From: a virus
Reading direction: 5' to 3' (one strand)
Length of the DNA stretch: 64,000 nucleotides
IMG/VR virus record: IMGVR_UViG_3300045988_115163
Shown: positions 1 through 64,000 of the stretch, one piece after another
Layout of the letters: the number at the start of each line of letters is the position of its first letter
Numbering within the stretch: position 1 is the first letter of the stretch
Notes under the pieces: model-generated
The model's database searches: none
The model's input: the letters and a program-made list of their open reading frames with translations, nothing else
Told to the model about the DNA's origin: nothing
Translations under genes and position numbers: made by a program

Positions 1-135
1 GGATACATATACTATTCTATGAAACATTATTGGTGGGGGATGCTTGATTCATTTCCCGGAAAAGTAATTATTAAAGAAGACATATTAGTAGATGATAGCG
101 ATTTGTGGATGAATATTCCAGCTATAAACGAATAA
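1..135 (+). CDS. hypothetical protein, C-terminal fragment (5' end outside window)
   Basis: Frame 1 is open from base 1 to TAA at 133-135. It has the same orientation as the downstream gene array. Confidence 0.3.
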   Translation, partial: GYIYYSMKHYWWGMLDSFPGKVIIKEDILVDDSDLWMNIPAINE

Positions 136-153
136 TAAAGAAAGGATAACAAC

Positions 154-246
154 ATGGAAATATTAGATTTTATGGGTAGTGTATTGATGGGAATTGCAGT
201 GTTTGTTTGGTTGATATGCAACGCTTTTAAACAACTAACTAAATAA
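154..246 (+). CDS. small hydrophobic protein (30 aa)
   Basis: ATG at 154. The product MEILDFMGSVLMGIAVFVWLICNAFKQLTK has one hydrophobic helix. It is below the ORF-track size cutoff. Confidence 0.25.
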   Translation: MEILDFMGSVLMGIAVFVWLICNAFKQLTK

Positions 247-253
247 TCAGAAT

Positions 254-445
254 ATGAATAAAATAATCAAGATTTCGAATCTGAAAGAAGGTGACACTTT
301 TATCTATAAAGGCGTCCTGTATGAAGTTTGGAGGAAACAAAAATGGTTTACTTGTTGTAAGTATTTGAATGATAAATATCGTTATGGCGGCTGGTGTAAG
401 TATCTTTATTGTGACTTTAATAATAATATAAAAGTAGAAATATGA
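254..445 (+). CDS. hypothetical protein
   Basis: ATG ORF in a head-to-tail array. No recognisable motif. Confidence 0.5.
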   Translation: MNKIIKISNLKEGDTFIYKGVLYEVWRKQKWFTCCKYLNDKYRYGGWCKYLYCDFNNNIKVEI

Positions 446-460
446 AAATAAATTAACATT

Positions 461-709
461 ATGAAAGAAATAGATTTAAACGATACTGTTAGTGTAGAAC
501 TCTCTGAATGGGGAGCTACATATCTTAATGCGATGAATACATTTAATCAAATTATTTCTCCAACAGAATGTCACTCCCTGTATAAGACTAACTATAAATC
601 GGGTGATATTTACAAAGACCAGCTTTGGCAGTTGATATTAGATTTCAAAGATGGAATTAGAATTGACAAAGAGAAACCATTTAATAAGTTAAATAAAGTG
701 ATTGATTAA
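461..709 (+). CDS. hypothetical protein
   Basis: ATG ORF in a head-to-tail array. Confidence 0.55.
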   Translation: MKEIDLNDTVSVELSEWGATYLNAMNTFNQIISPTECHSLYKTNYKSGDIYKDQLWQLILDFKDGIRIDKEKPFNKLNKVID

Positions 710-733
710 TACTATAAAGGAAGGAACAAAAAT

Positions 734-955
734 ATGGAAAAATTAAAATCAGACATTGAAATAATTGATTATCTTAATCGTTTAGACTGGATTACAAAAG
801 TAATGGTATATCCCAGTGAAATTATTGGGGAAATAAATAAAGAGACGACAACTATCGATAGAAAAGATTTAAACCAATTAAACGCCCTTATTGATAGTGA
901 TTATTACATAATGTTTCAAAGTAGGTTAATTTGTATCGAACGATTTAATGTATAA
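734..955 (+). CDS. hypothetical protein
   Basis: ATG ORF preceded by the ACTATAAAGG junction motif. Confidence 0.55.
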   Translation: MEKLKSDIEIIDYLNRLDWITKVMVYPSEIIGEINKETTTIDRKDLNQLNALIDSDYYIMFQSRLICIERFNV

Positions 956-971
956 CTTAAAATAAAAGAAC

Positions 972-1187
972 ATGTTTATAGTAATTAAAAGTAAAGGAAA
1001 GAATATCCGGTTGAAAGCGGATTCTATTCAAGAGTATAGCGTAGACGGTAAATCAGTAGTAACCGGATGGTATTATTTAACTATTGTGATTCGTGGTAAA
1101 GAACGTAAATTCTGCTGGGACACGGAACGAGAGATGAAAAAATACGTTGAATATCTGGATAACAAACTAAAAGTTGAAGTAATATGA
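972..1187 (+). CDS. hypothetical protein
   Basis: ATG ORF. Its stop overlaps the next start (ATGA). Confidence 0.55.
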   Translation: MFIVIKSKGKNIRLKADSIQEYSVDGKSVVTGWYYLTIVIRGKERKFCWDTEREMKKYVEYLDNKLKVEVI

Positions 1188-1432
1188 AAACATTGAAACT
1201 TTGTATTCTTGCCGGAATATTGACGATAGCATCAGCTTGCCAACATGGAAATGTAACATCTGATTCAGAAGAACAAATTGAATATGATGTATTAGTAATT
1301 GACTCATGCGAATACATTTTAGTACAATCTGTGACGTATGGCGAACTTTATGTAACCTGTGTTACTCACAAAGGTAATTGTAAATACTGTAAAGAAAGGA
1401 GGGATAATGAAAAGATGGGAAGACCATTATAA
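1184..1432 (+). CDS. putative lipoprotein
   Basis: The N-terminus MKTLKLCILAGILTIASAC has a signal peptide and a lipobox-like ASAC. Confidence 0.55.
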   Translation: MKTLKLCILAGILTIASACQHGNVTSDSEEQIEYDVLVIDSCEYILVQSVTYGELYVTCVTHKGNCKYCKERRDNEKMGRPL

Positions 1433-2051
1433 GGCAAGAGTTGATAATCGGTTCTATCTTAAAAGTTTCATTATCAAATACAAACGGTTTTTAGACGAGA
1501 TAATTATCAATATCAAATCAATGCCGGAAAAAGGTATCGTTTTCAAAGAAGAAGGTTGTGGAATAGGAACGGTTAGTCGTGCTTTAAATGTGGAGATATA
1601 CGATTTATGTAAGGCTTTGGGAATTACCAAAGAATCTTATAACTTTGATATCTCAAAAGTAATTTGCACCGACATAGATAGAGACATGCTCGCTTTATGT
1701 TGTGAAAATACGTATAAGATGGAAGAGGGTTTATTAAGTTCTGTTCCTTTGGCTTATCTCAAAGAAGATATTCGGGAAACAAAGTTCTTTGAATATCCTA
1801 CAGTGGTGGTTACGCATGGAGTATTAGAACATTTTGAAGATGAAGACATAACACAAATTATGGAAACATATAAAGACCGGAATGTCCGCTTTCATGCGCA
1901 TTATGTACCTACTGATAAGTATGAAAAACCTTCTTTCGGAGATGAACGGTTAATGCCTGTATCAAAATGGGTATCTTTAACAAATCCAGATTATTACATT
2001 GTGGATAATGCCGGATGTGATTTATATCTATTCTTTAATAACGAACAATAA
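1407..2051 (+). CDS. class I SAM-dependent methyltransferase
   Basis: Motif I EEGCGIGTVS and the post-motif VVTHGVLEHF are present. The start was moved to the ATG at 1407, just after AGGAGGG. Confidence 0.65.
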   Translation: MKRWEDHYKARVDNRFYLKSFIIKYKRFLDEIIINIKSMPEKGIVFKEEGCGIGTVSRALNVEIYDLCKALGITKESYNFDISKVICTDIDRDMLALCCENTYKMEEGLLSSVPLAYLKEDIRETKFFEYPTVVVTHGVLEHFEDEDITQIMETYKDRNVRFHAHYVPTDKYEKPSFGDERLMPVSKWVSLTNPDYYIVDNAGCDLYLFFNNEQ

Positions 2052-2055
2052 TAGT

Positions 2056-2397
2056 ATGGAAATTGAAAGATTTAAGATAGGGAAATCATTACCATGTCCC
2101 TATGGTATGGTTAATATAGCAGGAATAACATATATCGTTGATAGCAAATCCTGTAGAAGATGTATATGCTGGCGAGGCTCATCTGATAAAGAAGTTTTTT
2201 GTGGCTATCAATCAATATCTTCTTTTTTGAATATGACTTCAAAAAAAGAAGATATTACAAAACTCTTGGCAGATAAATATGTGTTAGACCAAAATTTCAA
2301 TGATAAATCATCAAATGAAGACTGGGAAGAGTTTACAGCAAGAAAGATGAAAGATGCGTTTATGGCTGGATATAAAGAAGGAAAGGAGAGCAAATAG
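2056..2397 (+). CDS. hypothetical protein (Cys-rich N-terminus)
   Basis: ATG at 2056 follows the stop of the previous gene. CPYG...CRRCICW could be a zinc-binding motif. Confidence 0.5.
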   Translation: MEIERFKIGKSLPCPYGMVNIAGITYIVDSKSCRRCICWRGSSDKEVFCGYQSISSFLNMTSKKEDITKLLADKYVLDQNFNDKSSNEDWEEFTARKMKDAFMAGYKEGKESK

Positions 2398-2398
2398 T

Positions 2399-2662
2399 AT
2401 GTTTATAATTATTCTTATATTTGGTATTATAGCGATAATTGCAGGTACGTTAAATGTTTTTTGTTCCTGTAAAGGAGATAAACGAGGATTGTTTGGAATA
2501 ATATTCGTAGCCGCAGGAGTATCTTTTATAATATACTCTTTTAATGAAGAATTTCGAAAGGATGTAGTTAAAGATTATCTACGAGGGAGAATAACTGTAA
2601 CTTATCAAGATGTATATCAAGATTCTCTCATCATAAGGAGAGATACAATAATTAATTTTTAA
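2399..2662 (+). CDS. small membrane protein
   Basis: ATG at 2399, 2 nt after the previous stop. Two hydrophobic helices (FIIILIFGIIAIIAG, GLFGIIFVAAGVSFIIY). Confidence 0.5.
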   Translation: MFIIILIFGIIAIIAGTLNVFCSCKGDKRGLFGIIFVAAGVSFIIYSFNEEFRKDVVKDYLRGRITVTYQDVYQDSLIIRRDTIINF

Positions 2663-2674
2663 AAAGTAAACATT

Positions 2675-3145
2675 ATGGAATTAAAAATAGAAAAAGAAAA
2701 CGCTATCAAAGCGTGGAAAGAAGGAAATGCAGAAACAAAGAAAGCATTGGAGAACTTGTACGGAAAAGAAGTATTTAATATGAAAATCACTGACCAAGTG
2801 AAGACATTTGAAGATGCGTATGAATTTGCTGGAAGACCACAAAGACCGAATTTCAATGTATTTCCTTTTTATGACCGTTCGTTTTATGAAAACATGTGGA
2901 AGATGTCTATTATTACAATGGTATTGAACGAAGGTTGGGAACCCGATTGGGACAACTCAGACGAACCAAAGTACTATCCTTACTTTAAAATGTACCCGTC
3001 TGGCTTCGCTTTCATTGGTACGACTTACGACTATGCGGATGCGTATGCGTGTTGCGGGTCTCGTCTTCGTTTCCGAACGAGCGAATTAGCGAGATATGCG
3101 GGCGAACAGTTCGTGGATATCTGGAAAGCTATTCAATTAGGATAA
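2675..3145 (+). CDS. hypothetical protein
   Basis: ATG ORF of 156 aa. No motif recognised. Confidence 0.55.
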   Translation: MELKIEKENAIKAWKEGNAETKKALENLYGKEVFNMKITDQVKTFEDAYEFAGRPQRPNFNVFPFYDRSFYENMWKMSIITMVLNEGWEPDWDNSDEPKYYPYFKMYPSGFAFIGTTYDYADAYACCGSRLRFRTSELARYAGEQFVDIWKAIQLG

Positions 3146-3166
3146 AATGAGATAAAGGTATAGATT

Positions 3167-3493
3167 ATGGAAGAAGAATGGAAAGATATTAAAGGATACG
3201 AGGGATTATATCAAATATCAAATTTAGGAAGAGTAAAATCGTTAGAGAGAAAAGCTAATCATGTTAGTGGAAAAAGAAATGTAACTGAACGATTTATCAA
3301 GCCTAATACATGTACATCTTATAAAAGTGTTTGTTTGAGTAAAAAAGGAATAGGTAAACGCTATCCAATACATAGATTAGTAGCTTTTCATTTTATTCCC
3401 AATCCTAATAATTATCCTTGCATAAATCACAAAGATTGTGATAAATATAACAATAAAGATACCAATTTAGAATGGTGTGATTATTCTACATGA
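3167..3493 (+). CDS. HNH homing endonuclease (NUMOD4 + HNH), short form
   Basis: NUMOD4 signature WKDIKGYEGLYQISNLGRVKS. HNH region INHKDCDKYNNKDTNLEW. The ORF ends right after the HNH motif. Confidence 0.75.
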   Translation: MEEEWKDIKGYEGLYQISNLGRVKSLERKANHVSGKRNVTERFIKPNTCTSYKSVCLSKKGIGKRYPIHRLVAFHFIPNPNNYPCINHKDCDKYNNKDTNLEWCDYST

Positions 3494-3849
3494 TTCAAAG
3501 AAGTACGGACAAGAGAGAAACAACATTTAGAAGAATCAATGTTCTATCGGAGAAAGTAACATCTTTGACAGAAAGTGAACTAACGGTGAATGCTGTACCG
3601 GTAAATAACTTCTTGAATACTATTGAAAATCTTCTGGATGAATTAAACGAGCTTAAAATTAAGTCGGAAGATATCTTTAACTATGTGGTAGCAACCAAGG
3701 ATATGTTTAAAAGACCGGACTTTGTACCTAGACAAAAATCAATAGAGGATTCTGTATTCTATGCTGTTATGTATTTGGCGCAAATTGATAAAATATGGGA
3801 TGATATGATTGAAGCCTGTAATCTGTTAGAGAAAGATTTGAAATGTTAA
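3490..3849 (+). CDS. hypothetical protein
   Basis: ATGA overlap with the HNH gene. 119 aa. Confidence 0.5.
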   Translation: MIQRSTDKRETTFRRINVLSEKVTSLTESELTVNAVPVNNFLNTIENLLDELNELKIKSEDIFNYVVATKDMFKRPDFVPRQKSIEDSVFYAVMYLAQIDKIWDDMIEACNLLEKDLKC

Positions 3850-3965
3850 ATCTGTCTTTTCTCTTGCATATATCAAAAAGAATATGGATATTTGCCAATG
3901 TATTAGAAGTCGGAAGCTAATGCGGACATGTTGAATTGATATTTATAAGTGATAAATATATGCCT

Positions 3966-4008
3966 AATCCCGTATTGTTCTTCCGACCTTGACAATACGG
4001 GATTTTTT
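3966..4008 (+). terminator. rho-independent terminator
   Basis: Stem AATCCCGTATTG / CAATACGGGATT followed by TTTTT. Confidence 0.65.
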
Positions 4009-4009
4009 A

Positions 4010-4046
4010 ATGCCGTATTGGATATTCTGATACGGCATATTTTTTA
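4010..4046 (+). terminator. second tandem rho-independent terminator
   Basis: Stem ATGCCGTAT / ATACGGCAT followed by ATTTTTT. Confidence 0.55.
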
Positions 4047-4434
4047 TCATTTAGAAGAGTGTTTTTAATGATTTGACTCTTACAAAATCTCAAAATGAGA
4101 ATTTATTTCTCTATCTGTCATATATACGTTGAGGTAGGATTCCTTGTTCCAGTGAATGCTCTGTTTATCCTAACAACATTCGACCTTGCGAGGGATTGTA
4201 TATATGTCGCATCGGGAGCGTCTGGAAGGACGAGCATATATCCACTTGGAAAGGAAGCGTTCAAGAGTACGGATATAAGGATAACAAGTTAAATGATAAA
4301 CAGGCGTAGACCAATCACCAAGCTACAAAGAAAGGGTAGCAAGGGAGATAAAGGAGCTTCTATATATCATTAATAAAAATCCGTATGAAAAAGAAGAAAT
4401 TTAAACCTAAAAAGAAAAAGATTATAAGTAAAAT

Positions 4435-4815
4435 ATGAAGAAGTTTGATTTAGAAGCTGCCTTAAAGGGAGCACCAGTAATAACCGGAGGAAATCATCCG
4501 GCACGAATAATATGTACGGATGCTAAAGGTAATTTACCTATCATTGCCTTAATATCAAACAACGGTGTAGAAAATCCGGTAAAATACACTTTAGATGGTA
4601 GATATTATACAAAAGGGACATCTGGTTATGACTTATACATGGATGTTGTTAAGAAGAAAGGGTATATCAATATTTGGGAGCATGAAAATGGCAAAAAATG
4701 GACAGAAGGTATATTCTCAACTAGAGACGAAGCTGAAAAAAATAAGGAGATAACAGCAATATATAATGCTCAAAAAGTTTATATATCTACAATAGAAATT
4801 GAATGGGAGGAATAA
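4435..4815 (+). CDS. hypothetical protein
   Basis: ATG ORF of 126 aa. Its stop lies 1 nt before the next start. Confidence 0.55.
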   Translation: MKKFDLEAALKGAPVITGGNHPARIICTDAKGNLPIIALISNNGVENPVKYTLDGRYYTKGTSGYDLYMDVVKKKGYINIWEHENGKKWTEGIFSTRDEAEKNKEITAIYNAQKVYISTIEIEWEE

Positions 4816-4816
4816 A

Positions 4817-6772
4817 ATGAAATTAATTGAATTAAAAAGATTGACGCTCTCTAATTGGAGAGGACAAAGCCGAAAGGTTGATTTTGAAGGAAGAACGGAT
4901 GTGTACGGAAAGAACAAGACAGGGAAAAGCTCTCTGAAAGATGCGTTCCTGTGGCTTCTTACCGGATATGACAGCAATAACCGGATGAACTTCAACTTGT
5001 TTGATAACAATATGGAGTATACCGCAGAAAACAATCCGGAAGCAAGTGTAGAAGGTGTATTCCTAATCAACGGTAACGAATATTCATTCAAGCGTACCGC
5101 AAAAATGGGATTTGTCCGTAAACGTGGAAACAAAGAATACGAACGAAAAGGGACAGACGACTATAAATTCTTGATGGATGGCATTGAGATGTCTGCCACT
5201 GAATACCGTACACGTATCAATGAGTTGTTTGCCGAGCAAAATGTACTTCGAATCATGCTGGATACCACTTATTTCTTAGGTATGGAATGGAAAGACCAGA
5301 GAACTTATCTGAGTCTGATGTCCGGTGAAATCAAGAAAGAAGACTATAAAGGCAAATATGACACTTTGTTTGAGAAGCTGGACAAATATACAATGGAAGA
5401 GATAAAGTCTCAAATTGCTACGATATGTGACCCTATTAAGGCTCAATTGAAGTCTTTCCCATTGACTATTCAAACTCTGGAAGAGAATTTGCCGGATATT
5501 TCCAAGGTAGAGGAAGCTAAAAAGAACATTGAGAATGACAAGATTCAAATTAAGGAAATCGAAGACATGATGAATGGTACAGCAGAATCTATCAAGCCTT
5601 TCATTGATAAGAGGAACAAAGAAATGCTGGAAATAAGCACGAAGAAAAATGAATTGATAAACCGGAAAAAGGCTTTTGAAGAAGAGCAGAAAGCCCCGAT
5701 AGAGATTGCCAGAAAGAATTTGGATAATATCTCTGCCAAGAATGAGGAAATAAAAGCTCAGAATGACAAGATTGAGAGAGACCGGAATAGGTATGAAACT
5801 CAGATAAAGACTTTTGAAGAATACGTAAAGCAGTGCGCACAAAGAAGAGAAGCGTTACTTGCTGAAAAGAATGAGGAAAAGGAAAAGCTGTTTGGAGAAG
5901 ATACTTGTCCGGTTTGCGGTCAGTCTTATCCAGAAAGTAAATTGGGAGAACTTCGGGCTTCTTTTGAAGAAAAGAAGAAAAATAGGCTTGAAACCATTAT
6001 CGCTCAGGGCAAAGCTAACAATTCACGAAAAGATTCTTTCTTGAAATCCATCCAAGAATTAAAAGAAGAAATAAATTCACTGCCTGAACCACAAGGATTG
6101 CATAGTGTGATTGAAGCGGTAGAAGAACTTCGGAAAGCAGAAGAGAACTGGAAACGATTTGAAGATACCGAAGAATATGCTTCCTTAATGGAAGAGATTC
6201 ACAATATGGAAGAGAATTTGACCGTTATTCCTGAACAAGACAATGCGGAAATGATTTCTATGAAAGAGACATTTATGAAGCATATCGAGGAAGAAAGTAA
6301 AATACTCGGATTGGTGGACGAACGCAAAAAGCAGGAACAGAAGATTGAAAATTTGAAGAAAGACCAAAGAGCCGCAGCCGAAAAACTGGCAGAACAGGAA
6401 CAATTGGATTACGAAATAAAGGAGTACGAAGAGGAAAGAGCAAAGATTGTATCTGACCGGGTAAACCGATATTTCAAACGTTGCCATATCACCATGATGT
6501 CGCAGGATAAGTCCGGGAAGTGGATACCGAATTGTGTCATTACGGCATTGGATGGCGCAAACTCCGCAACGAGCAACGGTGCAGAACGTATCCTTTTAGG
6601 AGTAGACATTTCAAATGCGTTTGCCGAATACTTTGGGATTAGTCTTCCTCTCTTCGTGGATGATGTGAATTTGATTAACGATGTCCATGCTGCTATTCAA
6701 ACCAAACATCAACTGATTAGCCTGATTGTATCGGAAGACGAAAGTTTAATCGTAAAGAGCAATGGACTATAA
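4817..6772 (+). CDS. SbcC/Rad50-like AAA ATPase with zinc hook
   Basis: N-terminal Walker A GKNKTGKSS. Very long coiled coil with a central CPVCG hook. C-terminal Walker-B-like LPLFVDDV. ATG at 4817. Confidence 0.75.
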   Translation: MKLIELKRLTLSNWRGQSRKVDFEGRTDVYGKNKTGKSSLKDAFLWLLTGYDSNNRMNFNLFDNNMEYTAENNPEASVEGVFLINGNEYSFKRTAKMGFVRKRGNKEYERKGTDDYKFLMDGIEMSATEYRTRINELFAEQNVLRIMLDTTYFLGMEWKDQRTYLSLMSGEIKKEDYKGKYDTLFEKLDKYTMEEIKSQIATICDPIKAQLKSFPLTIQTLEENLPDISKVEEAKKNIENDKIQIKEIEDMMNGTAESIKPFIDKRNKEMLEISTKKNELINRKKAFEEEQKAPIEIARKNLDNISAKNEEIKAQNDKIERDRNRYETQIKTFEEYVKQCAQRREALLAEKNEEKEKLFGEDTCPVCGQSYPESKLGELRASFEEKKKNRLETIIAQGKANNSRKDSFLKSIQELKEEINSLPEPQGLHSVIEAVEELRKAEENWKRFEDTEEYASLMEEIHNMEENLTVIPEQDNAEMISMKETFMKHIEEESKILGLVDERKKQEQKIENLKKDQRAAAEKLAEQEQLDYEIKEYEEERAKIVSDRVNRYFKRCHITMMSQDKSGKWIPNCVITALDGANSATSNGAERILLGVDISNAFAEYFGISLPLFVDDVNLINDVHAAIQTKHQLISLIVSEDESLIVKSNGL

Positions 6773-7127
6773 AATTATAATTAATCTAAGTCTTCTCAAT
6801 AACGCCATTGAAACGGAAGTGGAGATAGGAGATTCTATGGAAAAAGGAATATTTATTCCCTATAGATATGCTCCTATCTACAAAAAGAAAAAAGGCGTAT
6901 TTCTGTATCTATTTGCAAAGGAAAGAAGAGCAAATGCTTTCGGGCAGTCTCATTACCTCCGACCTAATTGTGATAAATTAAAATATGAACAAATAAAATT
7001 AGATACCGGTATGGATGAGCCATTTTCTATTCTTGGAAATATGAAAGTGCAGGGAGAAAACAAAGATTGGAGAAAAACAGAAAAAGACATTAAAAAATCA
7101 ATTGAAAATATTTTAGACAATGACTAA
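6762..7127 (+). CDS. hypothetical protein
   Basis: ATG ORF that overlaps the ATPase stop by 11 nt. Confidence 0.5.
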   Translation: MDYKIIINLSLLNNAIETEVEIGDSMEKGIFIPYRYAPIYKKKKGVFLYLFAKERRANAFGQSHYLRPNCDKLKYEQIKLDTGMDEPFSILGNMKVQGENKDWRKTEKDIKKSIENILDND

Positions 7128-7488
7128 GAAAGAGAAAAAAGAGACTTACAAAAGAGTCCAAGAATTAACCAAAGAGTTAATAAGTTGTTTAGTTGAACTG
7201 GAAGAAGATTATCTTATTTTGACGCCCAATGATGAAAAAACATATTCATCGGCTGTTGGATTTCCAAAAGATAAACTTCCGAATATGTATATGGGTGCAA
7301 TGGAAGATAAAGAAGAGGGTGGTGCTGTATATTCCGCTTTAGCTTTAACTGCATCTAACTATTACCTAAGTAAAGCATCAGATGAAGACGCTTCATTTGC
7401 TATGAAACAATTTTATAAAACCTTACAATTGAGGGAACTCTTCATTAAAAATATTTTTGGAGATAGTAAAGACGTGAATTTGAATTAA
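7120..7488 (+). CDS. hypothetical protein
   Basis: ATG ORF that overlaps the previous stop. Confidence 0.5.
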   Translation: MTKKEKKETYKRVQELTKELISCLVELEEDYLILTPNDEKTYSSAVGFPKDKLPNMYMGAMEDKEEGGAVYSALALTASNYYLSKASDEDASFAMKQFYKTLQLRELFIKNIFGDSKDVNLN

Positions 7489-7523
7489 TTTTGTATATTT
7501 GTAAACCATTAAAAATAAAAGAC

Positions 7524-7979
7524 ATGGAAGGAATTTATTATTTTAACGTAGCTCTGAAATATGATAAGCTGGACGAAAGGGGTGTATATAAAAAAGTTAC
7601 TGAACATTATCTCGTAAAGAGCTTTACCTGTAGTTCTGCCGAATATTCTATCATCCAAGAAATGCAGCCGTTTATTACAGGCGATTTCAAAGTCAATGCA
7701 GTTAAGGAATCCAAGTATTCAGAATTGTTTCTTTCCGAGGAAGCTGCGGCAGATAGATACTTTGAATGTAAACTAAAGTTCATTACCTTGGATGAAAAAT
7801 CCGGTAAGGAAAAGTTCACTCAAACTAAAATGCTGGTTCAAGCTGCCGACCTGCGAGACGCAGTTAAGAAATTAGACTCTGGGATGAAAGGCACGATGGC
7901 AGAATACCAGATTGTTTCTGTATCTGAGACAAATATCATGGATATATTTACCGAAGAAAACATAGAGCATGAAGGTTGA
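7524..7979 (+). CDS. hypothetical protein
   Basis: The track start at 7491 is TTG. The first ATG is at 7524 (MEGIYYFNV...). Confidence 0.5.
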   Translation: MEGIYYFNVALKYDKLDERGVYKKVTEHYLVKSFTCSSAEYSIIQEMQPFITGDFKVNAVKESKYSELFLSEEAAADRYFECKLKFITLDEKSGKEKFTQTKMLVQAADLRDAVKKLDSGMKGTMAEYQIVSVSETNIMDIFTEENIEHEG

Positions 7980-8304
7980 ACGAATTGAAGATGCAACCGA
8001 TATATATCTGAGAGGTAGTATTTGCCTCTCAGATGTACCCAAAGACATGATATATGTTTCTCCCAAAAACGGGAAGAAATATCTCTCTATAATAATCACC
8101 AAGTGCGATGAAATGAAATGGGAAAAATCCCATGAAGTAAAAACCGCACCAACTCAGGATGATAAGGCAAGAGGCGTGTCTCCAAGAAGTTTAGGTCTAC
8201 TAAGCGAATGGAAAAGAGACACTGGTGATACTACGCAGCCTAAAATGAAAGCTCCGAAAAAGGAAAAGCCTAAAACGGAAGAGATAGATGATTTGCCATT
8301 CTGA
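7969..8304 (+). CDS. small protein with SSB-type acidic C-terminal tip (possible ssDNA-binding or adaptor protein)
   Basis: The C-terminus EEIDDLPF matches the conserved SSB tail (DDDIPF / DDLPF). A Lys/Pro-rich linker precedes it. The gene lies directly upstream of the RecT-like gene. Confidence 0.4.
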   Translation: MKVERIEDATDIYLRGSICLSDVPKDMIYVSPKNGKKYLSIIITKCDEMKWEKSHEVKTAPTQDDKARGVSPRSLGLLSEWKRDTGDTTQPKMKAPKKEKPKTEEIDDLPF

Positions 8305-8362
8305 GCTACAAAGGTGATTAACCTATTTAAAGAACAAGGAATAAACTTAGAAATTATAAAAT

Positions 8363-9280
8363 ATGGAAGATAATAAAGATTTAGTAAAAGTAAACGTAGG
8401 CGACGAAGTAATTAGTCGCATTGATACACTCTGCAAGGTAGGATTTACCATGCCCGCAGATTATAACTACATTAACGCTATCAAAGCCGCCATGCTGGTA
8501 TTGGCAGATGTGAAAAACAAGAATGGCGTTCCGGCATTGCAAAGCTGTACAAAGAACAGTATTCAAACCGCACTCTTCAAGATGGCTACAAAAGGTTTGG
8601 ATATTTCAAAGAAGCAAGGATACATGATTGTTCGTGGCGACCAGCTTTGCTTTGAAGAAAGCTATTTTGGTACTTGTTTGCAGGCAAGAAGAGCATCACA
8701 ATATTTTGAACCAATTGCCAACATTATCTATAAAGGGGATATTTTTAAATTTGAAATTGACCCCAATACCGGACGCAAAAAGGTTCTTGAACATACTCAG
8801 ACTTTAGAATCTATTGATTCTGGCGAGATGGTTGGTGCTTATGCTTATGTTACCAATGACAAGGGAGAAACGGACATAGAGATTATGACGATGGCTCAAA
8901 TCCGCAAAAGCTGGTTTAAGAGTTCTTCTCAACAACAATTGGTACATAAGGAGTTTCCCGACCAAATGGCTCGCAGAACGGTAATTAAGAGAGGAGCAAA
9001 AATGCTCATCAATTCTTCAAAGTCTGTAGTAGACGACGATTTGGAAGAGGAAGTATTGAATCCAATAGATGCTTCACACCAGATTGAACCGGAATACGCT
9101 ACCTTTGAAGAGGTGCACAATGAAGTTCCTGCGGACGAACCGAAAGAAGCCGCATATAAAGAACAGGCAGATGCTTCGAAGAAATCAGGTAGAAGACCTA
9201 AAGCTAATCCAGAGCCTACTCCTGAACCTGCTCCGGCAGACCCACCTATTCAAGAGAACAACGAAGGCGAGGAGTTCTAA
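8363..9280 (+). CDS. recT: RecT-family single-strand annealing protein
   Basis: Size, a RecT-like core (KNSIQTALFKMATKGLDISKKQGYMIVRG ... GAYAYV ... MTMAQIRKSW) and an acidic/Pro-rich tail. Recombination-module context. Confidence 0.6.
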   Translation: MEDNKDLVKVNVGDEVISRIDTLCKVGFTMPADYNYINAIKAAMLVLADVKNKNGVPALQSCTKNSIQTALFKMATKGLDISKKQGYMIVRGDQLCFEESYFGTCLQARRASQYFEPIANIIYKGDIFKFEIDPNTGRKKVLEHTQTLESIDSGEMVGAYAYVTNDKGETDIEIMTMAQIRKSWFKSSSQQQLVHKEFPDQMARRTVIKRGAKMLINSSKSVVDDDLEEEVLNPIDASHQIEPEYATFEEVHNEVPADEPKEAAYKEQADASKKSGRRPKANPEPTPEPAPADPPIQENNEGEEF

Positions 9281-9997
9281 TGGAACTGAGAGTAATGGGT
9301 TCAAGCAGCAAAGGGAACTCTTATGCCCTTTGCTGCAACGAAGAGATTTTATTGGTTGAAGCTGGTATCAAAGTTCAAGACATAATTAAGGGAATTGATT
9401 ATCAATTGAAAAAAGTACGAGGGGTGATTTTCAGTCACCAGCATCTTTGACCACTCTAAGAGTGCACATGAATTTGTAAAGATGGGATTTCCGGTTTACA
9501 CCCATCCGGCAGCAGTGGAAGCATCCGGATTTATCGGATTGAATGGATTAAACCCTAAAAAGAAACTGGTCATGGGTGGATTTAAGATTCAAGCTATCGA
9601 AGTAAAGCATAATGTACCTTGCTATTCGTTTGTGATTGATTGTCCGGACACCAGTAGAGTTTTGTTCATTACTGACTGTGCAGACTTTCCTTGGAAGGTA
9701 AATGGAGTGAATCATCTTCTGTGTGAAGCAAACTATATGGAAGACATCATTCTGGATAGAGCCGCAAGAGATGAATGGTCGGCTTCTGCCAGTGGAAATC
9801 ACCTCTCCATAGAACAGTCGGTGAACATTATAAAGCGGCATTTTAGCGCAAAACTCCAAACGGTAGTACTGTTGCACCTCAGCGATGGAAATAGTGACGA
9901 AAAACGCTTTAGAGAGATGGTAAAAATAGCTACCGGAATTGAACCTTATATTGCCGATTCGGGAATGAAAATCAAACTTAATTTGGAAGACTTTTAG
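9280..9997 (+). CDS. metallo-beta-lactamase-fold hydrolase/nuclease, interrupted by a +1 frame change at 9445-9451
   Basis: Frame 1 reads MELRVMGSSSKGNSY...VIFSHQHL then TGA at 9448. Frame 2 continues DHSKSAHEF...LLHLSDGN. When joined, they give the exact HxHxDH motif (HQHLDH). Confidence 0.6.
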
Positions 9998-10120
9998 ATG
10001 ATGGAGTTCGTGAGATTTATAAGCAAAGACTTTGAGACATTCATCTGTTTCTTGATATTCCTTTGGATAATATTTTCGGGGATAGAAGGAATTGTAAAAG
10101 AATGGAGGAAAAATAGATGA
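9998..10120 (+). CDS. small membrane protein (40 aa)
   Basis: ATG immediately after the previous stop. Hydrophobic core FICFLIFLWIIF. ATGA overlap with the next ORF. Confidence 0.3.
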   Translation: MMEFVRFISKDFETFICFLIFLWIIFSGIEGIVKEWRKNR

Positions 10121-10329
10121 CCTATAAATGGAAGTTTAACGACTATCTTCAATCCATATACGATTGTACGATAGAGGCTAAAGATAAAAATCCGGTTTGT
10201 TACTACTTTCCGGTTACTCAGCTAGAATTAGCAGAGAACATGGATTTGGTAAAACAAGGATATAAAAAAGACATAATACCCACAACTCTCTTATGGATGA
10301 TTGTGGGAAAAAGAAAGAAAAGAAGATGA
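10117..10329 (+). CDS. hypothetical protein
   Basis: ATG ORF with ATGA overlaps at both ends. Confidence 0.45.
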   Translation: MTYKWKFNDYLQSIYDCTIEAKDKNPVCYYFPVTQLELAENMDLVKQGYKKDIIPTTLLWMIVGKRKKRR

Positions 10330-10814
10330 GTAAAGTATTCGTAGGGTGCGATAATGGGGTTTCCGGTACAATTGGTATAGTTGGCGATGGAATAGAACCC
10401 ATATTCGTAAAAACACCTACTAAAAAAGAGCAAGACTATACCAAGAAGAAGAAAATGATAACAAGGCTGGACTCTCTCAAATTTATTGCCTTATTTAATG
10501 GCATTAATAAGAGCGATATAACCTTTGTTATAGAACGTCCCTTAATAAATAGCACTCGCTTTAATGCTTCCATTAGTGGGGTAAGATGTCACGAAGCCAT
10601 GCTGAACGCTATTGAGATAATGGGATGCAGGTATATGTTCATTGACAGTAAGGAATGGCAGAAAGCACTTCTTCCACATGGTTGTGCCGGAGATGAATTA
10701 AAAAAGGCTTCTCTGGATATAGGAAATCGTTTATTTCCTAGGTTTGAAGATGTAAAGCATCCAGATAGAGACGGATTATTAATTGCTGAGTACGCTCGGA
10801 GGAAAAACTTATAA
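10326..10814 (+). CDS. RuvC-like Holliday junction resolvase
   Basis: N-terminal VGCDNGVSGTIG (first catalytic Asp), VIERP (Glu), and C-terminal HPDRDGLLIAEYA (Asp pair). ATG at 10326. Confidence 0.6.
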   Translation: MSKVFVGCDNGVSGTIGIVGDGIEPIFVKTPTKKEQDYTKKKKMITRLDSLKFIALFNGINKSDITFVIERPLINSTRFNASISGVRCHEAMLNAIEIMGCRYMFIDSKEWQKALLPHGCAGDELKKASLDIGNRLFPRFEDVKHPDRDGLLIAEYARRKNL

Positions 10815-10816
10815 TT

Positions 10817-11035
10817 ATGGAAAAGATAAGATATTTCATGTGTCCTTTTGTACTTACTTCAAAAGGTAAAGGACGGCAAGATGGAAGAGCGATACTCACA
10901 GTTGAAGGTTGCTTAAACATTTCAAAAATAGAAAAAAGAATAAAAGAAGCTGATGGAATTGAAGATGGACGGGTAATCTGTACCGGATTTTATGAAATGT
11001 CCGAAGAAGATTATATGTCTAATTTCATGGAATAA
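10817..11035 (+). CDS. hypothetical protein
   Basis: ATG ORF 2 nt after the previous stop. Confidence 0.5.
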   Translation: MEKIRYFMCPFVLTSKGKGRQDGRAILTVEGCLNISKIEKRIKEADGIEDGRVICTGFYEMSEEDYMSNFME

Positions 11036-11050
11036 TTAATACGTTTATCA

Positions 11051-11058
11051 TAACTTTG
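11051..11058 (+). promoter_or_regulatory. candidate Bacteroidota -7 promoter box (TAACTTTG)
   Basis: Matches TAnnTTTG in the 77-nt gap upstream of 11113. Confidence 0.3.
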
Positions 11059-11112
11059 CAATCGTCTGGTTCGTGAGAATAGGGCGGTTTTTAACTAACT
11101 AAAAAAGAAGAA

Positions 11113-11355
11113 ATGAAAGATTTCATTATATTTGTAATCGCTCTCATTATCGTTGCCGGGTTTATCGGTCATATTGAGATTAATACTAATCCCTTTTGCA
11201 TCAGACTACCGATGTGGCACAGAGTAGTCGCTCTTATTCTGTTTTTTGCTGCATGGGGATTGTGGGATTGGGGAGAACGCTTAGATGCGTATTCTAAAGG
11301 GCTGAAAAGAGGTATGGATATAACGATTGAACAGTATAAAGAAAATAAGAAATGA
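11113..11355 (+). CDS. membrane protein
   Basis: Two hydrophobic helices (FIIFVIALIIVAGFIG, VVALILFFAAWGLW). Confidence 0.5.
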   Translation: MKDFIIFVIALIIVAGFIGHIEINTNPFCIRLPMWHRVVALILFFAAWGLWDWGERLDAYSKGLKRGMDITIEQYKENKK

Positions 11356-11645
11356 ACGTAGAAAAGATTTACACGTTAGAGGGAGAGGCTATAAGCCTCA
11401 AAGATAAGGAATATCCGTCTATCATTGAAAAAGTAGATTATTCTGCAATAGACGATGAAGGTCTCAAATATCTTCAAGACCAAATGAAAAGTTTGGCGAA
11501 GTTGTGGAGCATTGTCTATTTACAGGATAAGAGACCTATTAGCATCCGGTTTGCCATTTATTCAAACTATATCTTCAAGAGCCGGATTCTAAAAGATGAT
11601 TGCATTGATAAAATAGAACAGAATAATTTTTCAAATGGAAACTGA
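11352..11645 (+). CDS. hypothetical protein
   Basis: ATGA overlap with the previous gene. Confidence 0.5.
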   Translation: MNVEKIYTLEGEAISLKDKEYPSIIEKVDYSAIDDEGLKYLQDQMKSLAKLWSIVYLQDKRPISIRFAIYSNYIFKSRILKDDCIDKIEQNNFSNGN

Positions 11646-11799
11646 GGAAAGCATCATACCAAAATTGCTCCGGCTGACAGAAGAAAAACATACTATGCTT
11701 AAAAAGATAGTTAACTTCATAGAAGAATACAATTCAGACGAGGCTAAAGAGAATAGGCTTGTATTGGAATTTATAACAAATGTCACTGCCGATTGGTAG
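11635..11799 (+). CDS. hypothetical protein (54 aa; the frame stays open past an in-frame TAG to 11889)
   Basis: ATG at 11635 overlaps the previous stop. It is below the ORF-track cutoff. The listed minus-strand ORF 11631-11864 is probably its shadow. Confidence 0.35.
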   Translation: METEESIIPKLLRLTEEKHTMLKKIVNFIEEYNSDEAKENRLVLEFITNVTADW

Positions 11800-11893
11800 G
11801 CTGAATGGATGCGCAATGGTGCGACCAATGACATCACTAAAGCCGATATAGACGATTTAACCAATAGAATTTTAACTCAAACAAAATAGTATA

Positions 11894-12220
11894 ATGAAAA
11901 TTAACGAGTATCAATTAAAAGCACTGGAAACAGCTATCTATCCAGAAGATTGTAAAATCATTTATCCGGCATTAGGATTAACCGGAGAAGCCGGAGAAGT
12001 TTCGGATAAAGTAAAAAAGGTAATCAGAGACAATAACAGAGTATTCTCATCAGAAATAAAGCTAGAAATAGCCAAAGAATTGGGAGATGTTCAATGGTAT
12101 ATCGCTACGATGGCGCATGACCTTGGTTATTCTCTGGAAGAGATTTGTCAAATGAATATTGACAAGTTACAATCTCGGAAAGAGAGACATTGTATTAATG
12201 GCAATGGAGATAATAGATAA
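11894..12220 (+). CDS. MazG-like nucleoside triphosphate pyrophosphohydrolase
   Basis: LTGEAGEVSDKVKK ... ELGDVQWYIATMAHDLGYSLEEI ... NIDKLQSRKER is the typical small MazG signature. Confidence 0.8.
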   Translation: MKINEYQLKALETAIYPEDCKIIYPALGLTGEAGEVSDKVKKVIRDNNRVFSSEIKLEIAKELGDVQWYIATMAHDLGYSLEEICQMNIDKLQSRKERHCINGNGDNR

Positions 12221-12222
12221 CC

Positions 12223-12444
12223 ATGAAAATAGAGATAGATATACCCGAACCATTTATTGATGCAGACAATAGCATGATAAATATAAAAGGTGATGGTTTT
12301 TTATATACCTCCTTTGATGAGAAACGTAGTGGTCTTGCCTCAGATAAATTTGCGGAAAACCCGGAAGAATATAAGAAGTTGGCTGATGCGTTAGAAGAAA
12401 TTTCATACAACATTAGATATCTTATTTACCATAAACTTATTTAG
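12223..12444 (+). CDS. hypothetical protein
   Basis: ATG ORF 2 nt after the previous stop. Confidence 0.5.
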   Translation: MKIEIDIPEPFIDADNSMINIKGDGFLYTSFDEKRSGLASDKFAENPEEYKKLADALEEISYNIRYLIYHKLI

Positions 12445-12446
12445 AC

Positions 12447-12758
12447 ATGGAAAAAGAAAAAGAATTGAAAGCTCAGAACAGATTGAAAGCATTGGAATTT
12501 GCTGTAATGCACATGAATTTACCCCAAGAATTATATGGAAAGATGAGCTTCTTGGATTATTGCAAACAAGAAGCGGAGAAAATTCTGGATTGGGCATACG
12601 AGGAAGAGGAAAAAGAAGTTAAGCCTCTTGAATGTGAATGGATTTCCTGCCAAGATATATTAGATAGGATGGAAAAAGCCTATATAGAAATGGAGGAAAA
12701 AGAATTAGAAAAGGAACTTAGAGAATTTATTAAAAAATATACGGATGTAATTAAATAG
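12447..12758 (+). CDS. hypothetical protein (acidic)
   Basis: ATG ORF 2 nt after the previous stop. Confidence 0.5.
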   Translation: MEKEKELKAQNRLKALEFAVMHMNLPQELYGKMSFLDYCKQEAEKILDWAYEEEEKEVKPLECEWISCQDILDRMEKAYIEMEEKELEKELREFIKKYTDVIK

Positions 12759-12761
12759 GAG

Positions 12762-13160
12762 ATGGGCAAATATTTTACAATTAAAGAACTGTGCCATTCT
12801 GATACAGCAATAGCACATAAGTTGGATAACTCTTGTAAGCCGGAATATCAACGTAACTTAGAAGCATTGATTACAAATGTTCTCGACCCTCTAAGAGAGG
12901 CGTATGGAAAGCCTATTAGAGTAAATAGTGGATATCGTTGTATGGCTTTGAATAAGATATTGGGCGGAGTCCACAACTCAGAGCATTTGAAAGGAATGGC
13001 TGCTGATATTACAGGCGGAAGTAAGGAAGAAAATAAAAAACTTTTCGACCTGATTCAACAACTGAATCTTCCATTCCGACAATTAATTAATGAGAAGAAT
13101 TTTTCATGGGTTCATGTGTCTTACAATCCGACTGATATTAAAAAACAGGTAATTTGGTAG
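12762..13160 (+). CDS. peptidase M15 family cell-wall hydrolase (endolysin candidate)
   Basis: VNSGYRC...NSEHLKGMAADI...WVHVS gives the H-x6-D...H zinc ligand pattern of M15 (VanY-like) peptidases. Confidence 0.75.
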   Translation: MGKYFTIKELCHSDTAIAHKLDNSCKPEYQRNLEALITNVLDPLREAYGKPIRVNSGYRCMALNKILGGVHNSEHLKGMAADITGGSKEENKKLFDLIQQLNLPFRQLINEKNFSWVHVSYNPTDIKKQVIW

Positions 13161-13171
13161 TGAAACAAAAG

Positions 13172-13195
13172 AAAGGGATTCTTCGGAATCCCTTT
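13172..13195. terminator. bidirectional terminator hairpin between convergent operons
   Basis: AAAGGGATTC-TTCG-GAATCCCTTT with an A-run upstream and a T-run downstream. Confidence 0.6.
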
Positions 13196-13197
13196 TC

Positions 13198-13377
13198 CTA
13201 TTTAGAGCACTCTAATGAACGCAGTTCATCTAATTCATCCATCAACTCTAACCGAAGCATTTCAAACTCATGGTTAGGTAAATCTTTCATCATACTGTCT
13301 ATTGCACGATTCAATTCATATCTCTTCCGAATAATAGCTAATTTCTTAGCTGTGTACTTTACCTTTTTCATTTTCAT
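13198..13377 (-). CDS. hypothetical protein (59 aa, basic/acidic helical)
   Basis: ATG ORF MKMKKVKYTAKKLAIIRKRYEL..., just below the track cutoff. Last gene of the minus-strand block. Confidence 0.35.
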   Translation of the reverse strand: MKMKKVKYTAKKLAIIRKRYELNRAIDSMMKDLPNHEFEMLRLELMDELDELRSLECSK

Positions 13378-13537
13378 GCTTCTCTCGTTTTAAGATAGTA
13401 TTTATATTTTCCTCAGTAAATCCAAAGATTGAAGCAAACCTCTTAAATTCTGCCATTCTCTTCTCCGGTATCAGATTAAACATGCTGTTAATGGGCATGT
13501 CCCCTTCCATTGCCTTTTTTACCTTCTTTAGTTTCAT
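13346..13537 (-). CDS. hypothetical protein
   Basis: Internal ATG (MKLKKVKKAMEGD...) of track ORF 13346-13591. It overlaps both neighbours, so the boundaries are uncertain. Confidence 0.35.
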   Translation of the reverse strand: MKLKKVKKAMEGDMPINSMFNLIPEKRMAEFKRFASIFGFTEENINTILKREKHENEKGKVHS

Positions 13538-13955
13538 ACTTCTTATTTTTATAGTGATTGCAATCACAAATGAATAATTTGATATAATCAAAGACTTTCA
13601 TAGCTATTTCTCCGCTGAGATATGCTATCTCTTCACCGTCTAAGGATATGCCGTTCATATTGGCTAAATCATCCTGTAGATGTCTTTGTTCGTGTATATA
13701 GGAATTAAAAAATTCCCTTTCTGATGAAGCACGTCCAATCGCCATGATTGTTATTCTATAGAGAAAGTTGGAGTAAGTAATACCTGTATCCAAACGACAA
13801 GAACGCATATTTTCTTCTGCGGTTAACAGGAACTCTTTACTCGCTCCGAACCTTCTCATTTTATGGACTATTTCATCAGTATCGTAACAGTCTACGGAAT
13901 AGTATATATACACCTTCCAGCCTATCTTTGGTATGTAGAACTGCTGTCGTATCAC
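13488..13955 (-). CDS. hypothetical protein with HExxH motif (possible zinc metallopeptidase)
   Basis: YIHEQRHLQDD contains HEQRH. No other family signature recognised. Confidence 0.45.
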   Translation of the reverse strand: MIRQQFYIPKIGWKVYIYYSVDCYDTDEIVHKMRRFGASKEFLLTAEENMRSCRLDTGITYSNFLYRITIMAIGRASSEREFFNSYIHEQRHLQDDLANMNGISLDGEEIAYLSGEIAMKVFDYIKLFICDCNHYKNKKYETKEGKKGNGRGHAH

Positions 13956-13957
13956 TG

Positions 13958-14365
13958 TTAGAGCATATCATCCCAATTGATTACGATACCCTTCCCCATA
14001 CAGTCTGCAAAGAAATGCCGAAACGCCTTCTCAGAGCCGCCATCCGGGTCGTCTATAAAGTCTCTCACAAACATAGCAAGGTATTGTTCATTCGGTATGG
14101 AAGACCCGAAGTAATCCGCTTTACACATGTTTGCTACGTAGACAGCGTTATAACCGTTATCATTCTTTAGCGTAATACTGTACTTTTTGAGAAGTTCGTC
14201 AACCTTTTCTTTAGGGATGGGAGTAATCTTACCTTCCTTTGTCTCCATCATAGAAACAGCCCAATCGCACATCTTCTTAGAGAAGTTGAATCCATAGTTA
14301 GAGAGGTAAGCTCTCATCTTCTCCGGTATTCTGTCGAATACATCAAAACTCATATTTCTGTCCAT
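13958..14365 (-). CDS. hypothetical protein
   Basis: Track ORF 13958-14410. ATGs at 14365 and 14353 are the more likely starts. Confidence 0.5.
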   Translation of the reverse strand: MDRNMSFDVFDRIPEKMRAYLSNYGFNFSKKMCDWAVSMMETKEGKITPIPKEKVDELLKKYSITLKNDNGYNAVYVANMCKADYFGSSIPNEQYLAMFVRDFIDDPDGGSEKAFRHFFADCMGKGIVINWDDML

Positions 14366-14433
14366 ATTATAGTATATTAAGCAAGTGTTTCCTTGGTGAC
14401 TTGTTAGCACTAAGGAAACACCCGCAATTGATA

Positions 14434-14679
14434 TTAGCGACGACGACGACGACCTCTACGCTCTCCCATCCTTTCCTCATACTCACGTTCGTAACGGTCT
14501 TCATCGTCACGATATCCGTATGACTGTCCGCCACCTTCACCACGTTCGCCCATAGATTCTAATTCCTCCATTACGGTATAGAAATCTTCCTTTAGGCATT
14601 CCAGACTTTCTTTGAAGTCTTTAATTGCTCTTCCGATACCACCTCCACGGTGCTTATCGCTTATTTCAATCATTCCCAT
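14434..14679 (-). CDS. small Gly/Glu/Arg-rich protein with poly-Arg C-terminus
   Basis: The 81-aa product ends ERRGRRRRR, encoded by a (CGA)5 run at 14438-14452. Confidence 0.5.
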   Translation of the reverse strand: MGMIEISDKHRGGGIGRAIKDFKESLECLKEDFYTVMEELESMGERGEGGGQSYGYRDDEDRYEREYEERMGERRGRRRRR

Positions 14680-14690
14680 AATATTTTTTA

Positions 14691-15227
14691 TTATTTGTTT
14701 TTACTATTGTTTGGAGAAGCTACAACACTATTTTTCATACTAAGTATAAGGCTCTTAATGTCTCCTAAATCTTCTTTCAAACCCTTAACCTGACCTTCCA
14801 AAGCTCCAATCTTCTCTTCATGCAACTTTTCTTTTGCAAGTTGAGGATTGAGTTCTTTTAGAATTTCATCGCAATGTGTTATGACTGATTCGTGATAAGG
14901 AACGCTATCAACAATTTGTCTGCTTATTTGAAGCATAGCCTCTACTTCAGATACTATAGCCTCTTTCTTATCTGAAACAATGGCATTCGGATAAGCATAG
15001 ACCTCTCCATTTGCCGGTAGTTTCTGGAAGTCCATTACTTCTTCCCCACATTTTACCTTTATATCTACAAGCATTTCTGGTTGAGGATTATAGGGCTGTT
15101 GAGGATTAAAAGTAGGATACTTAGGAACAGGATTGCTCACAGATTCAACTTGGCCAATCTTAACACTTGGCTTTTCTCCCTTTGAAAGGATATAGAATAA
15201 ATTTCCTTGTCTACTTGATGAAAACAT
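14691..15227 (-). CDS. hypothetical protein with C-terminal coiled coil
   Basis: ATG ORF of 178 aa. Heptad-like LAKEKLHEEKIGALEGQVKGLKEDLGDIKSL. Confidence 0.5.
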   Translation of the reverse strand: MFSSSRQGNLFYILSKGEKPSVKIGQVESVSNPVPKYPTFNPQQPYNPQPEMLVDIKVKCGEEVMDFQKLPANGEVYAYPNAIVSDKKEAIVSEVEAMLQISRQIVDSVPYHESVITHCDEILKELNPQLAKEKLHEEKIGALEGQVKGLKEDLGDIKSLILSMKNSVVASPNNSKNK

Positions 15228-15271
15228 AATGATTAGCTTTTAAAGAAGGGGATTTCTCCCCTCCTGATTAT

Positions 15272-15760
15272 TTATTTTACTTTAGCTGATGCTGCATTGG
15301 CAGCAGGAGTTCCACCTGTCTGAAAGTTTACAAATCGGATAAGACCTTCTCTCTTATTGATAAAAGCAAAAACTTCTTTGGTATTTACCATGTCAGAACC
15401 AACAACGTTGTTACTGTTATGATCTATAACATTGACTTTGCTTTCACCACTTGAAGCGGCATCTCCCGTATTCGTACTGTTGTTAGACGTCGGAACAGCT
15501 AAGGATATAGGCAATGCCTCTCCACCAGCAGGAACAGCTTGATTTACTTGTACTGTTACATAGCATTCACAAGGAAGCTGATTGTAAAGACATCTATCAA
15601 TGCCATAATCAACACTGGTTGCAGAAAGAGAAACGTTTGTAGTAGGCAGTTCAAATATACACAACTGCTTCAAGCAAGAACGTTGCCTTCCAGCTAAGGG
15701 AGAACCTATGCCACCAGCCCACCAATAGGGATTAAACGGATTTAATGGATTACCATACAT
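15272..15760 (-). CDS. hypothetical protein (Cys-containing, Ser/Asn/Thr-rich)
   Basis: ATG at 15760 is preceded by AAGGAGG, 14 nt after the upstream stop. Confidence 0.5.
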   Translation of the reverse strand: MYGNPLNPFNPYWWAGGIGSPLAGRQRSCLKQLCIFELPTTNVSLSATSVDYGIDRCLYNQLPCECYVTVQVNQAVPAGGEALPISLAVPTSNNSTNTGDAASSGESKVNVIDHNSNNVVGSDMVNTKEVFAFINKREGLIRFVNFQTGGTPAANAASAKVK

Positions 15761-15774
15761 AGATACCTCCTTTC

Positions 15775-16767
15775 TTAGCAGCCACAAGCATTGTAAGGAG
15801 CTACGCCCATGCTTACAGGTACGCTATAGTTTACAGGTATCATACTTCCCATTGCTGGAATATACGGTATTGTTACGGTTTCAGGCTGTTTGCATTCAAT
15901 CTTAGCCAAACGAGAACTCAAATCATTCAAAGCTGCATTTACCGGAGCGATAGATTGTGCTTGGAATGCTTGAATATTACGAGTCTGAGCATCGTTAGAA
16001 ATCTGAGCAAGCAAGGTACTCTTATCTTCACGGAGCTTATCAATCTTATCCATAAGATTCTGGTTCTGCATAGCATCCAATTTAGCCAAGATGGCATTAG
16101 TGTTAGCAGTAGCACCATCACGGAGAGAAAGAGCATTTTGGTTTGCAGTATTGACCAAAGTATTAGTTTGATTGCATACAGCCAATTGATTCTCGTAACC
16201 CTGAGTAGTAATTGCATTTTGTGTCTTGCAGCAACAATCAGCAATAGCCTGTGCAATCTGGCAATTACCTGACTGGATACTATTGATAATCTGTTGACTT
16301 GACATACCAATTTGACTACCTACACCCTGTATCTGAGTCATTACACCGTTAATAGACTGTTGAATCTGACCTACTGAACAGTTCAGATTTGTAGCCAAGT
16401 TGTTAATTGCTTGACCGTTACCTTGGATTGCGCTCATAAGTAATTCTCTCCCTGCATCATTGTTAATCAAATTCGGAATACCAGCACCGGAAAATCCGCC
16501 ACCATTTCCACCATCATTTCCGCCAAAGCCGTTACCCCAGCCACCACGTCCCATCAATGGGAACAGGAAGAACAAGAAGATAATCCACATGAACCAGCTA
16601 CCATCACCGCCAAATCCATTATTTCCTTTGTTATTCATAGCCAGCAAAAGATTGGGGTCTAAGCCATTCTTCTGCAACAGAGGTGCAAGCATACCCATCA
16701 TGCCTGAACCACCTCCGCATCCACACCCAGATTCAGGTGTATAAACTACTGTACGATTTTCGCTCAT
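15775..16767 (-). CDS. Gly/Cys/Gln/Asn-rich single-pass membrane protein, function unknown
   Basis: N-terminal CGCGGGSG, a TM helix WFMWIIFLFFLFPLMG flanked by GGxG runs, a long Q/N-rich helical region with a CCCK cluster, and C-terminal ACGC. Confidence 0.55.
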   Translation of the reverse strand: MSENRTVVYTPESGCGCGGGSGMMGMLAPLLQKNGLDPNLLLAMNNKGNNGFGGDGSWFMWIIFLFFLFPLMGRGGWGNGFGGNDGGNGGGFSGAGIPNLINNDAGRELLMSAIQGNGQAINNLATNLNCSVGQIQQSINGVMTQIQGVGSQIGMSSQQIINSIQSGNCQIAQAIADCCCKTQNAITTQGYENQLAVCNQTNTLVNTANQNALSLRDGATANTNAILAKLDAMQNQNLMDKIDKLREDKSTLLAQISNDAQTRNIQAFQAQSIAPVNAALNDLSSRLAKIECKQPETVTIPYIPAMGSMIPVNYSVPVSMGVAPYNACGC

Positions 16768-16878
16768 AATACAATATTGTTAAAATTTTCGTCTAATATT
16801 AGACTTGCACAAAATAACTAATATTGTAGGATATGAGTACTAAATATCATAGTACATACGTGGCTAATTCATGGATTG

Positions 16879-17115
16879 TTATTTATACATCCAAGTGAAT
16901 CCATTTGATGTTTTTCTCTTTCCTTTGCAACATTCAATGATATGTGGGAGAGAACTCCTTTTAAGATTCAATATTTCACAAGCTACAGAAGCACATGGAT
17001 ATTCTGCTATATATTCTCCAAACATATCCATTTGAATAATAGGTTTTCTATTAGATTTTGGTTTACCTTTTTGGCTATTAGATAGATTAGTTTTTTGTAA
17101 TTTCGTTATTCCCAT
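16879..17115 (-). CDS. DNA-binding C-terminal module of an HNH homing endonuclease (NUMOD1/IENR1-like), separate ORF
   Basis: SVACEILNLKRSSLPHIIECCKGKRKTSNGFTWMY resembles homing-endonuclease HTH tails. It overlaps the HNH ORF by 29 nt in another frame. Confidence 0.5.
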   Translation of the reverse strand: MGITKLQKTNLSNSQKGKPKSNRKPIIQMDMFGEYIAEYPCASVACEILNLKRSSLPHIIECCKGKRKTSNGFTWMYK

Positions 17116-17446
17116 TTTCTTTGTATGTAGCCCATCTTAAATTTTCAATACGATTGTCATGTCTGATAGTGTTAATGTGGTCAATACAAGGTTTATTTTC
17201 AGGGTTAGGAATAAATGCTTCCGCAATAAGACGATGAATTTTCTTCAATTTACGCTCTTTATTTTTGGATAGAAATACAGTTCTATATCCATTACTCCAT
17301 CCTATATATAAATTTCTTGCAGGAACTTTCATCACTGTTCCTTTCACATAAGGAGTATAATGTTCTACCATACGAACATTACCCAAATTACTTATTTGAT
17401 ATAGTCCCTCATATCCGACTATATCTTTCCAAATTTCATTTTCCAT
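17087..17446 (-). CDS. HNH homing endonuclease (NUMOD4 + HNH)
   Basis: MENEIWKDIVGYEGLYQISNLGNVR and IDHINTIRHDNRIENLRWATYKEN. ATG at 17446 was chosen over the upstream track start. Confidence 0.7.
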   Translation of the reverse strand: MENEIWKDIVGYEGLYQISNLGNVRMVEHYTPYVKGTVMKVPARNLYIGWSNGYRTVFLSKNKERKLKKIHRLIAEAFIPNPENKPCIDHINTIRHDNRIENLRWATYKENGNNEITKN

Positions 17447-17561
17447 GATTCCCAATTTTGAAGTTACACCAAGATTAGTAGAAGATGGAGAAGAAAGACT
17501 TGGAAACTTTCTTGTCATTGGGTAGCTACTCCCAACTATCTCCGGTGCAAAAATAGTTATA

Positions 17562-17846
17562 TTATTCATATCTTACTAATTTTTCTTTTATTTCTTTCAA
17601 CTTACATCTGAAAGAATATTTTTCGTTTTTAAGATTAGCTGTATTTCTTATCTTGTTTGCTAAGGATTTGCTAATTCCGGTCATATTAGAAATCTCTTTA
17701 TCAGTGAATTTATTACAGAGTAGATACACCAATATATATCTTGCATCTACAATTTCCTCTTTATTAGAGATAAAAATCTCATTCAACGAAATATTCGTTA
17801 CGTCACATACTACATTTACGGTGGTGTTGTATATATCAAATTCCAT
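17562..17846 (-). CDS. DnaA domain IV-like helix-turn-helix protein
   Basis: ISNKEEIVDARYILVYLLCNKFTDKEISNMTGISKSLANKIRN resembles the DnaA C-terminal DNA-binding domain. Confidence 0.5.
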   Translation of the reverse strand: MEFDIYNTTVNVVCDVTNISLNEIFISNKEEIVDARYILVYLLCNKFTDKEISNMTGISKSLANKIRNTANLKNEKYSFRCKLKEIKEKLVRYE

Positions 17847-17988
17847 AAGAAATACTTAAATGTTATATGATAAATCTATGGTTTTTACACGAATTAAACT
17901 ATCGAATTTTTCTATATAGATAATCGTTTGAGTACAAGCAGATTACAACAAACTTTGGAATTTATTTTGATTATTATGCACTAATTAT

Positions 17989-17996
17989 TACATTTG
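17989..17996 (+). promoter_or_regulatory. candidate -7 promoter box (TACATTTG)
   Basis: TAnnTTTG match 20 nt upstream of the ATG at 18016. Confidence 0.3.
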
Positions 17997-18015
17997 TGTC
18001 AAAATCATTACATAC

Positions 18016-18378
18016 ATGGAATTGGCATATAAATTTCAAAAGAAAGTAGATGAGATATCAGATGTGATATGTGAATACTTTAACATCAGTGAGCAGGAAA
18101 TCATAAGTAGGAATATAAGCGAAAAAGTAGCAAACGCCAGATACTTTTTATGGTATATCTTACATTATGAAATGAGGTTATCAGCAAAAAAGTTATCTAA
18201 TATATATTTTAGAGAGCCAAGGAATGTATTCCGGGGAATATCGAAAATAAAACAAGGTATTAAAAATCAGCCTTACTATAAAGCAATCTATGAAGACTTA
18301 TATAGAAAAGTAGAACCCCTCATACCCGAAGATATTGAGAGGTTCTTAGAAAACATGGAAGAAAAAAGAAATATTTAG
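18016..18378 (+). CDS. DnaA domain IV-like helix-turn-helix protein (paralog of 17562-17846)
   Basis: ISRNISEKVANARYFLWYILHYEMRLSAKKLSNIYFREPRNVFRGISKIK fits the DnaA_C pattern. Confidence 0.5.
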   Translation: MELAYKFQKKVDEISDVICEYFNISEQEIISRNISEKVANARYFLWYILHYEMRLSAKKLSNIYFREPRNVFRGISKIKQGIKNQPYYKAIYEDLYRKVEPLIPEDIERFLENMEEKRNI

Positions 18379-18390
18379 CGTGTTAAATAA

Positions 18391-21300
18391 CTACTGTATC
18401 CAAACCTTCAAGCCATAAGAACCTTTTGGATGTCCGGCATAAAGCAGGCTACTGAACATTGTATTGATACTCCTTATCAATTGAGTTTGTATTCTCATCT
18501 CAGCTAATAAGGGGTTGCTTTCTACATCATTGCTGAGTAAAGCCCGAATGTTCTTTATTTCCAAATTCGTATCAGCAACATAGAAGCGCATACTGTTCAA
18601 TAGGGCTTCCAATGCTTGTGCGGTATCTTCGGTAATAGATTTGATACCTTCTTGCAAACCGGATAAATCAGCATTTTCTTTTTTAAAGCGGTCTTTTATC
18701 CAGTCAGGAAGTTTATTCAGTTCATTGTAGAAATCATTCAACTCTTTTTCATATTTATTAGCCATTGATTCATCTATGGATGGCACTTCTCCCTCGGCTG
18801 CTTCAAGAGCTTTTAAATATTCTTGATAGGCTTTATCTCTTTTCCTTTTTTCACCGGCATAATCAAAGCCGTATGTCTTAGCAACTAATTCCGCAGCATT
18901 TCCCCACGCAGCATCCCATTTCTTTATATTTTCATCTGCCTTATTAAATCTTTCTAAGGCATCTTCCGCTTCCGATGTTTTGGGCATCATTTCATCAAAA
19001 AGTCCTTCTGCCCATTCTTTTATTTTTGGTTCAATTAATTTCTGTATTATTATCTGCTTTATTATGTCATTAACTATATTATGAACAGCTTCACCCCATG
19101 ATTCAGCAGCGTTTGTACCTTCTGCAAAAGCATCAAATAAAGCATCTCCTAATGTAGAAGCCAAGTCTTTGAAAGAACCGATTAAATTCTCTTTCATTTC
19201 TAAAAACAAGTCTTCTATATCATTCTCTAAATCATGGATTGCTTCTCTCCATTCATCTATACGGTCGTCGTCAGGCTTTTTCTTTCCTTGTTCAGCCTCT
19301 ATCATTCGATAGTAGCTATCAATCTGTTTCTGCAAAAGTTCAATTCGTTCTGAACTCTTAGCATAGGCATCTATAGACAACCCGTTTTCAATGGCACGAG
19401 TCAAGTCCTCGTATGCCGTTTGTAATTGCTTTACCTTCTTTGTTTCAGATTGAATTGCCCTTTCTCTTTTCTTATCTCCGATGGCAAATATAGCTCCAAC
19501 TGTTTCAAAGACACCAGCAGCAGCCTGTAAATATCCCATAGGTCCCTGTGCCAAACCAGCAGCGATATTGCTTACACCTCCAAGTATTTCAGAAGTAGAA
19601 CTAAGTGCATCTTTAGCTCCGGCAGAAAGATTTCCCAAGGAATTGTTCATTGCATCTGTTAGCCCGGCTGTCTCCGATGCAATCTTAGAAGCATATGCCG
19701 CTGCTTTCTTTAACTGTTCTCCTTTCTTTTCTCCATCATCTAATCCATTTTTAGCAGTGACTTGGGCGTTCTTTTCTACGCTTAATTGCTTATTTAAAAC
19801 TTTTAGACGTGCTTTATCAGTGTTTAAAGTTAGCTTCTTAATATTTGCTTCCTTTGAATTGACTCCTTTTTTATTAACAGCGTCAGTATATTCTTTTTCA
19901 GATAAAGCAATAATATCTTCTAATATTTTTTTCTGTTCTTCTAACTGGTCAATATTTTTAGAAGCGTCTACATATTGAGACTCTAAATCTTTCTTTTCTC
20001 TTAAATAGTGGATATATCCTTTGATGTTGGGCAACAAGTCCTTAAACGGATTTCTGGACTGAATCTGTTCATCTATCTTGTTCATTTGGTTCACAATCTC
20101 TTTGAGTTGATTAGGCGGCAAATCACCTAATGATTCTCTAAGAGATGCGAGTTTAGCTTTCATCTGTTCAAGTACTCTGGTAGATACTTTATCCAAATCT
20201 TCAAACATGGATATGTACATATCACTTTCCTTAAACTCATCAAAGGCTTGCTTATCTAGTTTTTGCTTTGTTTCTTTCTTTATATTTTTCGTAATTTCCT
20301 CTTTCTGGTCAGGAGTAAACTCTGATGGTATATTTGCCAATTTAGCCTGTTCTTCCAGCCGGATACGTATTCTCTCCGAAGATGCTTTTTTTAGATACTT
20401 AGCATAATCCTTCAACCGGACATCTAGCTCTTTATTTTCAGCAGCAGTTATCATCTTGGATAACTTATAATAAGAATCCAATTGCTGTTGTCCCAATTTT
20501 GACAAGTCAGGATAAGCCTCTTCCAATGCTTTACGGATATCATTTAAGCTAGAAACATCCACATGGAATAGTTGCTTTATCAAGTCATTATCCAAACCTT
20601 GTGTTTTGAGGTCTATGGATAGTTCATATCCGGAGAACATATTCTCAATCTTTCTTTCAAAATCAGCTATGTTTTGCTCCGAAACAGATATGGATACTTC
20701 TGACCTTAATTGTGCGGCAGCAGCAGCCCATGCACGTCTTAATTCTTCTCCGGCTTTTCCACCAATAGTTTCAGCAATGCTCTCCATCTCGGCAGCAATA
20801 GAAGCCTTGTCGAAGTCTAATTCAAGAGGTTTACCGAACAAATTTTGATAAGCATTTCCAAACTCCTTAGTCAAAATGTTTTTTGCATCGGCAGCACCTT
20901 GGGTTTTCCTCAACTTTTCATATTCGGATTGCAGGCGTTTTAGCAAATCGAGTTGGGCTTTCAATCGTTTTTCATAAGCACTTTCTTCTCCTTTTTGCTG
21001 TGATTTGGTATAATACCCATAACTCTTTGCAAAGGCTTCCAATTCATCAGCACGTTTCTTATATAAAGCTGCTAACTGGTCATTGCTCATTTCATCATTC
21101 AATTGGGCAGTAGCCAATTTAGCCCTATTTTCTTCTTCCCTTAATTCTTTAATTCTGTTGAGAAGATTTCTAAAATAAGTATCAGGCGTTTCCTCTACTT
21201 GAATGAGCTTAATGTTGGTTTTTAATTTTTTAGTATTACGATTAATCTCATTTATTTTATCATAAATGATTTGTTGCAAATCAGATAATTCTTTCTGAAC

Positions 21301-24258
21301 CTGTTTTTTATTAAAGTCTATATTAATTCCAAGCCGAGTTTGCATTCTATGTTTAATGAATGTTTGCGTAGCTTTATCTTCATTCCCGGCTGCGGAATTT
21401 ACAAAATTTCTAATTGTATTTATATAGGTTTGTTTCTCTTCGGCATCTAACTTTTGAAATTCTTCTTTTGTAATTCTGGCTGCTAGTAATGCCTTATCTT
21501 CCAAAATTTGATATTGCTTTTCAATCAAATCGGTAGCACCCCTAAAGGTTATAGAAGTTAGAGTAGCCTCATGCTGCACTTGTTTCAATGGTGCTATAAT
21601 ATGAGTTACATCTACTTTTCCTTCACCAATTAATCCACTACGAAGTAGCTTCATCAATTTATCAACCTTTTCAGTAGTAGTAAATGCTCCTTCATCTATC
21701 TGTCTAAACCATTCATCAAAAGTTGAATTAGTCTTTCCTTGCTGCATTAATCGGACTATTTTAGAAGCAGCGGAATCATAGGCAACTCCCAGCTTTTCTA
21801 CAGCCTTTTTATTTTCTTCTATACTTTCCGAAAACTTCTGTGTGTCACGAGCAAAGTTAGTACCGTCTTCCTTCATTAAATCATTTAGAACTTGCGTCTG
21901 ACGGAGTTCTTTATTATATTTTTGCTGCGCTATAGTTAAATCACCAGTGATATTCTTTTGGTCTTTCAGCTTTTTGTAGACGTCTGGATACTGAGCTTGT
22001 AGAACTGCTAAAGAAGCACTCAATTCTTTTCTACGCTTATTGCTTTCTTCTTCGGCATCGGCATATTCTTTTGTTCCTTCTGTGTATTTTCTTAACTCTA
22101 CTGTGGAATCTTTATATGCTTGCTCTTGTTTTTTTATTTTATCTACAAGTAAATTAAATTTATTTACTTGGGTATCAATAGAGTTTGTCAATAAGTCAAA
22201 TTTAGCTTTCGCTTCTTTGGTCTTCTTTGACATTTCTAAAAAAGCATATCCGGCAGATAATACTACAGTAGCAAGTAATACCCACGGATTAGCCTTTAAC
22301 CATGCACCTGCTTTATTCATCCATAGGACAGTCTTTGCCATTGCTGATGCAAGCCCACCTTGTGCGATAGTCGCTTCAATAGTAGCCGCAGTTAAGGACT
22401 TAGTAGCAAGAACTGCATATCCAGTTTTTATTATATAAATAGCTGTAACGCTAGCAACTGTTTTTAAAGCAACTGCAAAAATCTCCCAATTCTCTACAAC
22501 AGAACGTAAAGCAGATACCATTCCTTTGAGTACTCCGTCATTTGCTTTACCAATTTGGTTAAACATCACATCGAAGCTGTCCTCTAAGTTGGCTAATTGT
22601 CCCTGTAAAGTTTCAGCTTGTATTTCCTGCATGTTATAGAAAATACCACCAGCGGATGTTAACTTCTGAAATATCTTTTCAACGTCTCCGAAAGATACCA
22701 TACGTTTAGATACCATCTCAAATACTTCACCCACTGATACCATTCTACCTTCCAACTGAGTAAAGTAATCAGCCAGTTCTCCCAAAATATTAACTCCGGC
22801 TTCCGAAAATTGTCTGAGTTCCTGTCCACGGAGGTAATTAGCTGCTTTAACCTGCCCAAAGGCAAGAATTAAACGCTGCATATCCACACCTAGACCACTG
22901 GAAATATCTGCCAACATCTTAGTTGTATCGTATAACTTTTCAGTTTCGATACGATAAGCGGCTAACTGTTTTGTGTAGGATATTAACTCCTTAATAGTAT
23001 AGGGAGATTTAATAGCCAATTGTACCGTCTTCTCAAACAAAGCATCGGCTTCATCCTTATTCTGTAATATGGCTTGTAAAGAACGCTGTTGAATTTCAAA
23101 TTCTCCACGAACTTTAACCATTTTACCGATATATCCTTCAATGGCGGATACGGAGAATAACAATGCTAAATGACGTTGCAATTGAGCAGATGTATCCAAT
23201 ATTCTCGATTGTTGTTTCCTAAGTTCTCCGGTTTTCTGTGCAGCTTGTGTATTAGCAATCTGTAAACGGTTCGTTTCAGAAACAATGTGATTTATTTGAG
23301 CAGTATAATCTCTACCTGTAGCAGTTAGTCGCTCTTGTGCTTGACGTAATCGAGATATTTTATTTATTCTCTGAGTGATAGTTTGCTCCGGTCTTTCTAA
23401 AGCTCTACGATAAGATTCTTCTGCTTTCTCAGCTATCTTTGCCGATTGAGCAGCACTTCTATCAGCACGTTTTTTTTCTGCTTCTGTTTGCCGGATAGCT
23501 TTTTGTTTCTCTTTCTCAGCTTGTATTTCTTTTTGATAATTTGTTTTATCAATTCTCTTTTGGTCGGCAGCATAGGCAGCTTCAACAGAAGCACGATATT
23601 CATCAGTAGCTTTTGCTCTTTTTTGTAATTCAGAATTTCCAGAACGGAAAGAAGCATTGAGTTGTTCCATTGCTTCTTTCTGTCTTTGAGCTGTTAATGA
23701 TGTTTGGTTTAATGTATCCAGATATTCATTCCATGCTGTGTGTGTCGCTATGACACTTCTCTTCTCTTGTTCTAAAGCGGCTATTTCACCTTGTATTTGT
23801 GGTATTAATTCAGTTCCAGCAGATGCTTCTCTAATTGTATTCCGTGATATTACACCGCTTCCGCTGCTCTTTAAGGAAGACATTTGGTTATCCAAATCTT
23901 TCACAGCAGATGTAGAATCATTCAATAAGTTTTTCAATGATTCTATTTTCTTGTTAACCGTATCAACCGGAGAAGCTGCAACTTTATTCAATTGCTCAGA
24001 AACCTTAGCTACACTATTTGCTAATTTTCCAACTTCCGTTTCCGAAGATTTAGAGAAACTTTTCTTAAATGATGTCCCGGCTTCCTTTACTTTATTGATA
24101 AATGGATTTATCCCATTTGCCATGTCGGAAAAGGCTTGTGTTACTACACGCTGTGTCTCTTGACTGGTTTTAGCAATTTGCTCTATCTTCTTATCGGCAC
24201 TATCTAATTGATCTAATACCGATTTAGGAATATTCAATACATATCCATCTGCTGCCAT
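18391..24258 (-). CDS. tail tape measure protein (1955 aa)
   Basis: Huge helical ORF downstream of the G/GT chaperone pair. A central hydrophobic block (VASVTAIYIIKTGYAVLA ... WVLLATVVLSAGYAF) is typical of tape measure proteins. Confidence 0.85.
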   Translation of the reverse strand: MAADGYVLNIPKSVLDQLDSADKKIEQIAKTSQETQRVVTQAFSDMANGINPFINKVKEAGTSFKKSFSKSSETEVGKLANSVAKVSEQLNKVAASPVDTVNKKIESLKNLLNDSTSAVKDLDNQMSSLKSSGSGVISRNTIREASAGTELIPQIQGEIAALEQEKRSVIATHTAWNEYLDTLNQTSLTAQRQKEAMEQLNASFRSGNSELQKRAKATDEYRASVEAAYAADQKRIDKTNYQKEIQAEKEKQKAIRQTEAEKKRADRSAAQSAKIAEKAEESYRRALERPEQTITQRINKISRLRQAQERLTATGRDYTAQINHIVSETNRLQIANTQAAQKTGELRKQQSRILDTSAQLQRHLALLFSVSAIEGYIGKMVKVRGEFEIQQRSLQAILQNKDEADALFEKTVQLAIKSPYTIKELISYTKQLAAYRIETEKLYDTTKMLADISSGLGVDMQRLILAFGQVKAANYLRGQELRQFSEAGVNILGELADYFTQLEGRMVSVGEVFEMVSKRMVSFGDVEKIFQKLTSAGGIFYNMQEIQAETLQGQLANLEDSFDVMFNQIGKANDGVLKGMVSALRSVVENWEIFAVALKTVASVTAIYIIKTGYAVLATKSLTAATIEATIAQGGLASAMAKTVLWMNKAGAWLKANPWVLLATVVLSAGYAFLEMSKKTKEAKAKFDLLTNSIDTQVNKFNLLVDKIKKQEQAYKDSTVELRKYTEGTKEYADAEEESNKRRKELSASLAVLQAQYPDVYKKLKDQKNITGDLTIAQQKYNKELRQTQVLNDLMKEDGTNFARDTQKFSESIEENKKAVEKLGVAYDSAASKIVRLMQQGKTNSTFDEWFRQIDEGAFTTTEKVDKLMKLLRSGLIGEGKVDVTHIIAPLKQVQHEATLTSITFRGATDLIEKQYQILEDKALLAARITKEEFQKLDAEEKQTYINTIRNFVNSAAGNEDKATQTFIKHRMQTRLGINIDFNKKQVQKELSDLQQIIYDKINEINRNTKKLKTNIKLIQVEETPDTYFRNLLNRIKELREEENRAKLATAQLNDEMSNDQLAALYKKRADELEAFAKSYGYYTKSQQKGEESAYEKRLKAQLDLLKRLQSEYEKLRKTQGAADAKNILTKEFGNAYQNLFGKPLELDFDKASIAAEMESIAETIGGKAGEELRRAWAAAAAQLRSEVSISVSEQNIADFERKIENMFSGYELSIDLKTQGLDNDLIKQLFHVDVSSLNDIRKALEEAYPDLSKLGQQQLDSYYKLSKMITAAENKELDVRLKDYAKYLKKASSERIRIRLEEQAKLANIPSEFTPDQKEEITKNIKKETKQKLDKQAFDEFKESDMYISMFEDLDKVSTRVLEQMKAKLASLRESLGDLPPNQLKEIVNQMNKIDEQIQSRNPFKDLLPNIKGYIHYLREKKDLESQYVDASKNIDQLEEQKKILEDIIALSEKEYTDAVNKKGVNSKEANIKKLTLNTDKARLKVLNKQLSVEKNAQVTAKNGLDDGEKKGEQLKKAAAYASKIASETAGLTDAMNNSLGNLSAGAKDALSSTSEILGGVSNIAAGLAQGPMGYLQAAAGVFETVGAIFAIGDKKRERAIQSETKKVKQLQTAYEDLTRAIENGLSIDAYAKSSERIELLQKQIDSYYRMIEAEQGKKKPDDDRIDEWREAIHDLENDIEDLFLEMKENLIGSFKDLASTLGDALFDAFAEGTNAAESWGEAVHNIVNDIIKQIIIQKLIEPKIKEWAEGLFDEMMPKTSEAEDALERFNKADENIKKWDAAWGNAAELVAKTYGFDYAGEKRKRDKAYQEYLKALEAAEGEVPSIDESMANKYEKELNDFYNELNKLPDWIKDRFKKENADLSGLQEGIKSITEDTAQALEALLNSMRFYVADTNLEIKNIRALLSNDVESNPLLAEMRIQTQLIRSINTMFSSLLYAGHPKGSYGLKVWIQ

Positions 24259-24263
24259 AATTC

Positions 24264-24982
24264 TTATTCTGCTTTTATTACAGGTATCCCAAAATCATTT
24301 GCTAATTGAGAGATACTTGTTACATTAATCTTTTTCTTCTTCTGGAATTTAGCATCTTCATTGTCTGGAAGATATACAATATGTGTGGAGTCGTTTTTGG
24401 CTATACCAATTTGAGCGATTGTCATTTGCCACATATATTGTTCCATTGTAACGGAGGGAAATGCTTTTAAGAAATCAAACATTTCACCATAACTCGTCCG
24501 GGCTATTACGAGTTCCGTTCGGTTATCTTCGTCTTTCTCTCCAAGGCTATCTGCTTGAAAGTCTGCGTTAGTCCGGTAATCTGAAAAAAAGGCTCAATCC
24601 CAATTAAATTAAGAACCTCAAAAAGAAGATTTGCCCAATCTTTGACTTCCGTTTCCCAAAGTATCGTATCGTAAACTTTTTGATAATCAGTATCTATCCG
24701 CTTCTTGTCATTGATTAAAGCTAAGGTTAGTATTCTACAAACCGAAGGGAAATTAGTAGTCATTTCTTTTAAGACATCTCCAAAAGAAGCATTCTCCACT
24801 TTACTTATCTTAGCTGCCTCTTCTGCAATCATCCACATCGTTCCCGGTTTCAGAGACCGGATTTCCCATTCAGTATCTTTTAACTTCACTAAAGAAGGTG
24901 AATCGTTCATTATCTGAGCGAGTCTTTCCATTGCTTCATCGCTCACAGGCTCATCGGCTGATTTGTATTTCTTTTCTTCCAT
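24264..24982 (-). CDS. tail assembly chaperone, frameshift-extended form (gpGT-like)
   Basis: The -1 frame is open from the slippery T TTT TTT (24584-24590) through ORF 24264-24482 with no stop. Confidence 0.5.
24506..24982 (-). CDS. tail assembly chaperone (gpG-like)
   Basis: Lies between the major tail and tape measure genes. Contains a T7 slippery run near its 3' end. Confidence 0.6.
   Translation of the reverse strand: MEEKKYKSADEPVSDEAMERLAQIMNDSPSLVKLKDTEWEIRSLKPGTMWMIAEEAAKISKVENASFGDVLKEMTTNFPSVCRILTLALINDKKRIDTDYQKVYDTILWETEVKDWANLLFEVLNLIGIEPFFQITGLTQTFKQIALERKTKITERNS
24584..24590 (-). promoter_or_regulatory. candidate -1 programmed frameshift site (U UUU UUU)
   Basis: The zero frame reads CCT TTT TTT CAG (PFFQ). 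The heptamer fits X XXY YYZ. Confidence 0.5.
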
Positions 24983-25023
24983 GACTTAAAAATAAAAAGG
25001 AGGGAGTTTCCTCCCTCCCTTGT

Positions 25024-25308
25024 TTATATTGAACTTGAAAACGCAGGTACTACAAGAGTAACAGGGTCGCTGTCACTTGTTGTAAGATTGTCTCCAACCG
25101 CCTTTAAGTAGTAAGTGAATGTATCCGCAGCTTTCAGAGAAGAACCGGTATAAGTCACAGTATCTTTAGCAATCGAAGTCCAAGCTCCTGTTGTACCTTT
25201 ACGAATACTATATCCATTATTACCGGTTACATTCTTCCAGCCAACTTTAACGGATGTTTCAAGTCTACTAGAAACGACGAAATTAGTTGGCGTTGCTAAT
25301 TTCGTCAA
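25024..25308 (-). CDS. fibronectin type III (Ig-like) domain ORF, probably an extension of the major tail protein
   Basis: PTNFVVSSRLETSVKVGWKNVTGNNGYSIRKG...YYLKAVG...SDPV is an FN3 pattern. Its only start is a TTG that overlaps the major tail protein stop, in the -1 frame. Confidence 0.6.
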   Translation of the reverse strand: MTKLATPTNFVVSSRLETSVKVGWKNVTGNNGYSIRKGTTGAWTSIAKDTVTYTGSSLKAADTFTYYLKAVGDNLTTSDSDPVTLVVPAFSSSI

Positions 25309-25844
25309 GCTCCCCCCGATGCTTTCAGAATGATATAGAACGGAGTCAATGGAGCATCGGCTTCCGAACCTACCTTACCAGCGTAACAAGTACCGGAAAT
25401 AATACCCTGAACAATACCTGTCTTCAAGCTGGCTGCTTCAATACGACCGGAAATTTTCACTTTGGGACAAACCAAAGTACCATCGTTAAACACTGCTTCA
25501 ATTTTTGCCCATACTGGTTTATAGGTATTGGGAGCACAGATATTACCACCAGAAATGGTGAATCCCATAATATTAGTCAAAAGGTCAGATTGGATATCAC
25601 CAGAGTTCATGGTCACGGTGTAACGTCCCAATGTAATATTTTCATAGATTGGTTCGTCTTTGGTCTCTGAATCAATCGCATTGGTCGTATTGTCTTCCTG
25701 AGTAATGGAAGTTGAATCCGCTACGATTTGGTCAAGAGAATAGGTTTTTGTACCTAATGCACCAGCAGCAGTGTACGGAGTGATGAGGATTTGTTGCACA
25801 CCGCCCAAAATCAAAGCGGTATCTCCTAATTTTGTTGTTGCCAT
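25305..25844 (-). CDS. major tail (tube) protein
   Basis: 179 aa. Sits upstream of the chaperones and tape measure and after the connector genes. Confidence 0.6.
   Translation of the reverse strand: MATTKLGDTALILGGVQQILITPYTAAGALGTKTYSLDQIVADSTSITQEDNTTNAIDSETKDEPIYENITLGRYTVTMNSGDIQSDLLTNIMGFTISGGNICAPNTYKPVWAKIEAVFNDGTLVCPKVKISGRIEAASLKTGIVQGIISGTCYAGKVGSEADAPLTPFYIILKASGGA
25311..25317 (-). promoter_or_regulatory. candidate -1 frameshift site (G GGG GGA)
   Basis: The zero frame reads TCG GGG GGA GCT TGA. The -1 frame reads GGG GGG AGC TTG ACG into the FN3 ORF. Confidence 0.4.
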
Positions 25845-25854
25845 AGTTTATAAA

Positions 25855-26256
25855 TTAAATAATTAATACCCAGATTCTTACTATATTTACGTGAAGATTA
25901 CGAACTGCGTCATAGTCTTCCCGGGTTTCTGAACGGTGAATACGATAACGAGAATTGGATGATACCTGTTCTTTGATTATCTCATTCAAACGCTTTTCCA
26001 TCTTAGACATGACAGCTACGTTTTTTTTGCCGTTGCTAAGAGGTTTGGCGTAAAGATAGATATTCACTCCACCGGAAGCATAAGCGTTATAATCAGTCAA
26101 ACTTGTATCACAAGATATTACTACCATGTCCTTCCAGCTATCGGGAATAGTACTTGGTAGGGTAGACGGATATACATTTTCAGACAAATCCCCATCCAAT
26201 ATTTCATTGAAATAGGTTTCAATCGCAGATATGTTCAACAAATTATCATCTCTCAT
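25855..26256 (-). CDS. head-tail connector or tail completion protein (positional)
   Basis: Small ORF between the capsid and tail tube genes. ATGA-type overlap with its neighbour. Confidence 0.4.
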   Translation of the reverse strand: MRDDNLLNISAIETYFNEILDGDLSENVYPSTLPSTIPDSWKDMVVISCDTSLTDYNAYASGGVNIYLYAKPLSNGKKNVAVMSKMEKRLNEIIKEQVSSNSRYRIHRSETREDYDAVRNLHVNIVRIWVLII

Positions 26257-26726
26257 AATGCAGCTACCCTTCCATCTTGTATTTTATATACACTTGCTTC
26301 TTTTATCTTCGCAGCCAGTGCTCGGATATCGTCTCCTATCATAAAAATTACATTGTATTTCCTTTTCAACGGATATTGCCCGGCTTCCAATATTCCACCA
26401 TAAAACATGGCGACAACGACAACCAATTGCATACCATCCGAAGAAGGTTTAAATGTTGCAAAGAAATCTTCTATAGCCTCTCTTCCGCTGATTTTCTCCC
26501 CTGTGTTGGGGTCTTTTTTCTTAGTAGAAGACATAGGCGTAAAGAAACTTTTGGTATTCGGATAAATCTTATAATTATAATAGACTGCGCTTCCATAGCT
26601 ATCATGTAGGTTCTGTGTCTTATCCTTACCGAAATCTGCCTTTAGATAGGCTGTCTCAATAAGTTTCCGACCATCCCTTGCTAGCTTATTGGCTAGGTCT
26701 TTTATATATCCATCCTTTATACTCAC
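26253..26726 (-). CDS. head-tail connector protein (positional)
   Basis: Position in the connector block and overlapping stops/starts. Confidence 0.4.
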   Translation of the reverse strand: MSIKDGYIKDLANKLARDGRKLIETAYLKADFGKDKTQNLHDSYGSAVYYNYKIYPNTKSFFTPMSSTKKKDPNTGEKISGREAIEDFFATFKPSSDGMQLVVVVAMFYGGILEAGQYPLKRKYNVIFMIGDDIRALAAKIKEASVYKIQDGRVAAL

Positions 26727-27067
26727 GTTGTCCTATCAGTAATATAAGCCACACATCCACCCATCTGAGTGGGGAAAAGTCCAATGATAGTCCCATTGAC
26801 TTCCATTCCATACATAGAACCTCTAAAAAGATAACCACGTTTAATGTTAATGCCTACAGTAGTATCAAAAGGGAAATAGATATTGAATGAAGCGTTAATA
26901 GCTCCACTTGTATCTGTTTTTGATGATTCTTGTATGTCACATTTAGTTTCCAAGTCGATTATTTCTTCTTCTACTTGTTCATCCAATTTCTTACTTTCAT
27001 CAATCCAAATGTGATAAAACACACCATCAAACGGATATTCTTGTATGCGATTTCTCTCTATGTACAT
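26723..27067 (-). CDS. head-tail connector protein (positional)
   Basis: Position in the connector block. Confidence 0.4.
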   Translation of the reverse strand: MYIERNRIQEYPFDGVFYHIWIDESKKLDEQVEEEIIDLETKCDIQESSKTDTSGAINASFNIYFPFDTTVGINIKRGYLFRGSMYGMEVNGTIIGLFPTQMGGCVAYITDRTT

Positions 27068-27429
27068 CAGTCGTTCTCGTTAATCCATTGTAAACCTTCG
27101 CTTGGAATTTCCTCTATTTTGGGGTCGTCCCACTTTTGATATAACCCAATCATGACATTATAGACTTCTTTCTTGGTGTCGTATCGTTGACTACCGATGG
27201 TCTGTATAAATTGCCCATGTTGATTAGTCATGTTAGCGGTATAGTTAGGGGCAGTATAGATTACAAACAACAAATCAGCGAGACATAAGTCTTTCTGTTG
27301 CTGAGTAAGTTCTTTATAATCTGTTATGTCGGCTACATCACGTTCCATTGCGATACGGGTTAAGACCGCCTTATCGAAGACAAAGGCGGTCAACCCAGAA
27401 AGATAATCTATAATATCAAATTGTATCAT
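27067..27429 (-). CDS. head-tail connector or head completion protein (positional)
   Basis: Lies directly downstream of the capsid gene. Confidence 0.4.
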   Translation of the reverse strand: MIQFDIIDYLSGLTAFVFDKAVLTRIAMERDVADITDYKELTQQQKDLCLADLLFVIYTAPNYTANMTNQHGQFIQTIGSQRYDTKKEVYNVMIGLYQKWDDPKIEEIPSEGLQWINEND

Positions 27430-27430
27430 A

Positions 27431-28606
27431 TCAATTAGTCTTTGTAGTATCTACAATGATATGCCAAGGGAACTCGGTCAATGACGGGATGGCAGACATC
27501 ATCAAGTCCGTATGCCATTCTTTCAAACGTCCATTCGGCACAGTAGAGTTTACCAAGCGAGCGATACCGCCATCCAAAGAAGCGAATACCATCTTGATTT
27601 CGTCTACACCAAATTTCGGGAACAAGTTTTCATCCAAGATGTCAGTGTACTGGATATCACCAGCATAACCAACCGGACGGAGAACAGCGATACCTTCTTT
27701 CCAACCGTTTACCATTGTGGTCTTGTCCCATTCCAAGTTCTTTTCTTTCTCTACGACGATTTCGATTGGAGAAAGACCCGGGATGCTTGCCGTTGCGTTA
27801 CGGAAAAGTTCTTCGGGGATAATCTTGATTTCAGGAGAAGCCGTTGGGCTATTGGTATTCAGGTCACGATAGTACTGAATCCATTCACGAACTTCTGCAT
27901 TTTGCAGAATTACCTTCTGGAACATATCGTAAGTGACCATCCACTTCATTGCACCTTGGTAATTGGTACGTTCACGGAAATTGTATTCAATCTCTACCAT
28001 TTGGGTGAGCAACTTACAAGTCGGGTCAGTCCAAGTTTTTTCACCAGCTTTTACGAAGTTCTCTGCCGGAATTTCGGCTTTCTGGATTCTACCTCTGATA
28101 CCACGACCAAAGTCACAGATAGTCTTACCGGTAGATTGCAGTTGAGCACCGAGATAGTTCAGGGTTTGGTCTTTACTGTCAATCAGCAATTGAGCCTCTT
28201 CCGCCCATGCTTGCAGAATCTTCGCATCGTTTCCGAATTGAGCGAAATATTCCTCTTTATACTGACGCTCCATTGCTGTCTCAACGAGACCCGGGGTGAT
28301 AAAGTCAGGAATACTTGCAGAATAGAAAGCGAAACCTTCCTTATCCAGAGGGATAGAATCACCATACGGTGCTCGCATATCCATCAAAGGTGCAGAAGTT
28401 GATTTCTTGGTAGAAACGGTAAACGTTGCATCTCCTTTAGCATTCTTCGGAGTCTTGGTGTCAGCAATCGAATACTGAGTTCTCCACCATCCATAATTTA
28501 TACGGAGCATTTCAGAGTTATCAATGAAACTCTGCAAAAAGTTTATGCCCTCTCTACTGTTAAAGAGAGCAGCATATCTACTATTATTAAAGTCAAATTT
28601 TGCCAT
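27431..28606 (-). CDS. major capsid protein (lambda gpE-like family suspected)
   Basis: 391 aa. Gene order is scaffold, small accessory, then this ORF. Overall resemblance to gpE-type coat proteins, judged from memory only. Confidence 0.6.
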   Translation of the reverse strand: MAKFDFNNSRYAALFNSREGINFLQSFIDNSEMLRINYGWWRTQYSIADTKTPKNAKGDATFTVSTKKSTSAPLMDMRAPYGDSIPLDKEGFAFYSASIPDFITPGLVETAMERQYKEEYFAQFGNDAKILQAWAEEAQLLIDSKDQTLNYLGAQLQSTGKTICDFGRGIRGRIQKAEIPAENFVKAGEKTWTDPTCKLLTQMVEIEYNFRERTNYQGAMKWMVTYDMFQKVILQNAEVREWIQYYRDLNTNSPTASPEIKIIPEELFRNATASIPGLSPIEIVVEKEKNLEWDKTTMVNGWKEGIAVLRPVGYAGDIQYTDILDENLFPKFGVDEIKMVFASLDGGIARLVNSTVPNGRLKEWHTDLMMSAIPSLTEFPWHIIVDTTKTN

Positions 28607-28623
28607 TCTATATACTCCTTTCT

Positions 28624-29382
28624 TTAATTAGCACGAAGCGTGAACCATCCTTTTACTAAGGAAACATTTCTTTCTTTCAATACAGCCGGAGGCATTGGAG
28701 ACATTCGGTGAATGTATGCTGTTCCTCCCAAAGTCGGAGTTAGCATATATATTGCTCCGTCCCAATCGTCTTCATTCTTTGCGGGAATGTAAGAGAAATC
28801 ATAGTCGCAAGGAAGCATAGCATTGGGGTTCTGAACCAACATCTTATCGTCAGCACCAGCTTTTGTTCCTTCTACCAATACATCACCTACAGCCAATGCA
28901 CCGATAGCAGCACTTAATGTAAGTTTCCATACATCTGAGCCAGCATCAGTAGTTGCCTCTACAGCAGTAACCGTAGCGGAAGTACCTGTACCATCCAGAG
29001 TGTCCGGTGCTTTCATCAAGATGTTTCCAACTTCCGGTATGTGTCTGTAACCAGTACGAGCAATCAGAACTTCTGTTCCTGCGACTTCCACAATCTTTGC
29101 TACTTCAAAAGTTTTCATCAGAATTACAACAGCATTGTCACTATCATTTGTAGTACCGCCATTGTATCTATATTCTACCAAGTCACCAGCGTACATCTTT
29201 CCCCTTCCCTGAAAGGGATTCTGAACTACACCACCGGTAGTCGGGAAAACGAACTGGTTCTTTATGCCCTGCAATTTTACGAAGACGTATCGAGTCCCCC
29301 CGATGCTTCCTCTTTTCTGTACAAGTGCCGTACCTAAGAATACGCCACCATACATGAAATCGTTAAAATCGTTTTCGTTCAT
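28624..29382 (-). CDS. capsid accessory or decoration-like protein (positional)
   Basis: 252 aa, between the scaffold-like and capsid genes, as gpD sits in lambda. No motif. Confidence 0.35.
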   Translation of the reverse strand: MNENDFNDFMYGGVFLGTALVQKRGSIGGTRYVFVKLQGIKNQFVFPTTGGVVQNPFQGRGKMYAGDLVEYRYNGGTTNDSDNAVVILMKTFEVAKIVEVAGTEVLIARTGYRHIPEVGNILMKAPDTLDGTGTSATVTAVEATTDAGSDVWKLTLSAAIGALAVGDVLVEGTKAGADDKMLVQNPNAMLPCDYDFSYIPAKNEDDWDGAIYMLTPTLGGTAYIHRMSPMPPAVLKERNVSLVKGWFTLRAN

Positions 29383-29386
29383 TTTA

Positions 29387-30007
29387 TTATTCTTTTTTAG
29401 GTTTCAAGTCGCTCCAAAGTTCCTTCTCATCCAAGATGGGTTCTCCCTTTGGGGTTTTGGGAGTAATGATAGAAGGAATCTCAGCCTTCGATTTGTTGTA
29501 AATCTTTAAATAAGATTCAGTCTTCTTGTCTACATCGAAATCTTCGGTAATGTTGATTTCAGAGATGAATTCGTTTGCCCATTCTTTGTCAACTCCCTTT
29601 TCTCCCAATTTCGACAAAAGTGTACTTCTCAAAGAGCCGATTTTCTCCTTTCTTTCCTTTTCAGCAAGCTGCGCTTCCAACCGTTCCAACCGTTCCTGAA
29701 TAGGGTCTTTCTTGTTCTTGTCCGGGTCAGGATTTGGGTCAGGGTCGGGATTAGGATTTAGAGGATTCTTTTCCTTATACATTTTTACGAAATCTGCGTT
29801 ATCTTTTTCAACATTGGCGTTTTGCGTACTTACAATAGGCAAAGCGGCTTTGAAGAAAACATCCAACTCAGTTTCATCGTTTGCAAGTAACGGCATTAGG
29901 GTGTCTAATGTGGTGTTAATGCTTCTTTCTGTCAAACGCAGGGTTTTCCCGCCTTTGGTCAGTTCACCTTTGAGTTTTTCAAAGGCTTCTTGTTTCGTAA
30001 ACTTCAT
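29387..30007 (-). CDS. scaffolding-like protein
   Basis: ATG at 30007 follows GGGAGA. Helical/charged with a NPNPDPDPNPDPD linker and a coiled coil ERLERLEAQLAEKERKEK. First gene of the capsid operon. Confidence 0.5.
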   Translation of the reverse strand: MKFTKQEAFEKLKGELTKGGKTLRLTERSINTTLDTLMPLLANDETELDVFFKAALPIVSTQNANVEKDNADFVKMYKEKNPLNPNPDPDPNPDPDKNKKDPIQERLERLEAQLAEKERKEKIGSLRSTLLSKLGEKGVDKEWANEFISEINITEDFDVDKKTESYLKIYNKSKAEIPSIITPKTPKGEPILDEKELWSDLKPKKE

Positions 30008-30144
30008 AGTTTCTCCCAATTAGTTAATAATTCACACACAAAATAAAGCATTACTAACAAGTTAGAGATGAGAATATTCCCAAAATGTTATCATATCTGA
30101 TAAGATTACTTATATTTGAGAATTTTTTCAAACATAAAGAACGC

Positions 30145-30152
30145 TATTTTTG
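30145..30152 (+). promoter_or_regulatory. candidate -7 promoter box (TATTTTTG) for the terminase-portal-fibre operon
   Basis: TAnnTTTG match 14 nt upstream of the ATG at 30166, in a divergent intergenic region. Confidence 0.35.
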
Positions 30153-30165
30153 TGGTTATAAAGAT

Positions 30166-31788
30166 ATGGAAAAGGAGGAAGTAAAAAATAAAGCGAAAGT
30201 GTTTAGACCCCAAGCTGGTGGTCAAGAAGCATTTGTTAGATCAAACGTAGATGTTTGCTTCTTTGGAGGCGTATTGAACTGCGGTAAGAGCTTCGGTGCT
30301 ATTTTGTCTGTAGCTGAATGGTCTAAGATACCTCGTTTCCGTGCTGTTTTCACTCGTAGAAATCTACAAGACACCAAAGCTGGTGGTGGTATGGTAGATG
30401 AATTTAAAAACGTTTATGGTGATAGCGTTAAATCCAAGGAAACAGATAGTCCTCGTATAACTTTCCCTTCTGGTGCTTTTGTAGACATTACACATATTGC
30501 TGATGAAAATCCTAAGAAGTTGATGGAACGTGTCAAAGGATGGCAGTATGATATGGTATATATGGATGAGTTAACATCCTATGAGTGGTCTACATTCAAT
30601 ACAATTATTACCCGTAACCGTGGTTCGGCTGGTATCGGTTCAAAGGTACGTGGCACAACCAATCCCAAGAAGTCTCACTGGCTTCGGACATTCCTTAAAC
30701 CTTATATTGGATATGATGGCTTTATCCGTCCTGACATGGATAGAAAGGTGCTGTATTTCTTCATTGAAGGTGAAACTGTTGATACTGTTGTTTGGGGAGA
30801 AAGTAAAGAAGAGGTATATCAGAAATGTAAGATATCCATAGACCGTAAACTGAAAGCCGTTAATAAAGGAGTGGTCAAGTTTTCCTATGAGAACTTGATT
30901 AAATCCTTCTGTTTTATATTAGGTAATATAAGTGAAAACGTTGCTTCATTAGGAGATAATAAAGACTATATTGGTAGCGTTGCCGCATCTGGTGGAAAGC
31001 GTGGTCAAATACTTTTGGAAGGTAACTGGAACGTAGACGAAGACGACGATTCAGAAGCTCCTATACCATCTTCTGTAGCCAGAGAGACATTTATGACTGA
31101 CCCACAGCGAAATGGGGACAGATGGATTACAGCCGACTTAGCGGATTATGGAACAGATAATCTGGTAGCAATTGCATGGGATGGACTGCACATCTTGGAT
31201 GTTATGATTTTAGGGAAGACTACACCTAGAATGAATGCTGACAGATTATTATCATTTGCAGAAAAATGGGATATAGCAAACACTCATATTATATTCGATG
31301 GAACAAATGCAAGATACATGTCTGACTATATACCGGATGCTCTTCCTTTCCTTTCAAGTAATGCTCCCTGTGGAATGTACGCTCGTTCGGCTTACCTATT
31401 AAAAGATGAGTGCTATCTACGTCTAAGATTTCTTATTAATGAAGGTATGTTGTCGTGGGATGATGAAGTTGCTTCAAGACGCTATTATCATTCCAAGATG
31501 AAAGAAGAGATTAGCATACAGACAGAGTTTATCGAGGAATGTTCCGTTGTCCGGTTCAAGCAACAGTTCAGTGGAAAGTTCCGTCTTTTAAGTAAGAAGG
31601 AAATGAATCAGATGCTAGGTAAAGGGCGTTCTATGGACTTACTTGACCCTATAGCTTACCGGATGCTTCCATTGTTAGAATATAAATATGGAGAAGAGTT
31701 GACTCAAACAGCTAAGTTTGATGAACCGGAAAAAAGTATTATTACTCATAGAAGAGACAATATATATAATCCAAGTTTTTGGGCATAG
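30166..31788 (+). CDS. terL: terminase large subunit
   Basis: Walker A-like FFGGVLNCGKSFG, Walker B MVYMDELTS, and a C-terminal nuclease-sized domain. ATG at 30166. Confidence 0.85.
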   Translation: MEKEEVKNKAKVFRPQAGGQEAFVRSNVDVCFFGGVLNCGKSFGAILSVAEWSKIPRFRAVFTRRNLQDTKAGGGMVDEFKNVYGDSVKSKETDSPRITFPSGAFVDITHIADENPKKLMERVKGWQYDMVYMDELTSYEWSTFNTIITRNRGSAGIGSKVRGTTNPKKSHWLRTFLKPYIGYDGFIRPDMDRKVLYFFIEGETVDTVVWGESKEEVYQKCKISIDRKLKAVNKGVVKFSYENLIKSFCFILGNISENVASLGDNKDYIGSVAASGGKRGQILLEGNWNVDEDDDSEAPIPSSVARETFMTDPQRNGDRWITADLADYGTDNLVAIAWDGLHILDVMILGKTTPRMNADRLLSFAEKWDIANTHIIFDGTNARYMSDYIPDALPFLSSNAPCGMYARSAYLLKDECYLRLRFLINEGMLSWDDEVASRRYYHSKMKEEISIQTEFIEECSVVRFKQQFSGKFRLLSKKEMNQMLGKGRSMDLLDPIAYRMLPLLEYKYGEELTQTAKFDEPEKSIITHRRDNIYNPSFWA

Positions 31789-31797
31789 GAGGTACAA

Positions 31798-32370
31798 ATG
31801 AATTTAGAAGACATTAAAGATACAATCAACGCAGGGAAGAAGCTGAAACATAACATTTCAGTCCGGGACATTTCTTATGTTCTTCTTCTAAATAGTTTTG
31901 ATGATAATAAGATTGCATTCAAAGCGATTTGGGGCAATGAAAGTGATGAAGAAGACATGAAAGAATATATGTCTTCCAAAAAGATAATTTTTCTACAAAC
32001 TTATCTGAAAGCATTAAATAAAGATGAGAAGGAAGAAGTAAAATCTCCTGTTAAAGTAGAAAATTTCGCAGAAGACATTACTTTTGAGGAAAATAAGGCA
32101 GAACTTATTAAGTTGCTAAGTGATGTCAAGACAGCGCATACAGAGGGAAAATTGGATGCGAAAGATGCTCTCAAAATGCAGATTGATATTCGAACCAAAC
32201 TAAATGACAAGTTCGGCACAGAAGAGAAAGAAGATAAGGATTGCGTTGTAGTGGTTGAACCTAAGTTCAATTATATTTGTCCCTACACCCAAAGAGAATG
32301 TTATGTAAACAGTAAAGAACAATGTATGAAACGGTACAATTTAATTGAAAAGGAGACAAACAATGGCTGA
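31798..32370 (+). CDS. hypothetical protein
   Basis: 190-aa acidic ORF between TerL and the portal. Confidence 0.5.
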   Translation: MNLEDIKDTINAGKKLKHNISVRDISYVLLLNSFDDNKIAFKAIWGNESDEEDMKEYMSSKKIIFLQTYLKALNKDEKEEVKSPVKVENFAEDITFEENKAELIKLLSDVKTAHTEGKLDAKDALKMQIDIRTKLNDKFGTEEKEDKDCVVVVEPKFNYICPYTQRECYVNSKEQCMKRYNLIEKETNNG

Positions 32371-33880
32371 TTATAAAGAACAAATAAAGTATTTGATTGA
32401 CAATCCGGATGAGTTGCTTCAAAAGAAGCCATTCTTTAGAGGGGTTGTAGACTATAGTAGTTTATGGAATCACACACGTGAAGTATCCATCAACCAAACA
32501 GTAAGGGCGGAATTGCCTAAATTTAAAAAGAAAGTTATCTCACAACAACAATTTCTGGAAGAACTAGACCCTCAGTGCCACAAAGTCCTCTTTGACCAGA
32601 ATGTCCCTTCTATTACCATGAAGTTGGATAACGGTAGCTATGTGGAGATTGAATATCAAAAAATGGCTGTATCTTATCAGAAGAACATAAAAGATAAGCA
32701 GGTTCTTCATCTGTGTGGGAATGACATGCTATTTACTCTTATGGAAACGCAGCCTTCTGAACAACAAGCTAAAGACTTCATTACTTTTAAACAATATTGG
32801 AGATTACGTAATCAGGATGGCATGAAGACTAAACTGGTTGATGCTCAATTGTCTGTAGGTGATGCAGGTTTACTTTACTACTTTGACAATAAAAAGAGAA
32901 TCAAATGCCGTCTTTTATCTTTTATGGATGGATATATCCTGTGTCCTCACAATGACGATAATGGAGACCGGATATTAGAAAGTGTCTACTACACCGATGG
33001 AGAGACGGAATACATTGATTCTTACGACGACACATATGTTTACCACCATAGCAATAGCGGTCTGGATGCAGCCGATAAAGGATGGAAACTGGAAAGTGTA
33101 GAGGTTCATGGTTTTTCCGAAATACCTTTAGTAACAAAACGTGGAGATGTTGCATGGAACAATGCACAAAGCATCATTGAAGCATACGAAGTGTTATATA
33201 ACATATTCAATGTCATTCAGAAACGTCATGGTTGGGGTATCCTCTATATTAAAGGTCGTTTCGATGATAGCGGAAAGACGATAGCGGGTAGCGTAATTCT
33301 AAACGATAGGTCTATGAATGCAGAAGGGGATGCTAAATTCCTGTCTCCCCCATCTCCACAAGGATATCTGGACACTCTTCAATTGCTGGAAGAAACTATT
33401 CAGAAATGTTCCAGCACGACCTTTATTCTTCCCAAAGACATTAAAATGTCCGGTGATATATCCGGCATTGCGATTATGATGTCTATGTCAATGGATATTG
33501 AAAACGCATTGCAAAAGGTTATTGACTACCAAAATGTTGCCGATAAAATGTGTCGTCTGTTCAAAGAAGGATTGGCTAAAGAATTGGTTGAGAAAAAGAT
33601 ACAATCAACAGCGGTAACAGACTTTGAACAATTGAACATCAATGCTTCTTTCAAAGTATGGAGACCACAGTCAGATACCGAATTTGCATCTATGCTTGTG
33701 AATTTAAAGACAAATGGTATCATATCCGAAGAAACAGCCACAGAAGAAAGTCCAGTTTCTGCTCCTGATGAAAAAGAACGCAGGAAAAAAGAGGTAGAGT
33801 TGCAAGAACAAAGAGAAATAGAAAAAGAAGAGAGAAGTGCTAAATTAGCGGCTTCTAAGAGCAATAATAATGAAAAATAA
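32363..33880 (+). CDS. portal protein
   Basis: About 505 aa, following TerL. AAGGAG precedes the ATG at 32363. Charged C-terminal tail. The call rests on size and position. Confidence 0.6.
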   Translation: MADYKEQIKYLIDNPDELLQKKPFFRGVVDYSSLWNHTREVSINQTVRAELPKFKKKVISQQQFLEELDPQCHKVLFDQNVPSITMKLDNGSYVEIEYQKMAVSYQKNIKDKQVLHLCGNDMLFTLMETQPSEQQAKDFITFKQYWRLRNQDGMKTKLVDAQLSVGDAGLLYYFDNKKRIKCRLLSFMDGYILCPHNDDNGDRILESVYYTDGETEYIDSYDDTYVYHHSNSGLDAADKGWKLESVEVHGFSEIPLVTKRGDVAWNNAQSIIEAYEVLYNIFNVIQKRHGWGILYIKGRFDDSGKTIAGSVILNDRSMNAEGDAKFLSPPSPQGYLDTLQLLEETIQKCSSTTFILPKDIKMSGDISGIAIMMSMSMDIENALQKVIDYQNVADKMCRLFKEGLAKELVEKKIQSTAVTDFEQLNINASFKVWRPQSDTEFASMLVNLKTNGIISEETATEESPVSAPDEKERRKKEVELQEQREIEKEERSAKLAASKSNNNEK

Positions 33881-33915
33881 TTAGTATCTTTGGGTACTAT
33901 CTAAAACTCTATTTC

Positions 33916-34305
33916 ATGGATTGGCAAAGCATCATAACGATTGTAAGTGTATTATTAGGTGGTGGTGGAGCGATTGCTCTATATAAAGCTAAACCTGAGA
34001 AGGTTTCTTATGAAATAAAGAATCTGCGTGAAATCATCGAAGAGATAAAGAAAAATCGAGATGAGGACAAAAGAGAGAATAGAGAAGAAATCGAGAGACT
34101 TAATCTTAAAATAGGAAAGTTAGAATTAAACGATGATATCAAGTCCAGAGCCATTTCAAAATGGCTCACTTGCCATTTTATACCAAGGGAAAGTAATTGT
34201 CCTGTAGCTGAATTTATCGAGAATGCAGAAAAGATTATTCAGAAGAAAACAGAACAGATTAACAATATAAAAGAAAAGAGAAATAATGAGCAAGCAATTA
34301 GTTAA
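33916..34305 (+). CDS. membrane-anchored coiled-coil protein
   Basis: N-terminal TM helix IITIVSVLLGGGGAIALY followed by a charged helical region. Overlaps the fibre start by 20 nt. Confidence 0.5.
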   Translation: MDWQSIITIVSVLLGGGGAIALYKAKPEKVSYEIKNLREIIEEIKKNRDEDKRENREEIERLNLKIGKLELNDDIKSRAISKWLTCHFIPRESNCPVAEFIENAEKIIQKKTEQINNIKEKRNNEQAIS

Positions 34306-37300
34306 AATCTTCACCTATGTAGACGGAGTGAATGATACTCCTTTTCCAAATGAAGAGAATCAATTAATTATTCCTGAGTATTCCTTTAGTGATATCCGCA
34401 TGGGTTCTGTGAACCTAACCGCTACTGCAATGTATCCGACCTGTTTGGATGATAAATGGGTTACAGGAAAACAATATGCTGATTTTCGTGGTGAGAGATA
34501 TTTTATAGTTAAAACTCCGTCTTCTTCCAAATCAAACGACGATGTTCGATATAAACATGACATTGAATTCGTTTCTGAAAGAAACATCTTGGAGACTATT
34601 TATTTCTATGATGTTGTATCTGATAACACTTCGGTAGACCGATATGTAAGTAATAGCACAAAGGTATTGTTCTACGGAGATGTGCATGAACTGGTTGCTC
34701 GTTTGAATTATTCTCTGGAATATAGTCAGGTATCCTACCGAGTTGTCGTTGATGCAGGCATTACTTCCGAGGTTAAGCAGGTCTCTTTAGAAGATGTGTT
34801 TGTCTTTGATGCTATACAGGAGATTTTCAATATCTTTGAACTTCCTTTTTATTTCGTAGGAAAGACATGTCATGTTGGCTTTACGGATAATGCCATTACT
34901 CATACATTCCGGTATGGAAAAGATTATGAGTTGCTTTCCATTAATAAGACAAATGCCAATTATAAAATAACCAACCGAGTTACCGGAACGGGTAGTTCGG
35001 ATAACATTCAGTTCTATTATCCAAATCCAAGCAACGACCGGGCAGAGATTGAAGCGGCAGGCGGGAAATGGATAACTCCGGCTGGCACTCTTATGCCTCC
35101 TATCTATCGAGATACGGACGGTGCAGAGCGTTTCTATAATGCAATTAATAAAAGGTATATCAATCCAGAAACAGGAGAATACTATGTCTTTGAGAATGAA
35201 TTTACAACAGCTAGTCAGAAGGAACAAATTGTTACTTTTGAAGATATAAAGCCTACAATTAAAAACACTCTCAATGCTGCCGGTTTACGCATAGACGAAA
35301 TTATAGATGTAGCTTTTGACAAGGACGATAACGATGAGGTAGACGAAAGCACCGGAGATTATGTTCATTCTTACTTCTATGTAAAGCTGAACCGTTTTAG
35401 TGGAGACTACGGATTCAACTTATTCGAACAACCGATTGTAGGTAGCGACGCTTCTATTGTAATGACAAGTGGAAATTGTAATGCTTGTACATTCCAAATT
35501 GGAGTTATAGAAGTAGAAGAAGATGGAAAGACTGTTTTTAAGAATCCGGTACAAGTTGACAAAAATGGCAATATTGCAGAAGGTAACTATGCCGATAAAG
35601 TAAAGCCTAATAACATACAAGCCAACCAGCAAGATACTACACAGAATGAGGTATGGATTGCTTTGAAAAAAGACAATACTACCTTTGGTATGGTAATGCC
35701 GAATAAGAATGGAAATATCAGACCCTCCTATGGGGACAGCTTTGTTATCACAAACATTGATATGCCGCAGACCTATATCTACAAGGCAGAGAATGAATTG
35801 GAAGAAGCTATCCTTAAATACATGGCTAACAATAATAGTGAAAAGTTTACGTTCTCTATTAAGTTAAGTCGTATCTTCCTTGCTGAAAATCCGGCTATAG
35901 AAGCACTGATTAATTCAAGTGCACGTATTGATTTAGAATACAATGGCAAATACCATCAGCTTTATGTATCCAGCTATACTTATCGTTCAGATAGTGAAGT
36001 TCTACCGGAAATTACGATTGAACTGGCAGATACACTTACGATAAGTAAGAACTCCATTCAGACCAGCATTGATTCTGTCAAGCAGGATATAATGAATACT
36101 ATTGGAGGTGTAGACTTCTTGAAACAAGGTCTGAAATACTTTCTTCGTAAAGATACGGAAGATATTGCACGTTTCTTTATTTCTTTCCTGAGAGGTATCA
36201 AGATTGGCAACTATGTATCCGGTGGAGACATTGGCGGTATATTTGCTGTTGATGGGAATGGAAAGACATTCATTGAGACTGACTTCTTAAAAGTACGTAT
36301 GAAAGCCTACTTTGAGACGTTAGAGATTATCAATACCGGTAGTATTGCCGGACGGCAGATTATCACTCCCGGTGGCTCTATCAAATGTATTAAGGTAGTA
36401 GACCGAGAGGAAATAATTAACGAAGATGGAGAAAAAGAAGAAAAGGTATGGAACTTCTACCGGTGCTATTTCCTCGCTGAACAAGATGGAGTAAAGGTAG
36501 AGAATCGTTTCCGTAAAAACGACCAAGCTCTTTCACAGGACTTCAACATCAAAGAGGGTGTTTATGAAAATGTTTCCAATCATTATTATTGGAGACTGGT
36601 TGTGGGCGTAGGCGATGATTATATTGACTTGTCTAAGACCGATGCAGATACAAAGAGTGATGCTCCGGCTATAGGCGATGTAATCTGTCAATTAGGTCAC
36701 AGAGACGACAAAGTACCAGAACGCCAGAACGCCATGATATTTAGTGCGGTGGATTTATATTCTCCGTCTTTAACCATGTATGCTGGCATTAATTCCTATT
36801 CCTATGTGAATAAGGATTACATCTCTTATGGCGTTGATAAGACGACCAACAAAGCCTTTATGAATGTCTATGGAGATACTTATATTGGCGATAGGAATCG
36901 TACTTCTTATATGGAATTTAAGACTGGAAAAGGTCTGAAAATAAAAGGTCAATTGGAGGTAGGCTCAACCATCGGAAATGGTTCAACCATTGAAGGCGCT
37001 TTAGACAAAGCGACTCAGGATGCTATTGATGCAGCTACCGAAGATTTGACTAACTACGCTAAAGAGGTAACAGAAATCCTGAATAACATTCAATATCAAA
37101 TAGATGGTCAAATTGAAAGTTTCTTTGAAAAATATAGCCCAACTCTGACGAATAAACCTGCCGTTGATTGGACTACCGAGGAATTAAAGAAACAACATGC
37201 CAATGATACCTTTACCAACATTGATACAGGCGAAAGCTGGAAATGGGTAAAAGATGGTACTACTTGGAAATGGAGTGTCATTGAAGATACAGCTACTCTA

Positions 37301-40300
37301 AAAGCATTGGCGGCTGCATCCAAAGCACAAGATACAGCAGACGGGAAACGTAGAGTATTTGTTGCCAAACCTACTAATGAACAGGTTTATGACGTTGGAG
37401 ACTTATGGGTAAATGCAACGTATGGTACGACTTATCACAATGATATTCTTAGAGCCAAGACAGCGAAGAAAGCCGGAGAAGCATTTAATATTTCTCATTG
37501 GGAATTGGCTTCTAAATATACCGATGATACCAAGGCGAATGAAGCTGCGGAAGCGGCTGCGGCAGCACAAGAAGCTGCGGAACAAGCTGCAACGGCTGTG
37601 GATAATTTGAATACCTACGTGGATGGTGCATTTAAGGATGGTGTGATTGAAGAATCCGAAGCACAAGCCATTGAGAAATATATAAACATCGTAGACAACG
37701 CTAAGAAAACAACTGATGCTGCCTATACTAAATTGTATGCAAATACATATCTTACAGGAGCAGCAAAGACCGGATTGAAATCTGCCAAAGATAAGCTGGA
37801 CATTGCGACCACTAATCTTATCAATTCAATCAACACTGCTATTGCCGATGGTCAGACTACAGTTGCAGAAAAGAACGATGTAGATGCTAAATTTGCAGCT
37901 TACAATACAGCGAATGAAGCCTTTAGTACCGCAGTGGAAGTGGCTAATGGTGCTATTCAGGATTTATTAAAATCTTATTCAGACCAAGCTAAAGAAGCTG
38001 CGGTTGCTGCACAGGCTGCGGCAGATGCGGCACAAGCTGCGGCAGACAGTGCATCGGATGCAGTAGACGATTTAAACGGATATGTTGATGGAGCGTTTAA
38101 AGATGGAGTCATAGACGAAGCGGAAGCTAAAGCGATAGAAAAGTACATCAATGTAGTAAATGGTTCTAAAGCAGCAACCGATGCTACATACACCAAACTG
38201 TATTCCAATAAATATTTATTAGGGACAGCAAAAGAAAACTTAAAGACAGCTAAAGATAAATTAGATGTTGCGACTACTGCCCTTCTTACCTCTATACAGT
38301 CTGCTATTGCGGATGGGAAGACAACAGCGGAAGAGAAAGCTGCGGTAGATACAAAGTATGCTGATTTTAATAAGGCTAATGAAGACTTTAATACAGCCAT
38401 AGAAGCTGCAAATCTATCCATTCAGAACATGTTGAAGAGCTACGCTGATGCAGCATTAGCGGCAGCGGAGGCAGCGCAAACTTCGGCAGATGCGGCTAAG
38501 ACAGCGGCAGATAATGCAGCCGGGGCAGTAGGAGACTTGAATGACTATGTAGATGGAGCTTTCAAAGACGGTATTATTGATGCTTCTGAGGCACAGGCAA
38601 TAGAGAAGTATATCAATATTGTAAATAATACCAAAGGTGAAGTAAAGGCAACATTTGATAAACTATATGCCAATGTCTATTTAACTGGTGCAGCGAAGAC
38701 CGGATTAAATTCAAGCTACACGGCTTTGAATACCGCCATCACAAATCTACTTAATTCAATTAATACCGCTATAGCAGATGGAAAAACAACGGCATCGGAG
38801 AAAGCGGATGTGGATTTAAAATACGCTTCTTTCAACACTGCGTATGCTTCTTTCAATACAGCCGTAGAAACAGCGAACAAAGCCATTCAAGATAAATTGA
38901 AGACTTTTGCAGATGATGCTAAAGCCTTGGCGGAGTCTGCACAAGCTGTAGCAGATGCAGCAAAAGACAGATTAGACTCATGGGCTGAGGATGGAGTTAT
39001 TTCACCTACCGAAAAACAAGGTATTAAAGATGAAATAGCCAGAATTAAAGCGGATAAAGATAATATTTCCGCAGGATATGAATTATATAATCTGGGAGAA
39101 GCGACTGCTTACAATACAGCTTATACAGATTATTACAATAGCCTTTTGGTGTTATCTGACACGACTAAAGAAACGATTGAGATACCAACCGATTTTGCGA
39201 CTAAGCAGACTAAATATTATACTGAAAGGACTGCGGCATTAAATGCGATTGCATCCGCTTCTAAATCTGCGGTTGATGCTGCACAGGCTGCGGCAGATGC
39301 GGCTAAAAGTCGTTTAGACTCATGGGCAGCGGATGGGGTTATCTCTCCGGCTGAGAAACAAAGTATCAAAGATGAGAGGGCACGAATTTTAGCAGATAAG
39401 GCGGATATAACTACTGGATACACACGTTATAATTTAGGAACTCCAACGGACTATAATACAGCCTATACAGCCTACGATACGGCATTGGCTGCACTGTCAA
39501 AAGATACACCAGAGGTTATAACTATCCCTTCGGACTTTGCTACGAAGCAAAAGAATTATTATACCAAGCGTACTGCGGCTATTTCTGCAATAGATGCTGC
39601 TACAAAATCAAATGCCGATGCTGCGGCTGCTGCGGCTGCAAAAGCACAGGAAGATATTGATAACGTAAAGACCGATATCAATAAAATCAATTCCGATGTA
39701 GCCGGATTAAAGAACTTTACTGATGATGCTTTTGCTGATGGAGTAGTAGACCGTGGAGAGGCTTCTGCCATCGGTGCTTATCTGAAAAGCATTGCTACAG
39801 TTAAAGCCGATGTAGACAAAAGTTATACAGAAGTCTATGCTAATCCGTTACTTGCCGGAACAGCTAAGACTACATTGAACACAACTTATACGGCTTTTGG
39901 GAAAGCTGTAGAAGAACTTACTACCGTTATTGAAGCCGTTGTAGAAAAAGGGATAGCCGATGCAACCGACAGAGCTTCTGTAAATGGTAAATACGATGCT
40001 TTTAATACAAAGTACGGAGCTTTCATAGCTGCTTTAAATGCTGCCAATACTTACATTCAAGACCAGATTGAGAGTAAGGCAGAAAATGCTTTAACGGAAG
40101 CTGTTAGCTATCGCTATTTAAAGAAAGCATTTAGCGAATATACTATTATTGAAGGTGGCTTAGTCCAAAATTCACTCAATGTTTTAGGATACACCAATGA
40201 TAAAAAAGAATTTGTCGTACAAGCCGGAATGAATGGTATATATGACGCTTCTCAAACACATGGTGGTATTGCTGCATGGTATGGTGGTTCTATGAAGGAC

Positions 40301-43300
40301 TATTTCGATTATACTGATTTGGACAGACCGAAAGATGTAGCCAAAGGAGTTGACCGCATGGATGGTACTGGATATCGGGCTAACGGAAACTTATGGTGGG
40401 ACGAAAATGGTGAGGTTCACGCTGACCCGCTTTCTTTCTTTGTTGGAACAGAAACAGTTGGTGGATTGTTAGCGTCTTTCCAAGTGGTAATGACCAATAA
40501 AAAACCGGACTATCTTATTCCAAAAGTACCATTCCAAGACTTAACCATATCAAACAATCTCACAGTTGGTGGAGACATCATCTTAAAAGATGGTATTCTG
40601 AAATGGGATGCGGCTAACAATGCTTTCTATGTAGAAAAGAAAGACGGTTCTATCGCTAGCTTCTATGCAACCGGAGAAGTATCAGCCGGAGGTGCTGGCT
40701 CTGGTGGAAGTGGTGGCGGAGGCGGTCTCATTGAGAACGTCTATGGCTCTTCTTCTCTTGGAGACGAATTTTCTGATTCAGACTTAAACAATACGTTCAA
40801 CGCCTACAGTATCAATCAGATATATTTGGACGTAAAAAATTTGAAGTCTGGTGCAGCCGTCAGTTTAGTTGTTAATGGAACAGGAACAGTTCTTACGAAT
40901 ATTGTAAAAACAGGTTCAACGATTACCGCTACCAAAGGAAATCTAGCATTCTCTTCATTGACATCAAAGCCAACTACCATCGCTGGTTATGGCATTACAG
41001 ATGCTTATACTAAAACTCAGGCAGACGGTAAATATGTTTTAAAGTCTGGTAGTAATATGACCGGAACACTGAACTGGGTTGGTGCAGATGCAAATATTTA
41101 TCCCATTCTTTTAGGAACAAACCATTATATAGGCATTGATGGTTCTGCGGGAAGTTCCATGTTGCATTGGGATGGAACTAGAACTCATGTGGGGTCTTTA
41201 AATGGTTCTGTTGCTATCAGGTCTAACGCAACAGACCTTATTCATAATTATAATGGCACTGGATATATTATACTAGATGCTCGTAACTACAATAACTATG
41301 CTCCCAAAAAAGATGGGACGGGTGCTGGCGGAAATTGGGCTATCAATGTTTTAGGATGGGCACATCGGCTACATCAAGCATTGGGAAATAAAACAGCGGA
41401 ACAAGTATTTACCGACAATGGAGTATATTATTACCAAGTATCAAGTGCCGAGGATACCGGTTATCCGACTGATTATGGTCATGGACTTATGCTTCAAAAG
41501 TCTTCTGGGGATACGCTTACAAGTTCACAAGCTGTTCTTGATATATTCACTCCGACTTCGGGGACTAACCTTGTATATCTAAGAACAGGTATAGGGAATG
41601 GCACGAAAATAACATGGCAGGCATTCCAGCAAATACTTCATACAGGGAACTACACTTCTCTTATCACTAAGTTGGGAACAGCGACCGTTGGTTCTACCGT
41701 TAAACCATTCTATCTTAATGCGGGTGTTCCTACAGCATTTACAACGACCGTTGGTTCTGCTAGTCTTCCTGTATATATGAATGCTGGCTCTATTACAGCA
41801 TGTTCAACGACGCTGGGTGTAAGCATCACGGGAAACGCAGCCACAGCGACAAAGTTGGGTACGGCTACCGTAGGTTCTAATACGAAGTTCTTCTATTTGA
41901 ATGCGGGTACTCCGACGGCTTCTAATGCTTCTATTGGTACAGGTACTCACCCAATCTATCTAAATGGGGGTGTATTCACTGCTTCTACCTCTACAGTCGG
42001 GTCAGCTAGTAGAGGTATATATATGACTGGTGGATTGCTTACAGCTATGAGCGCAACTGTAGGCTCTGCTTCCCTTCCGGTTTACATGAATGCAGGTACA
42101 ATCACTCAGTGTTCTACAACATTAGGCGTATCTATTACTGGAACTGCACCAAGATTAACAACAACAGAATTAACTAATCAAGACTTAAACAGTTATACTT
42201 ACACTAACTATTCTGGCAAGTTGTACTATGCAGGCGGAAGTAATACCACAACCAATGTACCTTCTGGTGTAGGTGCTTACGGTTTGATGGTATGGAGAAT
42301 CGCTACTGGATATACCGGACATCTGATGTTTGATTCTGCTGGTGATTTTAGAGCAAGATTCCATAATGGTACGACTTGGTCAGCATGGGATAAGTTAGCT
42401 TATATCACTGATAATGTAGCAAGCGCAACCAAGTTACAAACGGCACGTACCATAAACGGAACTTCGTTTAATGGTACTGCAAATATAACAACCGCAAACT
42501 GGGGAACGGCTCGCAATCTCACTATTGGTGGTGCTGTCAAAAGCGTCAATGGTAGTGCAAACGTTTCATTTAGTCTTAATGAGATAAATGCTGCATATGG
42601 TAGAAATGTAACATATACAGGTACTACAACAGCACAAGGATGGTATAGATTAGCTTCTACAGGGCAAAATATAAATACAACAAATTCGTTATTCTTTATA
42701 TCTGTAACGGTATCTGGACAACATTCTACGTTCTTGTTGCAGGTATCTACCAATTATGGTAATAATCCAAGTCTTATTCAATTAGGAGGTTCTAATTATT
42801 CAACTGCATCCATAGACCAATTCCGTTTGGTTTACCATACGACTTATTCTGGTCATTATGGCTATTTAGAAGTAAGGTCAAGAGGTGCAATGACAGATGC
42901 GACATTCAATGTCTTTTTGGTAGGTAGAGCTAATACTACATGGACTTTATCTACGGCATTAACCGCAGGTAGCATTCCGGAAGGATATACCAGCAAGACA
43001 TTAACACCTGCTTCTGCATCTATCGTTGCTCCAACCTTTAGAGGTGCTTTAGTAGGTAATGTTACCGGTAACGTTACTGGTAATTTAACCGGAAATGCTT
43101 CTACAGCTACTTCCCTACAAACAGCCAGAACTTTGTGGGGTCAGTCCTTTAATGGAACAGCGAATATAACCGGAACATTGCTCGGGGTTGAAAGCCTAGT
43201 TGCAAGAAGTGGTCGTATCAACAACTTCTTAGGTTATTTTGATTATTCAGGTAATCCGGCAACAGGAACTATCTGTATTACACTACCGAATGGCTGGACT

Positions 43301-46300
43301 TCCAGTATGAATATTTATGAAATATGGATATATGAATATAATACGACTGCGAATGCTTCTGTCATTACAATTGGTGCATATAATTATAATGGTGGTGGAA
43401 CTGCAAGTAGTGCGAAATGGGTAAATATTGGATACCATACAAAAGGTGCTTACAGTAAAGGTGTACGTTTAGCATATAACGGTAGTAAATGTGTTATTCT
43501 ATTAGGAACTACGGCTACTAAATGGTATTGCCCCAAAGTATATCTAAAAACAATTTATACAGGACATGGTAATCAGACTATTTGGGGAGGAACTTCTACC
43601 ATCTCTTTGATTACTTCGGAGACCGGATACACCAATATTGATACACCCGCTAGGATGGATGAGTTCTTCGGAGATACATCGGTAACAGGCAGACTTGCAG
43701 TAACCGGTGCAGGACACTTTGGGTACACTTATACCACAATGACAGCGGGTATTAATGTTAAGGGTGATAGCGCAACAACGGGTATCTCTATCTATGATGG
43801 TACGGGAAATACTGCTCGTTTATACCGAAAAGGGGATATTCTATATATTACCAGAGGCGGTAATGATAACGCTGGTCTTCTTATGAATACAGCCGGAAGT
43901 ATATATCCCGGAACAAATAATGCTTTGGCAAATGGAACAAGTTCTAATCGCTGGTCAAACGTATATACCCAATTACTTAACGTAGCAGGTCTGGCAACGA
44001 CTTCAAGAATACTTGCTTCTGACGAAATACAATCAACCTCAGCTAAGGCTTTCCGTGCCATTTATGGTAGCTATGGCTTTTTCATATATAACGATGGTAA
44101 TTCCTCCTATTTTATGTTGACTGCCAAAGACGACCAGTATGGAACTTACAATAGTTTAAGACCCCTGTATATAAATAACAGTACCGGTGTTGTAACTATG
44201 GAAAATGGTACAAACATTAGAGGTATTCTAAACGTAACAAATACTACAGAAGCTACCGCAACTACTGTTGCCGCTATAAAGACAGCAGGTGGTATTGGAG
44301 TCGCTAAACAGTTGAGAGTTGGCGGTGCTGTAACTTTCAGTTCTACTCTCAGTGTTACAGGTCAGATTACTGCATCCGGTGGACTTCGGATTGGCAACTA
44401 CTACCTGAAATCTACAGCGGACGGATTGGCACTTACTCACGTAACTACCGGAACGGTTGCTAACTTCTACGCTACTGGTGAAGTTTCTGCGGGTGGTGTA
44501 GGTTCAGGCGGTTCAGGCGGTGGCGGTGGACTAATCGAGAATGTGTATGGATATAGCAAATTGAATGGAGAGTATAAAGATACCGACCTCAACAACACAT
44601 TCAATGCTTATACCATTGCACAAATCAATAAGCGGGTAGTTAGTCTGGAAGGCGGTTCTGCATTGACTGTAACGACTACCGGTTCAGGTAATGCAGTGAC
44701 TTCGGTTGCCAAGTCCGGTACGGCTATTACCGTAACAAAGGGTACTACCTTTGTTGATATTACAAATACCCAAACTATTGGAGGAACAAAAACGTTCTCT
44801 TCATCTATACGAATGGGACGAAGTAGTCTTCATTATGTTAATAACTCAACGTCCAACAATGCTACAGGATTACATTGGAAGACAGCTAACTATGCAGCCA
44901 CTCAATTTGGTATTGGTTGCTTCACCACAAACAATGCTTCTCCGAGAGGATTTATCGGTTGGACTTCTGAGCCGTGGAATGTTGCAAATAGCTTAACGGT
45001 ATCTGAGACCTCTTTGACCTATAAAGGTAATGCAATCCTTCATGCTGCCAACTATAATACTTACGCTCCGACGAAAACGGGTGGTGGTGCTTCCGGTTCT
45101 TGGGGCATATCAATTACTGGCAATGCGGCTACCGCCACTACAGCTACTAAACTTGGGACAGCTACCATTGGCGCAGCGAATAAACCCATTTATCTGAACG
45201 CAGGTACTCCAACGGCACTCTCATCAACAGTAGGTGATAGCACTGTTCCGGCTTACCTAAATGCTGGTACGGTTACTGCCTGCTCATGGGGATTAGCCGG
45301 AGCTTCTGGAAAGCGTGCAAGAAAGAGTGGATATATAACTAGCAGTACTTCGGGGTTGGCTAGCTATTGGGGAAAGATAGCTTCCTTCAATTGGGGTGAT
45401 ACATCAAACGGTAGAGATATAACTCTTTATATACATTCTGCATTCAATAGTTTGTGGGGAACTGTTGTTATAAGAACTAGATGGAGTAGTGCAACCTCTA
45501 CTGTTATTGATTTTAGAATAATAAACGGTAATATTCCAACTAGCAGACTTCGATTGTATTATGATGTTTCATCTAAGGATAATGCTGTAACTTTGTGGGG
45601 AGACGTAGCTAGTCAATGGGGAGTATTTAATACATACGTATTGTCTGAAACGACAAGAACAAGTACTGAAATTGGCGATGTCACATTATATACTACATCG
45701 TTTACTACTGCTCAAACAGTGCCGACAAGTACGTATAAAGAACCAACTTATCTTACCATTCGCAATAATGCTGCTACTTCTGATGTTGCAGATAAGTTAG
45801 GGACTTCAACGGTTGGTTCTGGGATTAAGCCGATTTACCTAAATGCGGGAACGGCTACCGCTTCTACTTCAACTGTTGGTGCAGCCAATAAAGGTGTGTA
45901 CCTGTCAAGTGGTACTATTACTGCAATGTCTTCTACAGTCGGTTCTACAACTGTACCAGTGTATATGAATGCAGGAGCGATAACTGTTTGTAGTACTACA
46001 CTTGGAGTGAGTATCACCGGTAATGCAAAAACAGCTACTACTTTACAGACCACCCGTAAGATATTTAGCCAACCTTTTAGTGGCGCAGGTGACGTTGCCG
46101 GACAAGCGTTCGTATATGGTACTTATCAGGAGACTGCAAGTAGTAGGTATTCGAATGGTGGTCTACAAATAAGAGAGAATGGTCTAGTTGGTGATAAACA
46201 AACCGCAGATGGGTATGCTCCTGCTATCGGCTTCCATTGGGAAAACAGAATCGGTGCGAGCTTGATATTAACGACTTCGGGTTTCAAATTTATGAACTAC

Positions 46301-49300
46301 GCGTTTACTGGCTACCAGAATGTATATGGTATATTTAAAGGTAATGCCGATTCTGCAACTCAGGTATATAGTACACTGACCAATCCGACAACCGGTACTT
46401 GGTATGTGATTCCATTCCATACTGGTGCTTCAACGACAAATAAATTATTATTAAATAATAATGGGATACAGTACTATTCGGTAGAAGGAACGGCTTCTGC
46501 GCAGGGAGAGGCACTGATACAGATAGGAAATTCCACCGCTACCGGAACTGCTGGTAACAAGAGAGGACGTTTAAGATTATATAGTTCTTCATCCGGTTGG
46601 GCGGATTTCACTCTAACTGCTACAACAGGTAATTATACTCTCACTCTTCCTGCTGCTACCGGAACTGTAGCTCTAACTTCGAGCAACGTTGCTTCGGCTA
46701 CTAAGTTGCAGACTGCCCGCACTCTCTGGGGACAGAGCTTCAACGGTACGGCAAATGTGAGTGGAAGTTTGACCGGAGTAGGAAATATAACTGCCAGCGC
46801 CGGCATAAATATCATAAGTACAGGAGAGAACAATATTGGTATCTTACGTGGTGGTTCAGATGCTACGGCAGTAGTACTTAATGCTATAGCCTTTAAACCT
46901 TATGATGCTGCAACAAATAAACTGAATCTCGGAACATCGACAGCTAGATGGTTAGGCGTTTATGCCAATATAGGAAACTTCTCTAGTACTGTCACGGGTA
47001 CTCGATTTATCTCTACTGTTGCTACCGGAACAGCACCATTGACTGTATCTTCTACTACGGTGGTTACCAATCTGAATGCTGACATGGTAGATGGCATTCA
47101 CTCATCTAATATCCCGTTAGAATACGATGCTAGCTATAAACCAACTGGTACTACTGCAAGATGGATTAGAATCGCTTACTTTGACTATAGTAGTGCAAGT
47201 TATAGTTGGTCAGGCACATTTGCAATAACTAATACTTATGAAAATGATGAAAATAAAGGTTTAATATTTACCGTATCAACTGCACATGGTACTACTTCTC
47301 CTGTAATCACACAAATAGGAGGTTCTGGCGGAGTATTCACTTCCATTAGAATTGTTAAGGATACAACTACGGTATATCCTACTACAGCAAAGGTGTATTT
47401 GGAAGTATATTACAATTCAACTTCTGCGGCTAATAATGTTTACGTATCATATAAACCTGCAAATAGAGCAATTGGTAAATGGACGCTGTACACTACTTAT
47501 ACTGCGGGTAGTATTCCTACTGGTCACACTGCTATAGCTCAACTATATACTACTTCCGGTCTTTCTACGACTGCTAATTTGCGGGTACAAGGCGTAGCTG
47601 TAATTTTAGGTGCTACTAATCATAATGATAGACTGGATATTCAATCAGATGGCAAGATAGTTCCCCACTCAACAGCTACCAGACGGTCAGGCGTATATGG
47701 TGTATATGACTCTGCGAAGATTGGTCACATTTGGTCTATGGGAACTAATTATATGATTGCCGATGATGGTTCTGGATTTGGTAATCTATACGGATTTGCA
47801 TATCAGTATTCTTCAAGTCTTAGAGCCATTGGACACCAAGCAGTTTGGTGTGTTAATGGAAATCCAAGTGTTGCCATAGGATATAACTTCTGGGTAGCTA
47901 ACGCTGCAACAATCGGTGACACTTTAACTGTTACCGGAGCAGGCTCGGTAAATACCCTAACCATCAAAAATACAGAAGCAGTTGGGCATCTTAAATTTTC
48001 AAGAGGTAGCTTTAATTACATCACTGCTCCGGCTAGTGGAACAATTGCATTTATAGTAAATGGTCAAGCGGTTGGTGAAGCGACGGCTGACCTGATTATT
48101 CAAAATGGGGTTCTAAAAGCGGGTGCAGCGAATGCTACCGCTTTAGGACAAGATACTTGCAGATGGTCAAACATGTACTCTGTACTTTTGAATGTAAGTG
48201 GAGTAGCTACCTTGTCTTCTACGGTGAACATCGCAGGAGTACTGAATGCTAACAACGCTACGGACGCTACTAGCACAACGGCTGCGGGAGCAGTGTTCGA
48301 TGGTGGAGTAGGCATTGTGAAACAGCTTCGAGTGGGCGGAAATGTAACTATTGGCGGAAATGTAACTTTTGCAACCAGTGGTCTACTATCAGTACCTTAT
48401 TCTGGCGGACAATGGATTTCATTAGCTACCCGAACTAATCTTATAGCAGGCAATCAGAATACCTCAGAAGCTAGTGCACACGCATTATACCGAGTGAAGT
48501 CTTTTGCTGGGGATGCAGTAGTATTTGGAGGATTGAAAAACTCCATCGGATTTTACGGATTCTATAAAGCTCGTATTGATTCGGGTGATAACAGCTATGA
48601 TTGGAGAACAGTATGGGATAGTACTACGGGTAAATTATTACATAGTAAGGCATTTGAAGTATCCGGTGCGGTTACGTTCCGTAGTACATTAACTGTAGCT
48701 TCTACTGGATTGTTCAACTTGTCTACCGATGCAACCAGTACAACTGCCGCTGCGGTAAGAATTGTAGGTGGTTTAGCTGTTGGCAAGCAATTGCGAGTGG
48801 GTGGTGCGGCTACATTAAGCTCTACACTATCAGTGAGCAGTACGCTTAATGTAAGTGGAGTAGTAAACGCAAATAATGCAACCGATGCGACCAGTACCAC
48901 AGCAGCAAGCCTTGTTTGTGATGGCGGTGTCGGAATTGTTAAGCAGTTAAGAGTAGGTGGAGCAACCACGCTTAGTTCTACTCTCTCCGCAGCCGGAATT
49001 GTTTCCTTTACGAATGCAACTGATGCGACCAGCACGACTGCTGCGGCTGTGAAAGTCACCGGAGGACTTGGAGTAGCTAAACAACTAAGAGTAGGTTCAA
49101 ACGCTGTATTCACCAAAGGTATTTACATCAATGGCAATACAACGGGAGATGAATCTATCACGTTAGGTACATCTGGGGATAAAAAGATAAAGATGGGTGC
49201 AGGTGGTTCTCCCGGGACTAGATGGTCTGAAATCGCATTCTTCCCGAACTTTGCAAACAATGGTGGATTTACCGATATCAATCTGAATATACAGGCAGAA

Positions 49301-49756
49301 GGAACTATCCAGATGTCTTCGCAAGCGAAGTTTATATGGATATCCGGTGGAAACATTGCTGCATCCGGTGAAGTATCCGCTGGTTCTACTTCTGACCGGA
49401 ATCTAAAGAAGAACTTCTCTTTGGAAGACTATCAGCAAAGAGTACTAGACCTCGGGATGGTACAAGACTTTGAATATCGTGAAGAAGAGATGAAGCGTGC
49501 AGTCCGGACTTATAAGCCCGGACGACATACCTCATTAATCGCACAGGACATCAAATCTTGTACTTCAATGGTGTCCAAAGACAAAGATGGATATTTGAAG
49601 ATTAATCCGCTAGACAAAGAGTTCCTCTTCACCGTTGTAGGTGCGGTTCAACTCAATGTCCTTGGATTGCGTGAGGTGAAATCCGAAGTTGAAATATTGA
49701 AAGATGAAATAAGAGAGCTAAAAAAGAGAATAGAATATTTGGAAAGTTTAAAGTAG
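34286..49756 (+). CDS. giant modular tail fibre or tail-tip protein (5156 aa)
   Basis: Uninterrupted ORF with fibre-type repeats: KLGTATVGS..P.YLNAG, ATKLQTART..G.SFNGTAN, and ATDATSTTAA..GG.G..KQLRVGG. It also has Ala-rich helical tandem repeats and a C-terminal S74-type chaperone domain. Confidence 0.85.
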   Translation: MSKQLVKIFTYVDGVNDTPFPNEENQLIIPEYSFSDIRMGSVNLTATAMYPTCLDDKWVTGKQYADFRGERYFIVKTPSSSKSNDDVRYKHDIEFVSERNILETIYFYDVVSDNTSVDRYVSNSTKVLFYGDVHELVARLNYSLEYSQVSYRVVVDAGITSEVKQVSLEDVFVFDAIQEIFNIFELPFYFVGKTCHVGFTDNAITHTFRYGKDYELLSINKTNANYKITNRVTGTGSSDNIQFYYPNPSNDRAEIEAAGGKWITPAGTLMPPIYRDTDGAERFYNAINKRYINPETGEYYVFENEFTTASQKEQIVTFEDIKPTIKNTLNAAGLRIDEIIDVAFDKDDNDEVDESTGDYVHSYFYVKLNRFSGDYGFNLFEQPIVGSDASIVMTSGNCNACTFQIGVIEVEEDGKTVFKNPVQVDKNGNIAEGNYADKVKPNNIQANQQDTTQNEVWIALKKDNTTFGMVMPNKNGNIRPSYGDSFVITNIDMPQTYIYKAENELEEAILKYMANNNSEKFTFSIKLSRIFLAENPAIEALINSSARIDLEYNGKYHQLYVSSYTYRSDSEVLPEITIELADTLTISKNSIQTSIDSVKQDIMNTIGGVDFLKQGLKYFLRKDTEDIARFFISFLRGIKIGNYVSGGDIGGIFAVDGNGKTFIETDFLKVRMKAYFETLEIINTGSIAGRQIITPGGSIKCIKVVDREEIINEDGEKEEKVWNFYRCYFLAEQDGVKVENRFRKNDQALSQDFNIKEGVYENVSNHYYWRLVVGVGDDYIDLSKTDADTKSDAPAIGDVICQLGHRDDKVPERQNAMIFSAVDLYSPSLTMYAGINSYSYVNKDYISYGVDKTTNKAFMNVYGDTYIGDRNRTSYMEFKTGKGLKIKGQLEVGSTIGNGSTIEGALDKATQDAIDAATEDLTNYAKEVTEILNNIQYQIDGQIESFFEKYSPTLTNKPAVDWTTEELKKQHANDTFTNIDTGESWKWVKDGTTWKWSVIEDTATLKALAAASKAQDTADGKRRVFVAKPTNEQVYDVGDLWVNATYGTTYHNDILRAKTAKKAGEAFNISHWELASKYTDDTKANEAAEAAAAAQEAAEQAATAVDNLNTYVDGAFKDGVIEESEAQAIEKYINIVDNAKKTTDAAYTKLYANTYLTGAAKTGLKSAKDKLDIATTNLINSINTAIADGQTTVAEKNDVDAKFAAYNTANEAFSTAVEVANGAIQDLLKSYSDQAKEAAVAAQAAADAAQAAADSASDAVDDLNGYVDGAFKDGVIDEAEAKAIEKYINVVNGSKAATDATYTKLYSNKYLLGTAKENLKTAKDKLDVATTALLTSIQSAIADGKTTAEEKAAVDTKYADFNKANEDFNTAIEAANLSIQNMLKSYADAALAAAEAAQTSADAAKTAADNAAGAVGDLNDYVDGAFKDGIIDASEAQAIEKYINIVNNTKGEVKATFDKLYANVYLTGAAKTGLNSSYTALNTAITNLLNSINTAIADGKTTASEKADVDLKYASFNTAYASFNTAVETANKAIQDKLKTFADDAKALAESAQAVADAAKDRLDSWAEDGVISPTEKQGIKDEIARIKADKDNISAGYELYNLGEATAYNTAYTDYYNSLLVLSDTTKETIEIPTDFATKQTKYYTERTAALNAIASASKSAVDAAQAAADAAKSRLDSWAADGVISPAEKQSIKDERARILADKADITTGYTRYNLGTPTDYNTAYTAYDTALAALSKDTPEVITIPSDFATKQKNYYTKRTAAISAIDAATKSNADAAAAAAAKAQEDIDNVKTDINKINSDVAGLKNFTDDAFADGVVDRGEASAIGAYLKSIATVKADVDKSYTEVYANPLLAGTAKTTLNTTYTAFGKAVEELTTVIEAVVEKGIADATDRASVNGKYDAFNTKYGAFIAALNAANTYIQDQIESKAENALTEAVSYRYLKKAFSEYTIIEGGLVQNSLNVLGYTNDKKEFVVQAGMNGIYDASQTHGGIAAWYGGSMKDYFDYTDLDRPKDVAKGVDRMDGTGYRANGNLWWDENGEVHADPLSFFVGTETVGGLLASFQVVMTNKKPDYLIPKVPFQDLTISNNLTVGGDIILKDGILKWDAANNAFYVEKKDGSIASFYATGEVSAGGAGSGGSGGGGGLIENVYGSSSLGDEFSDSDLNNTFNAYSINQIYLDVKNLKSGAAVSLVVNGTGTVLTNIVKTGSTITATKGNLAFSSLTSKPTTIAGYGITDAYTKTQADGKYVLKSGSNMTGTLNWVGADANIYPILLGTNHYIGIDGSAGSSMLHWDGTRTHVGSLNGSVAIRSNATDLIHNYNGTGYIILDARNYNNYAPKKDGTGAGGNWAINVLGWAHRLHQALGNKTAEQVFTDNGVYYYQVSSAEDTGYPTDYGHGLMLQKSSGDTLTSSQAVLDIFTPTSGTNLVYLRTGIGNGTKITWQAFQQILHTGNYTSLITKLGTATVGSTVKPFYLNAGVPTAFTTTVGSASLPVYMNAGSITACSTTLGVSITGNAATATKLGTATVGSNTKFFYLNAGTPTASNASIGTGTHPIYLNGGVFTASTSTVGSASRGIYMTGGLLTAMSATVGSASLPVYMNAGTITQCSTTLGVSITGTAPRLTTTELTNQDLNSYTYTNYSGKLYYAGGSNTTTNVPSGVGAYGLMVWRIATGYTGHLMFDSAGDFRARFHNGTTWSAWDKLAYITDNVASATKLQTARTINGTSFNGTANITTANWGTARNLTIGGAVKSVNGSANVSFSLNEINAAYGRNVTYTGTTTAQGWYRLASTGQNINTTNSLFFISVTVSGQHSTFLLQVSTNYGNNPSLIQLGGSNYSTASIDQFRLVYHTTYSGHYGYLEVRSRGAMTDATFNVFLVGRANTTWTLSTALTAGSIPEGYTSKTLTPASASIVAPTFRGALVGNVTGNVTGNLTGNASTATSLQTARTLWGQSFNGTANITGTLLGVESLVARSGRINNFLGYFDYSGNPATGTICITLPNGWTSSMNIYEIWIYEYNTTANASVITIGAYNYNGGGTASSAKWVNIGYHTKGAYSKGVRLAYNGSKCVILLGTTATKWYCPKVYLKTIYTGHGNQTIWGGTSTISLITSETGYTNIDTPARMDEFFGDTSVTGRLAVTGAGHFGYTYTTMTAGINVKGDSATTGISIYDGTGNTARLYRKGDILYITRGGNDNAGLLMNTAGSIYPGTNNALANGTSSNRWSNVYTQLLNVAGLATTSRILASDEIQSTSAKAFRAIYGSYGFFIYNDGNSSYFMLTAKDDQYGTYNSLRPLYINNSTGVVTMENGTNIRGILNVTNTTEATATTVAAIKTAGGIGVAKQLRVGGAVTFSSTLSVTGQITASGGLRIGNYYLKSTADGLALTHVTTGTVANFYATGEVSAGGVGSGGSGGGGGLIENVYGYSKLNGEYKDTDLNNTFNAYTIAQINKRVVSLEGGSALTVTTTGSGNAVTSVAKSGTAITVTKGTTFVDITNTQTIGGTKTFSSSIRMGRSSLHYVNNSTSNNATGLHWKTANYAATQFGIGCFTTNNASPRGFIGWTSEPWNVANSLTVSETSLTYKGNAILHAANYNTYAPTKTGGGASGSWGISITGNAATATTATKLGTATIGAANKPIYLNAGTPTALSSTVGDSTVPAYLNAGTVTACSWGLAGASGKRARKSGYITSSTSGLASYWGKIASFNWGDTSNGRDITLYIHSAFNSLWGTVVIRTRWSSATSTVIDFRIINGNIPTSRLRLYYDVSSKDNAVTLWGDVASQWGVFNTYVLSETTRTSTEIGDVTLYTTSFTTAQTVPTSTYKEPTYLTIRNNAATSDVADKLGTSTVGSGIKPIYLNAGTATASTSTVGAANKGVYLSSGTITAMSSTVGSTTVPVYMNAGAITVCSTTLGVSITGNAKTATTLQTTRKIFSQPFSGAGDVAGQAFVYGTYQETASSRYSNGGLQIRENGLVGDKQTADGYAPAIGFHWENRIGASLILTTSGFKFMNYAFTGYQNVYGIFKGNADSATQVYSTLTNPTTGTWYVIPFHTGASTTNKLLLNNNGIQYYSVEGTASAQGEALIQIGNSTATGTAGNKRGRLRLYSSSSGWADFTLTATTGNYTLTLPAATGTVALTSSNVASATKLQTARTLWGQSFNGTANVSGSLTGVGNITASAGINIISTGENNIGILRGGSDATAVVLNAIAFKPYDAATNKLNLGTSTARWLGVYANIGNFSSTVTGTRFISTVATGTAPLTVSSTTVVTNLNADMVDGIHSSNIPLEYDASYKPTGTTARWIRIAYFDYSSASYSWSGTFAITNTYENDENKGLIFTVSTAHGTTSPVITQIGGSGGVFTSIRIVKDTTTVYPTTAKVYLEVYYNSTSAANNVYVSYKPANRAIGKWTLYTTYTAGSIPTGHTAIAQLYTTSGLSTTANLRVQGVAVILGATNHNDRLDIQSDGKIVPHSTATRRSGVYGVYDSAKIGHIWSMGTNYMIADDGSGFGNLYGFAYQYSSSLRAIGHQAVWCVNGNPSVAIGYNFWVANAATIGDTLTVTGAGSVNTLTIKNTEAVGHLKFSRGSFNYITAPASGTIAFIVNGQAVGEATADLIIQNGVLKAGAANATALGQDTCRWSNMYSVLLNVSGVATLSSTVNIAGVLNANNATDATSTTAAGAVFDGGVGIVKQLRVGGNVTIGGNVTFATSGLLSVPYSGGQWISLATRTNLIAGNQNTSEASAHALYRVKSFAGDAVVFGGLKNSIGFYGFYKARIDSGDNSYDWRTVWDSTTGKLLHSKAFEVSGAVTFRSTLTVASTGLFNLSTDATSTTAAAVRIVGGLAVGKQLRVGGAATLSSTLSVSSTLNVSGVVNANNATDATSTTAASLVCDGGVGIVKQLRVGGATTLSSTLSAAGIVSFTNATDATSTTAAAVKVTGGLGVAKQLRVGSNAVFTKGIYINGNTTGDESITLGTSGDKKIKMGAGGSPGTRWSEIAFFPNFANNGGFTDINLNIQAEGTIQMSSQAKFIWISGGNIAASGEVSAGSTSDRNLKKNFSLEDYQQRVLDLGMVQDFEYREEEMKRAVRTYKPGRHTSLIAQDIKSCTSMVSKDKDGYLKINPLDKEFLFTVVGAVQLNVLGLREVKSEVEILKDEIRELKKRIEYLESLK
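37546..38940 (+). repeat. three tandem 465-nt (155-aa) Ala-rich helical repeats inside the fibre gene
   Basis: The motif (D/G)xLNxYVDGAFKDG(V/I)I recurs at 37601, 38066 and 38531, an exact 465-nt period. A degenerate fourth copy lies near 39650-40090. Confidence 0.8.
38941..39625 (+). repeat. two tandem 342-nt (114-aa) repeats inside the fibre gene
   Basis: RLDSWA(E/A)DGVISP(T/A)EKQ(G/S)IKDE recurs at 38975 and 39317. Confidence 0.75.
41665..42150 (+). repeat. array of about 20-aa VGS..P.Y(L/M)NAG..T fibre repeats
   Basis: About six consecutive units. Similar clusters lie at about 45148-45290 and 45793-46040. Confidence 0.7.
49391..49753 (+). other. C-terminal intramolecular chaperone / autoproteolysis domain (peptidase S74-like)
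   Basis: S-D-R-N-L-K has the Ser...Lys(+5) dyad spacing. It is followed by NF..EDY...GRHTSLIAQDI...DGYLKINP and a terminal coiled coil. Confidence 0.7.
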
Positions 49757-49807
49757 TTCCATATCTTTGCGACACATAAGCAATTTTGAAATGACAATGT
49801 TTGATTT

Positions 49808-49846
49808 ATCTCCCCTGTTTGTGAAAATAGGGGAGGTATTTTTTAA
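49808..49846 (+). terminator. rho-independent terminator after the fibre gene
   Basis: Stem CTCCCCT / AGGGGAG followed by TATTTTTT. Confidence 0.6.
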
Positions 49847-50066
49847 GAGAAGCTACTCTTACTAATGGAAAGGTAAGATATTAGATGATAACTGTGTCAC
49901 CATCAAACCTAATATATTTAATAAAATTCAACATATAGTTTTTTTTTAAAAAAATTATGCAGGGAAACGCCCTGTTCGTTTTATAAGTCAAGGGAGTCTG
50001 GCAAAAAAATCCCTTGACTTTCATATGAAAATATTTTTAATATTTCAGGAATATGCCTGCGTTATA

Positions 50067-50104
50067 AAGTGGAATGCTTTGCAGAGCATTCCACTTATTT
50101 TTTT
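50067..50104 (+). terminator. strong rho-independent terminator in a non-coding region
   Basis: 12-bp perfect stem AAGTGGAATGCT / AGCATTCCACTT followed by ATTTTTTT. Confidence 0.65.
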
Positions 50105-50137
50105 GATATATAATTTTGATATCCGGCAATTTATATT

Positions 50138-50145
50138 TATATTTG
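50138..50145 (+). promoter_or_regulatory. candidate -7 promoter box (TATATTTG)
   Basis: TAnnTTTG match 32 nt upstream of the ATG at 50177. A second match, TAATTTTG, lies at 50111-50118. Confidence 0.3.
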
Positions 50146-50176
50146 CGTTCAGTTTATAAACTTAAAAACTATCATT

Positions 50177-50494
50177 ATGGCTATCGTAGCAGAAAAACTT
50201 AATTCGATGAACGTGAGAATCGTCACGAAAGACACCACCGACTATTTTATCGAAAGTAATGTAACATTCACTGACAATGAGCTTGGCGCATTTGAGAGTG
50301 GTACAGTCAAGACTCTGGATAAGAATACCGACATAGCGTATTTCAACAGTAACGGCTCGTTTACCGTAACGTTCCAGAACGTATCCGACTTTACGGAAAT
50401 GGGCAAGATTATGACTGCCATTGAAACGTACATGACCGAAGTAAAGACTTTCGACCCCACCACTGTTATGCCGAAAGCTAAAACAGGTATCTAA
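50177..50494 (+). CDS. hypothetical protein
   Basis: ATG ORF of 105 aa, downstream of the fibre gene. Confidence 0.5.
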   Translation: MAIVAEKLNSMNVRIVTKDTTDYFIESNVTFTDNELGAFESGTVKTLDKNTDIAYFNSNGSFTVTFQNVSDFTEMGKIMTAIETYMTEVKTFDPTTVMPKAKTGI

Positions 50495-50539
50495 CTAACC
50501 AGTATATATATAAATTAAAAAACTTAATTATTTTTTATC

Positions 50540-50809
50540 ATGGAAGGAAAATGTAAGAAAGTTGACTTTACCAAAGTAGCCGTAGAAAACATTGAAGGAA
50601 AGGTTGAGTACATCGACTACTCCAAGCAAATCGGCAATGTAATCTACAGCCAGACTAAGGAATTGGGAGAGGTGGAACTAGCTCGGGACATCTACAAGAA
50701 CGGCATTGTAAACCTCACCAAAGAACAATGCGATACAGTGATGAAGTATTTTGGCGACCAACCGTATTTCATCAAACATGCTTTTGAAATGGCGATGAAA
50801 TTTGACTAA
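50540..50809 (+). CDS. hypothetical protein
   Basis: ATG ORF of 89 aa. Confidence 0.5.
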   Translation: MEGKCKKVDFTKVAVENIEGKVEYIDYSKQIGNVIYSQTKELGEVELARDIYKNGIVNLTKEQCDTVMKYFGDQPYFIKHAFEMAMKFD

Positions 50810-50870
50810 ACTGTGTTTGTGTGAATAATATTCGTATTTTTTGATTTTTGATTCAAACCTCTTCTTCTGT

Positions 50871-50911
50871 AAAAGCCCTGCGTCAATCTGTTCCGATGCA
50901 GGGCTTTTTTT
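50871..50911 (+). terminator. rho-independent terminator abutting the left inverted repeat
   Basis: Stem AAAAGCCCTGC / GCAGGGCTTTT with a T7 run. The T-tract overlaps the start of IR-L. Confidence 0.6.
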
Positions 50912-50957
50912 ATGCACAGACTCTAACATCAACAAGTGGGCGAGGTACAAACCGGTA
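50908..50957. repeat. inverted repeat, left copy (IR-L, 50 bp)
   Basis: TTTTATGCACAGACTCTAACATCAACAAGTGGGCGAGGTACAAACCGGTA is the exact reverse complement of 53290-53339. Confidence 0.9.
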
Positions 50958-52259
50958 TGTTTACCTACTGTTCACAAAAACGATACTTTCGATAATGATA
51001 CAAAAATGTGGGGAGAGGTTCGTTCTGATGTATCTACTTGGGATAGACCTTGGTTTTATGGTTCTATAGCGTATCCGGTGTATATTGTGCCCATAATAAG
51101 TAGTCTTAGTGATTTAGGAAGTAATGGTTCTCCTAATGAAGCTGCAATATGGAAATATAATCCTCCATTTGGATATCCACATGCTCCTTTCCGAATGACA
51201 GATTTTTTAGGATATAATCACAATGCTTTCCCTCCTGTATATGTTCGTATGTCTGACCAAATTATAATTAATGGTACTTATGATACAACCATTGAAGAAT
51301 GGGGAACAGATAAAAGGTCGGGAGAATGGGAGTTTAAAGAAATATTAGAAGTTATAAATACCAATACACAAGTATATGCCGGTATTGCGATTAGAAATAT
51401 TACTAGAAACGTTCTAGTAGGATATGTAAAAACAGAACCATTAACAGGCACTCTAGCGGATTATGAAAATGGTGTTTTCCGTTTAAATCCAGCTAGCGGT
51501 TCTCCAATTGCAGATGGCGGATTTGGGCATAAGGTATATGCTAATGATTTAATAGATGTCTACATATTCCTATCTGTTTCTCCCGGAGAAACAGATGTTG
51601 ATTCAATGCTAAAATACAGTGCCTATGTAGATTCTGATTCAGAGTGTTATAAAAGATACATAGTTGGTCATAACACTATTACCGTTGTTGTAAAATACGC
51701 TTTTGCTGAATTGACAAGTACTATACAACAATTTATTTCTGGTAAGGTGTACTATGTAAATGACAATGATTATGGTGGAGATGGAAGCGTCTATAAAGTT
51801 ACTAGCTATATTGAAGCTCTTTATGGTTCTGTAAATATAGATAAAACTCCTAATAGTGATTATAGTAGTTTCCGTATTTATCTTTCTGGTGATTGCATTG
51901 GAACAAAATCAAATGGAGAGACATTCTATTCATCGGCTGTACCTATAATTACATATCTAACGAAAACCAATGGAAATTTCAATAATGCAAATTTCAAATA
52001 CACATTGAATGGAACAGAAGATATGAAATTCATTGGGTATAATTCTGTAAGGGATGCACAGTCACAGGTTAACGGTACGGAATTTATCGGATGTCCTATT
52101 TATGATAGTATTGAATCCAACAATGTGGATGCAGATAATGTTGGAGTATTATCACAAAGAAGAATTGAGCTTAGATGTAGCGCAGTAAGTAGCAAGCAAT
52201 ACTATATGATAAGTATGCAAAGCAAGAATGATAACAATGTTGTTACTATTTTACCTTAA
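50958..52259 (+). CDS. silent alternative C-terminal cassette of the RBP-like gene (no own N-terminus or ATG)
   Basis: Homologous to 52303-53427 and 54215-55492 (GYPHAPFRMTDFLGYNHNAFPP versus GYPNSPFRMRDFDGYYHDSTP). Upstream of IR-L there is only terminator sequence, and the track start is a TTG inside it. Confidence 0.55.
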   Translation, partial: CLPTVHKNDTFDNDTKMWGEVRSDVSTWDRPWFYGSIAYPVYIVPIISSLSDLGSNGSPNEAAIWKYNPPFGYPHAPFRMTDFLGYNHNAFPPVYVRMSDQIIINGTYDTTIEEWGTDKRSGEWEFKEILEVINTNTQVYAGIAIRNITRNVLVGYVKTEPLTGTLADYENGVFRLNPASGSPIADGGFGHKVYANDLIDVYIFLSVSPGETDVDSMLKYSAYVDSDSECYKRYIVGHNTITVVVKYAFAELTSTIQQFISGKVYYVNDNDYGGDGSVYKVTSYIEALYGSVNIDKTPNSDYSSFRIYLSGDCIGTKSNGETFYSSAVPIITYLTKTNGNFNNANFKYTLNGTEDMKFIGYNSVRDAQSQVNGTEFIGCPIYDSIESNNVDADNVGVLSQRRIELRCSAVSSKQYYMISMQSKNDNNVVTILP

Positions 52260-52262
52260 ACA

Positions 52263-52298
52263 TATTCTAAACCCATCGAACTCGATGGGTTTAGAATA
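52263..52298. terminator. perfect bidirectional hairpin between the two cassettes
   Basis: TATTCTAAACCCATCGA-AC-TCGATGGGTTTAGAATA. Confidence 0.6.
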
Positions 52299-52302
52299 CT
52301 CA

Positions 52303-53427
52303 TTATAACCATTGTCCGGTTTCAAAATTAAACTTTCTGGTAAATATATTGCCAGCATTGCCTACGGTTTGAACGCCTCTTATGGATATTTCCCAAATGG
52401 CATTATAGGTAGGTAAGAGTAGATTAGTTCCCGGGTCTACCATAAATGCAGCGGAAGAAAGACCTTGCACTATTTGTACTTTTGAACCATATTCATATAC
52501 ATCTCCGGTTTCTTCATCGGATATTTCTATACTCATGGTAAATTGCAATTGACCACCATATTCATTTTTAACCGTTCCGGTCATGTAATAAATCTCATAT
52601 ACATAAGAACCGCTAACCAAGTTCTTTTGATATTCTATATTTAAGGTAGTTACTGAAATATATTGTGCAATAAAATTATATGTTTCTAATAAGACTCTTT
52701 TATGTCCCTTCCCTTCTTCATATTCCAAATAGTACATACTATTTACTTCTATAGGTGGGGTTTCAGTAGGAGCACCAGTAAATGAGTATTGGCTCAATAT
52801 AGCATACACATCTACTTGCTCACCAGCCAGCCATGTATCCCTAACAGGAATGGTTAAATCTTCTGGTGGAAACCATTCAGCAAGAGTTTTTTTAGTCGTC
52901 TTCCATATTGTACCTTTAGTTGGATGAACCACCAATAAGCCGGGAAACCAAGATACTTCATTGCCGTAACTAAATAAATCAAGCATTTCTATATTACCTT
53001 CTTTCCATGAAGTAGCATAATCATCAAATGCAATTATGACATAGTTATTGCTATCCGCTTTATTTAGATAGGCCTTATCCGGTATTCCTATTTCAATAGA
53101 TGGTGTAGAATCATGGTAGTATCCATCAAAATCTCTCATCCTAAATGGCGAATTTGGATATCCTTCTGGACGTTGATATATCCATGCCATATTAGAACCA
53201 ATAGAGCTTGTATTTACAAATGGAATAGAAAAGCCATATTTTACTTTTTTCCGTTCTTCTTCTGTAATCGGGCTGTACGTTTTGTACTTTACCGGTTTGT
53301 ACCTCGCCCACTTGTTGATGTTAGAGTCTGTGCATAAAACACCTACTTTTCTTGAACTGCTACCTATAGCCTGACCAATGTCTTTAGTGGTGACAGGTTT
53401 AGTAACAATACCATTACTATACCCCAT
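52303..53427 (-). CDS. RBP-like / tail-fibre-like protein, currently expressed variant
   Basis: ATG at 53427 after AAAGGGGGTG. The first 29 codons lie outside IR-R. Paralog of 54215-55492. Confidence 0.6.
   Translation of the reverse strand: MGYSNGIVTKPVTTKDIGQAIGSSSRKVGVLCTDSNINKWARYKPVKYKTYSPITEEERKKVKYGFSIPFVNTSSIGSNMAWIYQRPEGYPNSPFRMRDFDGYYHDSTPSIEIGIPDKAYLNKADSNNYVIIAFDDYATSWKEGNIEMLDLFSYGNEVSWFPGLLVVHPTKGTIWKTTKKTLAEWFPPEDLTIPVRDTWLAGEQVDVYAILSQYSFTGAPTETPPIEVNSMYYLEYEEGKGHKRVLLETYNFIAQYISVTTLNIEYQKNLVSGSYVYEIYYMTGTVKNEYGGQLQFTMSIEISDEETGDVYEYGSKVQIVQGLSSAAFMVDPGTNLLLPTYNAIWEISIRGVQTVGNAGNIFTRKFNFETGQWL
53290..53339. repeat. inverted repeat, right copy (IR-R, 50 bp)
   Basis: Exact reverse complement of 50908-50957. 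Encodes (V)LCTDSNINKWARYKPV in the same frame as IR-L. Confidence 0.9.
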
Positions 53428-53683
53428 AGTCACCCCCTTTCGTAGCAACGCATCCGGTAACTAGCACTATAGAGTGAGAGCTATCGAATGCGTTTACATG
53501 TACATCTCCATCAATTATGATGGCGCAACTGATATCATATTGGGTGTCTAGTTCCTCATCATAGCCTGAAATTATATTTCCTGATAACTTTCCTTCCGAA
53601 ATTAAATTTCCTTTAACTACAAGGGTAACTCTCTCTCTCTCTCTCTCTCTCTCTAAGGGGAGGTGTAAATTATTTTTAATCAT
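53417..53683 (-). CDS. hypothetical 88-aa protein carrying an (AG)13 tract
   Basis: Its ATG overlaps the stop of the AP2 gene (ATGATTAA). Its stop overlaps the RBP start by 11 nt. Codons 11-18 read ERERERER. Confidence 0.45.
   Translation of the reverse strand: MIKNNLHLPLERERERERVTLVVKGNLISEGKLSGNIISGYDEELDTQYDISCAIIIDGDVHVNAFDSSHSIVLVTGCVATKGGDYGV
53629..53654. repeat. dinucleotide microsatellite (CT)13 / (AG)13
   Basis: 26 nt of perfect CT repeats on the plus strand. Confidence 0.95.
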
Positions 53684-54212
53684 CGTATTCTACTTTATAA
53701 TTAACAATAGCATTATACACTTTCTCAGGAATAACATCTTTATATTTATCCGCTGTCTCCTTAAAGTATTTCTCCCTTTCTATTTTATACGCATCGAATG
53801 CCTCTTCTGGACTATTAAAATATCCAAGGTCTAAACGTCCTCTTTTACCATTAATAACCTTTTTTACTCTAGCCCTGAATTTACCACAATGAAAGTCTAC
53901 ACCTACTGGATATTTCCCTCTAATTTTATTTGATTTAGTGAATAAACTGTTTATAAAAGCAGGAACAAAACAGCAATATTCAGGACAATAAACACGATTA
54001 CCCTTTTTTAACATGTCTTTATCTATCTGGAAACCATCAATGTAGTTATTTTTAAACCATTCAAAGAAACATTCAAAATCCATCCACTCTTCACATATAG
54101 TTACTCCCCTATAAGCATACGTTCTTGAACCATAGTCTTTTAGAGAGCATCTATATCTCATTGCATTCCATACTCTTTTTGCCTTTACTCTAAGTTCTTT
54201 TTCCTTTTCCAT
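53676..54212 (-). CDS. AP2-domain DNA-binding protein (homing-endonuclease-associated type)
   Basis: GVDFHCGKFRARVKKVINGKRGRLDLGYFNSPEEAFDAYKIEREKY fits the AP2 fold pattern. The N-terminus WNAMRYRC...YRGVTICEEW is common in phage AP2 proteins. Confidence 0.6.
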   Translation of the reverse strand: MEKEKELRVKAKRVWNAMRYRCSLKDYGSRTYAYRGVTICEEWMDFECFFEWFKNNYIDGFQIDKDMLKKGNRVYCPEYCCFVPAFINSLFTKSNKIRGKYPVGVDFHCGKFRARVKKVINGKRGRLDLGYFNSPEEAFDAYKIEREKYFKETADKYKDVIPEKVYNAIVNYKVEYDD

Positions 54213-54214
54213 AA

Positions 54215-55492
54215 TCACGAAATTGTAATAGGTACATAATTGTGGTAATCAATATCTTCAATGAACATCTTCTTTTTATCCGATTTGCGGATAAGGTAGA
54301 ACGTAACATTCCCTTTAGGGAATCCATCCGAACCGGTAGACCCGTCAGCGAATGAGTGCATGATGTAGTTTGCCACCGGTTGCGGACTGTAGGTAATTTT
54401 AGCAGTTACGCTGCTTATACCCGTTCCACTTGCCGTCGCACTACCGGACAGACCCTCAAATACCAAATCGTTGGATATGACACCGCTAGGTAGTTTAAAT
54501 TGTCCATTCCATGAACCGCAATATAACTCAATCGTATATTGGGATAAATCCAAAGTAACAGAGTTTCCTTTGGAGCTATGGAAGTAGATTCGGAAGGTGA
54601 TAACCCATGTTCCCGGTACAGACGCTTTGTTCGCCAACAGGTCAACCTCGTCGATTGTGACTGGCTCAACATAGGCTTCTTCATTGGTAAACAGTCTAAG
54701 ATATTCCATCTTATCGCCTGCATCTTCAAACACAAGCGGAATAAGCGGAGTGATTTTAGATAAACCGGAATTTTCTACATTGCTGGGGATTGTCGTTTCC
54801 TTTACTAAAGTAAGATATACAGATAGTTCAACCTGCTTTCCAGCATCTAACAGCCAACTGTTGATATCCATTTGGTAGTAGTCCGAGCTTCCCCATTTAT
54901 GGTTAGGCGGACTCAATACAAATTGATAGTTCGATGGCAGGGTATCCTTCGTTCGATATATGAACGCAAGACGATACTCTGGGTTAGTTGCACTAGCTGG
55001 GTTGTACTTGAAGAATTCCGAAAAAGGAATATCTGCATTAGCCTGAGAGTAATACAACCGATACATGGACTGTCCATCCTTGTTTATCAGTTGATTCATG
55101 TTGAAGTGGATGGGAGCATCTGCATAATGATTGTATCCATCAAAATCAAGAGACCTTGCCCATTCACCGCTTTTAGGAGGATTATAAATCCATTTTGCTA
55201 TGCCGTCCACTGTACCAAAAGTGGGAAGAGAGGAAACAATAGCTGTTCCGTCAGTCAAGAGGAATCCGTAGTTGTCTCCCATATCTCCCTTAAACCACTC
55301 TGGGTCGTCTTCGTGACTAGGCTTAGAATATCGAACCGGTTTTTTCTTAGAAAACATATTGATTTGCTTATGCGTATTGTAGCACGCATAGGCTAAAGCA
55401 TATCCATCTTCTCTTCTGGAAATTCCAAGAACAGGGTATATGTCTTTAGAGACTTGAACCGGTCTGGTAATGATACCATTCTCGTGCGCCAT
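54215..55492 (-). CDS. RBP-like / tail-fibre-like protein, third paralog
   Basis: ATG after GGGAGG. The N-terminus MAHENGIITRPV...KKKPVRYSKP parallels MGYSNGIVTKPV...RYKPVKYKT. LDFDGYNHYADAP is conserved. Confidence 0.6.
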   Translation of the reverse strand: MAHENGIITRPVQVSKDIYPVLGISRREDGYALAYACYNTHKQINMFSKKKPVRYSKPSHEDDPEWFKGDMGDNYGFLLTDGTAIVSSLPTFGTVDGIAKWIYNPPKSGEWARSLDFDGYNHYADAPIHFNMNQLINKDGQSMYRLYYSQANADIPFSEFFKYNPASATNPEYRLAFIYRTKDTLPSNYQFVLSPPNHKWGSSDYYQMDINSWLLDAGKQVELSVYLTLVKETTIPSNVENSGLSKITPLIPLVFEDAGDKMEYLRLFTNEEAYVEPVTIDEVDLLANKASVPGTWVITFRIYFHSSKGNSVTLDLSQYTIELYCGSWNGQFKLPSGVISNDLVFEGLSGSATASGTGISSVTAKITYSPQPVANYIMHSFADGSTGSDGFPKGNVTFYLIRKSDKKKMFIEDIDYHNYVPITIS

Positions 55493-55505
55493 ATAGACCT
55501 CCCTT

Positions 55506-55931
55506 CTAGACTATATGGGACTTCCAAGATTGGGTGGTTTCTTTTTTATTTAATTTCTTTTGGCGTCTTTTGAAATCTTCTTTCAGTTCATTCTTCAATG
55601 CTAAGATTTCAGCCTTATTAAACCCAATTTCGTGCCCTTTGAATTGTCTCGACTTAATCCCATGCTTTTTCATTAAAGCTACAAATCCTGCTCTGTTTGA
55701 ACCGTATCCCAATTCTTCCATCGCTTCATCGTAATTATAATAATCAGATGGTTTCACATACTCACTACTCACTTTTTCCAATGAGTTCACCGCACTGGCA
55801 AGTTCATCTTCTGAACAATCTGCACTGAATAAATCAAATATTCTCGAAAAGACTGTCTCGAAGACAATGCGCCTTATTGGCGATAACTTATCAATTTCTC
55901 CTTTGATGATGTCAAAGGTCTCCGCTTTCAT
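55506..55931 (-). CDS. hypothetical protein
   Basis: ATG at 55931 lies 10 nt after the upstream stop. The track start at 56030 would overlap the upstream gene by 89 nt. Confidence 0.45.
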   Translation of the reverse strand: MKAETFDIIKGEIDKLSPIRRIVFETVFSRIFDLFSADCSEDELASAVNSLEKVSSEYVKPSDYYNYDEAMEELGYGSNRAGFVALMKKHGIKSRQFKGHEIGFNKAEILALKNELKEDFKRRQKKLNKKETTQSWKSHIV

Positions 55932-55941
55932 GGCGGCAATC

Positions 55942-56325
55942 TTACTTGATACTGTCTTCATATCGCTTTTTCCGTTTAAGTTTACGAACTTTCTTGAAAT
56001 GTCGGATACCAAGGATAATGGTTGCGACAATAGTAACTGCCCAAAGACTAGAGAGGACAGCCAAAAATAGATAGGGGTCAGGAACTAAATCAAATTTTTG
56101 GTCAAGACACGTGAAAGTATCTGTGAGAAAAACTGATAAAGCTAAAAATCTGGCGTATTCACAATTATACTTCGGATTATCCTTTGCTGCTAAATATAGA
56201 ATATACTCTAGCAAGAAACGGTAATGTTCTGATTTTGAAATCACATATCCGTCCCAAGCAAATACAAGTGCCACTAAAAAATAAATGGCAATGAAAAATA
56301 TAGATAATCGAACTAATTGATTCAT
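55942..56325 (-). CDS. multi-pass membrane protein
   Basis: Four hydrophobic helices and a basic tail KKVRKLKRKKR. Confidence 0.5.
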   Translation of the reverse strand: MNQLVRLSIFFIAIYFLVALVFAWDGYVISKSEHYRFLLEYILYLAAKDNPKYNCEYARFLALSVFLTDTFTCLDQKFDLVPDPYLFLAVLSSLWAVTIVATIILGIRHFKKVRKLKRKKRYEDSIK

Positions 56326-56388
56326 TTTCTGTTTTTCTTTACTGTTACTGCAATTTTGGTTGTTAAGAATCCCGGAGCACTACCATCA

Positions 56389-56892
56389 TTAAACGTCGGC
56401 TTTACAGGTTTTCTTGCAGCATTGTTCTTTCTCACAACCTTTACACCCGTTTTTACACGGATTGCTTTCTTTGCCATATTCTTTTTCAATTAAAAGGTCA
56501 ATATACGTTTTGGCTTTTCTGAGGTCTTCCAGACCGTTCTTTTCTCTGAACCGGGTGATATACTTTACCACATTTCCCTGAAAGAAGTCGAGCTTGTTCT
56601 TGTGGATATATTCAACCGGTTCTATCGCATAGTTGTAATAATCCGGTCGGATATTTCCATCACTTACCAAGTTACTCAGTTCTTCTTCTTTCATTTTAGG
56701 TCTCAAATATGTATATCCGCCAATGTTCAGTCTCTCCGGGGCAACTTCATAACTACCGTCTTCTTTATATCTTACACGTACTCTGTCTACCCCTTCCAAA
56801 TCAGGATATATTTCTCCACAAGGATATGGAGTATAATTTTGTCCCATTGGCTCAAAGCCCGGTACTTTCGTCTGATTCTGATTTTTCTCCAT
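56389..56892 (-). CDS. DUF3310-like protein
   Basis: PDYYNYAIEPVEYI...FFQGNVVKYITRFREKNGLEDLRKAKTYIDLL matches the DUF3310 pattern as remembered. Confidence 0.5.
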   Translation of the reverse strand: MEKNQNQTKVPGFEPMGQNYTPYPCGEIYPDLEGVDRVRVRYKEDGSYEVAPERLNIGGYTYLRPKMKEEELSNLVSDGNIRPDYYNYAIEPVEYIHKNKLDFFQGNVVKYITRFREKNGLEDLRKAKTYIDLLIEKEYGKESNPCKNGCKGCEKEQCCKKTCKADV

Positions 56893-57493
56893 CTTCTTTC
56901 TTATTAAGTTCTGACTTCAAATCTTCCATCATCTCAACTTCCTGCCGGAACTGTTCGTTCGCTACTACATCTTCTTCCTGCAATGGAGTTTTCAGTAGAC
57001 GGGTATATAGTTCATTCTGCATCTTCGTAAGATAGGTAGCTTGCTGAATCCAATAATCGTCTTCGGAGAAACAAGTTGTAGGATTCAGAAGAATGACCAT
57101 AGTGGCATTCAACAAAGCATCGTAATTGGATTTTTCTTGTTCAGAAAATCCCTCATACTGGCTTTTGAATATTATCAATGCGTCCAAATGACAATACAAG
57201 GTATATATCCAAGGGAATACCAGTATTTTATAACCGTTCATTCCAACAATGATACAAGTTTTTGTCTTAATCAAAGTGAAGTGACCGAAGTTATATTCTA
57301 TATCGTTCCCGGCTTCATCCTTCATCACACTTTTAGTGGGAATATGGATATAAGTAGGTTCAATATCCAATTGCGCTTTCAACGATAAAATGTCGTTAAT
57401 CAGCTTATCGGAATAATGAGCATCATTGCACAGAGCTTTCAACTTGGCAATCTTCTCACTCATTTTCTTTTCAAGTTCTTCTCTATTTTTCAT
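56852..57493 (-). CDS. hypothetical protein
   Basis: ATG ORF of 213 aa. Confidence 0.5.
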   Translation of the reverse strand: MKNREELEKKMSEKIAKLKALCNDAHYSDKLINDILSLKAQLDIEPTYIHIPTKSVMKDEAGNDIEYNFGHFTLIKTKTCIIVGMNGYKILVFPWIYTLYCHLDALIIFKSQYEGFSEQEKSNYDALLNATMVILLNPTTCFSEDDYWIQQATYLTKMQNELYTRLLKTPLQEEDVVANEQFRQEVEMMEDLKSELNKKEDGEKSESDESTGL

Positions 57494-57496
57494 GTA

Positions 57497-58117
57497 TTAT
57501 TCTTTTGGTTTACGACCTCTTTTCTTTGGCTCTTCTCCCAATACCGGATTCTCATCTTCAACCTTTTCTTCTTCGGCATTTTCAGGCTCAGAAGATTTTA
57601 CAGGTTCTTCTTTTTTGTCTTCTTCGGAGAAGTCAATTACATTAGATACTTTGTGTTCCGGTTCTTTAATTCCGAGAACATAGTCTTCATAGTCCTGTTT
57701 CTGTCCCCACTTAGAAGCCTTATTCTTAATGCAGACGTTGTACAACATCTTTTTCAGAACATCATTACCTAGAGAAGACAGATATTCAGCATCTTCTTTG
57801 GTGCGAGAAGCCAAGAAATTGATGATATCTTCTTTGGTCTTTACTGTCGGCATATCCAAAGCGGTCAAATAGGAGTACGGATGAATACTTTCTACTTCTG
57901 CGAGAATACCCACGCCTGCCATTTCTGATTTGACACGGATTTCGTTCCATCCAAAGAAGTCATGTTCGGCAATCACATAGTCTTTCTGACCTGTTTTGCG
58001 TAGTACTTTCACCAATGCCAACACCCATACCTTAGCGGGGTCGTTCTCTTCTGGAAGTTGCGATACTCTTGATTCTAGCAACATCTGGGTCAATGATTCA
58101 GTTTCTTTTGTTACCAT
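57497..58117 (-). CDS. hypothetical protein with acidic tail and AT-hook-like KRGRKPK
   Basis: ATG ORF of 206 aa. The C-terminus reads EEPKKRGRKPKE. Confidence 0.5.
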   Translation of the reverse strand: MVTKETESLTQMLLESRVSQLPEENDPAKVWVLALVKVLRKTGQKDYVIAEHDFFGWNEIRVKSEMAGVGILAEVESIHPYSYLTALDMPTVKTKEDIINFLASRTKEDAEYLSSLGNDVLKKMLYNVCIKNKASKWGQKQDYEDYVLGIKEPEHKVSNVIDFSEEDKKEEPVKSSEPENAEEEKVEDENPVLGEEPKKRGRKPKE

Positions 58118-58131
58118 AATTTATGTATTTA

Positions 58132-58314
58132 TTAAAAAAAATAATCCAATCTTTTGTCTAGTTCTTCACTGGACATTTGATAGCAAGGAAGTAGTTTAGA
58201 TATAGCTTTCGCCCTAAATAGACGAACAGAACTACGGCTGTCTTCTCCCTCTTTTGCTAAATCTACACCAATTAAAACATCGGTCTCTTTTAAATGCAAT
58301 CCCTTCTCACCCAT
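58132..58314 (-). CDS. hypothetical small protein
   Basis: 60-aa ORF packed between its neighbours. Confidence 0.35.
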   Translation of the reverse strand: MGEKGLHLKETDVLIGVDLAKEGEDSRSSVRLFRAKAISKLLPCYQMSSEELDKRLDYFF

Positions 58315-58315
58315 A

Positions 58316-58867
58316 TTATTTACCCCATATTTTTATCCCAGCACTTACATTGTACACAGGTTTGTTATCATATACTCCTATTCCGGCTTCTATAAGAAGC
58401 GATTTTGGAGATGTTATAGTCAGTTTGATAGAAGGTATCCACTTCTGGTCAAACGTCTGTATTTGCCCACCTATGTATCCTCTCCATGAGGATTTATAAA
58501 GCGTATGCGTTTCGGTATTCGTTATGGTTTTATATTCGGTCTTATTGAAGACATTTATCTTATCCAAAGATGGATGATAGCCGGACACCCATGCTTCATA
58601 ACTTCCATCTTGTTTATAGTATTTCTGTTCTATCGGAAGTTCTATTTTGGAAGAATCTTTCAGATAGATGGTAATTGTATCAATTACCTTTTTCGTGAAG
58701 AATACTGGATAACTATACCTAAGAGTATCATATTTCGTCACAAACACAGTATCCGTAGTAGTAACTATCTTTTCTTCATTCGGTTTACGAAACAATGAAT
58801 AGATAGATATCAGCAGCGAGATAGCTATAAGTATATGTGGCAAATATGTACATATCTTGCTTTTCAT
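58316..58867 (-). CDS. membrane-anchored beta-rich protein
   Basis: N-terminal TM helix YLPHILIAISLLISIYSLF. The C-terminal half has an alternating hydrophobic pattern. Confidence 0.5.
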   Translation of the reverse strand: MKSKICTYLPHILIAISLLISIYSLFRKPNEEKIVTTTDTVFVTKYDTLRYSYPVFFTKKVIDTITIYLKDSSKIELPIEQKYYKQDGSYEAWVSGYHPSLDKINVFNKTEYKTITNTETHTLYKSSWRGYIGGQIQTFDQKWIPSIKLTITSPKSLLIEAGIGVYDNKPVYNVSAGIKIWGK

Positions 58868-59317
58868 CTATGACTTTTTAGTGGATATTCCGTTTATATT
58901 AGTAAACTTGAAAGTAGCCTTAATATAAGGTGTACTTCCTAGCAATATGTCTTCCGATGGCTCAACCTTGTCGCTGAGATACATCTCGACTTGCCTGTTT
59001 CGTACATTGTCCCAATATCTCAGTTTCTTATTCTTAACATATTCGTAAAAGGTATCAAATACATCTCTGCGGTTATCTCCGGCAAAGACAAATTCAAATT
59101 CGATATCTACGGTATCTACAGTTAAGGTAGTTGGTATATACACTCTAATACCGTTAGAGTCAGCATACTGTTCAGTATATACTCTGGATTTACCTTTTGA
59201 AGACAACCCTTTACAGGAGAGATACTTCATGCCGGAAAAATCTACTTCCAAGTCTTTGATAGGTTTAGTATCTGGCTTGGCTATTTCCTGCATGTAAAAC
59301 TTCGGATTAGTTATCAT
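58868..59317 (-). CDS. hypothetical protein
   Basis: ATG ORF of 149 aa, contiguous with its neighbours. Confidence 0.5.
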   Translation of the reverse strand: MITNPKFYMQEIAKPDTKPIKDLEVDFSGMKYLSCKGLSSKGKSRVYTEQYADSNGIRVYIPTTLTVDTVDIEFEFVFAGDNRRDVFDTFYEYVKNKKLRYWDNVRNRQVEMYLSDKVEPSEDILLGSTPYIKATFKFTNINGISTKKS

Positions 59318-59856
59318 TCGTCCACCTCCTCTATGATACGTTTTACAATTACCCTTTTATTCATATAATCTCCGGTTAATACTGGCTCTTTACCATATAG
59401 ATAAATGTAGCATCGGCTGTTTTCTCCTAATTCAATAGACAGATTACTTTCACCTGCAACGTATATTTTGCAAATATGATAAGGGCTTACAACCAGTTTG
59501 GTGTTTGTTTCCAATACACAGAGAAGCGTAGTGTCTATAAGAAATTTCTCACCATTGTATTTACACAACATCGTACTGGTATATCCGTGCCCTTTTTCAT
59601 TCTTATATTTGCAGATATATCTTCCATTAATGAAGAATTTGAATTTATCAGCTATATATTCCGGTGATAATCCCCATCCCTGACTGAGCGATTTAGCCAT
59701 GTATTCCACTGCGTTAGTGTCACAGGCAAGTTCGAAAAGCTGGCATTTGCTTTTCTCATCGCTCCACATGTCAGTATATCCCTGACATAATCCTTTTTGA
59801 ATGGAGTTGTTTTTGAATTGTTTCAAATCTATCATGCCTTTGTATTTAAAAGGCAC
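59314..59856 (-). CDS. hypothetical protein
   Basis: The track start is GTG at 59856. An alternative ATG lies at 59835. First gene of the minus-strand block. Confidence 0.45.
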   Translation of the reverse strand: MPFKYKGMIDLKQFKNNSIQKGLCQGYTDMWSDEKSKCQLFELACDTNAVEYMAKSLSQGWGLSPEYIADKFKFFINGRYICKYKNEKGHGYTSTMLCKYNGEKFLIDTTLLCVLETNTKLVVSPYHICKIYVAGESNLSIELGENSRCYIYLYGKEPVLTGDYMNKRVIVKRIIEEVDE

Positions 59857-59956
59857 TAAAAGGGAAGCTACGACCCTTCCCCAATAGTGCCCACATAACC
59901 TTATAATATACCAGCTATGAAATATCTCACCTCGTCCGGTCGTAGTTCGGACATGA

Positions 59957-59964
59957 CAAAGATA
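59957..59964 (-). promoter_or_regulatory. candidate -7 promoter box on the minus strand (CAAAGATA = TATCTTTG)
   Basis: Reverse complement of TAnnTTTG, about 100 nt upstream of 59856. Confidence 0.3.
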
Positions 59965-60026
59965 GTAATATTTTTATGAATCAAAAAAATAAATGCTCTA
60001 AAAATGAACTTATTGATATTTTTTGC

Positions 60027-60034
60027 TATCTTTG
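60027..60034 (+). promoter_or_regulatory. candidate -7 promoter box (TATCTTTG)
   Basis: CTATCTTTG is identical to the box at 60175-60183. Confidence 0.35.
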
Positions 60035-60076
60035 TCCCTGCAAACCTCTTACAAGACAATCTTTTGATTTTCTTCT

Positions 60077-60115
60077 CCGGCTGTCCTTCCCCATTAGGAC
60101 AGCCGGTTTCTTTTC
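60077..60115 (+). terminator. rho-independent terminator inside the divergent control region
   Basis: 10-bp stem CCGGCTGTCC / GGACAGCCGG followed by TTTCTTTT. Confidence 0.6.
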
Positions 60116-60175
60116 GCCCATAAGTTAAACTATTGTTAATTGTTAATTATCTATTGGTAATAGAGAAATTGTCAC

Positions 60176-60183
60176 TATCTTTG
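60176..60183 (+). promoter_or_regulatory. candidate -7 promoter box (TATCTTTG) for the right-hand early operon
   Basis: TAnnTTTG match 41 nt upstream of the ATG at 60224. Confidence 0.4.
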
Positions 60184-60223
60184 CATCATGTTTAACCAAT
60201 AACTAATAAACAAATAAACTTAG

Positions 60224-60553
60224 ATGATGAAGAAAATAACTATCGCAATATTCGTTATTGCATTCATTGGATGTATTTGGTTTGCAACCTTTTCCAATCA
60301 ACAAACTTTAAAAGTGAGAGTGAATAAAGTCGATAAAATAGAAAAAGTATCCGGCAGCAAAGAGGATATTAGCACCCGAATATACTATTTGCTATACACT
60401 GATAAAGGAACATTCCGCATCAACATTGATGGTATCTTAGCATATCCTGAATTTGCCGGGAAGATAGAGAAAGATTCTGTGTATGAAATTTCTGTTTGTG
60501 GTGTGGATGTTCCTTTTTTTGGAGTATATAGGAACGTGATAGATGTTAAATGA
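60224..60553 (+). CDS. putative lipoprotein
   Basis: MMKKITIAIFVIAFIGC has a signal peptide and a lipobox-like FIGC. Confidence 0.5.
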   Translation: MMKKITIAIFVIAFIGCIWFATFSNQQTLKVRVNKVDKIEKVSGSKEDISTRIYYLLYTDKGTFRINIDGILAYPEFAGKIEKDSVYEISVCGVDVPFFGVYRNVIDVK

Positions 60554-60568
60554 GAAAATTATAAAGTA

Positions 60569-60742
60569 ATGAAGAAAATAAAGAAAATAAAGCGTAGAGT
60601 TTTTACGGAGAAACAGCTTGATATGTTAGAACAGTATCATTACCTATACAAGAAATTTTTGCGTATTGGGTTGTCGGAAGAGGAATCAGAATATTATGAA
60701 TCTCTTGCGTTAAAGATAAGAGATTTTGTAGAATTTAACTAA
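60569..60742 (+). CDS. hypothetical protein (57 aa)
   Basis: ATG ORF MKKIKKIKRRVFTEKQLDML..., below the track cutoff. It fills an otherwise empty gap. Confidence 0.4.
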   Translation: MKKIKKIKRRVFTEKQLDMLEQYHYLYKKFLRIGLSEEESEYYESLALKIRDFVEFN

Positions 60743-60755
60743 TAACTATAAAGTA

Positions 60756-61037
60756 ATGAATATAAAAGATTCGATACGAAAAGCAGATAATGCTTATATA
60801 GCTTATCAACAAGCCTGCGACACATTAGCTTCCGAAGCACAGAAATATATCAATTGGGATGATAATGTAGGATGCCAGCATTTCCCTGCTGACGGATTAT
60901 GTATTATGGCAACCTTGCCGGATAAATGCGGAATTTACGGTATGCCTGAATGTGTATGTCCCGTTAAGTCATTTTTTGAATCTGTAGAAGCAGGAAATGA
61001 TATTTCACCGAGAGAGTTTAAATCCATGAGTATTTAA
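60756..61037 (+). CDS. hypothetical protein
   Basis: ATG ORF preceded by TAACTATAAAG. Confidence 0.5.
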   Translation: MNIKDSIRKADNAYIAYQQACDTLASEAQKYINWDDNVGCQHFPADGLCIMATLPDKCGIYGMPECVCPVKSFFESVEAGNDISPREFKSMSI

Positions 61038-61054
61038 CTAATAATTAAATAGGA

Positions 61055-61324
61055 ATGAGCAAAGTATATTACAACCATCGCATTTGGCTTAACTCTGAAA
61101 ATTCACGCTCGACTGGAAGTATTGTATGCTTTGATGGTGAAACTGATTTTTCAGACGGAATTGGTCGAGATTTATTTATAGAGATTGCTGATTGTCATGG
61201 AAAAGTAAGGCTTCACAAGTCAAGCGATGATAGTGTATCCGAGTTTATACAAAAATTATCTGCGATGCGTAATGAAATAGATTTTTTCATTAATCATCTT
61301 AAGACTAAAGTAATTAACGAATAA
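61055..61324 (+). CDS. hypothetical protein
   Basis: ATG ORF of 89 aa. Confidence 0.5.
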   Translation: MSKVYYNHRIWLNSENSRSTGSIVCFDGETDFSDGIGRDLFIEIADCHGKVRLHKSSDDSVSEFIQKLSAMRNEIDFFINHLKTKVINE

Positions 61325-61334
61325 CTATAAAGAT

Positions 61335-61703
61335 ATGAACAGAATACAGAAATTAGAAGCTGAAATACAGAAGCTAAAGAAGCAGGAAGCCGATAAAAAA
61401 AAGGCAAAATATCAATATCTCGTTGGAAAGTGTATTCATATGGCGCATACTTCTTATGAAAAAATCACAGCGATAGTTAGGGTAAATACTGATGAAATCG
61501 GTGATGAAGTGGTATTTGATTGCATACATGTATATTTTGACAATAGAGAAGATGTAAGTAATAGTGATTCAAGCATCCAACTTGCATCTTATTCAAGTGA
61601 ATACGTGGAACGGATTGAGAAAAATATCATAAGTCAAGAAGTTTTTGACAAGGCTATGGATGATTGTTTTGCGCATATTAAAAGAATGTCTATTAACGTG
61701 TAA
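61335..61703 (+). CDS. hypothetical protein
   Basis: ATG ORF preceded by TAACTATAAAG. Confidence 0.5.
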   Translation: MNRIQKLEAEIQKLKKQEADKKKAKYQYLVGKCIHMAHTSYEKITAIVRVNTDEIGDEVVFDCIHVYFDNREDVSNSDSSIQLASYSSEYVERIEKNIISQEVFDKAMDDCFAHIKRMSINV

Positions 61704-61722
61704 CTATAAAGAAAGAAATCAA

Positions 61723-62517
61723 ATGATAATAGCGTGGTTCTCATGCGGTGTAACATCCGCAGTCGCTTGTAAGATAGCATTGAGTCTGTACAATGATGTG
61801 CATCTCTATTATATTGAAACTGGTTCAGGACATCCCGATAACTCTCGCTTTCTCTCTGATTGTGAGAAATGGTACGGACAGCCTATTCATACCATACGAA
61901 GTGATAAGTATGCCAATGTAGAAGATGTATTAACTAAGAAACGATACATCAATGGTTCAACTGGCGCCGCCTGTACATTTGAGCTAAAGAAGCAGGTCAG
62001 GTATAAGTTAGAAAAGGAGTTGGGAAGTTGGGACGGGCAAGTATGGGGCTTTGATTATGACCCGAAAGAAATAAATCGGGCTATCCGATTAAAGCAGCAG
62101 TACCCGGACACAAAGCCACTATTCCCGCTTATTGAAAAGCATATCACGAAGCCGGATGCAATGGGAATGCTCTGGAAAGCTGGTATTGAAATCCCCGCTA
62201 TGTACAAGATGGGTTACAATAATAATAACTGCATCGGATGTGTAAAGGGTGGTATGGGCTACTGGAATAAGATACGCAAGGACTTCCCAGAAGTCTTCAA
62301 CCAAATGGCACAGATTGAGCGTAATGTTGGTGCTACGTGCCTAAAAGATAAAGACGGACGTATCTTCTTGGATGAGTTGCCAACATGGCGAGGTAACCCT
62401 GTGGAAGAGATTATACCAGATTGCTCTTTTATCTGCCAGATAGAGTTTCAAGAGATACTTGATAGGCAGGTAGAGCAAGTTTTGAAAGGAGAAATTAGTA
62501 TTAACGATGTAGACTAA
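61723..62517 (+). CDS. PAPS reductase-like PP-loop family protein
   Basis: The N-terminus IIAWFSCGVTSAVA is a PP-loop variant of SGGxDS. GAACTFELKKQ and a later CIGC are present. ATG at 61723. Confidence 0.55.
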   Translation: MIIAWFSCGVTSAVACKIALSLYNDVHLYYIETGSGHPDNSRFLSDCEKWYGQPIHTIRSDKYANVEDVLTKKRYINGSTGAACTFELKKQVRYKLEKELGSWDGQVWGFDYDPKEINRAIRLKQQYPDTKPLFPLIEKHITKPDAMGMLWKAGIEIPAMYKMGYNNNNCIGCVKGGMGYWNKIRKDFPEVFNQMAQIERNVGATCLKDKDGRIFLDELPTWRGNPVEEIIPDCSFICQIEFQEILDRQVEQVLKGEISINDVD

Positions 62518-62533
62518 TTAGGCTAAAAACGGT

Positions 62534-62785
62534 ATGAATATGAATAAACCATATAAATTAAGTAAAGATTATCGGCTTCTTAAAAAGTTGCTGGACAATG
62601 GTAATGAGATAGTGTGCTTCTTCGACGGAGAAGTTTGTATGGGAAGAGTACTTGAAGACAAGAGATATTATTTCTCTGTACGTGGACGGTGTTATAATGA
62701 CTTCTCGAAAGTATGTTCACAGGCTTCTTTTTCCGAATATATGAGTCAAGACAATGTGGAATTTATCATACCAAATAACGTATAA
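62534..62785 (+). CDS. hypothetical protein
   Basis: ATG ORF of 83 aa. Confidence 0.5.
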   Translation: MNMNKPYKLSKDYRLLKKLLDNGNEIVCFFDGEVCMGRVLEDKRYYFSVRGRCYNDFSKVCSQASFSEYMSQDNVEFIIPNNV

Positions 62786-62795
62786 CTATACAAAT

Positions 62796-62993
62796 ATGAA
62801 TAAATTGAATTGGTATGAAGTAAGTAGCTTACTTCCACCCGCTGAAACGGAAATTATCCTCGCAGATTCCATAAGATGCCGTTCTGAATGGCAAAAACTG
62901 CATATAGAGTGTAATATTAGAGATTTCTGTGAGAATTATGGGTATGATTATTGGACTTACGCTCCAAGCTATAAAAATTTAAAATCAGAGTAA
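62796..62993 (+). CDS. hypothetical protein
   Basis: ATG at 62796 after TAACTATACAA. The track start at 62754 overlaps the previous gene. Confidence 0.45.
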   Translation: MNKLNWYEVSSLLPPAETEIILADSIRCRSEWQKLHIECNIRDFCENYGYDYWTYAPSYKNLKSE

Positions 62994-63004
62994 AATAATC
63001 AGTA

Positions 63005-63334
63005 ATGAATAAAAATGTATCTAAATATGCTTCTGAACATTGGAGCGATAGCGATTATAAGGTAAGAACCGAAATAGCTCATCAAAAAAGTGTATGTGTA
63101 GCTACCTCTGTTGTAAGAAAGGCTGTATTGGAAACCTTTGAAAAGGCTTTCTGTCTTGGTGAGGAAGATATGAAGCAGAAAGCTATCGAATCTTATATCG
63201 AAAATTGCGAGTACAAATCAGAATGGTGCTGCGGTTGTGCAGAAGCTCATGGAGCTATCCTTTCTGAACCGGATGTATGTATGGGTAGGGATTGCCCTAC
63301 TGTGAAACAATTTATTGAAAAACTTAATTCGTAA
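63005..63334 (+). CDS. hypothetical protein (Cys-rich)
   Basis: ATG ORF of 109 aa containing CCGC and C..C. Confidence 0.5.
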   Translation: MNKNVSKYASEHWSDSDYKVRTEIAHQKSVCVATSVVRKAVLETFEKAFCLGEEDMKQKAIESYIENCEYKSEWCCGCAEAHGAILSEPDVCMGRDCPTVKQFIEKLNS

Positions 63335-63344
63335 CGATATAGAT

Positions 63345-63590
63345 ATGAACACTTTTAAAAGTAAAGCAAGATGTCCTAAATGTGGCTGTACTAATCTTAT
63401 TTTGATGGAAATAAGTATTGCGTCTACAACTTTTGTTCAATCGGTTGGATATGTGGCTAAAGATTCATCCTACAATGAAGTAGGAAATATAATCAGACTT
63501 GAAGGCAAATGTAATAGATGTAATCATGGCTGGATTTTTAGAAATGCGATTCAAATAACAGACGTGTTAGAACACCCAGAGAAATTTTAA
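63345..63590 (+). CDS. zinc-ribbon protein
   Basis: CPKCGC ... CNRCNH gives two CxxC pairs. ATG at 63345. Confidence 0.45.
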   Translation: MNTFKSKARCPKCGCTNLILMEISIASTTFVQSVGYVAKDSSYNEVGNIIRLEGKCNRCNHGWIFRNAIQITDVLEHPEKF

Positions 63591-63606
63591 TCAAAACAGT
63601 ATAGTA

Positions 63607-63870
63607 ATGAGCAAATATCAAACAGAAGCCGGGATAGAATGTACACCCGAAGAAGATAAGCTAATTGATTCATTGAAAAGATTAGCTAAAAAATGGGAGA
63701 AAGACGGTAATCGTCTTTGGCTGTATTCAGCCAGTGGTTCACTTCATGTAATGATGCACGGAGATACGGAAGATAATCCTACGCCAGAATTTACGAAATC
63801 AAATGGTAGTAATATTGATAATAGTATAACTACAATTGACGGGATAAAAAATGATGGTGGTGACTGGTAA
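63607..63870 (+). CDS. hypothetical protein
   Basis: ATG ORF of 87 aa. Confidence 0.5.
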   Translation: MSKYQTEAGIECTPEEDKLIDSLKRLAKKWEKDGNRLWLYSASGSLHVMMHGDTEDNPTPEFTKSNGSNIDNSITTIDGIKNDGGDW

Positions 63871-63890
63871 TTAACTAAGGCAAGATACGA

Positions 63891-64000
63891 ATGAATAAAA
63901 ATAAACATATCCTCGATTGGTATATTGATAATACACCATCTGACGAAAAAGAATACGATAAAGGCTGTTTATTCGCTTTCTCTACAATAGCTATCGTTTT
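63891..64000 (+). CDS. hypothetical protein, N-terminal fragment (runs off the window)
   Basis: ATG at 63891. The frame is open to the window end. Confidence 0.35.
   Translation, partial: MNKNKHILDWYIDNTPSDEKEYDKGCLFAFSTIAIV

What the first reader, a model, noticed from the sequence alone, without database searches (positions are those of the whole stretch)
9428..9451. prfB-like CTT TGA C site splits a metallo-beta-lactamase-fold gene exactly inside its HxHxDH motif
Seen in the sequence:
- The ORF starting at 9280 (MELRVMGSSSKGNSY...VIFSHQHL) stops at TGA 9448-9450.
- The +1 frame is open from 9428 and continues DHSKSAHEF... to 9997.
- A +1 shift on CTT TGA C (9445-9451) yields ...SHQHLDHS..., a perfect H-x-H-x-D-H zinc-binding motif.

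Established knowledge: CUU UGA C is the shift site of the programmed +1 frameshift in bacterial prfB (RF2).

The nearest Shine-Dalgarno-like element (GAGGGGTG, 9419-9426) lies 18 nt upstream, not the 3 nt seen in prfB. The canonical stimulator is therefore absent.

Three explanations remain open:
- a programmed, RF2-sensing +1 frameshift;
- a genuine inactivating 1-nt insertion in the TTT run;
- a homopolymer sequencing error.

The gene sits beside RecT and may be its nuclease partner.
Basis: partly seen in the sequence, partly recalled or inferred. Interest (0 to 1): 0.65.

Follow-up and report, generated by a model that had tools for sequence, protein, structure and literature searches.

The report
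Recoded break in phage hydrolase gene
A gut phage gene for a metal-dependent hydrolase carries one extra base, on a CTT TGA C site, inside its active-site motif; this is real, widespread and probably read through by a ribosomal +1 shift, and relatives, including cultured phages, carry similar short stop-containing inserts at the same spot.

Summary
ORF 9280-9450 ends HQHL-TGA, and skipping T9448 gives a 238-aa metallo-beta-lactamase-fold (MBL) protein with a perfect HxHxDH motif (AlphaFold pLDDT 93).

It is not a sequencing error. The same 56-aa ORF occurs on 107 public contigs.

Compared with an intact allele of the same phage species, only 9288-9462 differs, by about 50%. The flanks are 97-99% identical. 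So the break lies near the 3' end of a swapped-in block.

Homologues (28-61% identity) are interrupted in at least eight other ways, by 6, 7 or 14 nt. Examples are CGG TGA CGG, CTT TGA CTA, and CAA TGA CAG in cultured Cellulophaga phages phi18:3 and phi46:3.
- All lie inside HxHxDH.
- All but one use TGA, and none uses TAA.
- Nearly all are flanked by synonymous codons, so a short ribosomal hop restores the motif exactly.
- Most follow a strong hairpin.
- Two have an HNH homing-endonuclease gene abutting the gene.

Best reading: a prfB-like +1 frameshift, one case of a family of mini coding gaps resembling the T4 mobA-gene 60 cassette. In Bacteroidia this shift site works without a Shine-Dalgarno sequence (about 7%). 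A tolerated null allele is not excluded, and no expression data exist.

The parts
8363..9280 (+). RecT-family single-strand annealing protein gene, immediately upstream. Its stop codon overlaps the MBL start (TAATG).
   Evidence: Pfam RecT 2.4e-32 and phrog_148. RecT-MBL adjacency is conserved in the related loci and in cultured phages.
9280..9447 (+). First segment of the MBL-fold gene: codons 1-56, frame 0, ending S-H-Q-H-L.
   Evidence: It matches profile positions 1-56 of the family. The exact product is seen on 107 contigs.
9288..9462 (+). Replaced block, about 50% divergent from the intact allele of the same phage species, with the frame break 14 nt from its 3' end. Flanks are 97-99% identical. 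The 5' edge lies at the RecT stop / MBL start.
   Evidence: Base-by-base comparison with L395/L396 (intact allele P0187) and L399. The same pattern is seen against L004.
9423..9439 (+). Weak 7-bp hairpin (GGTGATT / AGTCACC, loop TTC), 5 nt upstream of the shift codon.
   Evidence: The upstream 42-nt MFE is -7.8 kcal/mol, which is not unusual against 145 intact relatives (45th percentile). In the relatives' 6-14-nt gaps the equivalent hairpin is far stronger (-18.7 to -21.2).
9419..9426 (+). SD-like GAGGGGTG, 18 nt before CTT. Probably irrelevant.
   Evidence: The spacing is wrong for +1 stimulation. Bacteroidia ribosomes ignore SD sequences (PMC10798248). The window's genes are SD-poor.
9445..9451 (+). 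Shift site CTT TGA C: P-site Leu codon, RF2-specific stop in the weak UGA-C context, and first base of the resumed frame.
   Evidence: Identical in every contig of this allele examined. Same heptamer as prfB (established knowledge; PMC10798248).
9448..9448 (+). The single untranslated base (a 1-nt coding gap).
   Evidence: Removing it restores CAT CTT GAC CAC = H-L-D-H and a continuous 238-codon ORF.
9449..9997 (+). Second segment of the MBL-fold gene: frame +1, DHSKSAHEF... to TAG 9995-9997.
   Evidence: It matches profile positions 57-244. There is no start codon between 9428 and 9481 that would include the D-H residues.

Best explanation
**What it is.** The gene at 9280-9997 encodes an MBL-fold phosphodiesterase/nuclease that sits next to RecT in very many phages. 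In this phage, the first ~175 nt of the gene (9288-9462) have been replaced by a diverged homologous block. That block carries one extra T (9448) between the L and D codons of HxHxDH.

**How it is most likely read (inferred).**
- The ribosome reaches CUU UGA C with peptidyl-tRNA-Leu in the P site.
- UGA-C is decoded only by RF2, and slowly.
- In a fraction of ribosomes the tRNA slips from CUU to UUU (+1), and GAC is read next.
- The product is the full 238-aa enzyme with an intact metal site. The other ribosomes release a useless 56-aa peptide.
- This is the prfB mechanism. In Bacteroidia, the probable host class, it needs no Shine-Dalgarno sequence and yields a few per cent.

**Wider pattern (shown).** Homologues carry 6-, 7- and 14-nt stop-containing inserts at the same motif. 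These can be bridged by the P-site tRNA re-pairing to a synonymous codon just downstream (a 'stop-hop'), usually after a strong 5' hairpin.

**Why the gaps exist (inferred).** The gaps appear to be parts or remnants of HNH homing-endonuclease cassettes, like T4 mobA-gene 60. An indel in DNA that encodes an invariant motif would block endonuclease cleavage, and recoding would keep some enzyme.
For: **1. Real and widespread.**
- The same site is present in all contigs of this allele.
- The 56-aa ORF is on 107 contigs; intact-allele proteins are on about 31.

**2. The fused product is a sound MBL protein**.

**3. Signs of selection within the species.**
- Two haplotypes sharing the break differ at 13 sites.
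- The 3 upstream sites are synonymous only in frame 0, and the 10 downstream only in frame +1. P is about 1e-8 if the changes were neutral.

**4. Nine interruption configurations in homologues.** They fall in at least six lineages, each nearer to an intact relative than to any other interrupted lineage, and all lie inside HxHxDH.

| Source | Junction |
|---|---|
| window | CTT T GAC |
| L006 | CTT TGAA CTT |
| L130 | CTT TGA CTA |
| L011, L014 | CGG TGA CGG |
| L015 | CGG TAG CGA |
| L010 | CGG TGACAAAAAAA CGA |
| L257 | CGA TGA AGT |
| Cellulophaga phages phi18:3 / phi46:3 | CAA TGA CAG |

- Deleting the gap restores H.H.DH in every case.
- Of about 360 loci, the only interruption elsewhere in the gene is one in-frame stop on a low-coverage contig.

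**5. Stop choice.** TGA is used in 8 of 9 configurations, against 22% of ordinary stops in the window (p = 4e-5). TAA, the commonest stop, is never used.

**6. Upstream hairpins.** Perfect 11-12-bp hairpins end 0-2 nt before the take-off codon in six configurations. Their MFE is -18.7 to -21.2, against a median of -7.4 in 145 intact genes.

**7. Cassette signature.**
- Sharply bounded diverged blocks end at the gap.
- Configurations D, E and G share a near-identical 30-60-nt block although the genes are only 41-63% identical.
- An HNH gene abuts the MBL start in L006 and L130 and is absent from L006's intact sisters L177/L178.

**8. Shine-Dalgarno independence.** prfB frameshifting runs at about 7% in Flavobacterium johnsoniae without SD (PMC10798248). 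The window's genes are SD-poor with A-rich leaders, and the nearest genomic relatives are Bacteroidales.

**9. Other routes to the full protein look closed.**
- No tRNA is found in the window's 64 kb or in the first 50 kb of phi18:3's 71-kb genome.
- TGA is an ordinary stop in the window.
Against: - There is no expression, proteomic or reporter evidence for any of these genes.
- In the window itself the upstream hairpin is weak and not unusual, and the local fold has z = 0.
- The purifying-selection argument is weakened. Four of the ten downstream synonymous differences also occur in the intact allele, so that region recombines among alleles. Only three substitutions are specific to the interrupted block (all synonymous, p about 0.014).
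- Nine Logan contigs carry a further A6-to-A5 change at 9410-9415 that would wreck the motif. This is either decay or assembly error.
- Configuration G (CGA TGA AGY) has a landing codon that matches at only 2 of 3 positions.
- The 'matched' codons may partly reflect homology, because HRH and H.HL are common variants of the motif.
- The HNH gene near the window's relatives lies upstream of RecT and looks tied to a RecT replacement, not to the MBL gene. No endonuclease gene lies next to the break in the window.
- The gene may be dispensable.
Confidence: 0.6

Rival explanations
1. Tolerated null allele. The replaced block with its frameshift, perhaps a scar or by-product of homing-endonuclease-driven gene conversion, simply inactivates a dispensable accessory gene. 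No meaningful full-length protein is made. The rest of the gene looks healthy because the event is recent and because it keeps recombining with intact alleles.
For: - An intact allele coexists in the same species, and the downstream polymorphisms are shared with it.
- A sublineage carries a second frame-breaking change.
- Most interrupted configurations have a close intact sister (81-90% identity), so the events look young.
- One unrelated in-frame stop exists elsewhere in the family (L110).
- Cultured phi18:3 and phi46:3 are viable with the split gene, which would also fit dispensability.
Against: - Random inactivation would not hit the same three codons in at least six lineages.
- It would not choose TGA in 8 of 9 cases and never TAA.
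- It would not leave synonymous codons on both sides, so that a hop restores the exact motif in 7 of 8 multi-nt gaps.
- It would not pair with exceptional upstream hairpins.
- L014 and L015 differ at 22% of bases (dS 1.35, dN/dS 0.085), and their inserts differ (TGACGG against TAGCGA), yet both remain Arg-stop-Arg.
- The interrupted allele is the majority allele, 107 against about 31 contigs.
Confidence: 0.3
2. Sequencing or assembly error: a spurious extra T in a TTT run, with the true gene uninterrupted.
For: Only that the extra base lies in a short T run.
Against: - The identical sequence occurs in independent assemblies from IMG/VR, ENA, NCBI and Logan: 107 contigs for the upstream ORF and 119 index blocks for the downstream ORF.
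- It is embedded in a 175-nt block that differs at about half its bases from the intact allele.
- Relatives carry multi-base inserts at the same place.
Confidence: 0.005
3. Two-piece enzyme. The 56-aa N-terminal peptide and a separately initiated C-terminal protein assemble without any recoding.
For: Gene callers annotate two ORFs here and in phi18:3 (gp020 + gp019). Split enzymes created by homing-endonuclease insertion are known, for example T4 gp39/gp60 and Aeh1 NrdA (bioRxiv 10.1101/2022.08.31.505936).
Against: - No ATG, GTG or TTG lies in the +1 frame between 9428 and 9481. The first start (ATG 9482) lies 11 codons after the D-H pair, so the catalytic Asp-His would never be translated.
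- The same holds in phi18:3, where gp019 starts 27 nt after the stop, and in L011, where the first Met is about 24 codons downstream.
Confidence: 0.03
4. Stop-codon read-through or suppression, not hopping, explains the in-frame relatives. The window's case would then be an unrelated accident.
For: UGA-C and UGA-A are leaky contexts (established knowledge). Five configurations are in frame.
Against: - Read-through would add two residues inside HxHxDH, whose spacing is invariant in all 195 relatives.
- It cannot rescue the +1, +7 and +14 configurations.
- No suppressor tRNA is found in the window or in the first 50 kb of phi18:3.
Confidence: 0.04

Closest known systems
Programmed +1 frameshift of bacterial prfB (RF2)
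   Same: The heptamer CUU UGA C is identical. An RF2-specific stop sits in the A site. Slippage of P-site tRNA-Leu gives the functional product, and the zero-frame product is a short dead peptide. In Bacteroidia the site works without SD pairing, at about 7% (PMC10798248).
   Different: The gene does not encode RF2, so there is no autoregulatory loop. No SD lies at the -3 spacing. The site is not ancient: it is allele-specific and sits near the end of a swapped-in block. It lies inside an active-site motif.
T4 gene 60 bypass with the MobA homing-endonuclease cassette
   Same: In L006 and L130 an HNH endonuclease gene lies immediately upstream. It is followed by an element-encoded diverged copy of the gene's 5' part, then by a non-coding gap that starts with a stop codon about 50 codons into the ORF. 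Similarity to the parental gene resumes at the landing codon. The locus also shows matched take-off and landing codons, a 5' stem-loop, repeated independent occurrences at one location, and copies that have lost the endonuclease ('hit and run') (bioRxiv 10.1101/2022.08.31.505936, sections 6 and 12).
   Different: The gaps are 1-14 nt rather than 50 nt. The gene family is different (MBL rather than topoisomerase). The gene is not split by the endonuclease ORF itself. There is no evidence yet for a nascent-peptide signal, for the endonuclease's target, or for efficiency. The window has no endonuclease gene next to the gap.
Synthetic 'stop-hops' in E. coli (Weiss, Dunn, Atkins and Gesteland 1987)
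   Same: The in-frame relatives have exactly that design: a codon, a stop, then a synonymous codon, so that 9 nt specify one amino acid.
   Different: Those were engineered constructs with efficiencies of about 1%. The 2016 review states that no natural in-frame stop-hop is known (PMC5009743). The cases here are natural, recurrent and preceded by strong hairpins.
Streptomyces phage phiHau3 terminase: 10-nt inserts bypassed at UUA
   Same: A phage gene with short (10-nt) inserts whose bypass is triggered by a slow A-site codon. Flanking structures are proposed as stimulators (PMC10732093).
   Different: The trigger there is a rare sense codon tied to host development, not a stop. There is no link to an active-site motif or to homing endonucleases.
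'Savior' indels with compensatory frameshifting (herpesvirus thymidine kinase G-run)
   Same: A frame-breaking indel is advantageous at the DNA or selection level, while low-level frameshifting supplies just enough enzyme (PMC5009743).
   Different: That shift occurs on a homopolymer under drug selection in an animal virus. Here the site is a stop-dependent +1 site in a phage, and the presumed selective agent (an endonuclease) is inferred, not shown.

Membership tests
prfB-type programmed +1 ribosomal frameshift | Shift heptamer CUU UGA C, with the stop in the zero frame. | tested here: met
   9445-9451 = CTT TGA C, in frame with ATG 9280.
prfB-type programmed +1 ribosomal frameshift | The +1 frame continues as the conserved remainder of the protein, and the junction restores conserved residues. 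| tested here: met
   The fused protein gives HQHLDH and matches the family profile end to end.
prfB-type programmed +1 ribosomal frameshift | Shine-Dalgarno-like stimulator 3 nt upstream of CUU. | tested here: not met
   The nearest SD-like element ends 18 nt upstream. This feature is dispensable in Bacteroidia (PMC10798248), and the window's genes are SD-poor.
prfB-type programmed +1 ribosomal frameshift | Autoregulation: the product is RF2 itself. | tested here: not met
   The product is an MBL-fold hydrolase. At most it could sense RF2, not regulate it.
prfB-type programmed +1 ribosomal frameshift | Shift site conserved among relatives. | tested here: inconclusive
   It is invariant within the allele (over 100 contigs, two haplotypes). 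It is absent from the intact allele and from more distant relatives, which carry other gap types.
prfB-type programmed +1 ribosomal frameshift | A measured frameshift product. | not testable with these tools
   Needs a reporter assay or mass spectrometry.
Translational bypassing / hopping (T4 gene 60 type, stop-hops) | Take-off and landing codons that the same peptidyl-tRNA can pair with, flanking an untranslated gap. | tested here: met
   Relatives show CTT/CTT, CTT/CTA, CGG/CGG (twice), CGG/CGA (twice) and CAA/CAG. CGA/AGY matches at only 2 of 3 positions. In the window the two codons overlap (CTT/TTT), which makes it frameshifting rather than hopping.
Translational bypassing / hopping (T4 gene 60 type, stop-hops) | A slow-to-decode codon (a stop) in the A site at take-off. 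| tested here: met
   TGA in 8 of 9 configurations, TAG in one, TAA in none. The fourth base is C or A.
Translational bypassing / hopping (T4 gene 60 type, stop-hops) | [quoted passage not shown] | tested here: inconclusive
   Perfect 11-12-bp hairpins end 0-2 nt before take-off in six relative configurations, stronger than at least 99% of intact genes. The window's hairpin is weak, and phi19:3 (intact) carries the same hairpin as phi18:3.
Translational bypassing / hopping (T4 gene 60 type, stop-hops) | Part of a homing-endonuclease mobile cassette whose insert blocks self-cleavage. | tested here: inconclusive
   HNH genes abut the MBL start in L006 and L130, and there are replaced blocks ending at the gap. 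HNH-like ORFs lie within 2.5 kb in 13 of 28 interrupted loci against 10 of 251 intact loci. Cleavage specificity is untested, and there is no HNH gene near the gap in the window.
Metallo-beta-lactamase (MBL) fold superfamily | The HxHxDH motif together with the further conserved His/Asp positions and the MBL fold. | tested here: met
   Pfam Lactamase_B_2 and Lactamase_B pass their cut-offs. H53, H55, D57, H58, H110 and H174 are invariant. The model has pLDDT 93, and the top PDB matches are YhfI, ElaC/RNase Z and PhnP.
Apyc1 anti-Pycsar cyclic-nucleotide phosphodiesterase | Specific similarity to Apyc1 beyond the general MBL fold. | tested here: inconclusive
   PF23023 is only a faint precomputed hit on relatives and does not reach 0.01 for the window protein. 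Apyc1 structures rank 22nd or lower (TM 0.61-0.64), behind YhfI and ElaC. Some GenBank phage homologues are annotated Apyc1-like.
Decaying pseudogene | Several independent disabling lesions and relaxed constraint (dN/dS near 1). | tested here: not met
   The main haplotypes carry a single lesion and show 13 synonymous against 0 non-synonymous differences. Within or between interrupted configurations dN/dS is 0.085-0.26. The exception is a minor A5 variant on 9 contigs. Caveat: recombination with intact alleles.

The most novel reading that the evidence does not exclude
Phage MBL genes next to RecT may host a previously unrecognised class of mini coding gaps (1-14 nt: a codon, a weak stop, then the same codon again), placed exactly in the DNA that encodes the invariant HxHxDH motif.
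- The gaps would be spread by, or left behind by, HNH homing-endonuclease cassettes.
- They would be translated by +1 slippage or by natural 'stop-hopping', driven by a refolding 5' hairpin.
- This would be the first natural in-frame stop-hops.
- It would also be a second, independent example, after T4 mobA-gene 60, of recoding used to tolerate an indel that makes a gene immune to an endonuclease.
- A cultured system is available to test it: Cellulophaga phages phi18:3 and phi46:3 against phi19:3 and phi13:2.
Probability: 0.45. Interest if true: 0.85.

Novelty: new variant of a known kind. Interest (0 to 1): 0.78.

Why it matters
**For the recoding field.** Programmed bypassing has long rested on very few natural cases: T4 gene 60 and its homologues, Magnusiomyces mitochondria and phiHau3. 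In-frame stop-hopping is known only from synthetic constructs; the 2016 review says 'no occurrences are known' (PMC5009743). This locus offers about nine natural configurations of one theme, with gaps of +1, +6, +7 and +14. Each has a built-in control in a closely related intact allele, and two cultured phages of a genetically tractable Bacteroidia-type host carry one. The rules of take-off, landing and 5'-hairpin drive therefore become directly testable.

**For phage evolution.** It would show how selfish endonucleases and translation interact. DNA that encodes an invariant motif cannot escape a nuclease by synonymous change, but it can by an indel if the ribosome will skip it.

**For genome annotation.** These genes are currently annotated as two ORFs or as truncated proteins. 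Examples are gp019/gp020 of phi18:3 and the 56-, 141- and 171-aa calls made on over 100 contigs.

Tried and rejected
- **Nucleotide search against cultured phages.** Megablast of 8363-10120 found no match. This phage has no close cultured relative.
- **Phage-encoded tRNA.** I looked for a suppressor or frameshift tRNA and found none in the window or in the first 50 kb of phi18:3.
- **Alternative genetic code.** Rejected, because TGA, TAG and TAA all end ordinary long ORFs in the window.
- **Split protein by re-initiation.** Rejected, because no start codon would include the Asp-His pair.
- **Stimulatory structure in the window.** The 93-nt fold has z = 0.0 and the 7-bp hairpin is not unusual, so I make no claim of a structural stimulator here.
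- **Donor of the 9288-9462 block.** Blastn against all fetched loci matched only its own allele.
- **Profile search of the 5.8-billion-protein set.** It listed only the 120 best hits, all full length, so it could not count fragments.
- **DNA pattern for the shared hairpin cassette.** In IMG/VR it recovered only configuration G.
- **Searches for close relatives of L130 and L011 in IMG/VR.** These found nothing useful.
- **The 141-aa 'variants'.** These turned out to be gene-caller start choices on the same DNA.
- **Linking the upstream HNH gene to the MBL break.** The HNH upstream of RecT in haplotype H2 goes with a RecT 5' replacement instead.
- **Infected-cell proteomics of phi18:3.** None was found in the held literature.
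Full report
**1.

- ATG 9280 opens a 56-codon ORF that ends ...VIFSHQHL, with TGA at 9448-9450.
- The +1 frame is open from 9428 and runs to TAG 9995-9997.
- Skipping T9448 joins CAT CTT to GAC CAC and gives a 238-aa protein with SHQHLDHSK.
- The fused protein passes Pfam Lactamase_B_2 and Lactamase_B. It matches PHROG 392 'metal-dependent hydrolase' end to end.
- It is predicted with mean pLDDT 93.3.
- It resembles YhfI, ElaC/RNase Z and PhnP most closely, and Apyc1 less closely.
- Upstream lies RecT (8363-9280), and further upstream an SbcC-like ATPase. Downstream is a RuvC-like resolvase.
- The window is a tailed phage. It has a large terminase at 30058-31788 and a 5161-aa tail-like ORF.
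- It uses the standard genetic code and encodes no tRNA.
- Its gene starts are SD-poor and A-rich. The nearest genomic homologues of the MBL gene are in Bacteroidales. A Bacteroidia host is therefore likely, though this is an inference.

**2. It is not an error**

- The identical CATCTTTGACCAC is found in IMG/VR and ENA contigs.
- The exact 56-aa ORF is recorded on 107 contigs from NCBI, JGI, ENA and Logan. The downstream ORF is in 119 index blocks.
- Ten further contigs read base by base show the same site.
- These contigs fall into two haplotypes that differ at 13 positions. The three upstream differences are synonymous only in frame 0. The ten downstream differences are synonymous only in frame +1.

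**3. The break lies near the 3' end of a replaced block**

- An intact allele exists in the same phage species: SHSHGDHSKY, proteins P0175, P0184 and P0187, on about 31 contigs.
- Against contigs carrying it (L395, L396), the window is 97-99% identical through RecT and through the rest of the MBL gene.
- Between 9288 and 9462, however, about half the bases differ. The same picture is seen against L004.
- The block begins at the RecT stop / MBL start and ends 14 nt after the extra T.
- No donor for the block was found among the fetched loci.
- Caveat: four of the ten downstream synonymous differences between the two interrupted haplotypes also occur in the intact allele. That region therefore recombines among alleles, and the 13:0 synonymous count overstates the selection acting on interrupted copies. 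Only three substitutions are specific to the block, and all three are synonymous.

**4. Homologues are interrupted at the same motif, in recodable ways**

Truncated hits in the protein search led to contigs in which a 55-56-aa ORF precedes the rest of the gene. An HMM survey was then run over 279 loci, followed by 80 loci from sequenced genomes. The junctions found are listed below.

| Configuration | Example locus | Junction | Gap |
|---|---|---|---|
| A | window | CAT CTT T GAC | +1 |
| B | L006 | CAT CTT TGAA CTT GAT | +7 |
| C | L130 | CAC CTT TGA CTA GAT | +6 |
| D | L011 | CAT CGG TGA CGG CAT | +6 |
| E | L014 | CAC CGG TGA CGG CAC | +6 |
| E' | L015 | CAC CGG TAG CGA CAT | +6 |
| F | L010 | CAT CGG TGACAAAAAAA CGA CAT | +14 |
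| G | L257 and about 15 contigs of ~85 kb | CAC CGA TGA AGT CAT | +6 |
| H | cultured Cellulophaga phages phi18:3 and phi46:3 | CAC CAA TGA CAG GAC | +6 |

- In phi18:3 the gene is annotated as two CDS, gp020 and gp019. The sister phages phi19:3 and phi13:2 have CAC CAA GAT CAT.
- Removing each gap restores H.H.DH, which is present in all 195 distinct sequences.
- The only interruption elsewhere in the gene is one in-frame stop on a contig of 3.9x coverage.
- The configurations fall in at least six lineages. Each is closer to an intact relative than to any other interrupted lineage.

**5. Features that point to selection for translation across the gap**

- *Stop choice.* TGA is used in 8 of 9 configurations, against 22% of ordinary stops in the window (p = 4e-5). 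TAA, the commonest stop, is never used. The next base is C or A.
- *Flanking codons.* In 7 of 8 multi-base gaps the codon before the stop and the last codon of the gap are synonymous. Re-pairing of the P-site tRNA would then give the exact motif. Simple +1 shifting in B, or read-through in C, D, E, G and H, would add two residues inside a motif whose spacing never varies.
- *Divergent pair.* L014 and L015 differ at 22% of bases (dS 1.35, dN/dS 0.085). Their inserts differ at 3 of 6 bases, yet both remain Arg-stop-Arg.
- *Upstream hairpins.* Perfect 11-12-bp hairpins end 0-2 nt before the take-off codon in C, D, E, E', F and G. Their MFE is -18.7 to -21.2 kcal/mol, against a median of -7.4 in 145 intact genes. 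B is intermediate (-13.0) and the window is ordinary (-7.8).
  - With the take-off codon in the P site, the 3' arm of such a hairpin lies inside the ribosome while the 5' arm is free.
  - Refolding would therefore pull the mRNA so that the ribosome moves forward. This is the role proposed for the 5' stem-loop of gene 60 (bioRxiv 10.1101/2024.12.09.627546, abstract). Its application here is an inference.

**6. Link to homing endonucleases**

- In L006 an HNH (NUMOD4/HNH_3) gene sits between RecT and the MBL gene and overlaps its start. The intact sisters L177 and L178 (90% and 82% identity) have RecT abutting the MBL gene.
- Similarity between L006 and L177 is lost from the end of RecT and resumes just after the gap.
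- L130 has an HNH_3 gene ending at the MBL start, and a second NUMOD4/HNH_3 gene just downstream.
- Configurations D/F, E/E' and G share a near-identical 30-60-nt block (GGTGGYTGRYTGTTTAGYCAGCCAYCGR followed by the stop), although the genes are only 41-63% identical. That implies one mobile segment.
- phi18:3 differs from phi19:3 almost only in a 45-nt patch beginning at the insert.
- HNH-like ORFs lie within 2.5 kb in 13 of 28 interrupted loci against 10 of 251 intact loci. The loci are not independent, and in configurations A, D and E the HNH gene lies upstream of RecT, where it accompanies a RecT 5' replacement.
- The architecture matches that described for the T4 MobA element: an endonuclease gene, an element-encoded diverged homologous region, then a gap that begins with a stop, with the element ending at the landing codon. 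There the insert prevents self-cleavage and some copies have lost the endonuclease (bioRxiv 10.1101/2022.08.31.505936, sections 6 and 12).
- It remains an inference that the MBL gaps protect against an endonuclease which recognises DNA encoding an invariant motif.

**7. Mechanism proposed for the window**

- Peptidyl-tRNA-Leu would slip +1 from CUU to UUU while UGA-C waits for RF2, as in prfB.
In Flavobacterium johnsoniae, prfB frameshifting is about 7%, and an SD-less natural site works as well as the native one (PMC10798248).
- The expected outcome is a few per cent of full-length enzyme and a majority of a 56-aa dead-end peptide. Whether that level is regulatory (sensing RF2) or merely sufficient is unknown.

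**8. What argues against this reading**

- No expression data exist for any of these genes.
- The window lacks a convincing stimulatory structure.
- Configuration G has an imperfect landing codon. Its post-stop codon looks like the recipient gene's own residue, so matched codons may owe something to homology, since HRH and H.HL are common variants.
- The hairpin of phi18:3 is also present in intact phi19:3.
- A minor sublineage of the window's allele has an extra A6-to-A5 change that would destroy the motif.
- Intact and interrupted alleles coexist, which would also fit a dispensable gene.
- I therefore put programmed +1 recoding at about 0.6, a tolerated null allele at about 0.3, and the other explanations at a few per cent together.

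**9. Novelty**

- The +1 site alone would be one more use of a known shift site.
- The family pattern appears to be undescribed. It comprises natural stop-hop-type gaps at one active-site motif, with hairpins and endonuclease cassettes, and includes cultured phages.
- The held literature gave no report of it.
- The 2016 review states that no natural in-frame stop-hop is known (PMC5009743).

Noticed in passing
window 34271-49756 (+): A single 5161-codon ORF. Its first 1500 aa match PHROG tail and tail-fibre families and a glycerophosphoryl-diester-phosphodiesterase-like family. Its last 1500 aa match nothing.
   Followed up: partly
window 8368-9091; L001 1453-2824: Two haplotypes of this phage differ by a cassette. 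Haplotype H2 has a NUMOD4/HNH_3 endonuclease gene upstream of RecT plus a different RecT 5' part of about 720 nt. The window (H1) lacks the HNH gene. This looks like a second, separate homing cassette that targets RecT.
   Followed up: partly
window 9410-9415; L385-L390: Nine Logan contigs have A5 in place of A6, giving ...QLKKYEG-TGA, and still carry CTTTGAC. This is either a second frameshift, meaning the allele is decaying, or a homopolymer assembly error. Three of them also have the frame-0-synonymous change CAG to CAA in the HQH codons.
   Followed up: partly
L391 / L394 (Cellulophaga phages phi18:3 and phi46:3): The split MBL gene is identical (0 differences in 750 nt) in two phages assigned to different genera, Baltivirus and Bacelvirus. 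That implies recent exchange of this module.
   Followed up: partly
L402 4444-5664: A relative of the window phage with the intact allele carries an IS605 OrfB/TnpB (Cas12f-like) gene a few genes downstream. The other contigs lack it.
   Followed up: no
window 10293-10814, compared with L004 5250-6192: The window has a RuvC-like resolvase where close relatives have RusA plus another HNH endonuclease gene. This is a non-orthologous replacement of the Holliday-junction resolvase.
   Followed up: no
L110 about 2814: This is the only interruption found outside the motif: a single in-frame stop at profile position 220, on a contig of 3.9x coverage. It is probably a mutation or an error.
   Followed up: partly
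window, upstream of the 58 longest ORFs: Only 16% have a GGAG/GAGG/AGGA motif at -20 to -5, against a background of 8%. The leaders are 45% A. This is the Bacteroidia style of translation initiation.
   Followed up: partly
window 61633-62517 and 11894-12220: The phage carries a PAPS-reductase-like gene and a MazG-like pyrophosphatase gene, both auxiliary genes. The Cellulophaga phage phi19:3 also has a PAPS reductase gene a few genes downstream of its RecT and MBL genes.
   Followed up: no

What the first reader, a model, noticed from the sequence alone, without database searches (positions are those of the whole stretch)
50908..53339. Perfect 50-bp inverted repeats bracket two opposed RBP-like C-terminal cassettes: a Mu G-segment-style inversion switch with no invertase in view
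Seen in the sequence:
- 50908-50957 and 53290-53339 are exact reverse complements (50/50 nt), and identity stops abruptly on both sides.
- Both copies sit in the same reading frame of two convergent paralogous ORFs and encode (V)LCTDSNINKWARYKPV.
- The minus-strand gene (52303-53427) has an ATG, a GGGGGTG ribosome-binding-like sequence and 29 codons outside the repeat.
- The plus-strand ORF (to 52259) has no homologous N-terminus. Upstream of its repeat copy there is only a terminator (50871-50911), whose T-tract runs into the repeat.
- A perfect bidirectional hairpin (52263-52298) separates the two 3' ends.

Inference: inversion would fuse the fixed 5' end (53340-53427) to the alternative cassette of about 430 codons. 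This is the logic of the Mu G, P1 C and p15B Min tail-fibre switches and of Bacteroides shufflons. I recognised no serine or tyrosine recombinase anywhere in the 64 kb. The enzyme would therefore have to be encoded elsewhere in the phage or supplied by the host.
Basis: partly seen in the sequence, partly recalled or inferred. Interest (0 to 1): 0.9.

Follow-up and report, generated by a model that had tools for sequence, protein, structure and literature searches.

The report
Invertible tail-protein cassette switch, gut phage
An uncultivated ~86-kb human-gut phage of Bacteroidales flips a 2.4-kb DNA segment between two perfect 50-bp inverted repeats. The flip joins one fixed gene start to either of two alternative tail-associated protein bodies, and both orientations are common in public metagenome assemblies of near-identical phages.

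Summary
Positions 50908-50957 and 53290-53339 are a perfect 50-nt inverted repeat, the only long one in the window. Both copies lie in frame in two convergent paralogous ORFs.

The inversion reading is supported by data. The predicted fusion protein (N-terminus of the minus-strand gene, repeat peptide, plus-strand cassette) exists in public assemblies as P0001 (479 aa). In those contigs exactly 50908-53339 is inverted relative to otherwise 98-100% identical flanks.

Six distinct contigs carry the window orientation and five the flipped one. L020 and L022 differ by the inversion and 7 substitutions over about 10.8 kb. At least three flips appear independent. Several contigs end exactly at a repeat.

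"No invertase in view" holds only for the window. An identical genome encodes one 244-aa serine recombinase 309-1043 nt beyond the window's left edge. It is not Gin/Hin-like, is not adjacent, and does not track the switch across phages.

Repeat arms of variable length (50 to about 115 nt) that co-vary between strains suggest gene conversion. Homologous recombination (phage RecT or host RecA) is therefore an equally serious candidate.

A second, distant phage group has the same architecture with a 42-nt repeat. This is a new variant of the Mu G / P1 C principle, in a different protein family and phage type.

The parts
50871..50911 (+). Terminator hairpin plus U-run. It ends the plus-strand genes (105-aa and 89-aa ORFs downstream of the giant tail-fibre gene). 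It insulates whichever cassette sits at the left, silent position.
   Evidence: (I22) and 66: -25.5 kcal/mol, z = -5.6.
50908..50957 (.). Left inverted repeat (IR-L). Encodes (V)LCTDSNINKWARYKPV in frame with the silent cassette.
   Evidence: I1, 50/50. Identical in 9 strains of both orientations.
50910..52259 (+). Cassette B: 449 codons including the repeat-encoded 16. It is promoterless and start-less in this orientation. It is expressed as the 479-aa fusion P0001 in flipped genomes.
   Evidence: Stop-free in all 9 strains.
52263..52298 (.). Perfect symmetric hairpin between the two cassette 3' ends. It lies inside the invertible segment, so it follows the expressed cassette in either orientation.
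   Evidence: I7; z = -10 and -8.5.
52303..53289 (-). Variable part of cassette A, expressed in this window as part of the 374-aa protein (= P0013).
   Evidence: Present as a silent 367-aa ORF in flipped contigs.
53290..53339 (.). Right inverted repeat (IR-R), inside the expressed gene.
53340..53427 (-). Fixed 5' end: ATG at 53425-53427 plus 29 codons (MGYSNGIVTKPVTTKDIGQAIGSSSRKVGV). It lies outside the segment and is shared by both fusion products.
   Evidence: (P0001 and P0013 share it).
53431..53437 (-). GGGGGTG ribosome-binding-like sequence 3 nt upstream of the ATG.
   Evidence: read directly from the sequence.
53417..53683 (-). 88-aa gene whose stop overlaps the start of gene A, which suggests translational coupling. 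It contains a hypervariable (CT)13 tract at 53629-53654.
53676..54218 (-). HNH homing-endonuclease-like gene, present in some strains and absent in others.
   Evidence: phrog_953, E = 5e-56. Absent in L017, L019 and L270.
54215..55492 (-). Paralogue C (425 aa). It has the same N-terminal domain family, is not invertible, and is the first gene of the operon.
34286..49756 (+). Giant 5156-aa tail-fibre protein with a Gp34_trimer domain. In distant relatives the cassette-family gene follows such a giant gene directly on the same strand.
8363..9280 (+). RecT-family single-strand annealing protein. It is the candidate driver for the homologous-recombination alternative.
   Evidence: PF03837.
1..1 (+). 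Marker only. The sole site-specific recombinase of the phage (244 aa, PF00239) lies just outside the window, at window-equivalent coordinates -1043 to -309 on the plus strand.
   Evidence: L010 is 100% identical to window 1-10709.

Best explanation
**What is shown.** Window 50908-53339 is a genuine, recurrently inverting DNA segment in an ~86-kb circularly assembling phage from human-gut metagenomes.
- The host is inferred to be Bacteroidales.
- The last gene of a minus-strand, tail-associated operon has a fixed start: RBS, ATG and 30 codons.
- Recombination between the two 50-nt repeats places either cassette A or cassette B behind that start. The repeats lie in the most conserved motif of the protein family.
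- In this window cassette A is expressed as a 374-aa protein. In flipped genomes cassette B is expressed as a 479-aa protein.
- The unselected cassette sits behind a terminator with no start codon.
- A symmetric hairpin inside the segment follows the expressed cassette in either state.

**What is inferred.**
- The two products share an N-terminal anchor and differ in beta-sandwich C-terminal bodies.
- The switch therefore probably changes the adhesion or receptor specificity of a tail-fibre-associated protein. This would be bet-hedging against the variable surfaces of Bacteroidales hosts.

**What is unresolved.** The strand-exchange enzyme is not identified. My estimates for the two leading candidates are:
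- about 0.35-0.4 for the phage's only site-specific recombinase, a divergent 244-aa serine recombinase encoded 309 nt beyond the window's left edge and acting in trans over more than 30 kb;
- about 0.35-0.4 for homologous recombination or gene conversion across the repeats, by phage RecT or host RecA.
For: **Inversion is real.**
- The fusion protein P0001 exists.
- In L001 exactly 50908-53339 is inverted between flanks that are 97.9-99.5% identical to the window.
- Five flipped and six unflipped distinct contigs were found.
- Among the cluster members listed (15 of 25 and 15 of 29), contig counts are: the fused 479-aa form of B, 22; the silent 472/417-aa forms of B, 30; expressed A (374 aa), 39; silent A (367 aa), 15.

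**Inversion is recurrent and recent.**
- L020 (flipped) and L022 have 0 mismatches in the 2432-nt segment, 0 in the 3520-nt right flank and 7 in the 4852-nt left flank.
- Orientation is scattered relative to flank distances.
- L001(-) and L072(+) share the same divergent A allele.

**Assembly breaks at the repeats.**
- NODE_92 (83,555 bp) starts at window 53290 and ends at 50958.
- L025, L274 and L077 end at the inner edge of the repeat.

**Both cassettes are maintained.**
- Both are stop-free, and the segment is exactly 2332 nt, in 9 strains.
- Synonymous/non-synonymous changes are 11/8 for A and 4/3 for B.

**The architecture recurs.**
- A phage group about 35% identical has a paralogue, an expressed gene and an opposed cassette with a 42-nt perfect repeat at the same motif.
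- Within that group L105 is inverted relative to L091.

**Tail context.**
- A giant Gp34_trimer protein lies nearby, and homologues directly follow giant proteins in relatives.
- 2093 representative clusters match, and most of the 150 listed share only the N-terminal ~110-130 aa.
- The C-terminus is a confident beta-sandwich model.

**Recombinase candidate.**
- PF00239, E = 5e-12, with WRRVST and DRFRN motifs conserved.
- It is the only recombinase hit in gene calls that cover the genome.
Against: - No read-level data were available. Within-sample mixing is therefore only suggested by contig breaks. These can also arise from repeat-induced graph ambiguity at small k or low coverage; NODE_92 has 4x coverage.
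- Function as a receptor-binding protein is untested. Pfam and PHROGs give no hit. Foldseek gives only generic Ig/FN3/arrestin-like matches with TM about 0.15-0.27.
- Against the serine recombinase:
  - a sister strain (IMG/VR 111613) keeps it at 97% identity but has a single non-invertible gene with no repeat;
  - the family has more than 7780 members, yet the switch appears in only 2 lineages among the 195 tail-family loci scanned (79 + 116);
  - an 88-kb group-2 contig with the switch is not among the family hits;
  - its closest folds are a pneumococcal resolvase-family protein and the TP901-1 and IS607 catalytic domains, not Gin/Hin;
  - the repeat has no dyad-symmetric core, and there is no third site.
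- Against homologous recombination: 50 nt is short, and the inner repeat boundary is the same in all strains.
Confidence: 0.8

Rival explanations
1. Inversion has no dedicated invertase. It results from homologous recombination or gene conversion between the two copies of the conserved N-terminal coding stretch. The drivers would be the phage's RecT-type annealing protein (window 8363-9280) and/or host RecA during replication. Selection by alternative hosts then amplifies each orientation.
For: - Repeat length differs between strains while the inner edge is constant: 50 nt in the window, 67 nt in L019, 69 nt in L017, 53 nt plus one mismatch plus 13 nt in L271, and up to about 115 nt of N-terminal remnant in L077.
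- Three repeat alleles differ by 3-5 substitutions between strains but by 0 between arms.
- In L017 the identity tract begins at a junction between two N-terminal allele types, which is a gene-conversion signature.
- The repeat sits on the most conserved motif of the family, where paralogues would share the longest identity.
- The repeat has no dyad-symmetric core.
- The recombinase does not co-vary with the switch.
- RecT is present.
Against: - 50 nt is near the lower limit for efficient RecA-type exchange.
- In this scan no other rearrangement between short repeats was seen in these genomes.
- Orientation frequencies close to 50:50 and flips between otherwise identical genomes suggest a high rate, which is more typical of site-specific systems.
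- Long perfect repeats also occur in bona fide invertase systems. From my own knowledge, the phage P1 C segment has about 0.6-kb repeats.
Confidence: 0.37
2. A host-encoded invertase flips the phage segment during infection. Bacteroidales genomes carry many serine and tyrosine invertases that act in trans on multiple loci.
For: - No recombinase lies within or next to the segment.
- Trans-acting global invertases are enriched next to programmed inversions in Bacteroidetes (PMC9881135).
- Group 2 has the switch without a family-A1 recombinase hit.
Against: - The repeat lacks the Mpi-type ACGT-containing core motif. I recalled that motif from memory and did not test against a database.
- The two phage groups have unrelated repeat nucleotide sequences. 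One host enzyme would not be expected to recognise both.
- The phage would depend on the enzyme repertoire of each host strain.
Confidence: 0.12
3. The arrangement is static. It would be an old inverted partial duplication of a tail gene, and the two 'orientations' in databases would be assembly artefacts or two fixed lineages rather than an active switch.
For: - No read-level evidence was available.
- Contig breaks at repeats can be caused by repeats alone.
- Some strains have only one cassette (L270, L095).
Against: - Contigs named k113, k127 and k141 (k longer than the repeat) include both orientations.
- Orientation does not follow flank phylogeny, and at least 3 independent flips are seen among 9-11 near-identical strains.
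- The silent cassette stays intact and indel-free in every strain.
- The same design evolved or persisted in a second phage group.
Confidence: 0.05

Closest known systems
Phage Mu G segment / phage P1 and P7 C segment / plasmid p15B Min / e14 P region (Gin, Cin, Min, Pin serine invertases)
   Same: - Inverted repeats sit at the constant/variable junction inside a tail-associated gene.
- A fixed promoter, start codon and N-terminus are joined to one of two opposed C-terminal cassettes.
- The unexpressed cassette is silent and intact.
- Both orientations are found in natural populations.
   Different: - The protein family is unrelated: there are no S/U-type or tail-fibre-assembly Pfam hits.
- Each cassette is a single ORF with no accessory gene.
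- No invertase gene is adjacent. The only serine recombinase is more than 30 kb away and is not Gin/Hin-like by fold search.
- No gix/hix-like 12-2-12 core was found.
- The repeat length varies between strains.
- The phage shows no integrase or lysogeny module in the recorded gene calls, whereas Mu and P1 are temperate.
Haloarchaeal virus phiCh1 / phiH1 / ChaoS9 invertible tail-fibre region (Int1 tyrosine recombinase). The comparison rests on my own knowledge; ChaoS9 appeared.
   Same: Inversion exchanges the C-terminal parts of two convergently oriented tail-fibre genes in a virus, and this changes adsorption.
   Different: That system has clusters of short direct and inverted repeats and an embedded tyrosine recombinase gene. 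Here there is one pair of 50-nt repeats and no embedded recombinase.
Gene-altering programmed inversions and shufflons of Bacteroidales and other bacteria (Milman et al. 2023, PMC9881135), and the R64 shufflon (Rci)
   Same: - In-frame inverted repeats overlap paralogous coding sequences of specificity-determining genes.
- Tail-fibre genes are among the enriched targets.
- Trans-acting invertases occur in Bacteroidetes.
   Different: - Those cases are chromosomal, prophage or plasmid loci, usually with a neighbouring recombinase.
- This locus is in an apparently non-integrating gut phage.
- It has only two cassettes and no multi-segment shuffling.
- No tyrosine recombinase is recorded anywhere in the genome.
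Recombinase-independent genome isomerisation between inverted repeats, e.g. the cyanophage A-1(L)-group ~30-kb invertible region (bioRxiv 10.64898/2026.02.14.705889)
   Same: Two isomers coexist, and no dedicated recombinase has been identified. Homologous recombination is proposed as the driver.
   Different: Those repeats are 400-700 nt and flank about 30 kb of whole genes. Here the repeats are 50 nt, lie inside a coding sequence, and cause an in-frame exchange of a protein's C-terminus.

Membership tests
Gin/Hin/Cin/Pin-type invertible tail-fibre switch | Inverted repeats flank a segment at the constant/variable junction of a tail gene, with opposed alternative C-terminal cassettes. | tested here: met
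Gin/Hin/Cin/Pin-type invertible tail-fibre switch | Both orientations occur in nature, with junctions inside the repeats. | tested here: met
   (assemblies only, no reads).
Gin/Hin/Cin/Pin-type invertible tail-fibre switch | A Gin-family serine invertase gene lies adjacent to the segment. | tested here: not met
   - No recombinase hit appears in the neighbouring genes or anywhere in the window.
- The sole PF00239 gene lies about 52 kb away within the linear map, or about 31.6 kb around the circle.
- Its best fold matches are not Gin/Hin.
Gin/Hin/Cin/Pin-type invertible tail-fibre switch | A 26-bp crossover site made of two imperfect 12-bp half-sites around a 2-bp core (gix/hix/cix consensus). 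| tested here: not met
   The dyad scan of both repeat contexts found at best 7 of 10 matches, and those extended into unique sequence. The consensus itself was recalled from memory, not taken from a database.
Gin/Hin/Cin/Pin-type invertible tail-fibre switch | A Fis-dependent recombinational enhancer. | not testable with these tools
   No model was available, and Fis is not expected in Bacteroidota.
Gin/Hin/Cin/Pin-type invertible tail-fibre switch | Homology of the switched protein to Mu S/S' and U/U' tail-fibre and assembly proteins. | tested here: not met
   No Pfam or PHROGs hits for A, B or C. Foldseek gives only generic beta-sandwich matches.
Shufflon (Rci-type) | Multiple segments separated by several copies of a short sfx repeat, with a tyrosine recombinase. 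| tested here: not met
   There are only two repeat copies and no third site in about 83 kb. No PF00589 hit appears in the gene calls.
Small serine recombinase (PF00239), for the candidate enzyme outside the window | A catalytic domain with the nucleophilic Ser in an RVS(T) motif and the D-R-x-x-R motif. | tested here: met
   - Pfam E = 5e-12, 46.6 bits against a cutoff of 23.3, covering residues 8-140.
- S11, R8, D79, R80 and R82 are invariant in 12 homologues.
- Foldseek hits to serine recombinase catalytic domains have probability 1.00.
Small serine recombinase (PF00239), for the candidate enzyme outside the window | A C-terminal helix-turn-helix DNA-binding domain (HTH_7-like). | tested here: inconclusive
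   The C-terminal 100 aa is confidently helical (pLDDT about 90) but has no Pfam or PDB match.
Small serine recombinase acting as the invertase of this switch | Co-occurrence of the enzyme with the invertible segment across related phages. | tested here: not met
   - The enzyme is present without the switch in IMG/VR 111613.
- Group-2 contig 153864 (88 kb) has the switch but is not among the family hits.
- The family is far more widespread than the switch.
Phage receptor-binding / tail-fibre tip protein | Location in the tail module, with a conserved N-terminal anchor and a hypervariable C-terminus. | tested here: met
Phage receptor-binding / tail-fibre tip protein | Demonstrated virion location and receptor binding. 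| not testable with these tools
   This needs virion proteomics and adsorption assays.

The most novel reading that the evidence does not exclude
The ~245-aa serine recombinase family is widespread in Bacteroidales phages (more than 7780 homologues) and has no assigned role. In this reading it is a trans-acting invertase that flips tail-adhesin cassettes from more than 30 kb away. Apparently virulent, highly prevalent gut phages would then run programmed host-range phase variation that mirrors the capsule phase variation of their hosts.

An alternative reading is equally novel. The phage would exploit its own RecT-type recombination on a selected 50-nt coding repeat, giving an invertase-free programmed switch.
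Probability: 0.35. Interest if true: 0.78.

Novelty: new variant of a known kind. Interest (0 to 1): 0.64.

Why it matters
- Bacteroidales evade phages by inverting promoters of capsule and surface-protein loci. A matching inversion switch in an abundant, uncultivated gut phage would let the phage hedge its bets in the same way. That could help explain long-term coexistence of phage and host in the gut.
- The switch is directly testable with existing public reads, by counting junction-specific reads. It gives orientation-locked variants for host-range work once a host is found.
- It flags a conserved but unassigned phage serine recombinase family, and alternatively RecT-driven flipping, as candidates for a non-canonical inversion mechanism.
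- For virome bioinformatics, it explains recurrent contig breaks and apparent misassemblies at this locus in about 86-kb gut phage genomes.

Tried and rejected
- **megablast of the locus against GenBank phages:** no match. The terminase is only about 27% identical to Bacteroides and Parabacteroides phages, so no cultured relative exists in that collection.
- **Pfam and PHROGs on A, B, C and neighbours:** nothing except the HNH-like gene.
- **Structure of the B fusion protein:** the N-terminal 136 aa were modelled poorly. Foldseek against the PDB gave arrestin-like hits with TM 0.15, which I reject as generic beta-sandwich similarity. BFVD gave only uncharacterised gut-phage proteins.
- **phmmer of the recombinase against PDB sequences:** no meaningful hit.
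- **Search for a third copy or sub-site of the repeat in about 83 kb of reconstructed genome:** only one 17/20 chance-level match.
- **Search for inverted repeats of 20 nt or more near the recombinase gene in 49 loci:** none. There is therefore no adjacent substrate that would assign it another inversion.
- **Degenerate DNA-motif scan of IMG/VR for the N.W.RYKPV motif:** It was useful only as extra loci for the repeat scan.
- **Attempt to fetch tail loci of the 72%-identity recombinase clade using paralogue C:** it returned only close relatives. Co-occurrence in that clade remains unknown.
- **Own promoter for cassette B:** the sigma-70-type scan gave no more sites than shuffled sequence. That scan does not cover Bacteroidota promoters, so I gave it no weight.
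- **Contig breaks at the repeats as proof of within-sample mixing:** downgraded to "consistent with", because low coverage or small k can produce the same breaks.
- **Literature searches:** no description of this switch was found. The Flandersviridae/Quimbyviridae paper (PMC8008677) mentions neither inversions nor recombinases. I could not establish whether this phage belongs to either group.


Full report
**1. Observation**

The window contains a perfect 50-nt inverted repeat at 50908-50957 and 53290-53339. It is the only inverted repeat of 24 nt or more with full identity in 64 kb; the next best are 24-29 nt at 72-88%.

- Both arms are in frame in two convergent ORFs and encode LCTDSNINKWARYKPV.
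- The minus-strand ORF is gene A, 52303-53427, 374 aa. It has an ATG at 53425-53427, a GGGGGTG at 53431-53437, and 88 nt outside the repeat.
- The plus-strand ORF is cassette B, in frame from 50910 to the stop at 52259. It has no counterpart of that N-terminus. A strong terminator hairpin (50871-50911, z = -5.6) abuts the repeat.
- A perfect 17+17-nt hairpin (52263-52298) separates the two 3' ends.
- A and B are paralogues: 39% identity over the first ~120 aa after the repeat start, E = 9e-18. They are unrelated further on.
- A third paralogue, C (54215-55492, minus strand), shares the N-terminal domain.
- Gene A's start overlaps the stop of an 88-aa gene. C, an HNH-like gene, the 88-aa gene and A therefore form one minus-strand operon.

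**2. Is it an inversion switch?**

I searched about 5.8 billion proteins with cassette B.

- The best hit, P0001 (479 aa, 99% identity), begins MGYSNGIVTKPVTTKDIGQAIGSSSRKVGV-LCTDSNINKWARYKPV-CLPTVHK... This is the fixed N-terminus of gene A, the repeat peptide, then cassette B.
- Its contig, L001 (ENA ERZ27242541, k141_349406), aligns to the window with 55616-53290 and 50957-50092 collinear. Exactly 50908-53339 lies in the opposite orientation, at 98.7% identity.
- The exact protein A (P0013) lies on an 86,012-bp human-gut contig (L002). That contig is 100% identical to the window over 21 kb.

Looking up the neighbouring 89-aa protein gave a small census.

| State | Contigs |
|---|---|
| Window orientation | L018, L022, L023 |
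| Flipped | L020, L021 |
| Different silent cassette (357 and 409 aa) | L017, L019 |
| End at the repeat | L024, L025, L026 |

- Further flipped contigs are L152 (k113) and L273. Further unflipped ones are IMG/VR 119808 and OMAY01000066.1.
- Among the cluster members listed (15 of 25 and 15 of 29), contig counts are: the fused 479-aa form of B, 22; the silent 472/417-aa forms of B, 30; expressed A (374 aa), 39; silent A (367 aa), 15.
- Contigs whose names show k = 113, 127 or 141 include both orientations. That k exceeds the 50-nt repeat, so these orientations rest on sequence that spans the repeat.

**3. Is it recurrent?**

- L020 (flipped) and L022 (unflipped) come from different samples. 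They have 0 mismatches over the 2432-nt segment, 0 over 3520 nt of right flank, and 7 over 4852 nt of left flank.
- Flank distances do not sort by orientation.
- L001(-) and L072(+) share the same divergent allele of cassette A: 11 synonymous and 7-8 non-synonymous differences from the window.
- At least three independent flips are therefore needed among 9-11 closely related genomes.
- In all nine strains the segment is exactly 2332 nt between the repeats. Both cassettes are free of stops whichever one is silent. Synonymous changes are at least as frequent as non-synonymous ones. This suggests both cassettes are periodically used.

Several contigs stop at the repeat.

- NODE_92 (83,555 bp) begins at window position 53290 and ends at 50958. 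It is the whole circle minus the segment.
- L025, L274 and IMG/VR L077 end within 0-5 nt of the inner edge.
- This is what mixed orientations within a sample would produce. Low coverage (4x for NODE_92) or small k could do the same, so I treat it as supportive only.

**4. What phage, and what protein?**

- Gene calls and Pfam hits on identical or near-identical contigs cover the genome. They show a tape-measure protein (18391-24258), portal, terminase, RecT (8363-9280), DnaB, many HNH/NUMOD homing endonucleases, and the 5156-aa protein with a T4 Gp34_trimer domain.
- No integrase is recorded.
- The terminase is only about 27% identical to those of Bacteroides and Parabacteroides phages.
- Relatives of the A/B/C family in GTDB genomes are all in Bacteroidota.
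- In distant relatives (L013, L015) a B-type gene directly follows a giant 3232- or 3475-aa protein on the same strand.
- An exhaustive HMMER search finds 2093 representative clusters. Most of the 150 listed match only residues 1 to about 110-130 of A and have different C-termini. This is the modular pattern of tail adhesins.
- The AlphaFold model of the B fusion has a confident beta-sandwich C-terminal body. Structure searches return no informative match.

"Tail-fibre-associated adhesin or receptor-binding protein" is therefore an inference from context, not a result.

**5. The enzyme**

The window holds no recombinase. In contigs that carry the window's first genes, a 244-aa PF00239 protein is encoded at window-equivalent coordinates -1043 to -309.

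- L010 is 100% identical to window 1-10709. It comes from the same contig as L023, which is identical across the switch.
- The protein has the serine-recombinase catalytic domain (E = 5e-12), with the WRRVST and DRFRN motifs invariant among homologues.
- It is the only site-specific recombinase in the recorded gene calls.

That makes it the obvious candidate, but several tests go against a dedicated role.

- (a) IMG/VR contig 111613 has the recombinase at 97% identity. At the locus, however, it has a single 381-aa gene with yet another C-terminus, no second cassette and no repeat.
- (b) The family is very large: more than 7780 hits, about 245 aa each, in Bacteroidales phages and MAGs. I found the switch in only two lineages among the 195 tail-family loci scanned (79 + 116).
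- (c) The second lineage includes an 88-kb contig that is not among the family's IMG/VR hits.
- (d) Its nearest folds are a pneumococcal resolvase-family protein and the TP901-1 and IS607 TnpA catalytic domains, not Gin/Hin. The helical C-terminal domain matches nothing.
- (e) The repeat has no 12-2-12 dyad core, and there is no third site in about 83 kb.

**6. Evidence for homologous recombination or gene conversion**

- The inner edge of the repeat (...CCGGTA) is the same in all strains. The outer edge varies: 50 nt in the window, 67 nt in L019, 69 nt in L017. In L077 the silent site keeps codons 8-46 of the N-terminus.
- The window's outer edge is explained by a roughly 65-nt deletion between two TTTTAT motifs.
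- There are two N-terminal allele types: I (MGYSNGIVTKPVTTKDIGQAIGSSSRKVG) and II (MGHNNGVITSPVTTEDIRQTLGVASRQVG).
- In L017 and L271 the expressed copy is type I and the silent remnant is type II. The perfect-identity tract starts at a type I/type II junction.
- Three repeat alleles differ from each other by 3-5 substitutions, yet their two arms are identical.
- Conservative serine-recombinase exchange does not homogenise arms. Heteroduplex-based recombination does.
- The repeat also coincides with the most conserved motif of the family (C..N..W.RYKPV invariant). That is where two paralogues would share the longest identity.
- The phage encodes RecT.

I therefore rate homologous recombination about as likely as the serine recombinase. 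A host invertase is a minor third option.

**7. A second instance**

In IMG/VR contigs 153864, 163317, 163788 and 3300029722_000019, the proteins are about 35% identical to A.

- A C-like gene is followed by an expressed gene and an opposed cassette. These are flanked by a 42-nt perfect repeat that encodes YLCSNAHGKINKWS, the same motif as in the window.
- L105 has the segment inverted relative to L091. L095 lacks the second cassette.
- The nucleotide sequences of the two groups' repeats are unrelated beyond coding.

**8. Comparison with known systems, and novelty**

- The logic is that of Mu G, P1 C, p15B Min and, from my own knowledge, phiCh1.
- Membership in the Gin/Hin-type family fails on the adjacent invertase, the crossover-site structure and protein homology.
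- The papers I could search describe programmed inversions in prophage tail fibres (PMC9881135) and only tentative "viral invertons" in metagenomes (PMC13501310, a Microviridae capsid example).
- The paper that defined abundant Bacteroidales gut phage families mentions neither inversions nor recombinases (PMC8008677).
- I found no description of this switch.
- I classify it as a new variant of a known kind. It is a real, recurrent, in-frame cassette inversion in an apparently non-temperate, prevalent gut phage. The recombination mechanism is unresolved and possibly non-canonical.

**9. Verdict**

- Observation: confirmed.
- Interpretation: supported for the inversion and its consequence.
- Incomplete for the enzyme: a serine recombinase exists just outside the window but is not tied to the switch.
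- Unproven for receptor-binding function.
- Interest: 0.64.

Noticed in passing
window 53629-53654 (inside the 88-aa gene, 53417-53683, minus strand): A (CT)13 dinucleotide tract encodes an (ER)n run. Its length varies among near-identical strains: n = 8, 10, 13, 16, 20. Most steps are 3 units and keep the frame, but n = 20 in IMG/VR 119808 is out of step. Because this gene is translationally coupled to the switched gene, the tract could be a second, slipped-strand layer of variation.
   Followed up: partly
window 53676-54218 (minus strand): An HNH homing-endonuclease-like gene (phrog_953, E = 5e-56) lies between paralogue C and the 88-aa gene. It is present in the window, L018, L020-L023 and L001, but absent in L017, L019, L003 and L270. 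This is a presence/absence polymorphism of a mobile gene right next to the switch. Breaks it makes could stimulate recombination there.
   Followed up: partly
just outside the window, equivalent to -1043..-309 (L010:8497-9231): A 244-aa divergent serine recombinase with a conserved helical C-terminal domain of unknown type. It has more than 7780 homologues of about 245 aa in Bacteroidales phages and MAGs. No role is assigned, and no inverted repeats of 20 nt or more lie near it in 49 loci.
   Followed up: partly
the locus equivalent to window 50908-53339 in L017, L019, L270 and L271: At least five different C-terminal cassettes occupy this locus in sister strains: A (374 aa), B (449 codons), a 357-aa type, a 409-aa type and a 381-aa single-gene type. 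There are also two N-terminal allele types. L271 looks like a recombinant with a crossover inside the repeat. The repeat is therefore also a hotspot for cassette exchange between phages.
   Followed up: partly
L089, L090, L091, L095, L105 (IMG/VR contigs 163317, 153864, 163788, 136440, 3300029722_000019): A second phage group about 35% identical has the same switch design, with a 42-nt perfect repeat encoding YLCSNAHGKINKWS. It includes an inverted variant (L105, where the expressed ORF is only 83 aa) and a variant that lacks the second cassette (L095).
   Followed up: partly
window 34286-49756 (plus strand): A single 5156-aa ORF with a T4 Gp34_trimer hit and long internally repeated modules, for example recurring 'DLNxYVDGAFKDGVI...' blocks and 'KLGTATVG...PxYLNAG' units. 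Its length differs widely between strains: products of 1439 to 5156 aa are called, some cut by contig ends. The 91-94% identity there contrasts with 98-100% elsewhere.
   Followed up: no
window 3487/3488: Relative to the window, L008 carries about 2.9 kb and L007 about 1.5 kb of extra genes at this point. The surrounding region has NUMOD/HNH-type genes, so this is another mobile-gene polymorphism in the early region.
   Followed up: no
window 50903-50915: The junction between the terminator U-run and the left repeat is the scar of a roughly 65-nt deletion between two TTTTAT motifs. The deletion removed codons 8-30 of a 5'-truncated gene copy that is still present in strains L077, L024, L017 and L271.
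   Followed up: yes

What the first reader, a model, noticed from the sequence alone, without database searches (positions are those of the whole stretch)
53629..53654. (AG)13 dinucleotide tract inside a translationally coupled ORF just upstream of the switchable RBP gene
Seen in the sequence:
- A perfect 26-nt CT/AG microsatellite lies at codons 11-18 (ERERERER) of the 88-aa ORF 53417-53683.
- That ORF's ATG overlaps the stop of the upstream AP2 gene, and its stop overlaps the ATG of the RBP-like gene by 11 nt.
- By my reading, loss or gain of one AG unit puts a stop within about 5 codons after the tract. Only tract lengths that differ by multiples of 3 units keep the frame.

Established knowledge: such tracts undergo slipped-strand mispairing and drive phase variation in bacteria.

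Inference: repeat-length changes could turn the small protein on or off and, through translational coupling, alter expression of the downstream receptor-binding gene. This would be a second layer of stochastic control next to the inversion switch. Long perfect dinucleotide repeats are not seen anywhere else in this window.
Basis: partly seen in the sequence, partly recalled or inferred. Interest (0 to 1): 0.7.

Follow-up and report, generated by a model that had tools for sequence, protein, structure and literature searches.

The report
Slippery AG repeat switching a phage gene
A perfect 26-base AG repeat near the start of a small gene in a human-gut phage changes length between otherwise identical genomes and so turns that gene on or off, and related phages switch the same gene with a run of G's, which suggests gut phages randomly vary a protein tied to their host-recognition genes.

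Summary
(AG)13 lies on the minus strand at 53629-53654 and encodes ERERERER in an 88-aa ORF. That ORF overlaps the AP2-like gene's stop by 8 nt and the receptor-binding-protein (RBP) gene's ATG by 11 nt. It is the only long dinucleotide repeat in the window.

In about 20 independent human-gut assemblies the 530 flanking bases are essentially identical, yet the tract has 7, 9, 10, 13, 16 or 20 units. Protein records add 4. Most alleles are in frame (n = 1 mod 3). Two natural alleles are OFF (n = 9 and 20).

The tract sits at the 3' junction of an AP2-type mobile gene that inserted after codon 7 of a conserved ~75-aa phage gene. The repeat-bearing leader replaces the lost N-terminus. A relative with about 30% protein divergence keeps a perfect tract.

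Outside the two AG-tract lineages (a few partial loci aside), family members, including one from a crAss-like phage, carry a G5-G12 run at a conserved Gly motif. About a quarter of those are out of frame. The (AG)n lineages lack that run.

Best reading: a slipped-strand ON/OFF switch for the small protein, which is a new variant of known phage phase variation. The effect on the downstream RBP gene is untested.

The parts
53629..53654 (-). (AG)13 perfect dinucleotide tract, encoding ERERERER. This is the hypermutable element. The ORF is in frame only when the unit number n = 1 mod 3.
   Evidence: Natural lengths of 7, 9, 10, 13, 16 and 20 units, plus 8 with a deletion. Protein variants with 1 to 5 ER units.
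53655..53683 (-). Start of the replacement leader: ATG overlapping the AP2-like gene's stop (ATGATTAA) followed by IKNNLHLPL. Contains TTACACCTCCCC, which is almost unchanged in the diverged relative L017.
   Evidence: Leader identity to L017 is 15 of 18 aa. The model has low confidence here, pLDDT 51 for residues 1-10.
53417..53683 (-). Small ORF of 88 aa: an 18-codon leader plus a 70-aa body. The body belongs to a conserved family of ~75-aa, all-beta phage proteins of unknown function.
   Evidence: 44 family representatives. AlphaFold2 pLDDT 80.6. The only structural matches are family members in phage cr106_1 and Myoviridae sp. ctByu2.
53417..53427 (-). 11-nt overlap between the small ORF's stop and the RBP gene's ATG (ATGGGGTATAG), preceded by the Shine-Dalgarno-like sequence AAAGGGGGTGA.
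   Evidence: A tight stop/start arrangement is conserved in L017 (ATGAGTAA) and in other family loci.
53676..54218 (-). AP2-like gene resembling the DNA-binding part of a homing endonuclease (180 aa from GTG, 178 aa from ATG 54212). It is inserted into the small gene and uses that gene's original start and first codons (MIMEKEK).
   Evidence: PHROG HNH-endonuclease families match, C-terminal half only. Homologues carry a sub-threshold AP2 domain. The gene is absent at this site in L003. At least 386 relatives in IMG/VR, several per genome.
54197..54218 (-). Left junction of the insertion: GTGATTATGGAAAAGGAAAAAG is identical to the start of the uninterrupted small gene in L003. Similarity ends immediately after it.
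   Evidence: In the protein alignment the ER repeat lines up with the ancestral EKEK.
52303..53427 (-). Downstream RBP-like gene (374 aa) with a constant 46-aa head and a switchable C-terminal part.
   Evidence: Called as 374 aa or 479 aa in different assemblies. 46 + 433 = 479 matches the inverted state.
53290..53339 (.). Right arm of the perfect 50-nt inverted repeat, inside the RBP head.
   Evidence: Several contigs end here.
50908..50957 (.). Left arm of the perfect 50-nt inverted repeat.
50841..52259 (+). Alternative RBP C-terminal cassette on the opposite strand. It is joined to the head after inversion.
54215..55492 (-). Upstream RBP-like paralogue (425 aa), which precedes the small gene in all relatives.
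   Evidence: 71% identical to its L017 counterpart.

Best explanation
The (AG)13 tract is a slipped-strand switch of the contingency-locus type for a small conserved phage protein.

**Origin.** An AP2-type mobile gene inserted after codon 7 of a ~75-aa gene that lies between two receptor-binding-protein (RBP) genes, and it took over that gene's start. The remaining 70 codons are now translated from a new ATG that overlaps the AP2 gene's stop. Translation runs through an 18-codon leader whose second half is the AG repeat.

**Switching.** Replication slippage changes the number of AG units. Only n = 1 mod 3 (4, 7, 10, 13, 16) reads into the protein body. Every other length stops 4-5 codons after the tract, about 200 nt before the RBP gene's start.

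**What is shown.**
- The tract mutates far faster than its flanks.
- Natural ON and OFF alleles both exist, and ON predominates.
- The perfect repeat persists across deep divergence.
- Sister lineages carry a poly-G run in the same gene instead, with many OFF alleles.

**What is inferred.**
- The switching is reversible and selected as bet-hedging.
- The small protein is needed to make or mount the downstream RBP.
- The OFF state also lowers RBP translation, through loss of termination-reinitiation coupling or through polarity.
For: **Hypermutability.** The 530 nt flanking the tract are identical to the window in 14 of 17 other loci, while n runs from 7 to 20. Protein-cluster members have 1-5 ER units.

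**Frame selection.** 17 of 19 intact-leader assemblies are in frame, against 1 in 3 expected if frame did not matter. Among loci sampled through the neighbouring AP2 gene, which is independent of frame, 9 of 10 are in frame.

**Natural OFF alleles.** L001 has n=20 and a 26-aa product. L025 has n=9 and no small gene is called. The RBP gene is still called in both and is full length in L001.

**Moving between the in-frame lengths** 7, 10, 13 and 16 requires either OFF intermediates or 3-unit jumps.

**No allele has an interrupted repeat.** L017 keeps G(AG)12 in frame although it has diverged: AP2 69%, RBP1 71% and small-ORF body 40% identity. L018's contig ends inside the tract.

**Same gene, different repeat.** Every other family locus whose start could be read has a G5-G12 run at the conserved Gly motif. 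19 are in frame and 7 out of frame, and two contigs start at the run. GGG is only 8.1% of Gly codons in this phage, and 1 of 93 Gly-Gly pairs is encoded GGG-GGG. The (AG)n lineages have lost the G run: SGNI in the window lineage and NTGK in L017.

**Conserved arrangement.** The stop/start overlap with the downstream ~330-420-aa gene is conserved.
Against: - No read-level data, so heterogeneity within a population and reversibility are not shown.
- ON alleles dominate. This also fits simple purifying selection on an unstable linker.
- The assemblies are not phylogenetically independent. Counting distinct alleles only gives 4 in frame of 6 (P = 0.10).
- Some poly-G OFF calls could be homopolymer sequencing or assembly errors.
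- The function of the small protein is unknown: no Pfam, PHROG or PDB match.
- Coupling to the RBP gene is untested. That gene has its own Shine-Dalgarno-like sequence, and the RNA fold of the region is not exceptional (z = -1.54).
Confidence: 0.62

Rival explanations
1. The tract is a non-adaptive mutational hot spot. It would be an unstable by-product of the purine-rich junction left by the AP2 insertion, encoding a dispensable, disordered ER linker. Selection only removes frameshifted variants, and the OFF alleles are transient deleterious mutants.
For: About 90% of alleles are in frame. The leader's amino acids vary: P9 to H, T or S, and H7 to Q. Leader confidence in the model is low. The ER repeat aligns with the ancestral EKEK, so it could have grown from GAAAAGGAAAAAG.
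Against: One synonymous change (GAG to GAA, or AGA to CGN) would stabilise the tract. Yet it is perfect in more than 20 assemblies and in the diverged L017 lineage. OFF alleles reach consensus in 2 samples. The same gene carries a poly-G run, unusual for the codon usage, in every other lineage, and 7 of 26 of those are OFF.
Confidence: 0.24
2. The tract is a frame adaptor carried by the mobile AP2 cassette. It would belong to the cassette's 3' end, and its main role would be to let slippage quickly restore the reading frame of whichever gene the cassette splits. Switching would be a side effect.
For: The tract lies exactly at the right-hand edge of the insert. The AP2 3' end, the leader and the tract are conserved together between the window and L017, while similarity drops sharply just after the tract. 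The AP2 family is abundant and present in several copies per phage genome.
Against: Among 80 other AP2-family loci none has a dinucleotide repeat next to the gene. In L036-L038 the AP2-like gene sits upstream of an intact small gene with no leader. AP2 divergence (69%) matches that of neighbouring genes (65-71%), which points to one old insertion rather than repeated mobility.
Confidence: 0.1
3. The length differences are sequencing or assembly artefacts: PCR stutter, or collapse of a low-complexity tract.
For: Dinucleotide repeats stutter in PCR-based libraries. One contig ends inside the tract.
Against: The same lengths recur in independent samples and with different assemblers (MEGAHIT, SPAdes, Logan). 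Differences are 3-7 units, not plus or minus 1. Errors would not favour in-frame lengths.
Confidence: 0.03

Closest known systems
Hypermutable poly-G tracts in Campylobacter phage RBP genes (Sorensen et al. 2021, Cell Rep 35:109214; cited in PMC11868660 and PMC10877375)
   Same: A simple-sequence repeat inside a phage coding sequence, linked to host recognition, switches expression by slippage and produces mixed phage populations.
   Different: Here the repeat is a dinucleotide. It lies in a small gene upstream of the RBP gene rather than in the RBP gene. It sits in a replacement leader created by a mobile-gene insertion. The host environment is the human gut. No experiment has been done. The poly-G runs found in sister lineages are the closer analogue.
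Contingency loci in T-even and other phages (Gomez, Barrick and Waters 2025 preprint, PMC12633550)
   Same: Slippage-prone repeats in phage genes give reversible frameshifts that are used for bet-hedging.
   Different: The repeats analysed there were runs of a single base, 6 or more long, in many genes, with mutant frequencies around 1e-4. Here there is one long dinucleotide array, an extreme outlier in its genome, whose alleles differ at the level of the assembly consensus.
Dinucleotide repeats at the 5' end of bacterial outer-membrane-protein genes, such as the CT repeats in Helicobacter pylori hopZ, oipA and sabA (from my own knowledge, not checked here)
   Same: A CT/AG dinucleotide array in the N-terminal coding region. 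One frame in three is ON, and a stop follows shortly in the other frames.
   Different: Those are bacterial chromosomal genes with the repeat in a signal-peptide region. This one is in a phage, and the leader is a de novo N-terminus.
Invertible tail-fibre segments of phages Mu (Gin) and P1 (Cin) (from my own knowledge)
   Same: The neighbouring element swaps alternative RBP C-termini between inverted repeats, and both orientations are seen in assemblies.
   Different: This applies to the adjacent switch, not to the tract. No recombinase gene was found among the window ORFs tested.
Free-standing homing-endonuclease genes that split phage genes, such as mobE in the Aeromonas phage Aeh1 nrdA gene (from my own knowledge)
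   Same: A mobile gene sits inside a host-phage gene, with presence/absence polymorphism at one site and the downstream gene part still expressed.
   Different: No nuclease domain was detected in the 180-aa protein. The downstream part is rescued by an overlapping restart and a repeat-encoded leader.

Membership tests
SSR-mediated phase-variable (contingency) locus | A perfect simple-sequence repeat long enough for frequent slippage, and an outlier in its genome | tested here: met
   13 perfect units. The next longest dinucleotide repeat is 5 units, and there were 0 matches in 100 shuffles.
SSR-mediated phase-variable (contingency) locus | The repeat is placed so that a change in unit number switches a gene's expression | tested here: met
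   It lies in the 5' coding region. Only n = 1 mod 3 reads through, and the other frames stop after 4-5 codons.
SSR-mediated phase-variable (contingency) locus | Repeat number differs among otherwise near-identical genomes | tested here: met
   n = 7, 9, 10, 13, 16 and 20 with 0 mismatches in 530 flanking nt. Protein records show 1-5 ER units.
SSR-mediated phase-variable (contingency) locus | High-frequency, reversible switching within a clonal population | not testable with these tools
   This needs raw reads or lysates. The only hint is a contig that ends inside the tract.
SSR-mediated phase-variable (contingency) locus | ON and OFF states differ in phenotype or fitness | not testable with these tools
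   The function of the small protein is unknown.
Translationally coupled gene pair | The upstream stop overlaps or abuts the downstream start | tested here: met
   11-nt overlap in the window, 8 nt in L017, and from a 14-nt overlap to a 3-nt gap in other family loci.
Translationally coupled gene pair | Downstream translation depends on upstream translation | not testable with these tools
   The RNA fold is not exceptional (z = -1.54). A Shine-Dalgarno-like AAAGGGGGTGA precedes the ATG, but only 9 of 56 genes in the window have such a motif.
Homing-endonuclease-type mobile gene (AP2/HNH class) | Presence/absence polymorphism at a defined site in related genomes | tested here: met
   L003 lacks the gene at exactly this site, and the left junction is identical up to ATGGAAAAGGAAAAAG.
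Homing-endonuclease-type mobile gene (AP2/HNH class) | A nuclease catalytic domain (HNH or similar) | tested here: not met
   Only positions 216-389 of the 420-position profile phrog_953 are matched. Pfam finds no nuclease domain.
Homing-endonuclease-type mobile gene (AP2/HNH class) | An AP2 DNA-binding domain | tested here: inconclusive
   The window protein has no Pfam AP2 hit. Homologue P0032 scores 28.5 bits against a cut-off of 33.3. Precomputed PF00847 marks appear on several homologues.
Invertible RBP or tail-fibre switch (Gin/Cin-like) | Inverted repeats flank alternative C-terminal cassettes, and both orientations are seen | tested here: met
   50-nt perfect inverted repeat. 374-aa and 479-aa products in different assemblies. 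Contigs break at the repeat.
Invertible RBP or tail-fibre switch (Gin/Cin-like) | A cognate site-specific recombinase gene | tested here: inconclusive
   None was found among about 30 window ORFs scanned. The window covers about 64 of about 86 kb.

The most novel reading that the evidence does not exclude
The ~75-aa gene family may be a conserved, repeat-switched gate that sits in front of receptor-binding-protein genes in abundant human-gut phages, Crassvirales included. On this reading selection acts on the mutability itself. When an AP2-type mobile gene destroyed the gene's start, a new AG microsatellite in the rescue leader took over the switching role, and the ancestral poly-G run was lost. 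Together with the adjacent DNA inversion, this would give a two-layer random control of host recognition: which RBP tip is used, and whether the module is deployed at all.
Probability: 0.4. Interest if true: 0.82.

Novelty: new variant of a known kind. Interest (0 to 1): 0.7.

Why it matters
Repeat-driven phase variation is a classic bacterial strategy. In phages it has only recently been shown, for Campylobacter phages and T-even phages, and only with single-base runs.

This case would extend it in three ways:
- to a dinucleotide array;
- to widespread human-gut phages;
- to a small, uncharacterised gene that consistently precedes RBP genes.

Three patterns argue for selection on switchability rather than chance. 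Different repeats occupy the same gene in different lineages. The Gly codons forming the G runs are strongly atypical for the genome. The two repeat types are complementary: lineages with (AG)n lack the G run.

If confirmed, this would help explain how gut phages keep mixed host ranges. It would also matter for virome assembly, because contigs break at these tracts, and it would give a handle on the function of an unknown protein family.

Tried and rejected
- **GenBank phages.** Megablast of 52000-56000 and 24000-34000 against the phage collection found no match. A tblastn search with the small protein found only cr106_1.
- **Small protein annotation.** No Pfam or PHROG family even at E up to 10. 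No PDB match by sequence or by fold. No real similarity to the window's 5156-aa protein.
- **Host.** A scan of 185,579 bacterial and archaeal genomes for the small gene found nothing, so there is no host clue.
- **Locus scan with the full family alignment** failed because it lacked a conserved stretch. A narrower alignment worked.
- **RNA structure around the RBP start.** The fold is not better than shuffles (z = -1.54). The idea that the leader's CACCUCCCC sequesters the RBP gene's Shine-Dalgarno-like sequence was dropped: the helix is short, and ribosomes cross it in both ON and OFF states.
- **Leader conservation.** 19 of 21 nt conserved with L017 is not significant against the 75% identity of the neighbouring AP2 3' end (my estimate P about 0.07).
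- **Tract as a promoter spacer.** Rejected because 26 nt or more cannot fit in a promoter spacer, and the tract lies inside a translated ORF.
- **Dinucleotide repeats next to 80 other AP2-family genes.** None found.
- **Invertase search.** None found among the scanned window ORFs.

Full report
**1. Observation.**
The window contains one period-2 array, (CT)13 on the plus strand and (AG)13 on the minus strand, at 53629-53654, with 100% matches. It is an extreme outlier. The next longest dinucleotide repeat in the 64 kb is 5 units, there is no G or C homopolymer of 7 or more, and (AG)8 never appears in 100 dinucleotide-preserving shuffles.

On the minus strand it encodes ERERERER at codons 11-18 of the 88-aa ORF 53417-53683. 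The ORF's ATG overlaps the stop of the upstream 180-aa gene (ATGATTAA). Its stop lies 11 nt inside the downstream 374-aa gene, whose ATG is at 53427.

**2. Context.**
The window is part of a phage of about 86 kb, 37.7% G+C, recovered repeatedly from human-gut metagenomes. It has a large terminase subunit, RecT and an SbcC-like protein.

Gene starts are preceded by A-rich sequence, and Shine-Dalgarno-like motifs are rare (9 of 56 genes). This is the pattern expected for a Bacteroidota host, which is an inference.

The minus-strand gene order is:
- a 425-aa RBP-like gene (54215-55492);
- the AP2-like gene (53676-54218);
- the small ORF;
- a second RBP-like gene (52303-53427).

The head of the second RBP-like gene ends in a perfect 50-nt inverted repeat, 53290-53339, paired with 50908-50957. 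Different assemblies encode either a 374-aa or a 479-aa product. The latter equals the 46-aa head plus the 433-aa tail of the plus-strand ORF 50841-52259. Several contigs stop at the repeat. The inversion switch is therefore real and active in nature.

**3. The tract is hypermutable.**
I collected relatives in four ways: by protein patterns, by DNA patterns, through the neighbouring AP2 and RBP genes, and from the protein cluster.

In about 20 independent assemblies the tract has these lengths:

| Units | Occurrence |
|---|---|
| 13 | most frequent |
| 10 | seven assemblies |
| 7 | L029 |
| 16 | L026 |
| 9 | L025 |
| 20 | L001 |
| 8, with a ~100-nt deletion | L002 |

The L002 deletion fuses the AP2 reading frame in frame to the small-protein body. 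Protein records add a 1-ER allele (82 aa), which implies 4 units.

The 300 nt upstream and 230 nt downstream of the tract are identical to the window in 14 of 17 other loci, and no repeat is interrupted. The tract therefore changes much faster than point substitutions accumulate.

**4. Frame.**
Only n = 1 mod 3 joins the ATG to the protein body. The other two upstream frames are closed by TAA/TAA or by TAG just before the tract.

- 17 of 19 intact alleles are in frame, against one third expected if frame were irrelevant (binomial P = 6e-7).
- The assemblies share ancestry, so this figure overstates the evidence. At the level of distinct alleles the count is 4 of 6 (P = 0.10).
- In the sample anchored on the AP2 protein, which does not depend on frame, 9 of 10 are in frame.
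- Two OFF alleles are the consensus in their samples: n = 20 gives MIKNNLHLPLERERERERERERELPL*, and n = 9 gives ...ERERESYPCS*. The RBP gene is still called in both and is full length in L001.

The ORF is therefore under selection to be translated, and the OFF state is viable.

**5. Origin of the tract.**
Relatives such as L003 have no AP2-like gene. There the small gene is 75-77 aa and starts (MI)MEKEKVDMLIRGNL... directly after the 425-aa gene.

The window is identical to L003 up to GTGATTATGGAAAAGGAAAAAG and then diverges. This means the AP2-like gene was inserted after codon 7 and now uses the small gene's start (MIMEKEK...). Similarity to L003 resumes after the tract at the same codon register (V-x-x-L-x-x-GNL). 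In the protein alignment the ER repeat lines up with the displaced EKEK.

The inserted gene has these properties:
- It matches PHROG HNH-endonuclease families, but only over their C-terminal DNA-binding half.
- It has no detectable nuclease domain and only sub-threshold AP2 signals in homologues.
- It belongs to a family with at least 386 relatives in IMG/VR, often several per genome.

The tract-bearing leader is therefore a replacement N-terminus that rescues a gene split by a mobile element.

**6. Deep conservation.**
L017 is a clearly diverged relative:

| Gene | Identity to the window |
|---|---|
| 425-aa RBP-like gene | 71% |
| AP2-like gene | 69% |
| DUF3310 protein | 65% |
| Small-protein body | 40% |
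| Second RBP-like gene | 20% |

It still has ATGATTGAAAATAAATTACACCTCCCCCCT followed by a perfect G(AG)12 in frame (ERERERER), and an ATGAGTAA stop/start overlap with its RBP gene. A second sample with the same AP2 protein has at least 13 AG units, and its contig ends inside the tract.

AP2 divergence matches that of the neighbouring genes, so a single old insertion is the simplest history. One synonymous change would break the repeat, yet it stayed perfect. That argues for selection on the repeat.

**7. The small gene is a repeat-bearing gene family.**
A profile search found 44 representatives of about 73-80 aa. Their consensus is xKxKVDxLIxGNLI...GG(G)...FDxSxAxIIxGDVxVxxFD...VVVTG...KGG. 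AlphaFold2 gives an all-beta model with pLDDT 80.6. The only structural neighbours are family members in the crAss-like phage cr106_1 and in Myoviridae sp. ctByu2. In cr106_1 the gene again directly precedes a 386-aa gene, downstream of a very large protein gene whose role (tail or fibre) I did not test.

At the DNA level every family locus outside the (AG)n lineages whose start could be read encodes the Gly motif as a G run:
- G5-G8 in L003-type phages;
- G7 in cr106_1;
- G9-G11 in L036-L038, where an AP2-like gene lies immediately upstream;
- G6-G12 in 23 further IMG/VR loci.

19 of these are in frame and 7 are out of frame: L129, L130, L131, L133, L143, L037 and L038. Two contigs begin exactly at the run. 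Within one close group the run is 6, 9, 10, 11 or 12 with near-identical flanks.

In the window's own genes GGG is only 8.1% of 1080 Gly codons, and 1 of 93 Gly-Gly pairs is encoded GGG-GGG. The G runs are therefore not a product of codon usage. The two (AG)n lineages have lost the run: SGNI in the window lineage and NTGK in L017. One slippery repeat per gene, of whichever type, is what selection for switchability predicts.

**8. Mechanism.**

*Shown:*
- a hypermutable repeat;
- a one-in-three reading frame;
- natural ON and OFF alleles;
- conservation of the repeat;
- a parallel repeat in sister lineages;
- a conserved tight stop/start junction with the downstream RBP-like gene.

*Inferred:*
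- that switching is reversible within populations;
- that the small protein acts with the downstream RBP, for example in its assembly or attachment;
- that the OFF state reduces RBP synthesis, because ribosomes then terminate about 200 nt upstream, which abolishes termination-reinitiation and may expose the RNA to polarity.

The RBP gene has its own Shine-Dalgarno-like AAAGGGGGTGA. The regional RNA fold is unremarkable. Coupling therefore remains a hypothesis.

**9. Rivals.**
- **An unstable but non-adaptive linker.** This fits the excess of ON alleles and the variable leader residues. It does not fit the perfect conservation of the repeat, the consensus OFF alleles, or the family-wide G runs.
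- **A frame adaptor carried by the mobile cassette.** This fits the position at the junction. However, no other AP2-family locus has such a repeat.
- **An artefact.** This is unlikely given recurrent lengths across samples and assemblers, and the bias toward in-frame lengths.

**10. Comparison and novelty.**
Repeat-mediated phase variation in phages is established for Campylobacter phage poly-G tracts in RBP genes (Sorensen et al. 2021, as cited in PMC11868660 and PMC10877375). It has also been proposed for single-base runs in T-even and other phages (PMC12633550).

My literature searches found nothing on dinucleotide tracts in phages or on this gene family. The library does not cover all journals.

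The closest mechanistic analogue is the 5' CT repeat of Helicobacter outer-membrane-protein genes, which I cite from my own knowledge.

I class this as a new variant of a known kind. The new points are a dinucleotide switch in a rescue leader created by a mobile-gene insertion, control of a small conserved gene in front of an invertible RBP gene, and a poly-G counterpart across gut phages including a crassvirus.

Noticed in passing
window 50908-50957 and 53290-53339; segment 50958-53289: A perfect 50-nt inverted repeat brackets two convergent RBP C-terminal cassettes. Assemblies encode either the 374-aa or the 479-aa form, and several contigs end at the repeat. No link between orientation and tract length is apparent.
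   Followed up: partly
window 52263-52298: A perfect 17-nt palindrome (TATTCTAAACCCATCGA / TCGATGGGTTTAGAATA, 2-nt loop) lies between the two convergent RBP cassettes. It could be a two-way terminator.
   Followed up: no
L116-L143, L031-L038, L035 4986-5222: G5-G12 runs at the conserved Gly motif of the small-gene family in many gut phages, including crAss-like cr106_1 (G7). 7 of 26 are out of frame, and two contigs start at the run.
   Followed up: yes
L002 5990-6030 (IMGVR_UViG_3300000290_000012): A deletion of about 100 nt between GGAGACAG in the AP2-like gene and the AG tract leaves (AG)8. It fuses the AP2 frame in frame to the small-protein body (…KYFKETRERERVTLVVKGN…).
   Followed up: partly
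L019 3001-3672, L020 (P0030, 223 aa): A variant in which the 425-aa RBP-like gene is missing. The N-terminus of a relative of the 174-aa upstream protein is fused to the C-terminal 70% of the AP2-like protein. The small gene (n=10) is intact.
   Followed up: no
P0022 (86 aa, protein cluster): A frameshifted, truncated copy of the AP2-like protein, which suggests the inserted gene is decaying in some genomes.
   Followed up: no
window 53430-53441; L017 3768-3778; L036 2193-2201: The family's conserved C-terminal KGG is encoded by a Shine-Dalgarno-like AAAGGNGG a few bases before the RBP gene's ATG, although such motifs are rare in this genome. Whether the constraint is on the protein or on the RNA is unresolved.
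   Followed up: partly
window 53655-53668: The leader contains CACCTCCCC, which resembles the 3' end of 16S rRNA, and it is nearly unchanged in L017. The conservation is not statistically significant and no role was found.
   Followed up: partly
window 17087-17569 (-): A separate homing endonuclease gene with NUMOD4 and HNH_3 domains, so this phage carries other mobile nuclease genes.
   Followed up: no
window 34286-49756 (+): A single 5156-aa ORF just upstream of the RBP region. The database holds a 5191-aa protein of similar size that gave a weak hit to the small-protein profile, but the window's protein shows no real similarity.
   Followed up: partly
L003, about 7300-8061: Two direct copies of a segment of about 100 nt (TTTACGTTTCATCGAACCGCTACTTCTTAGGGAGC…GGTTGATAAGTTAATCAAATT) lie downstream of the RBP region in the AP2-less relative.
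   Followed up: no
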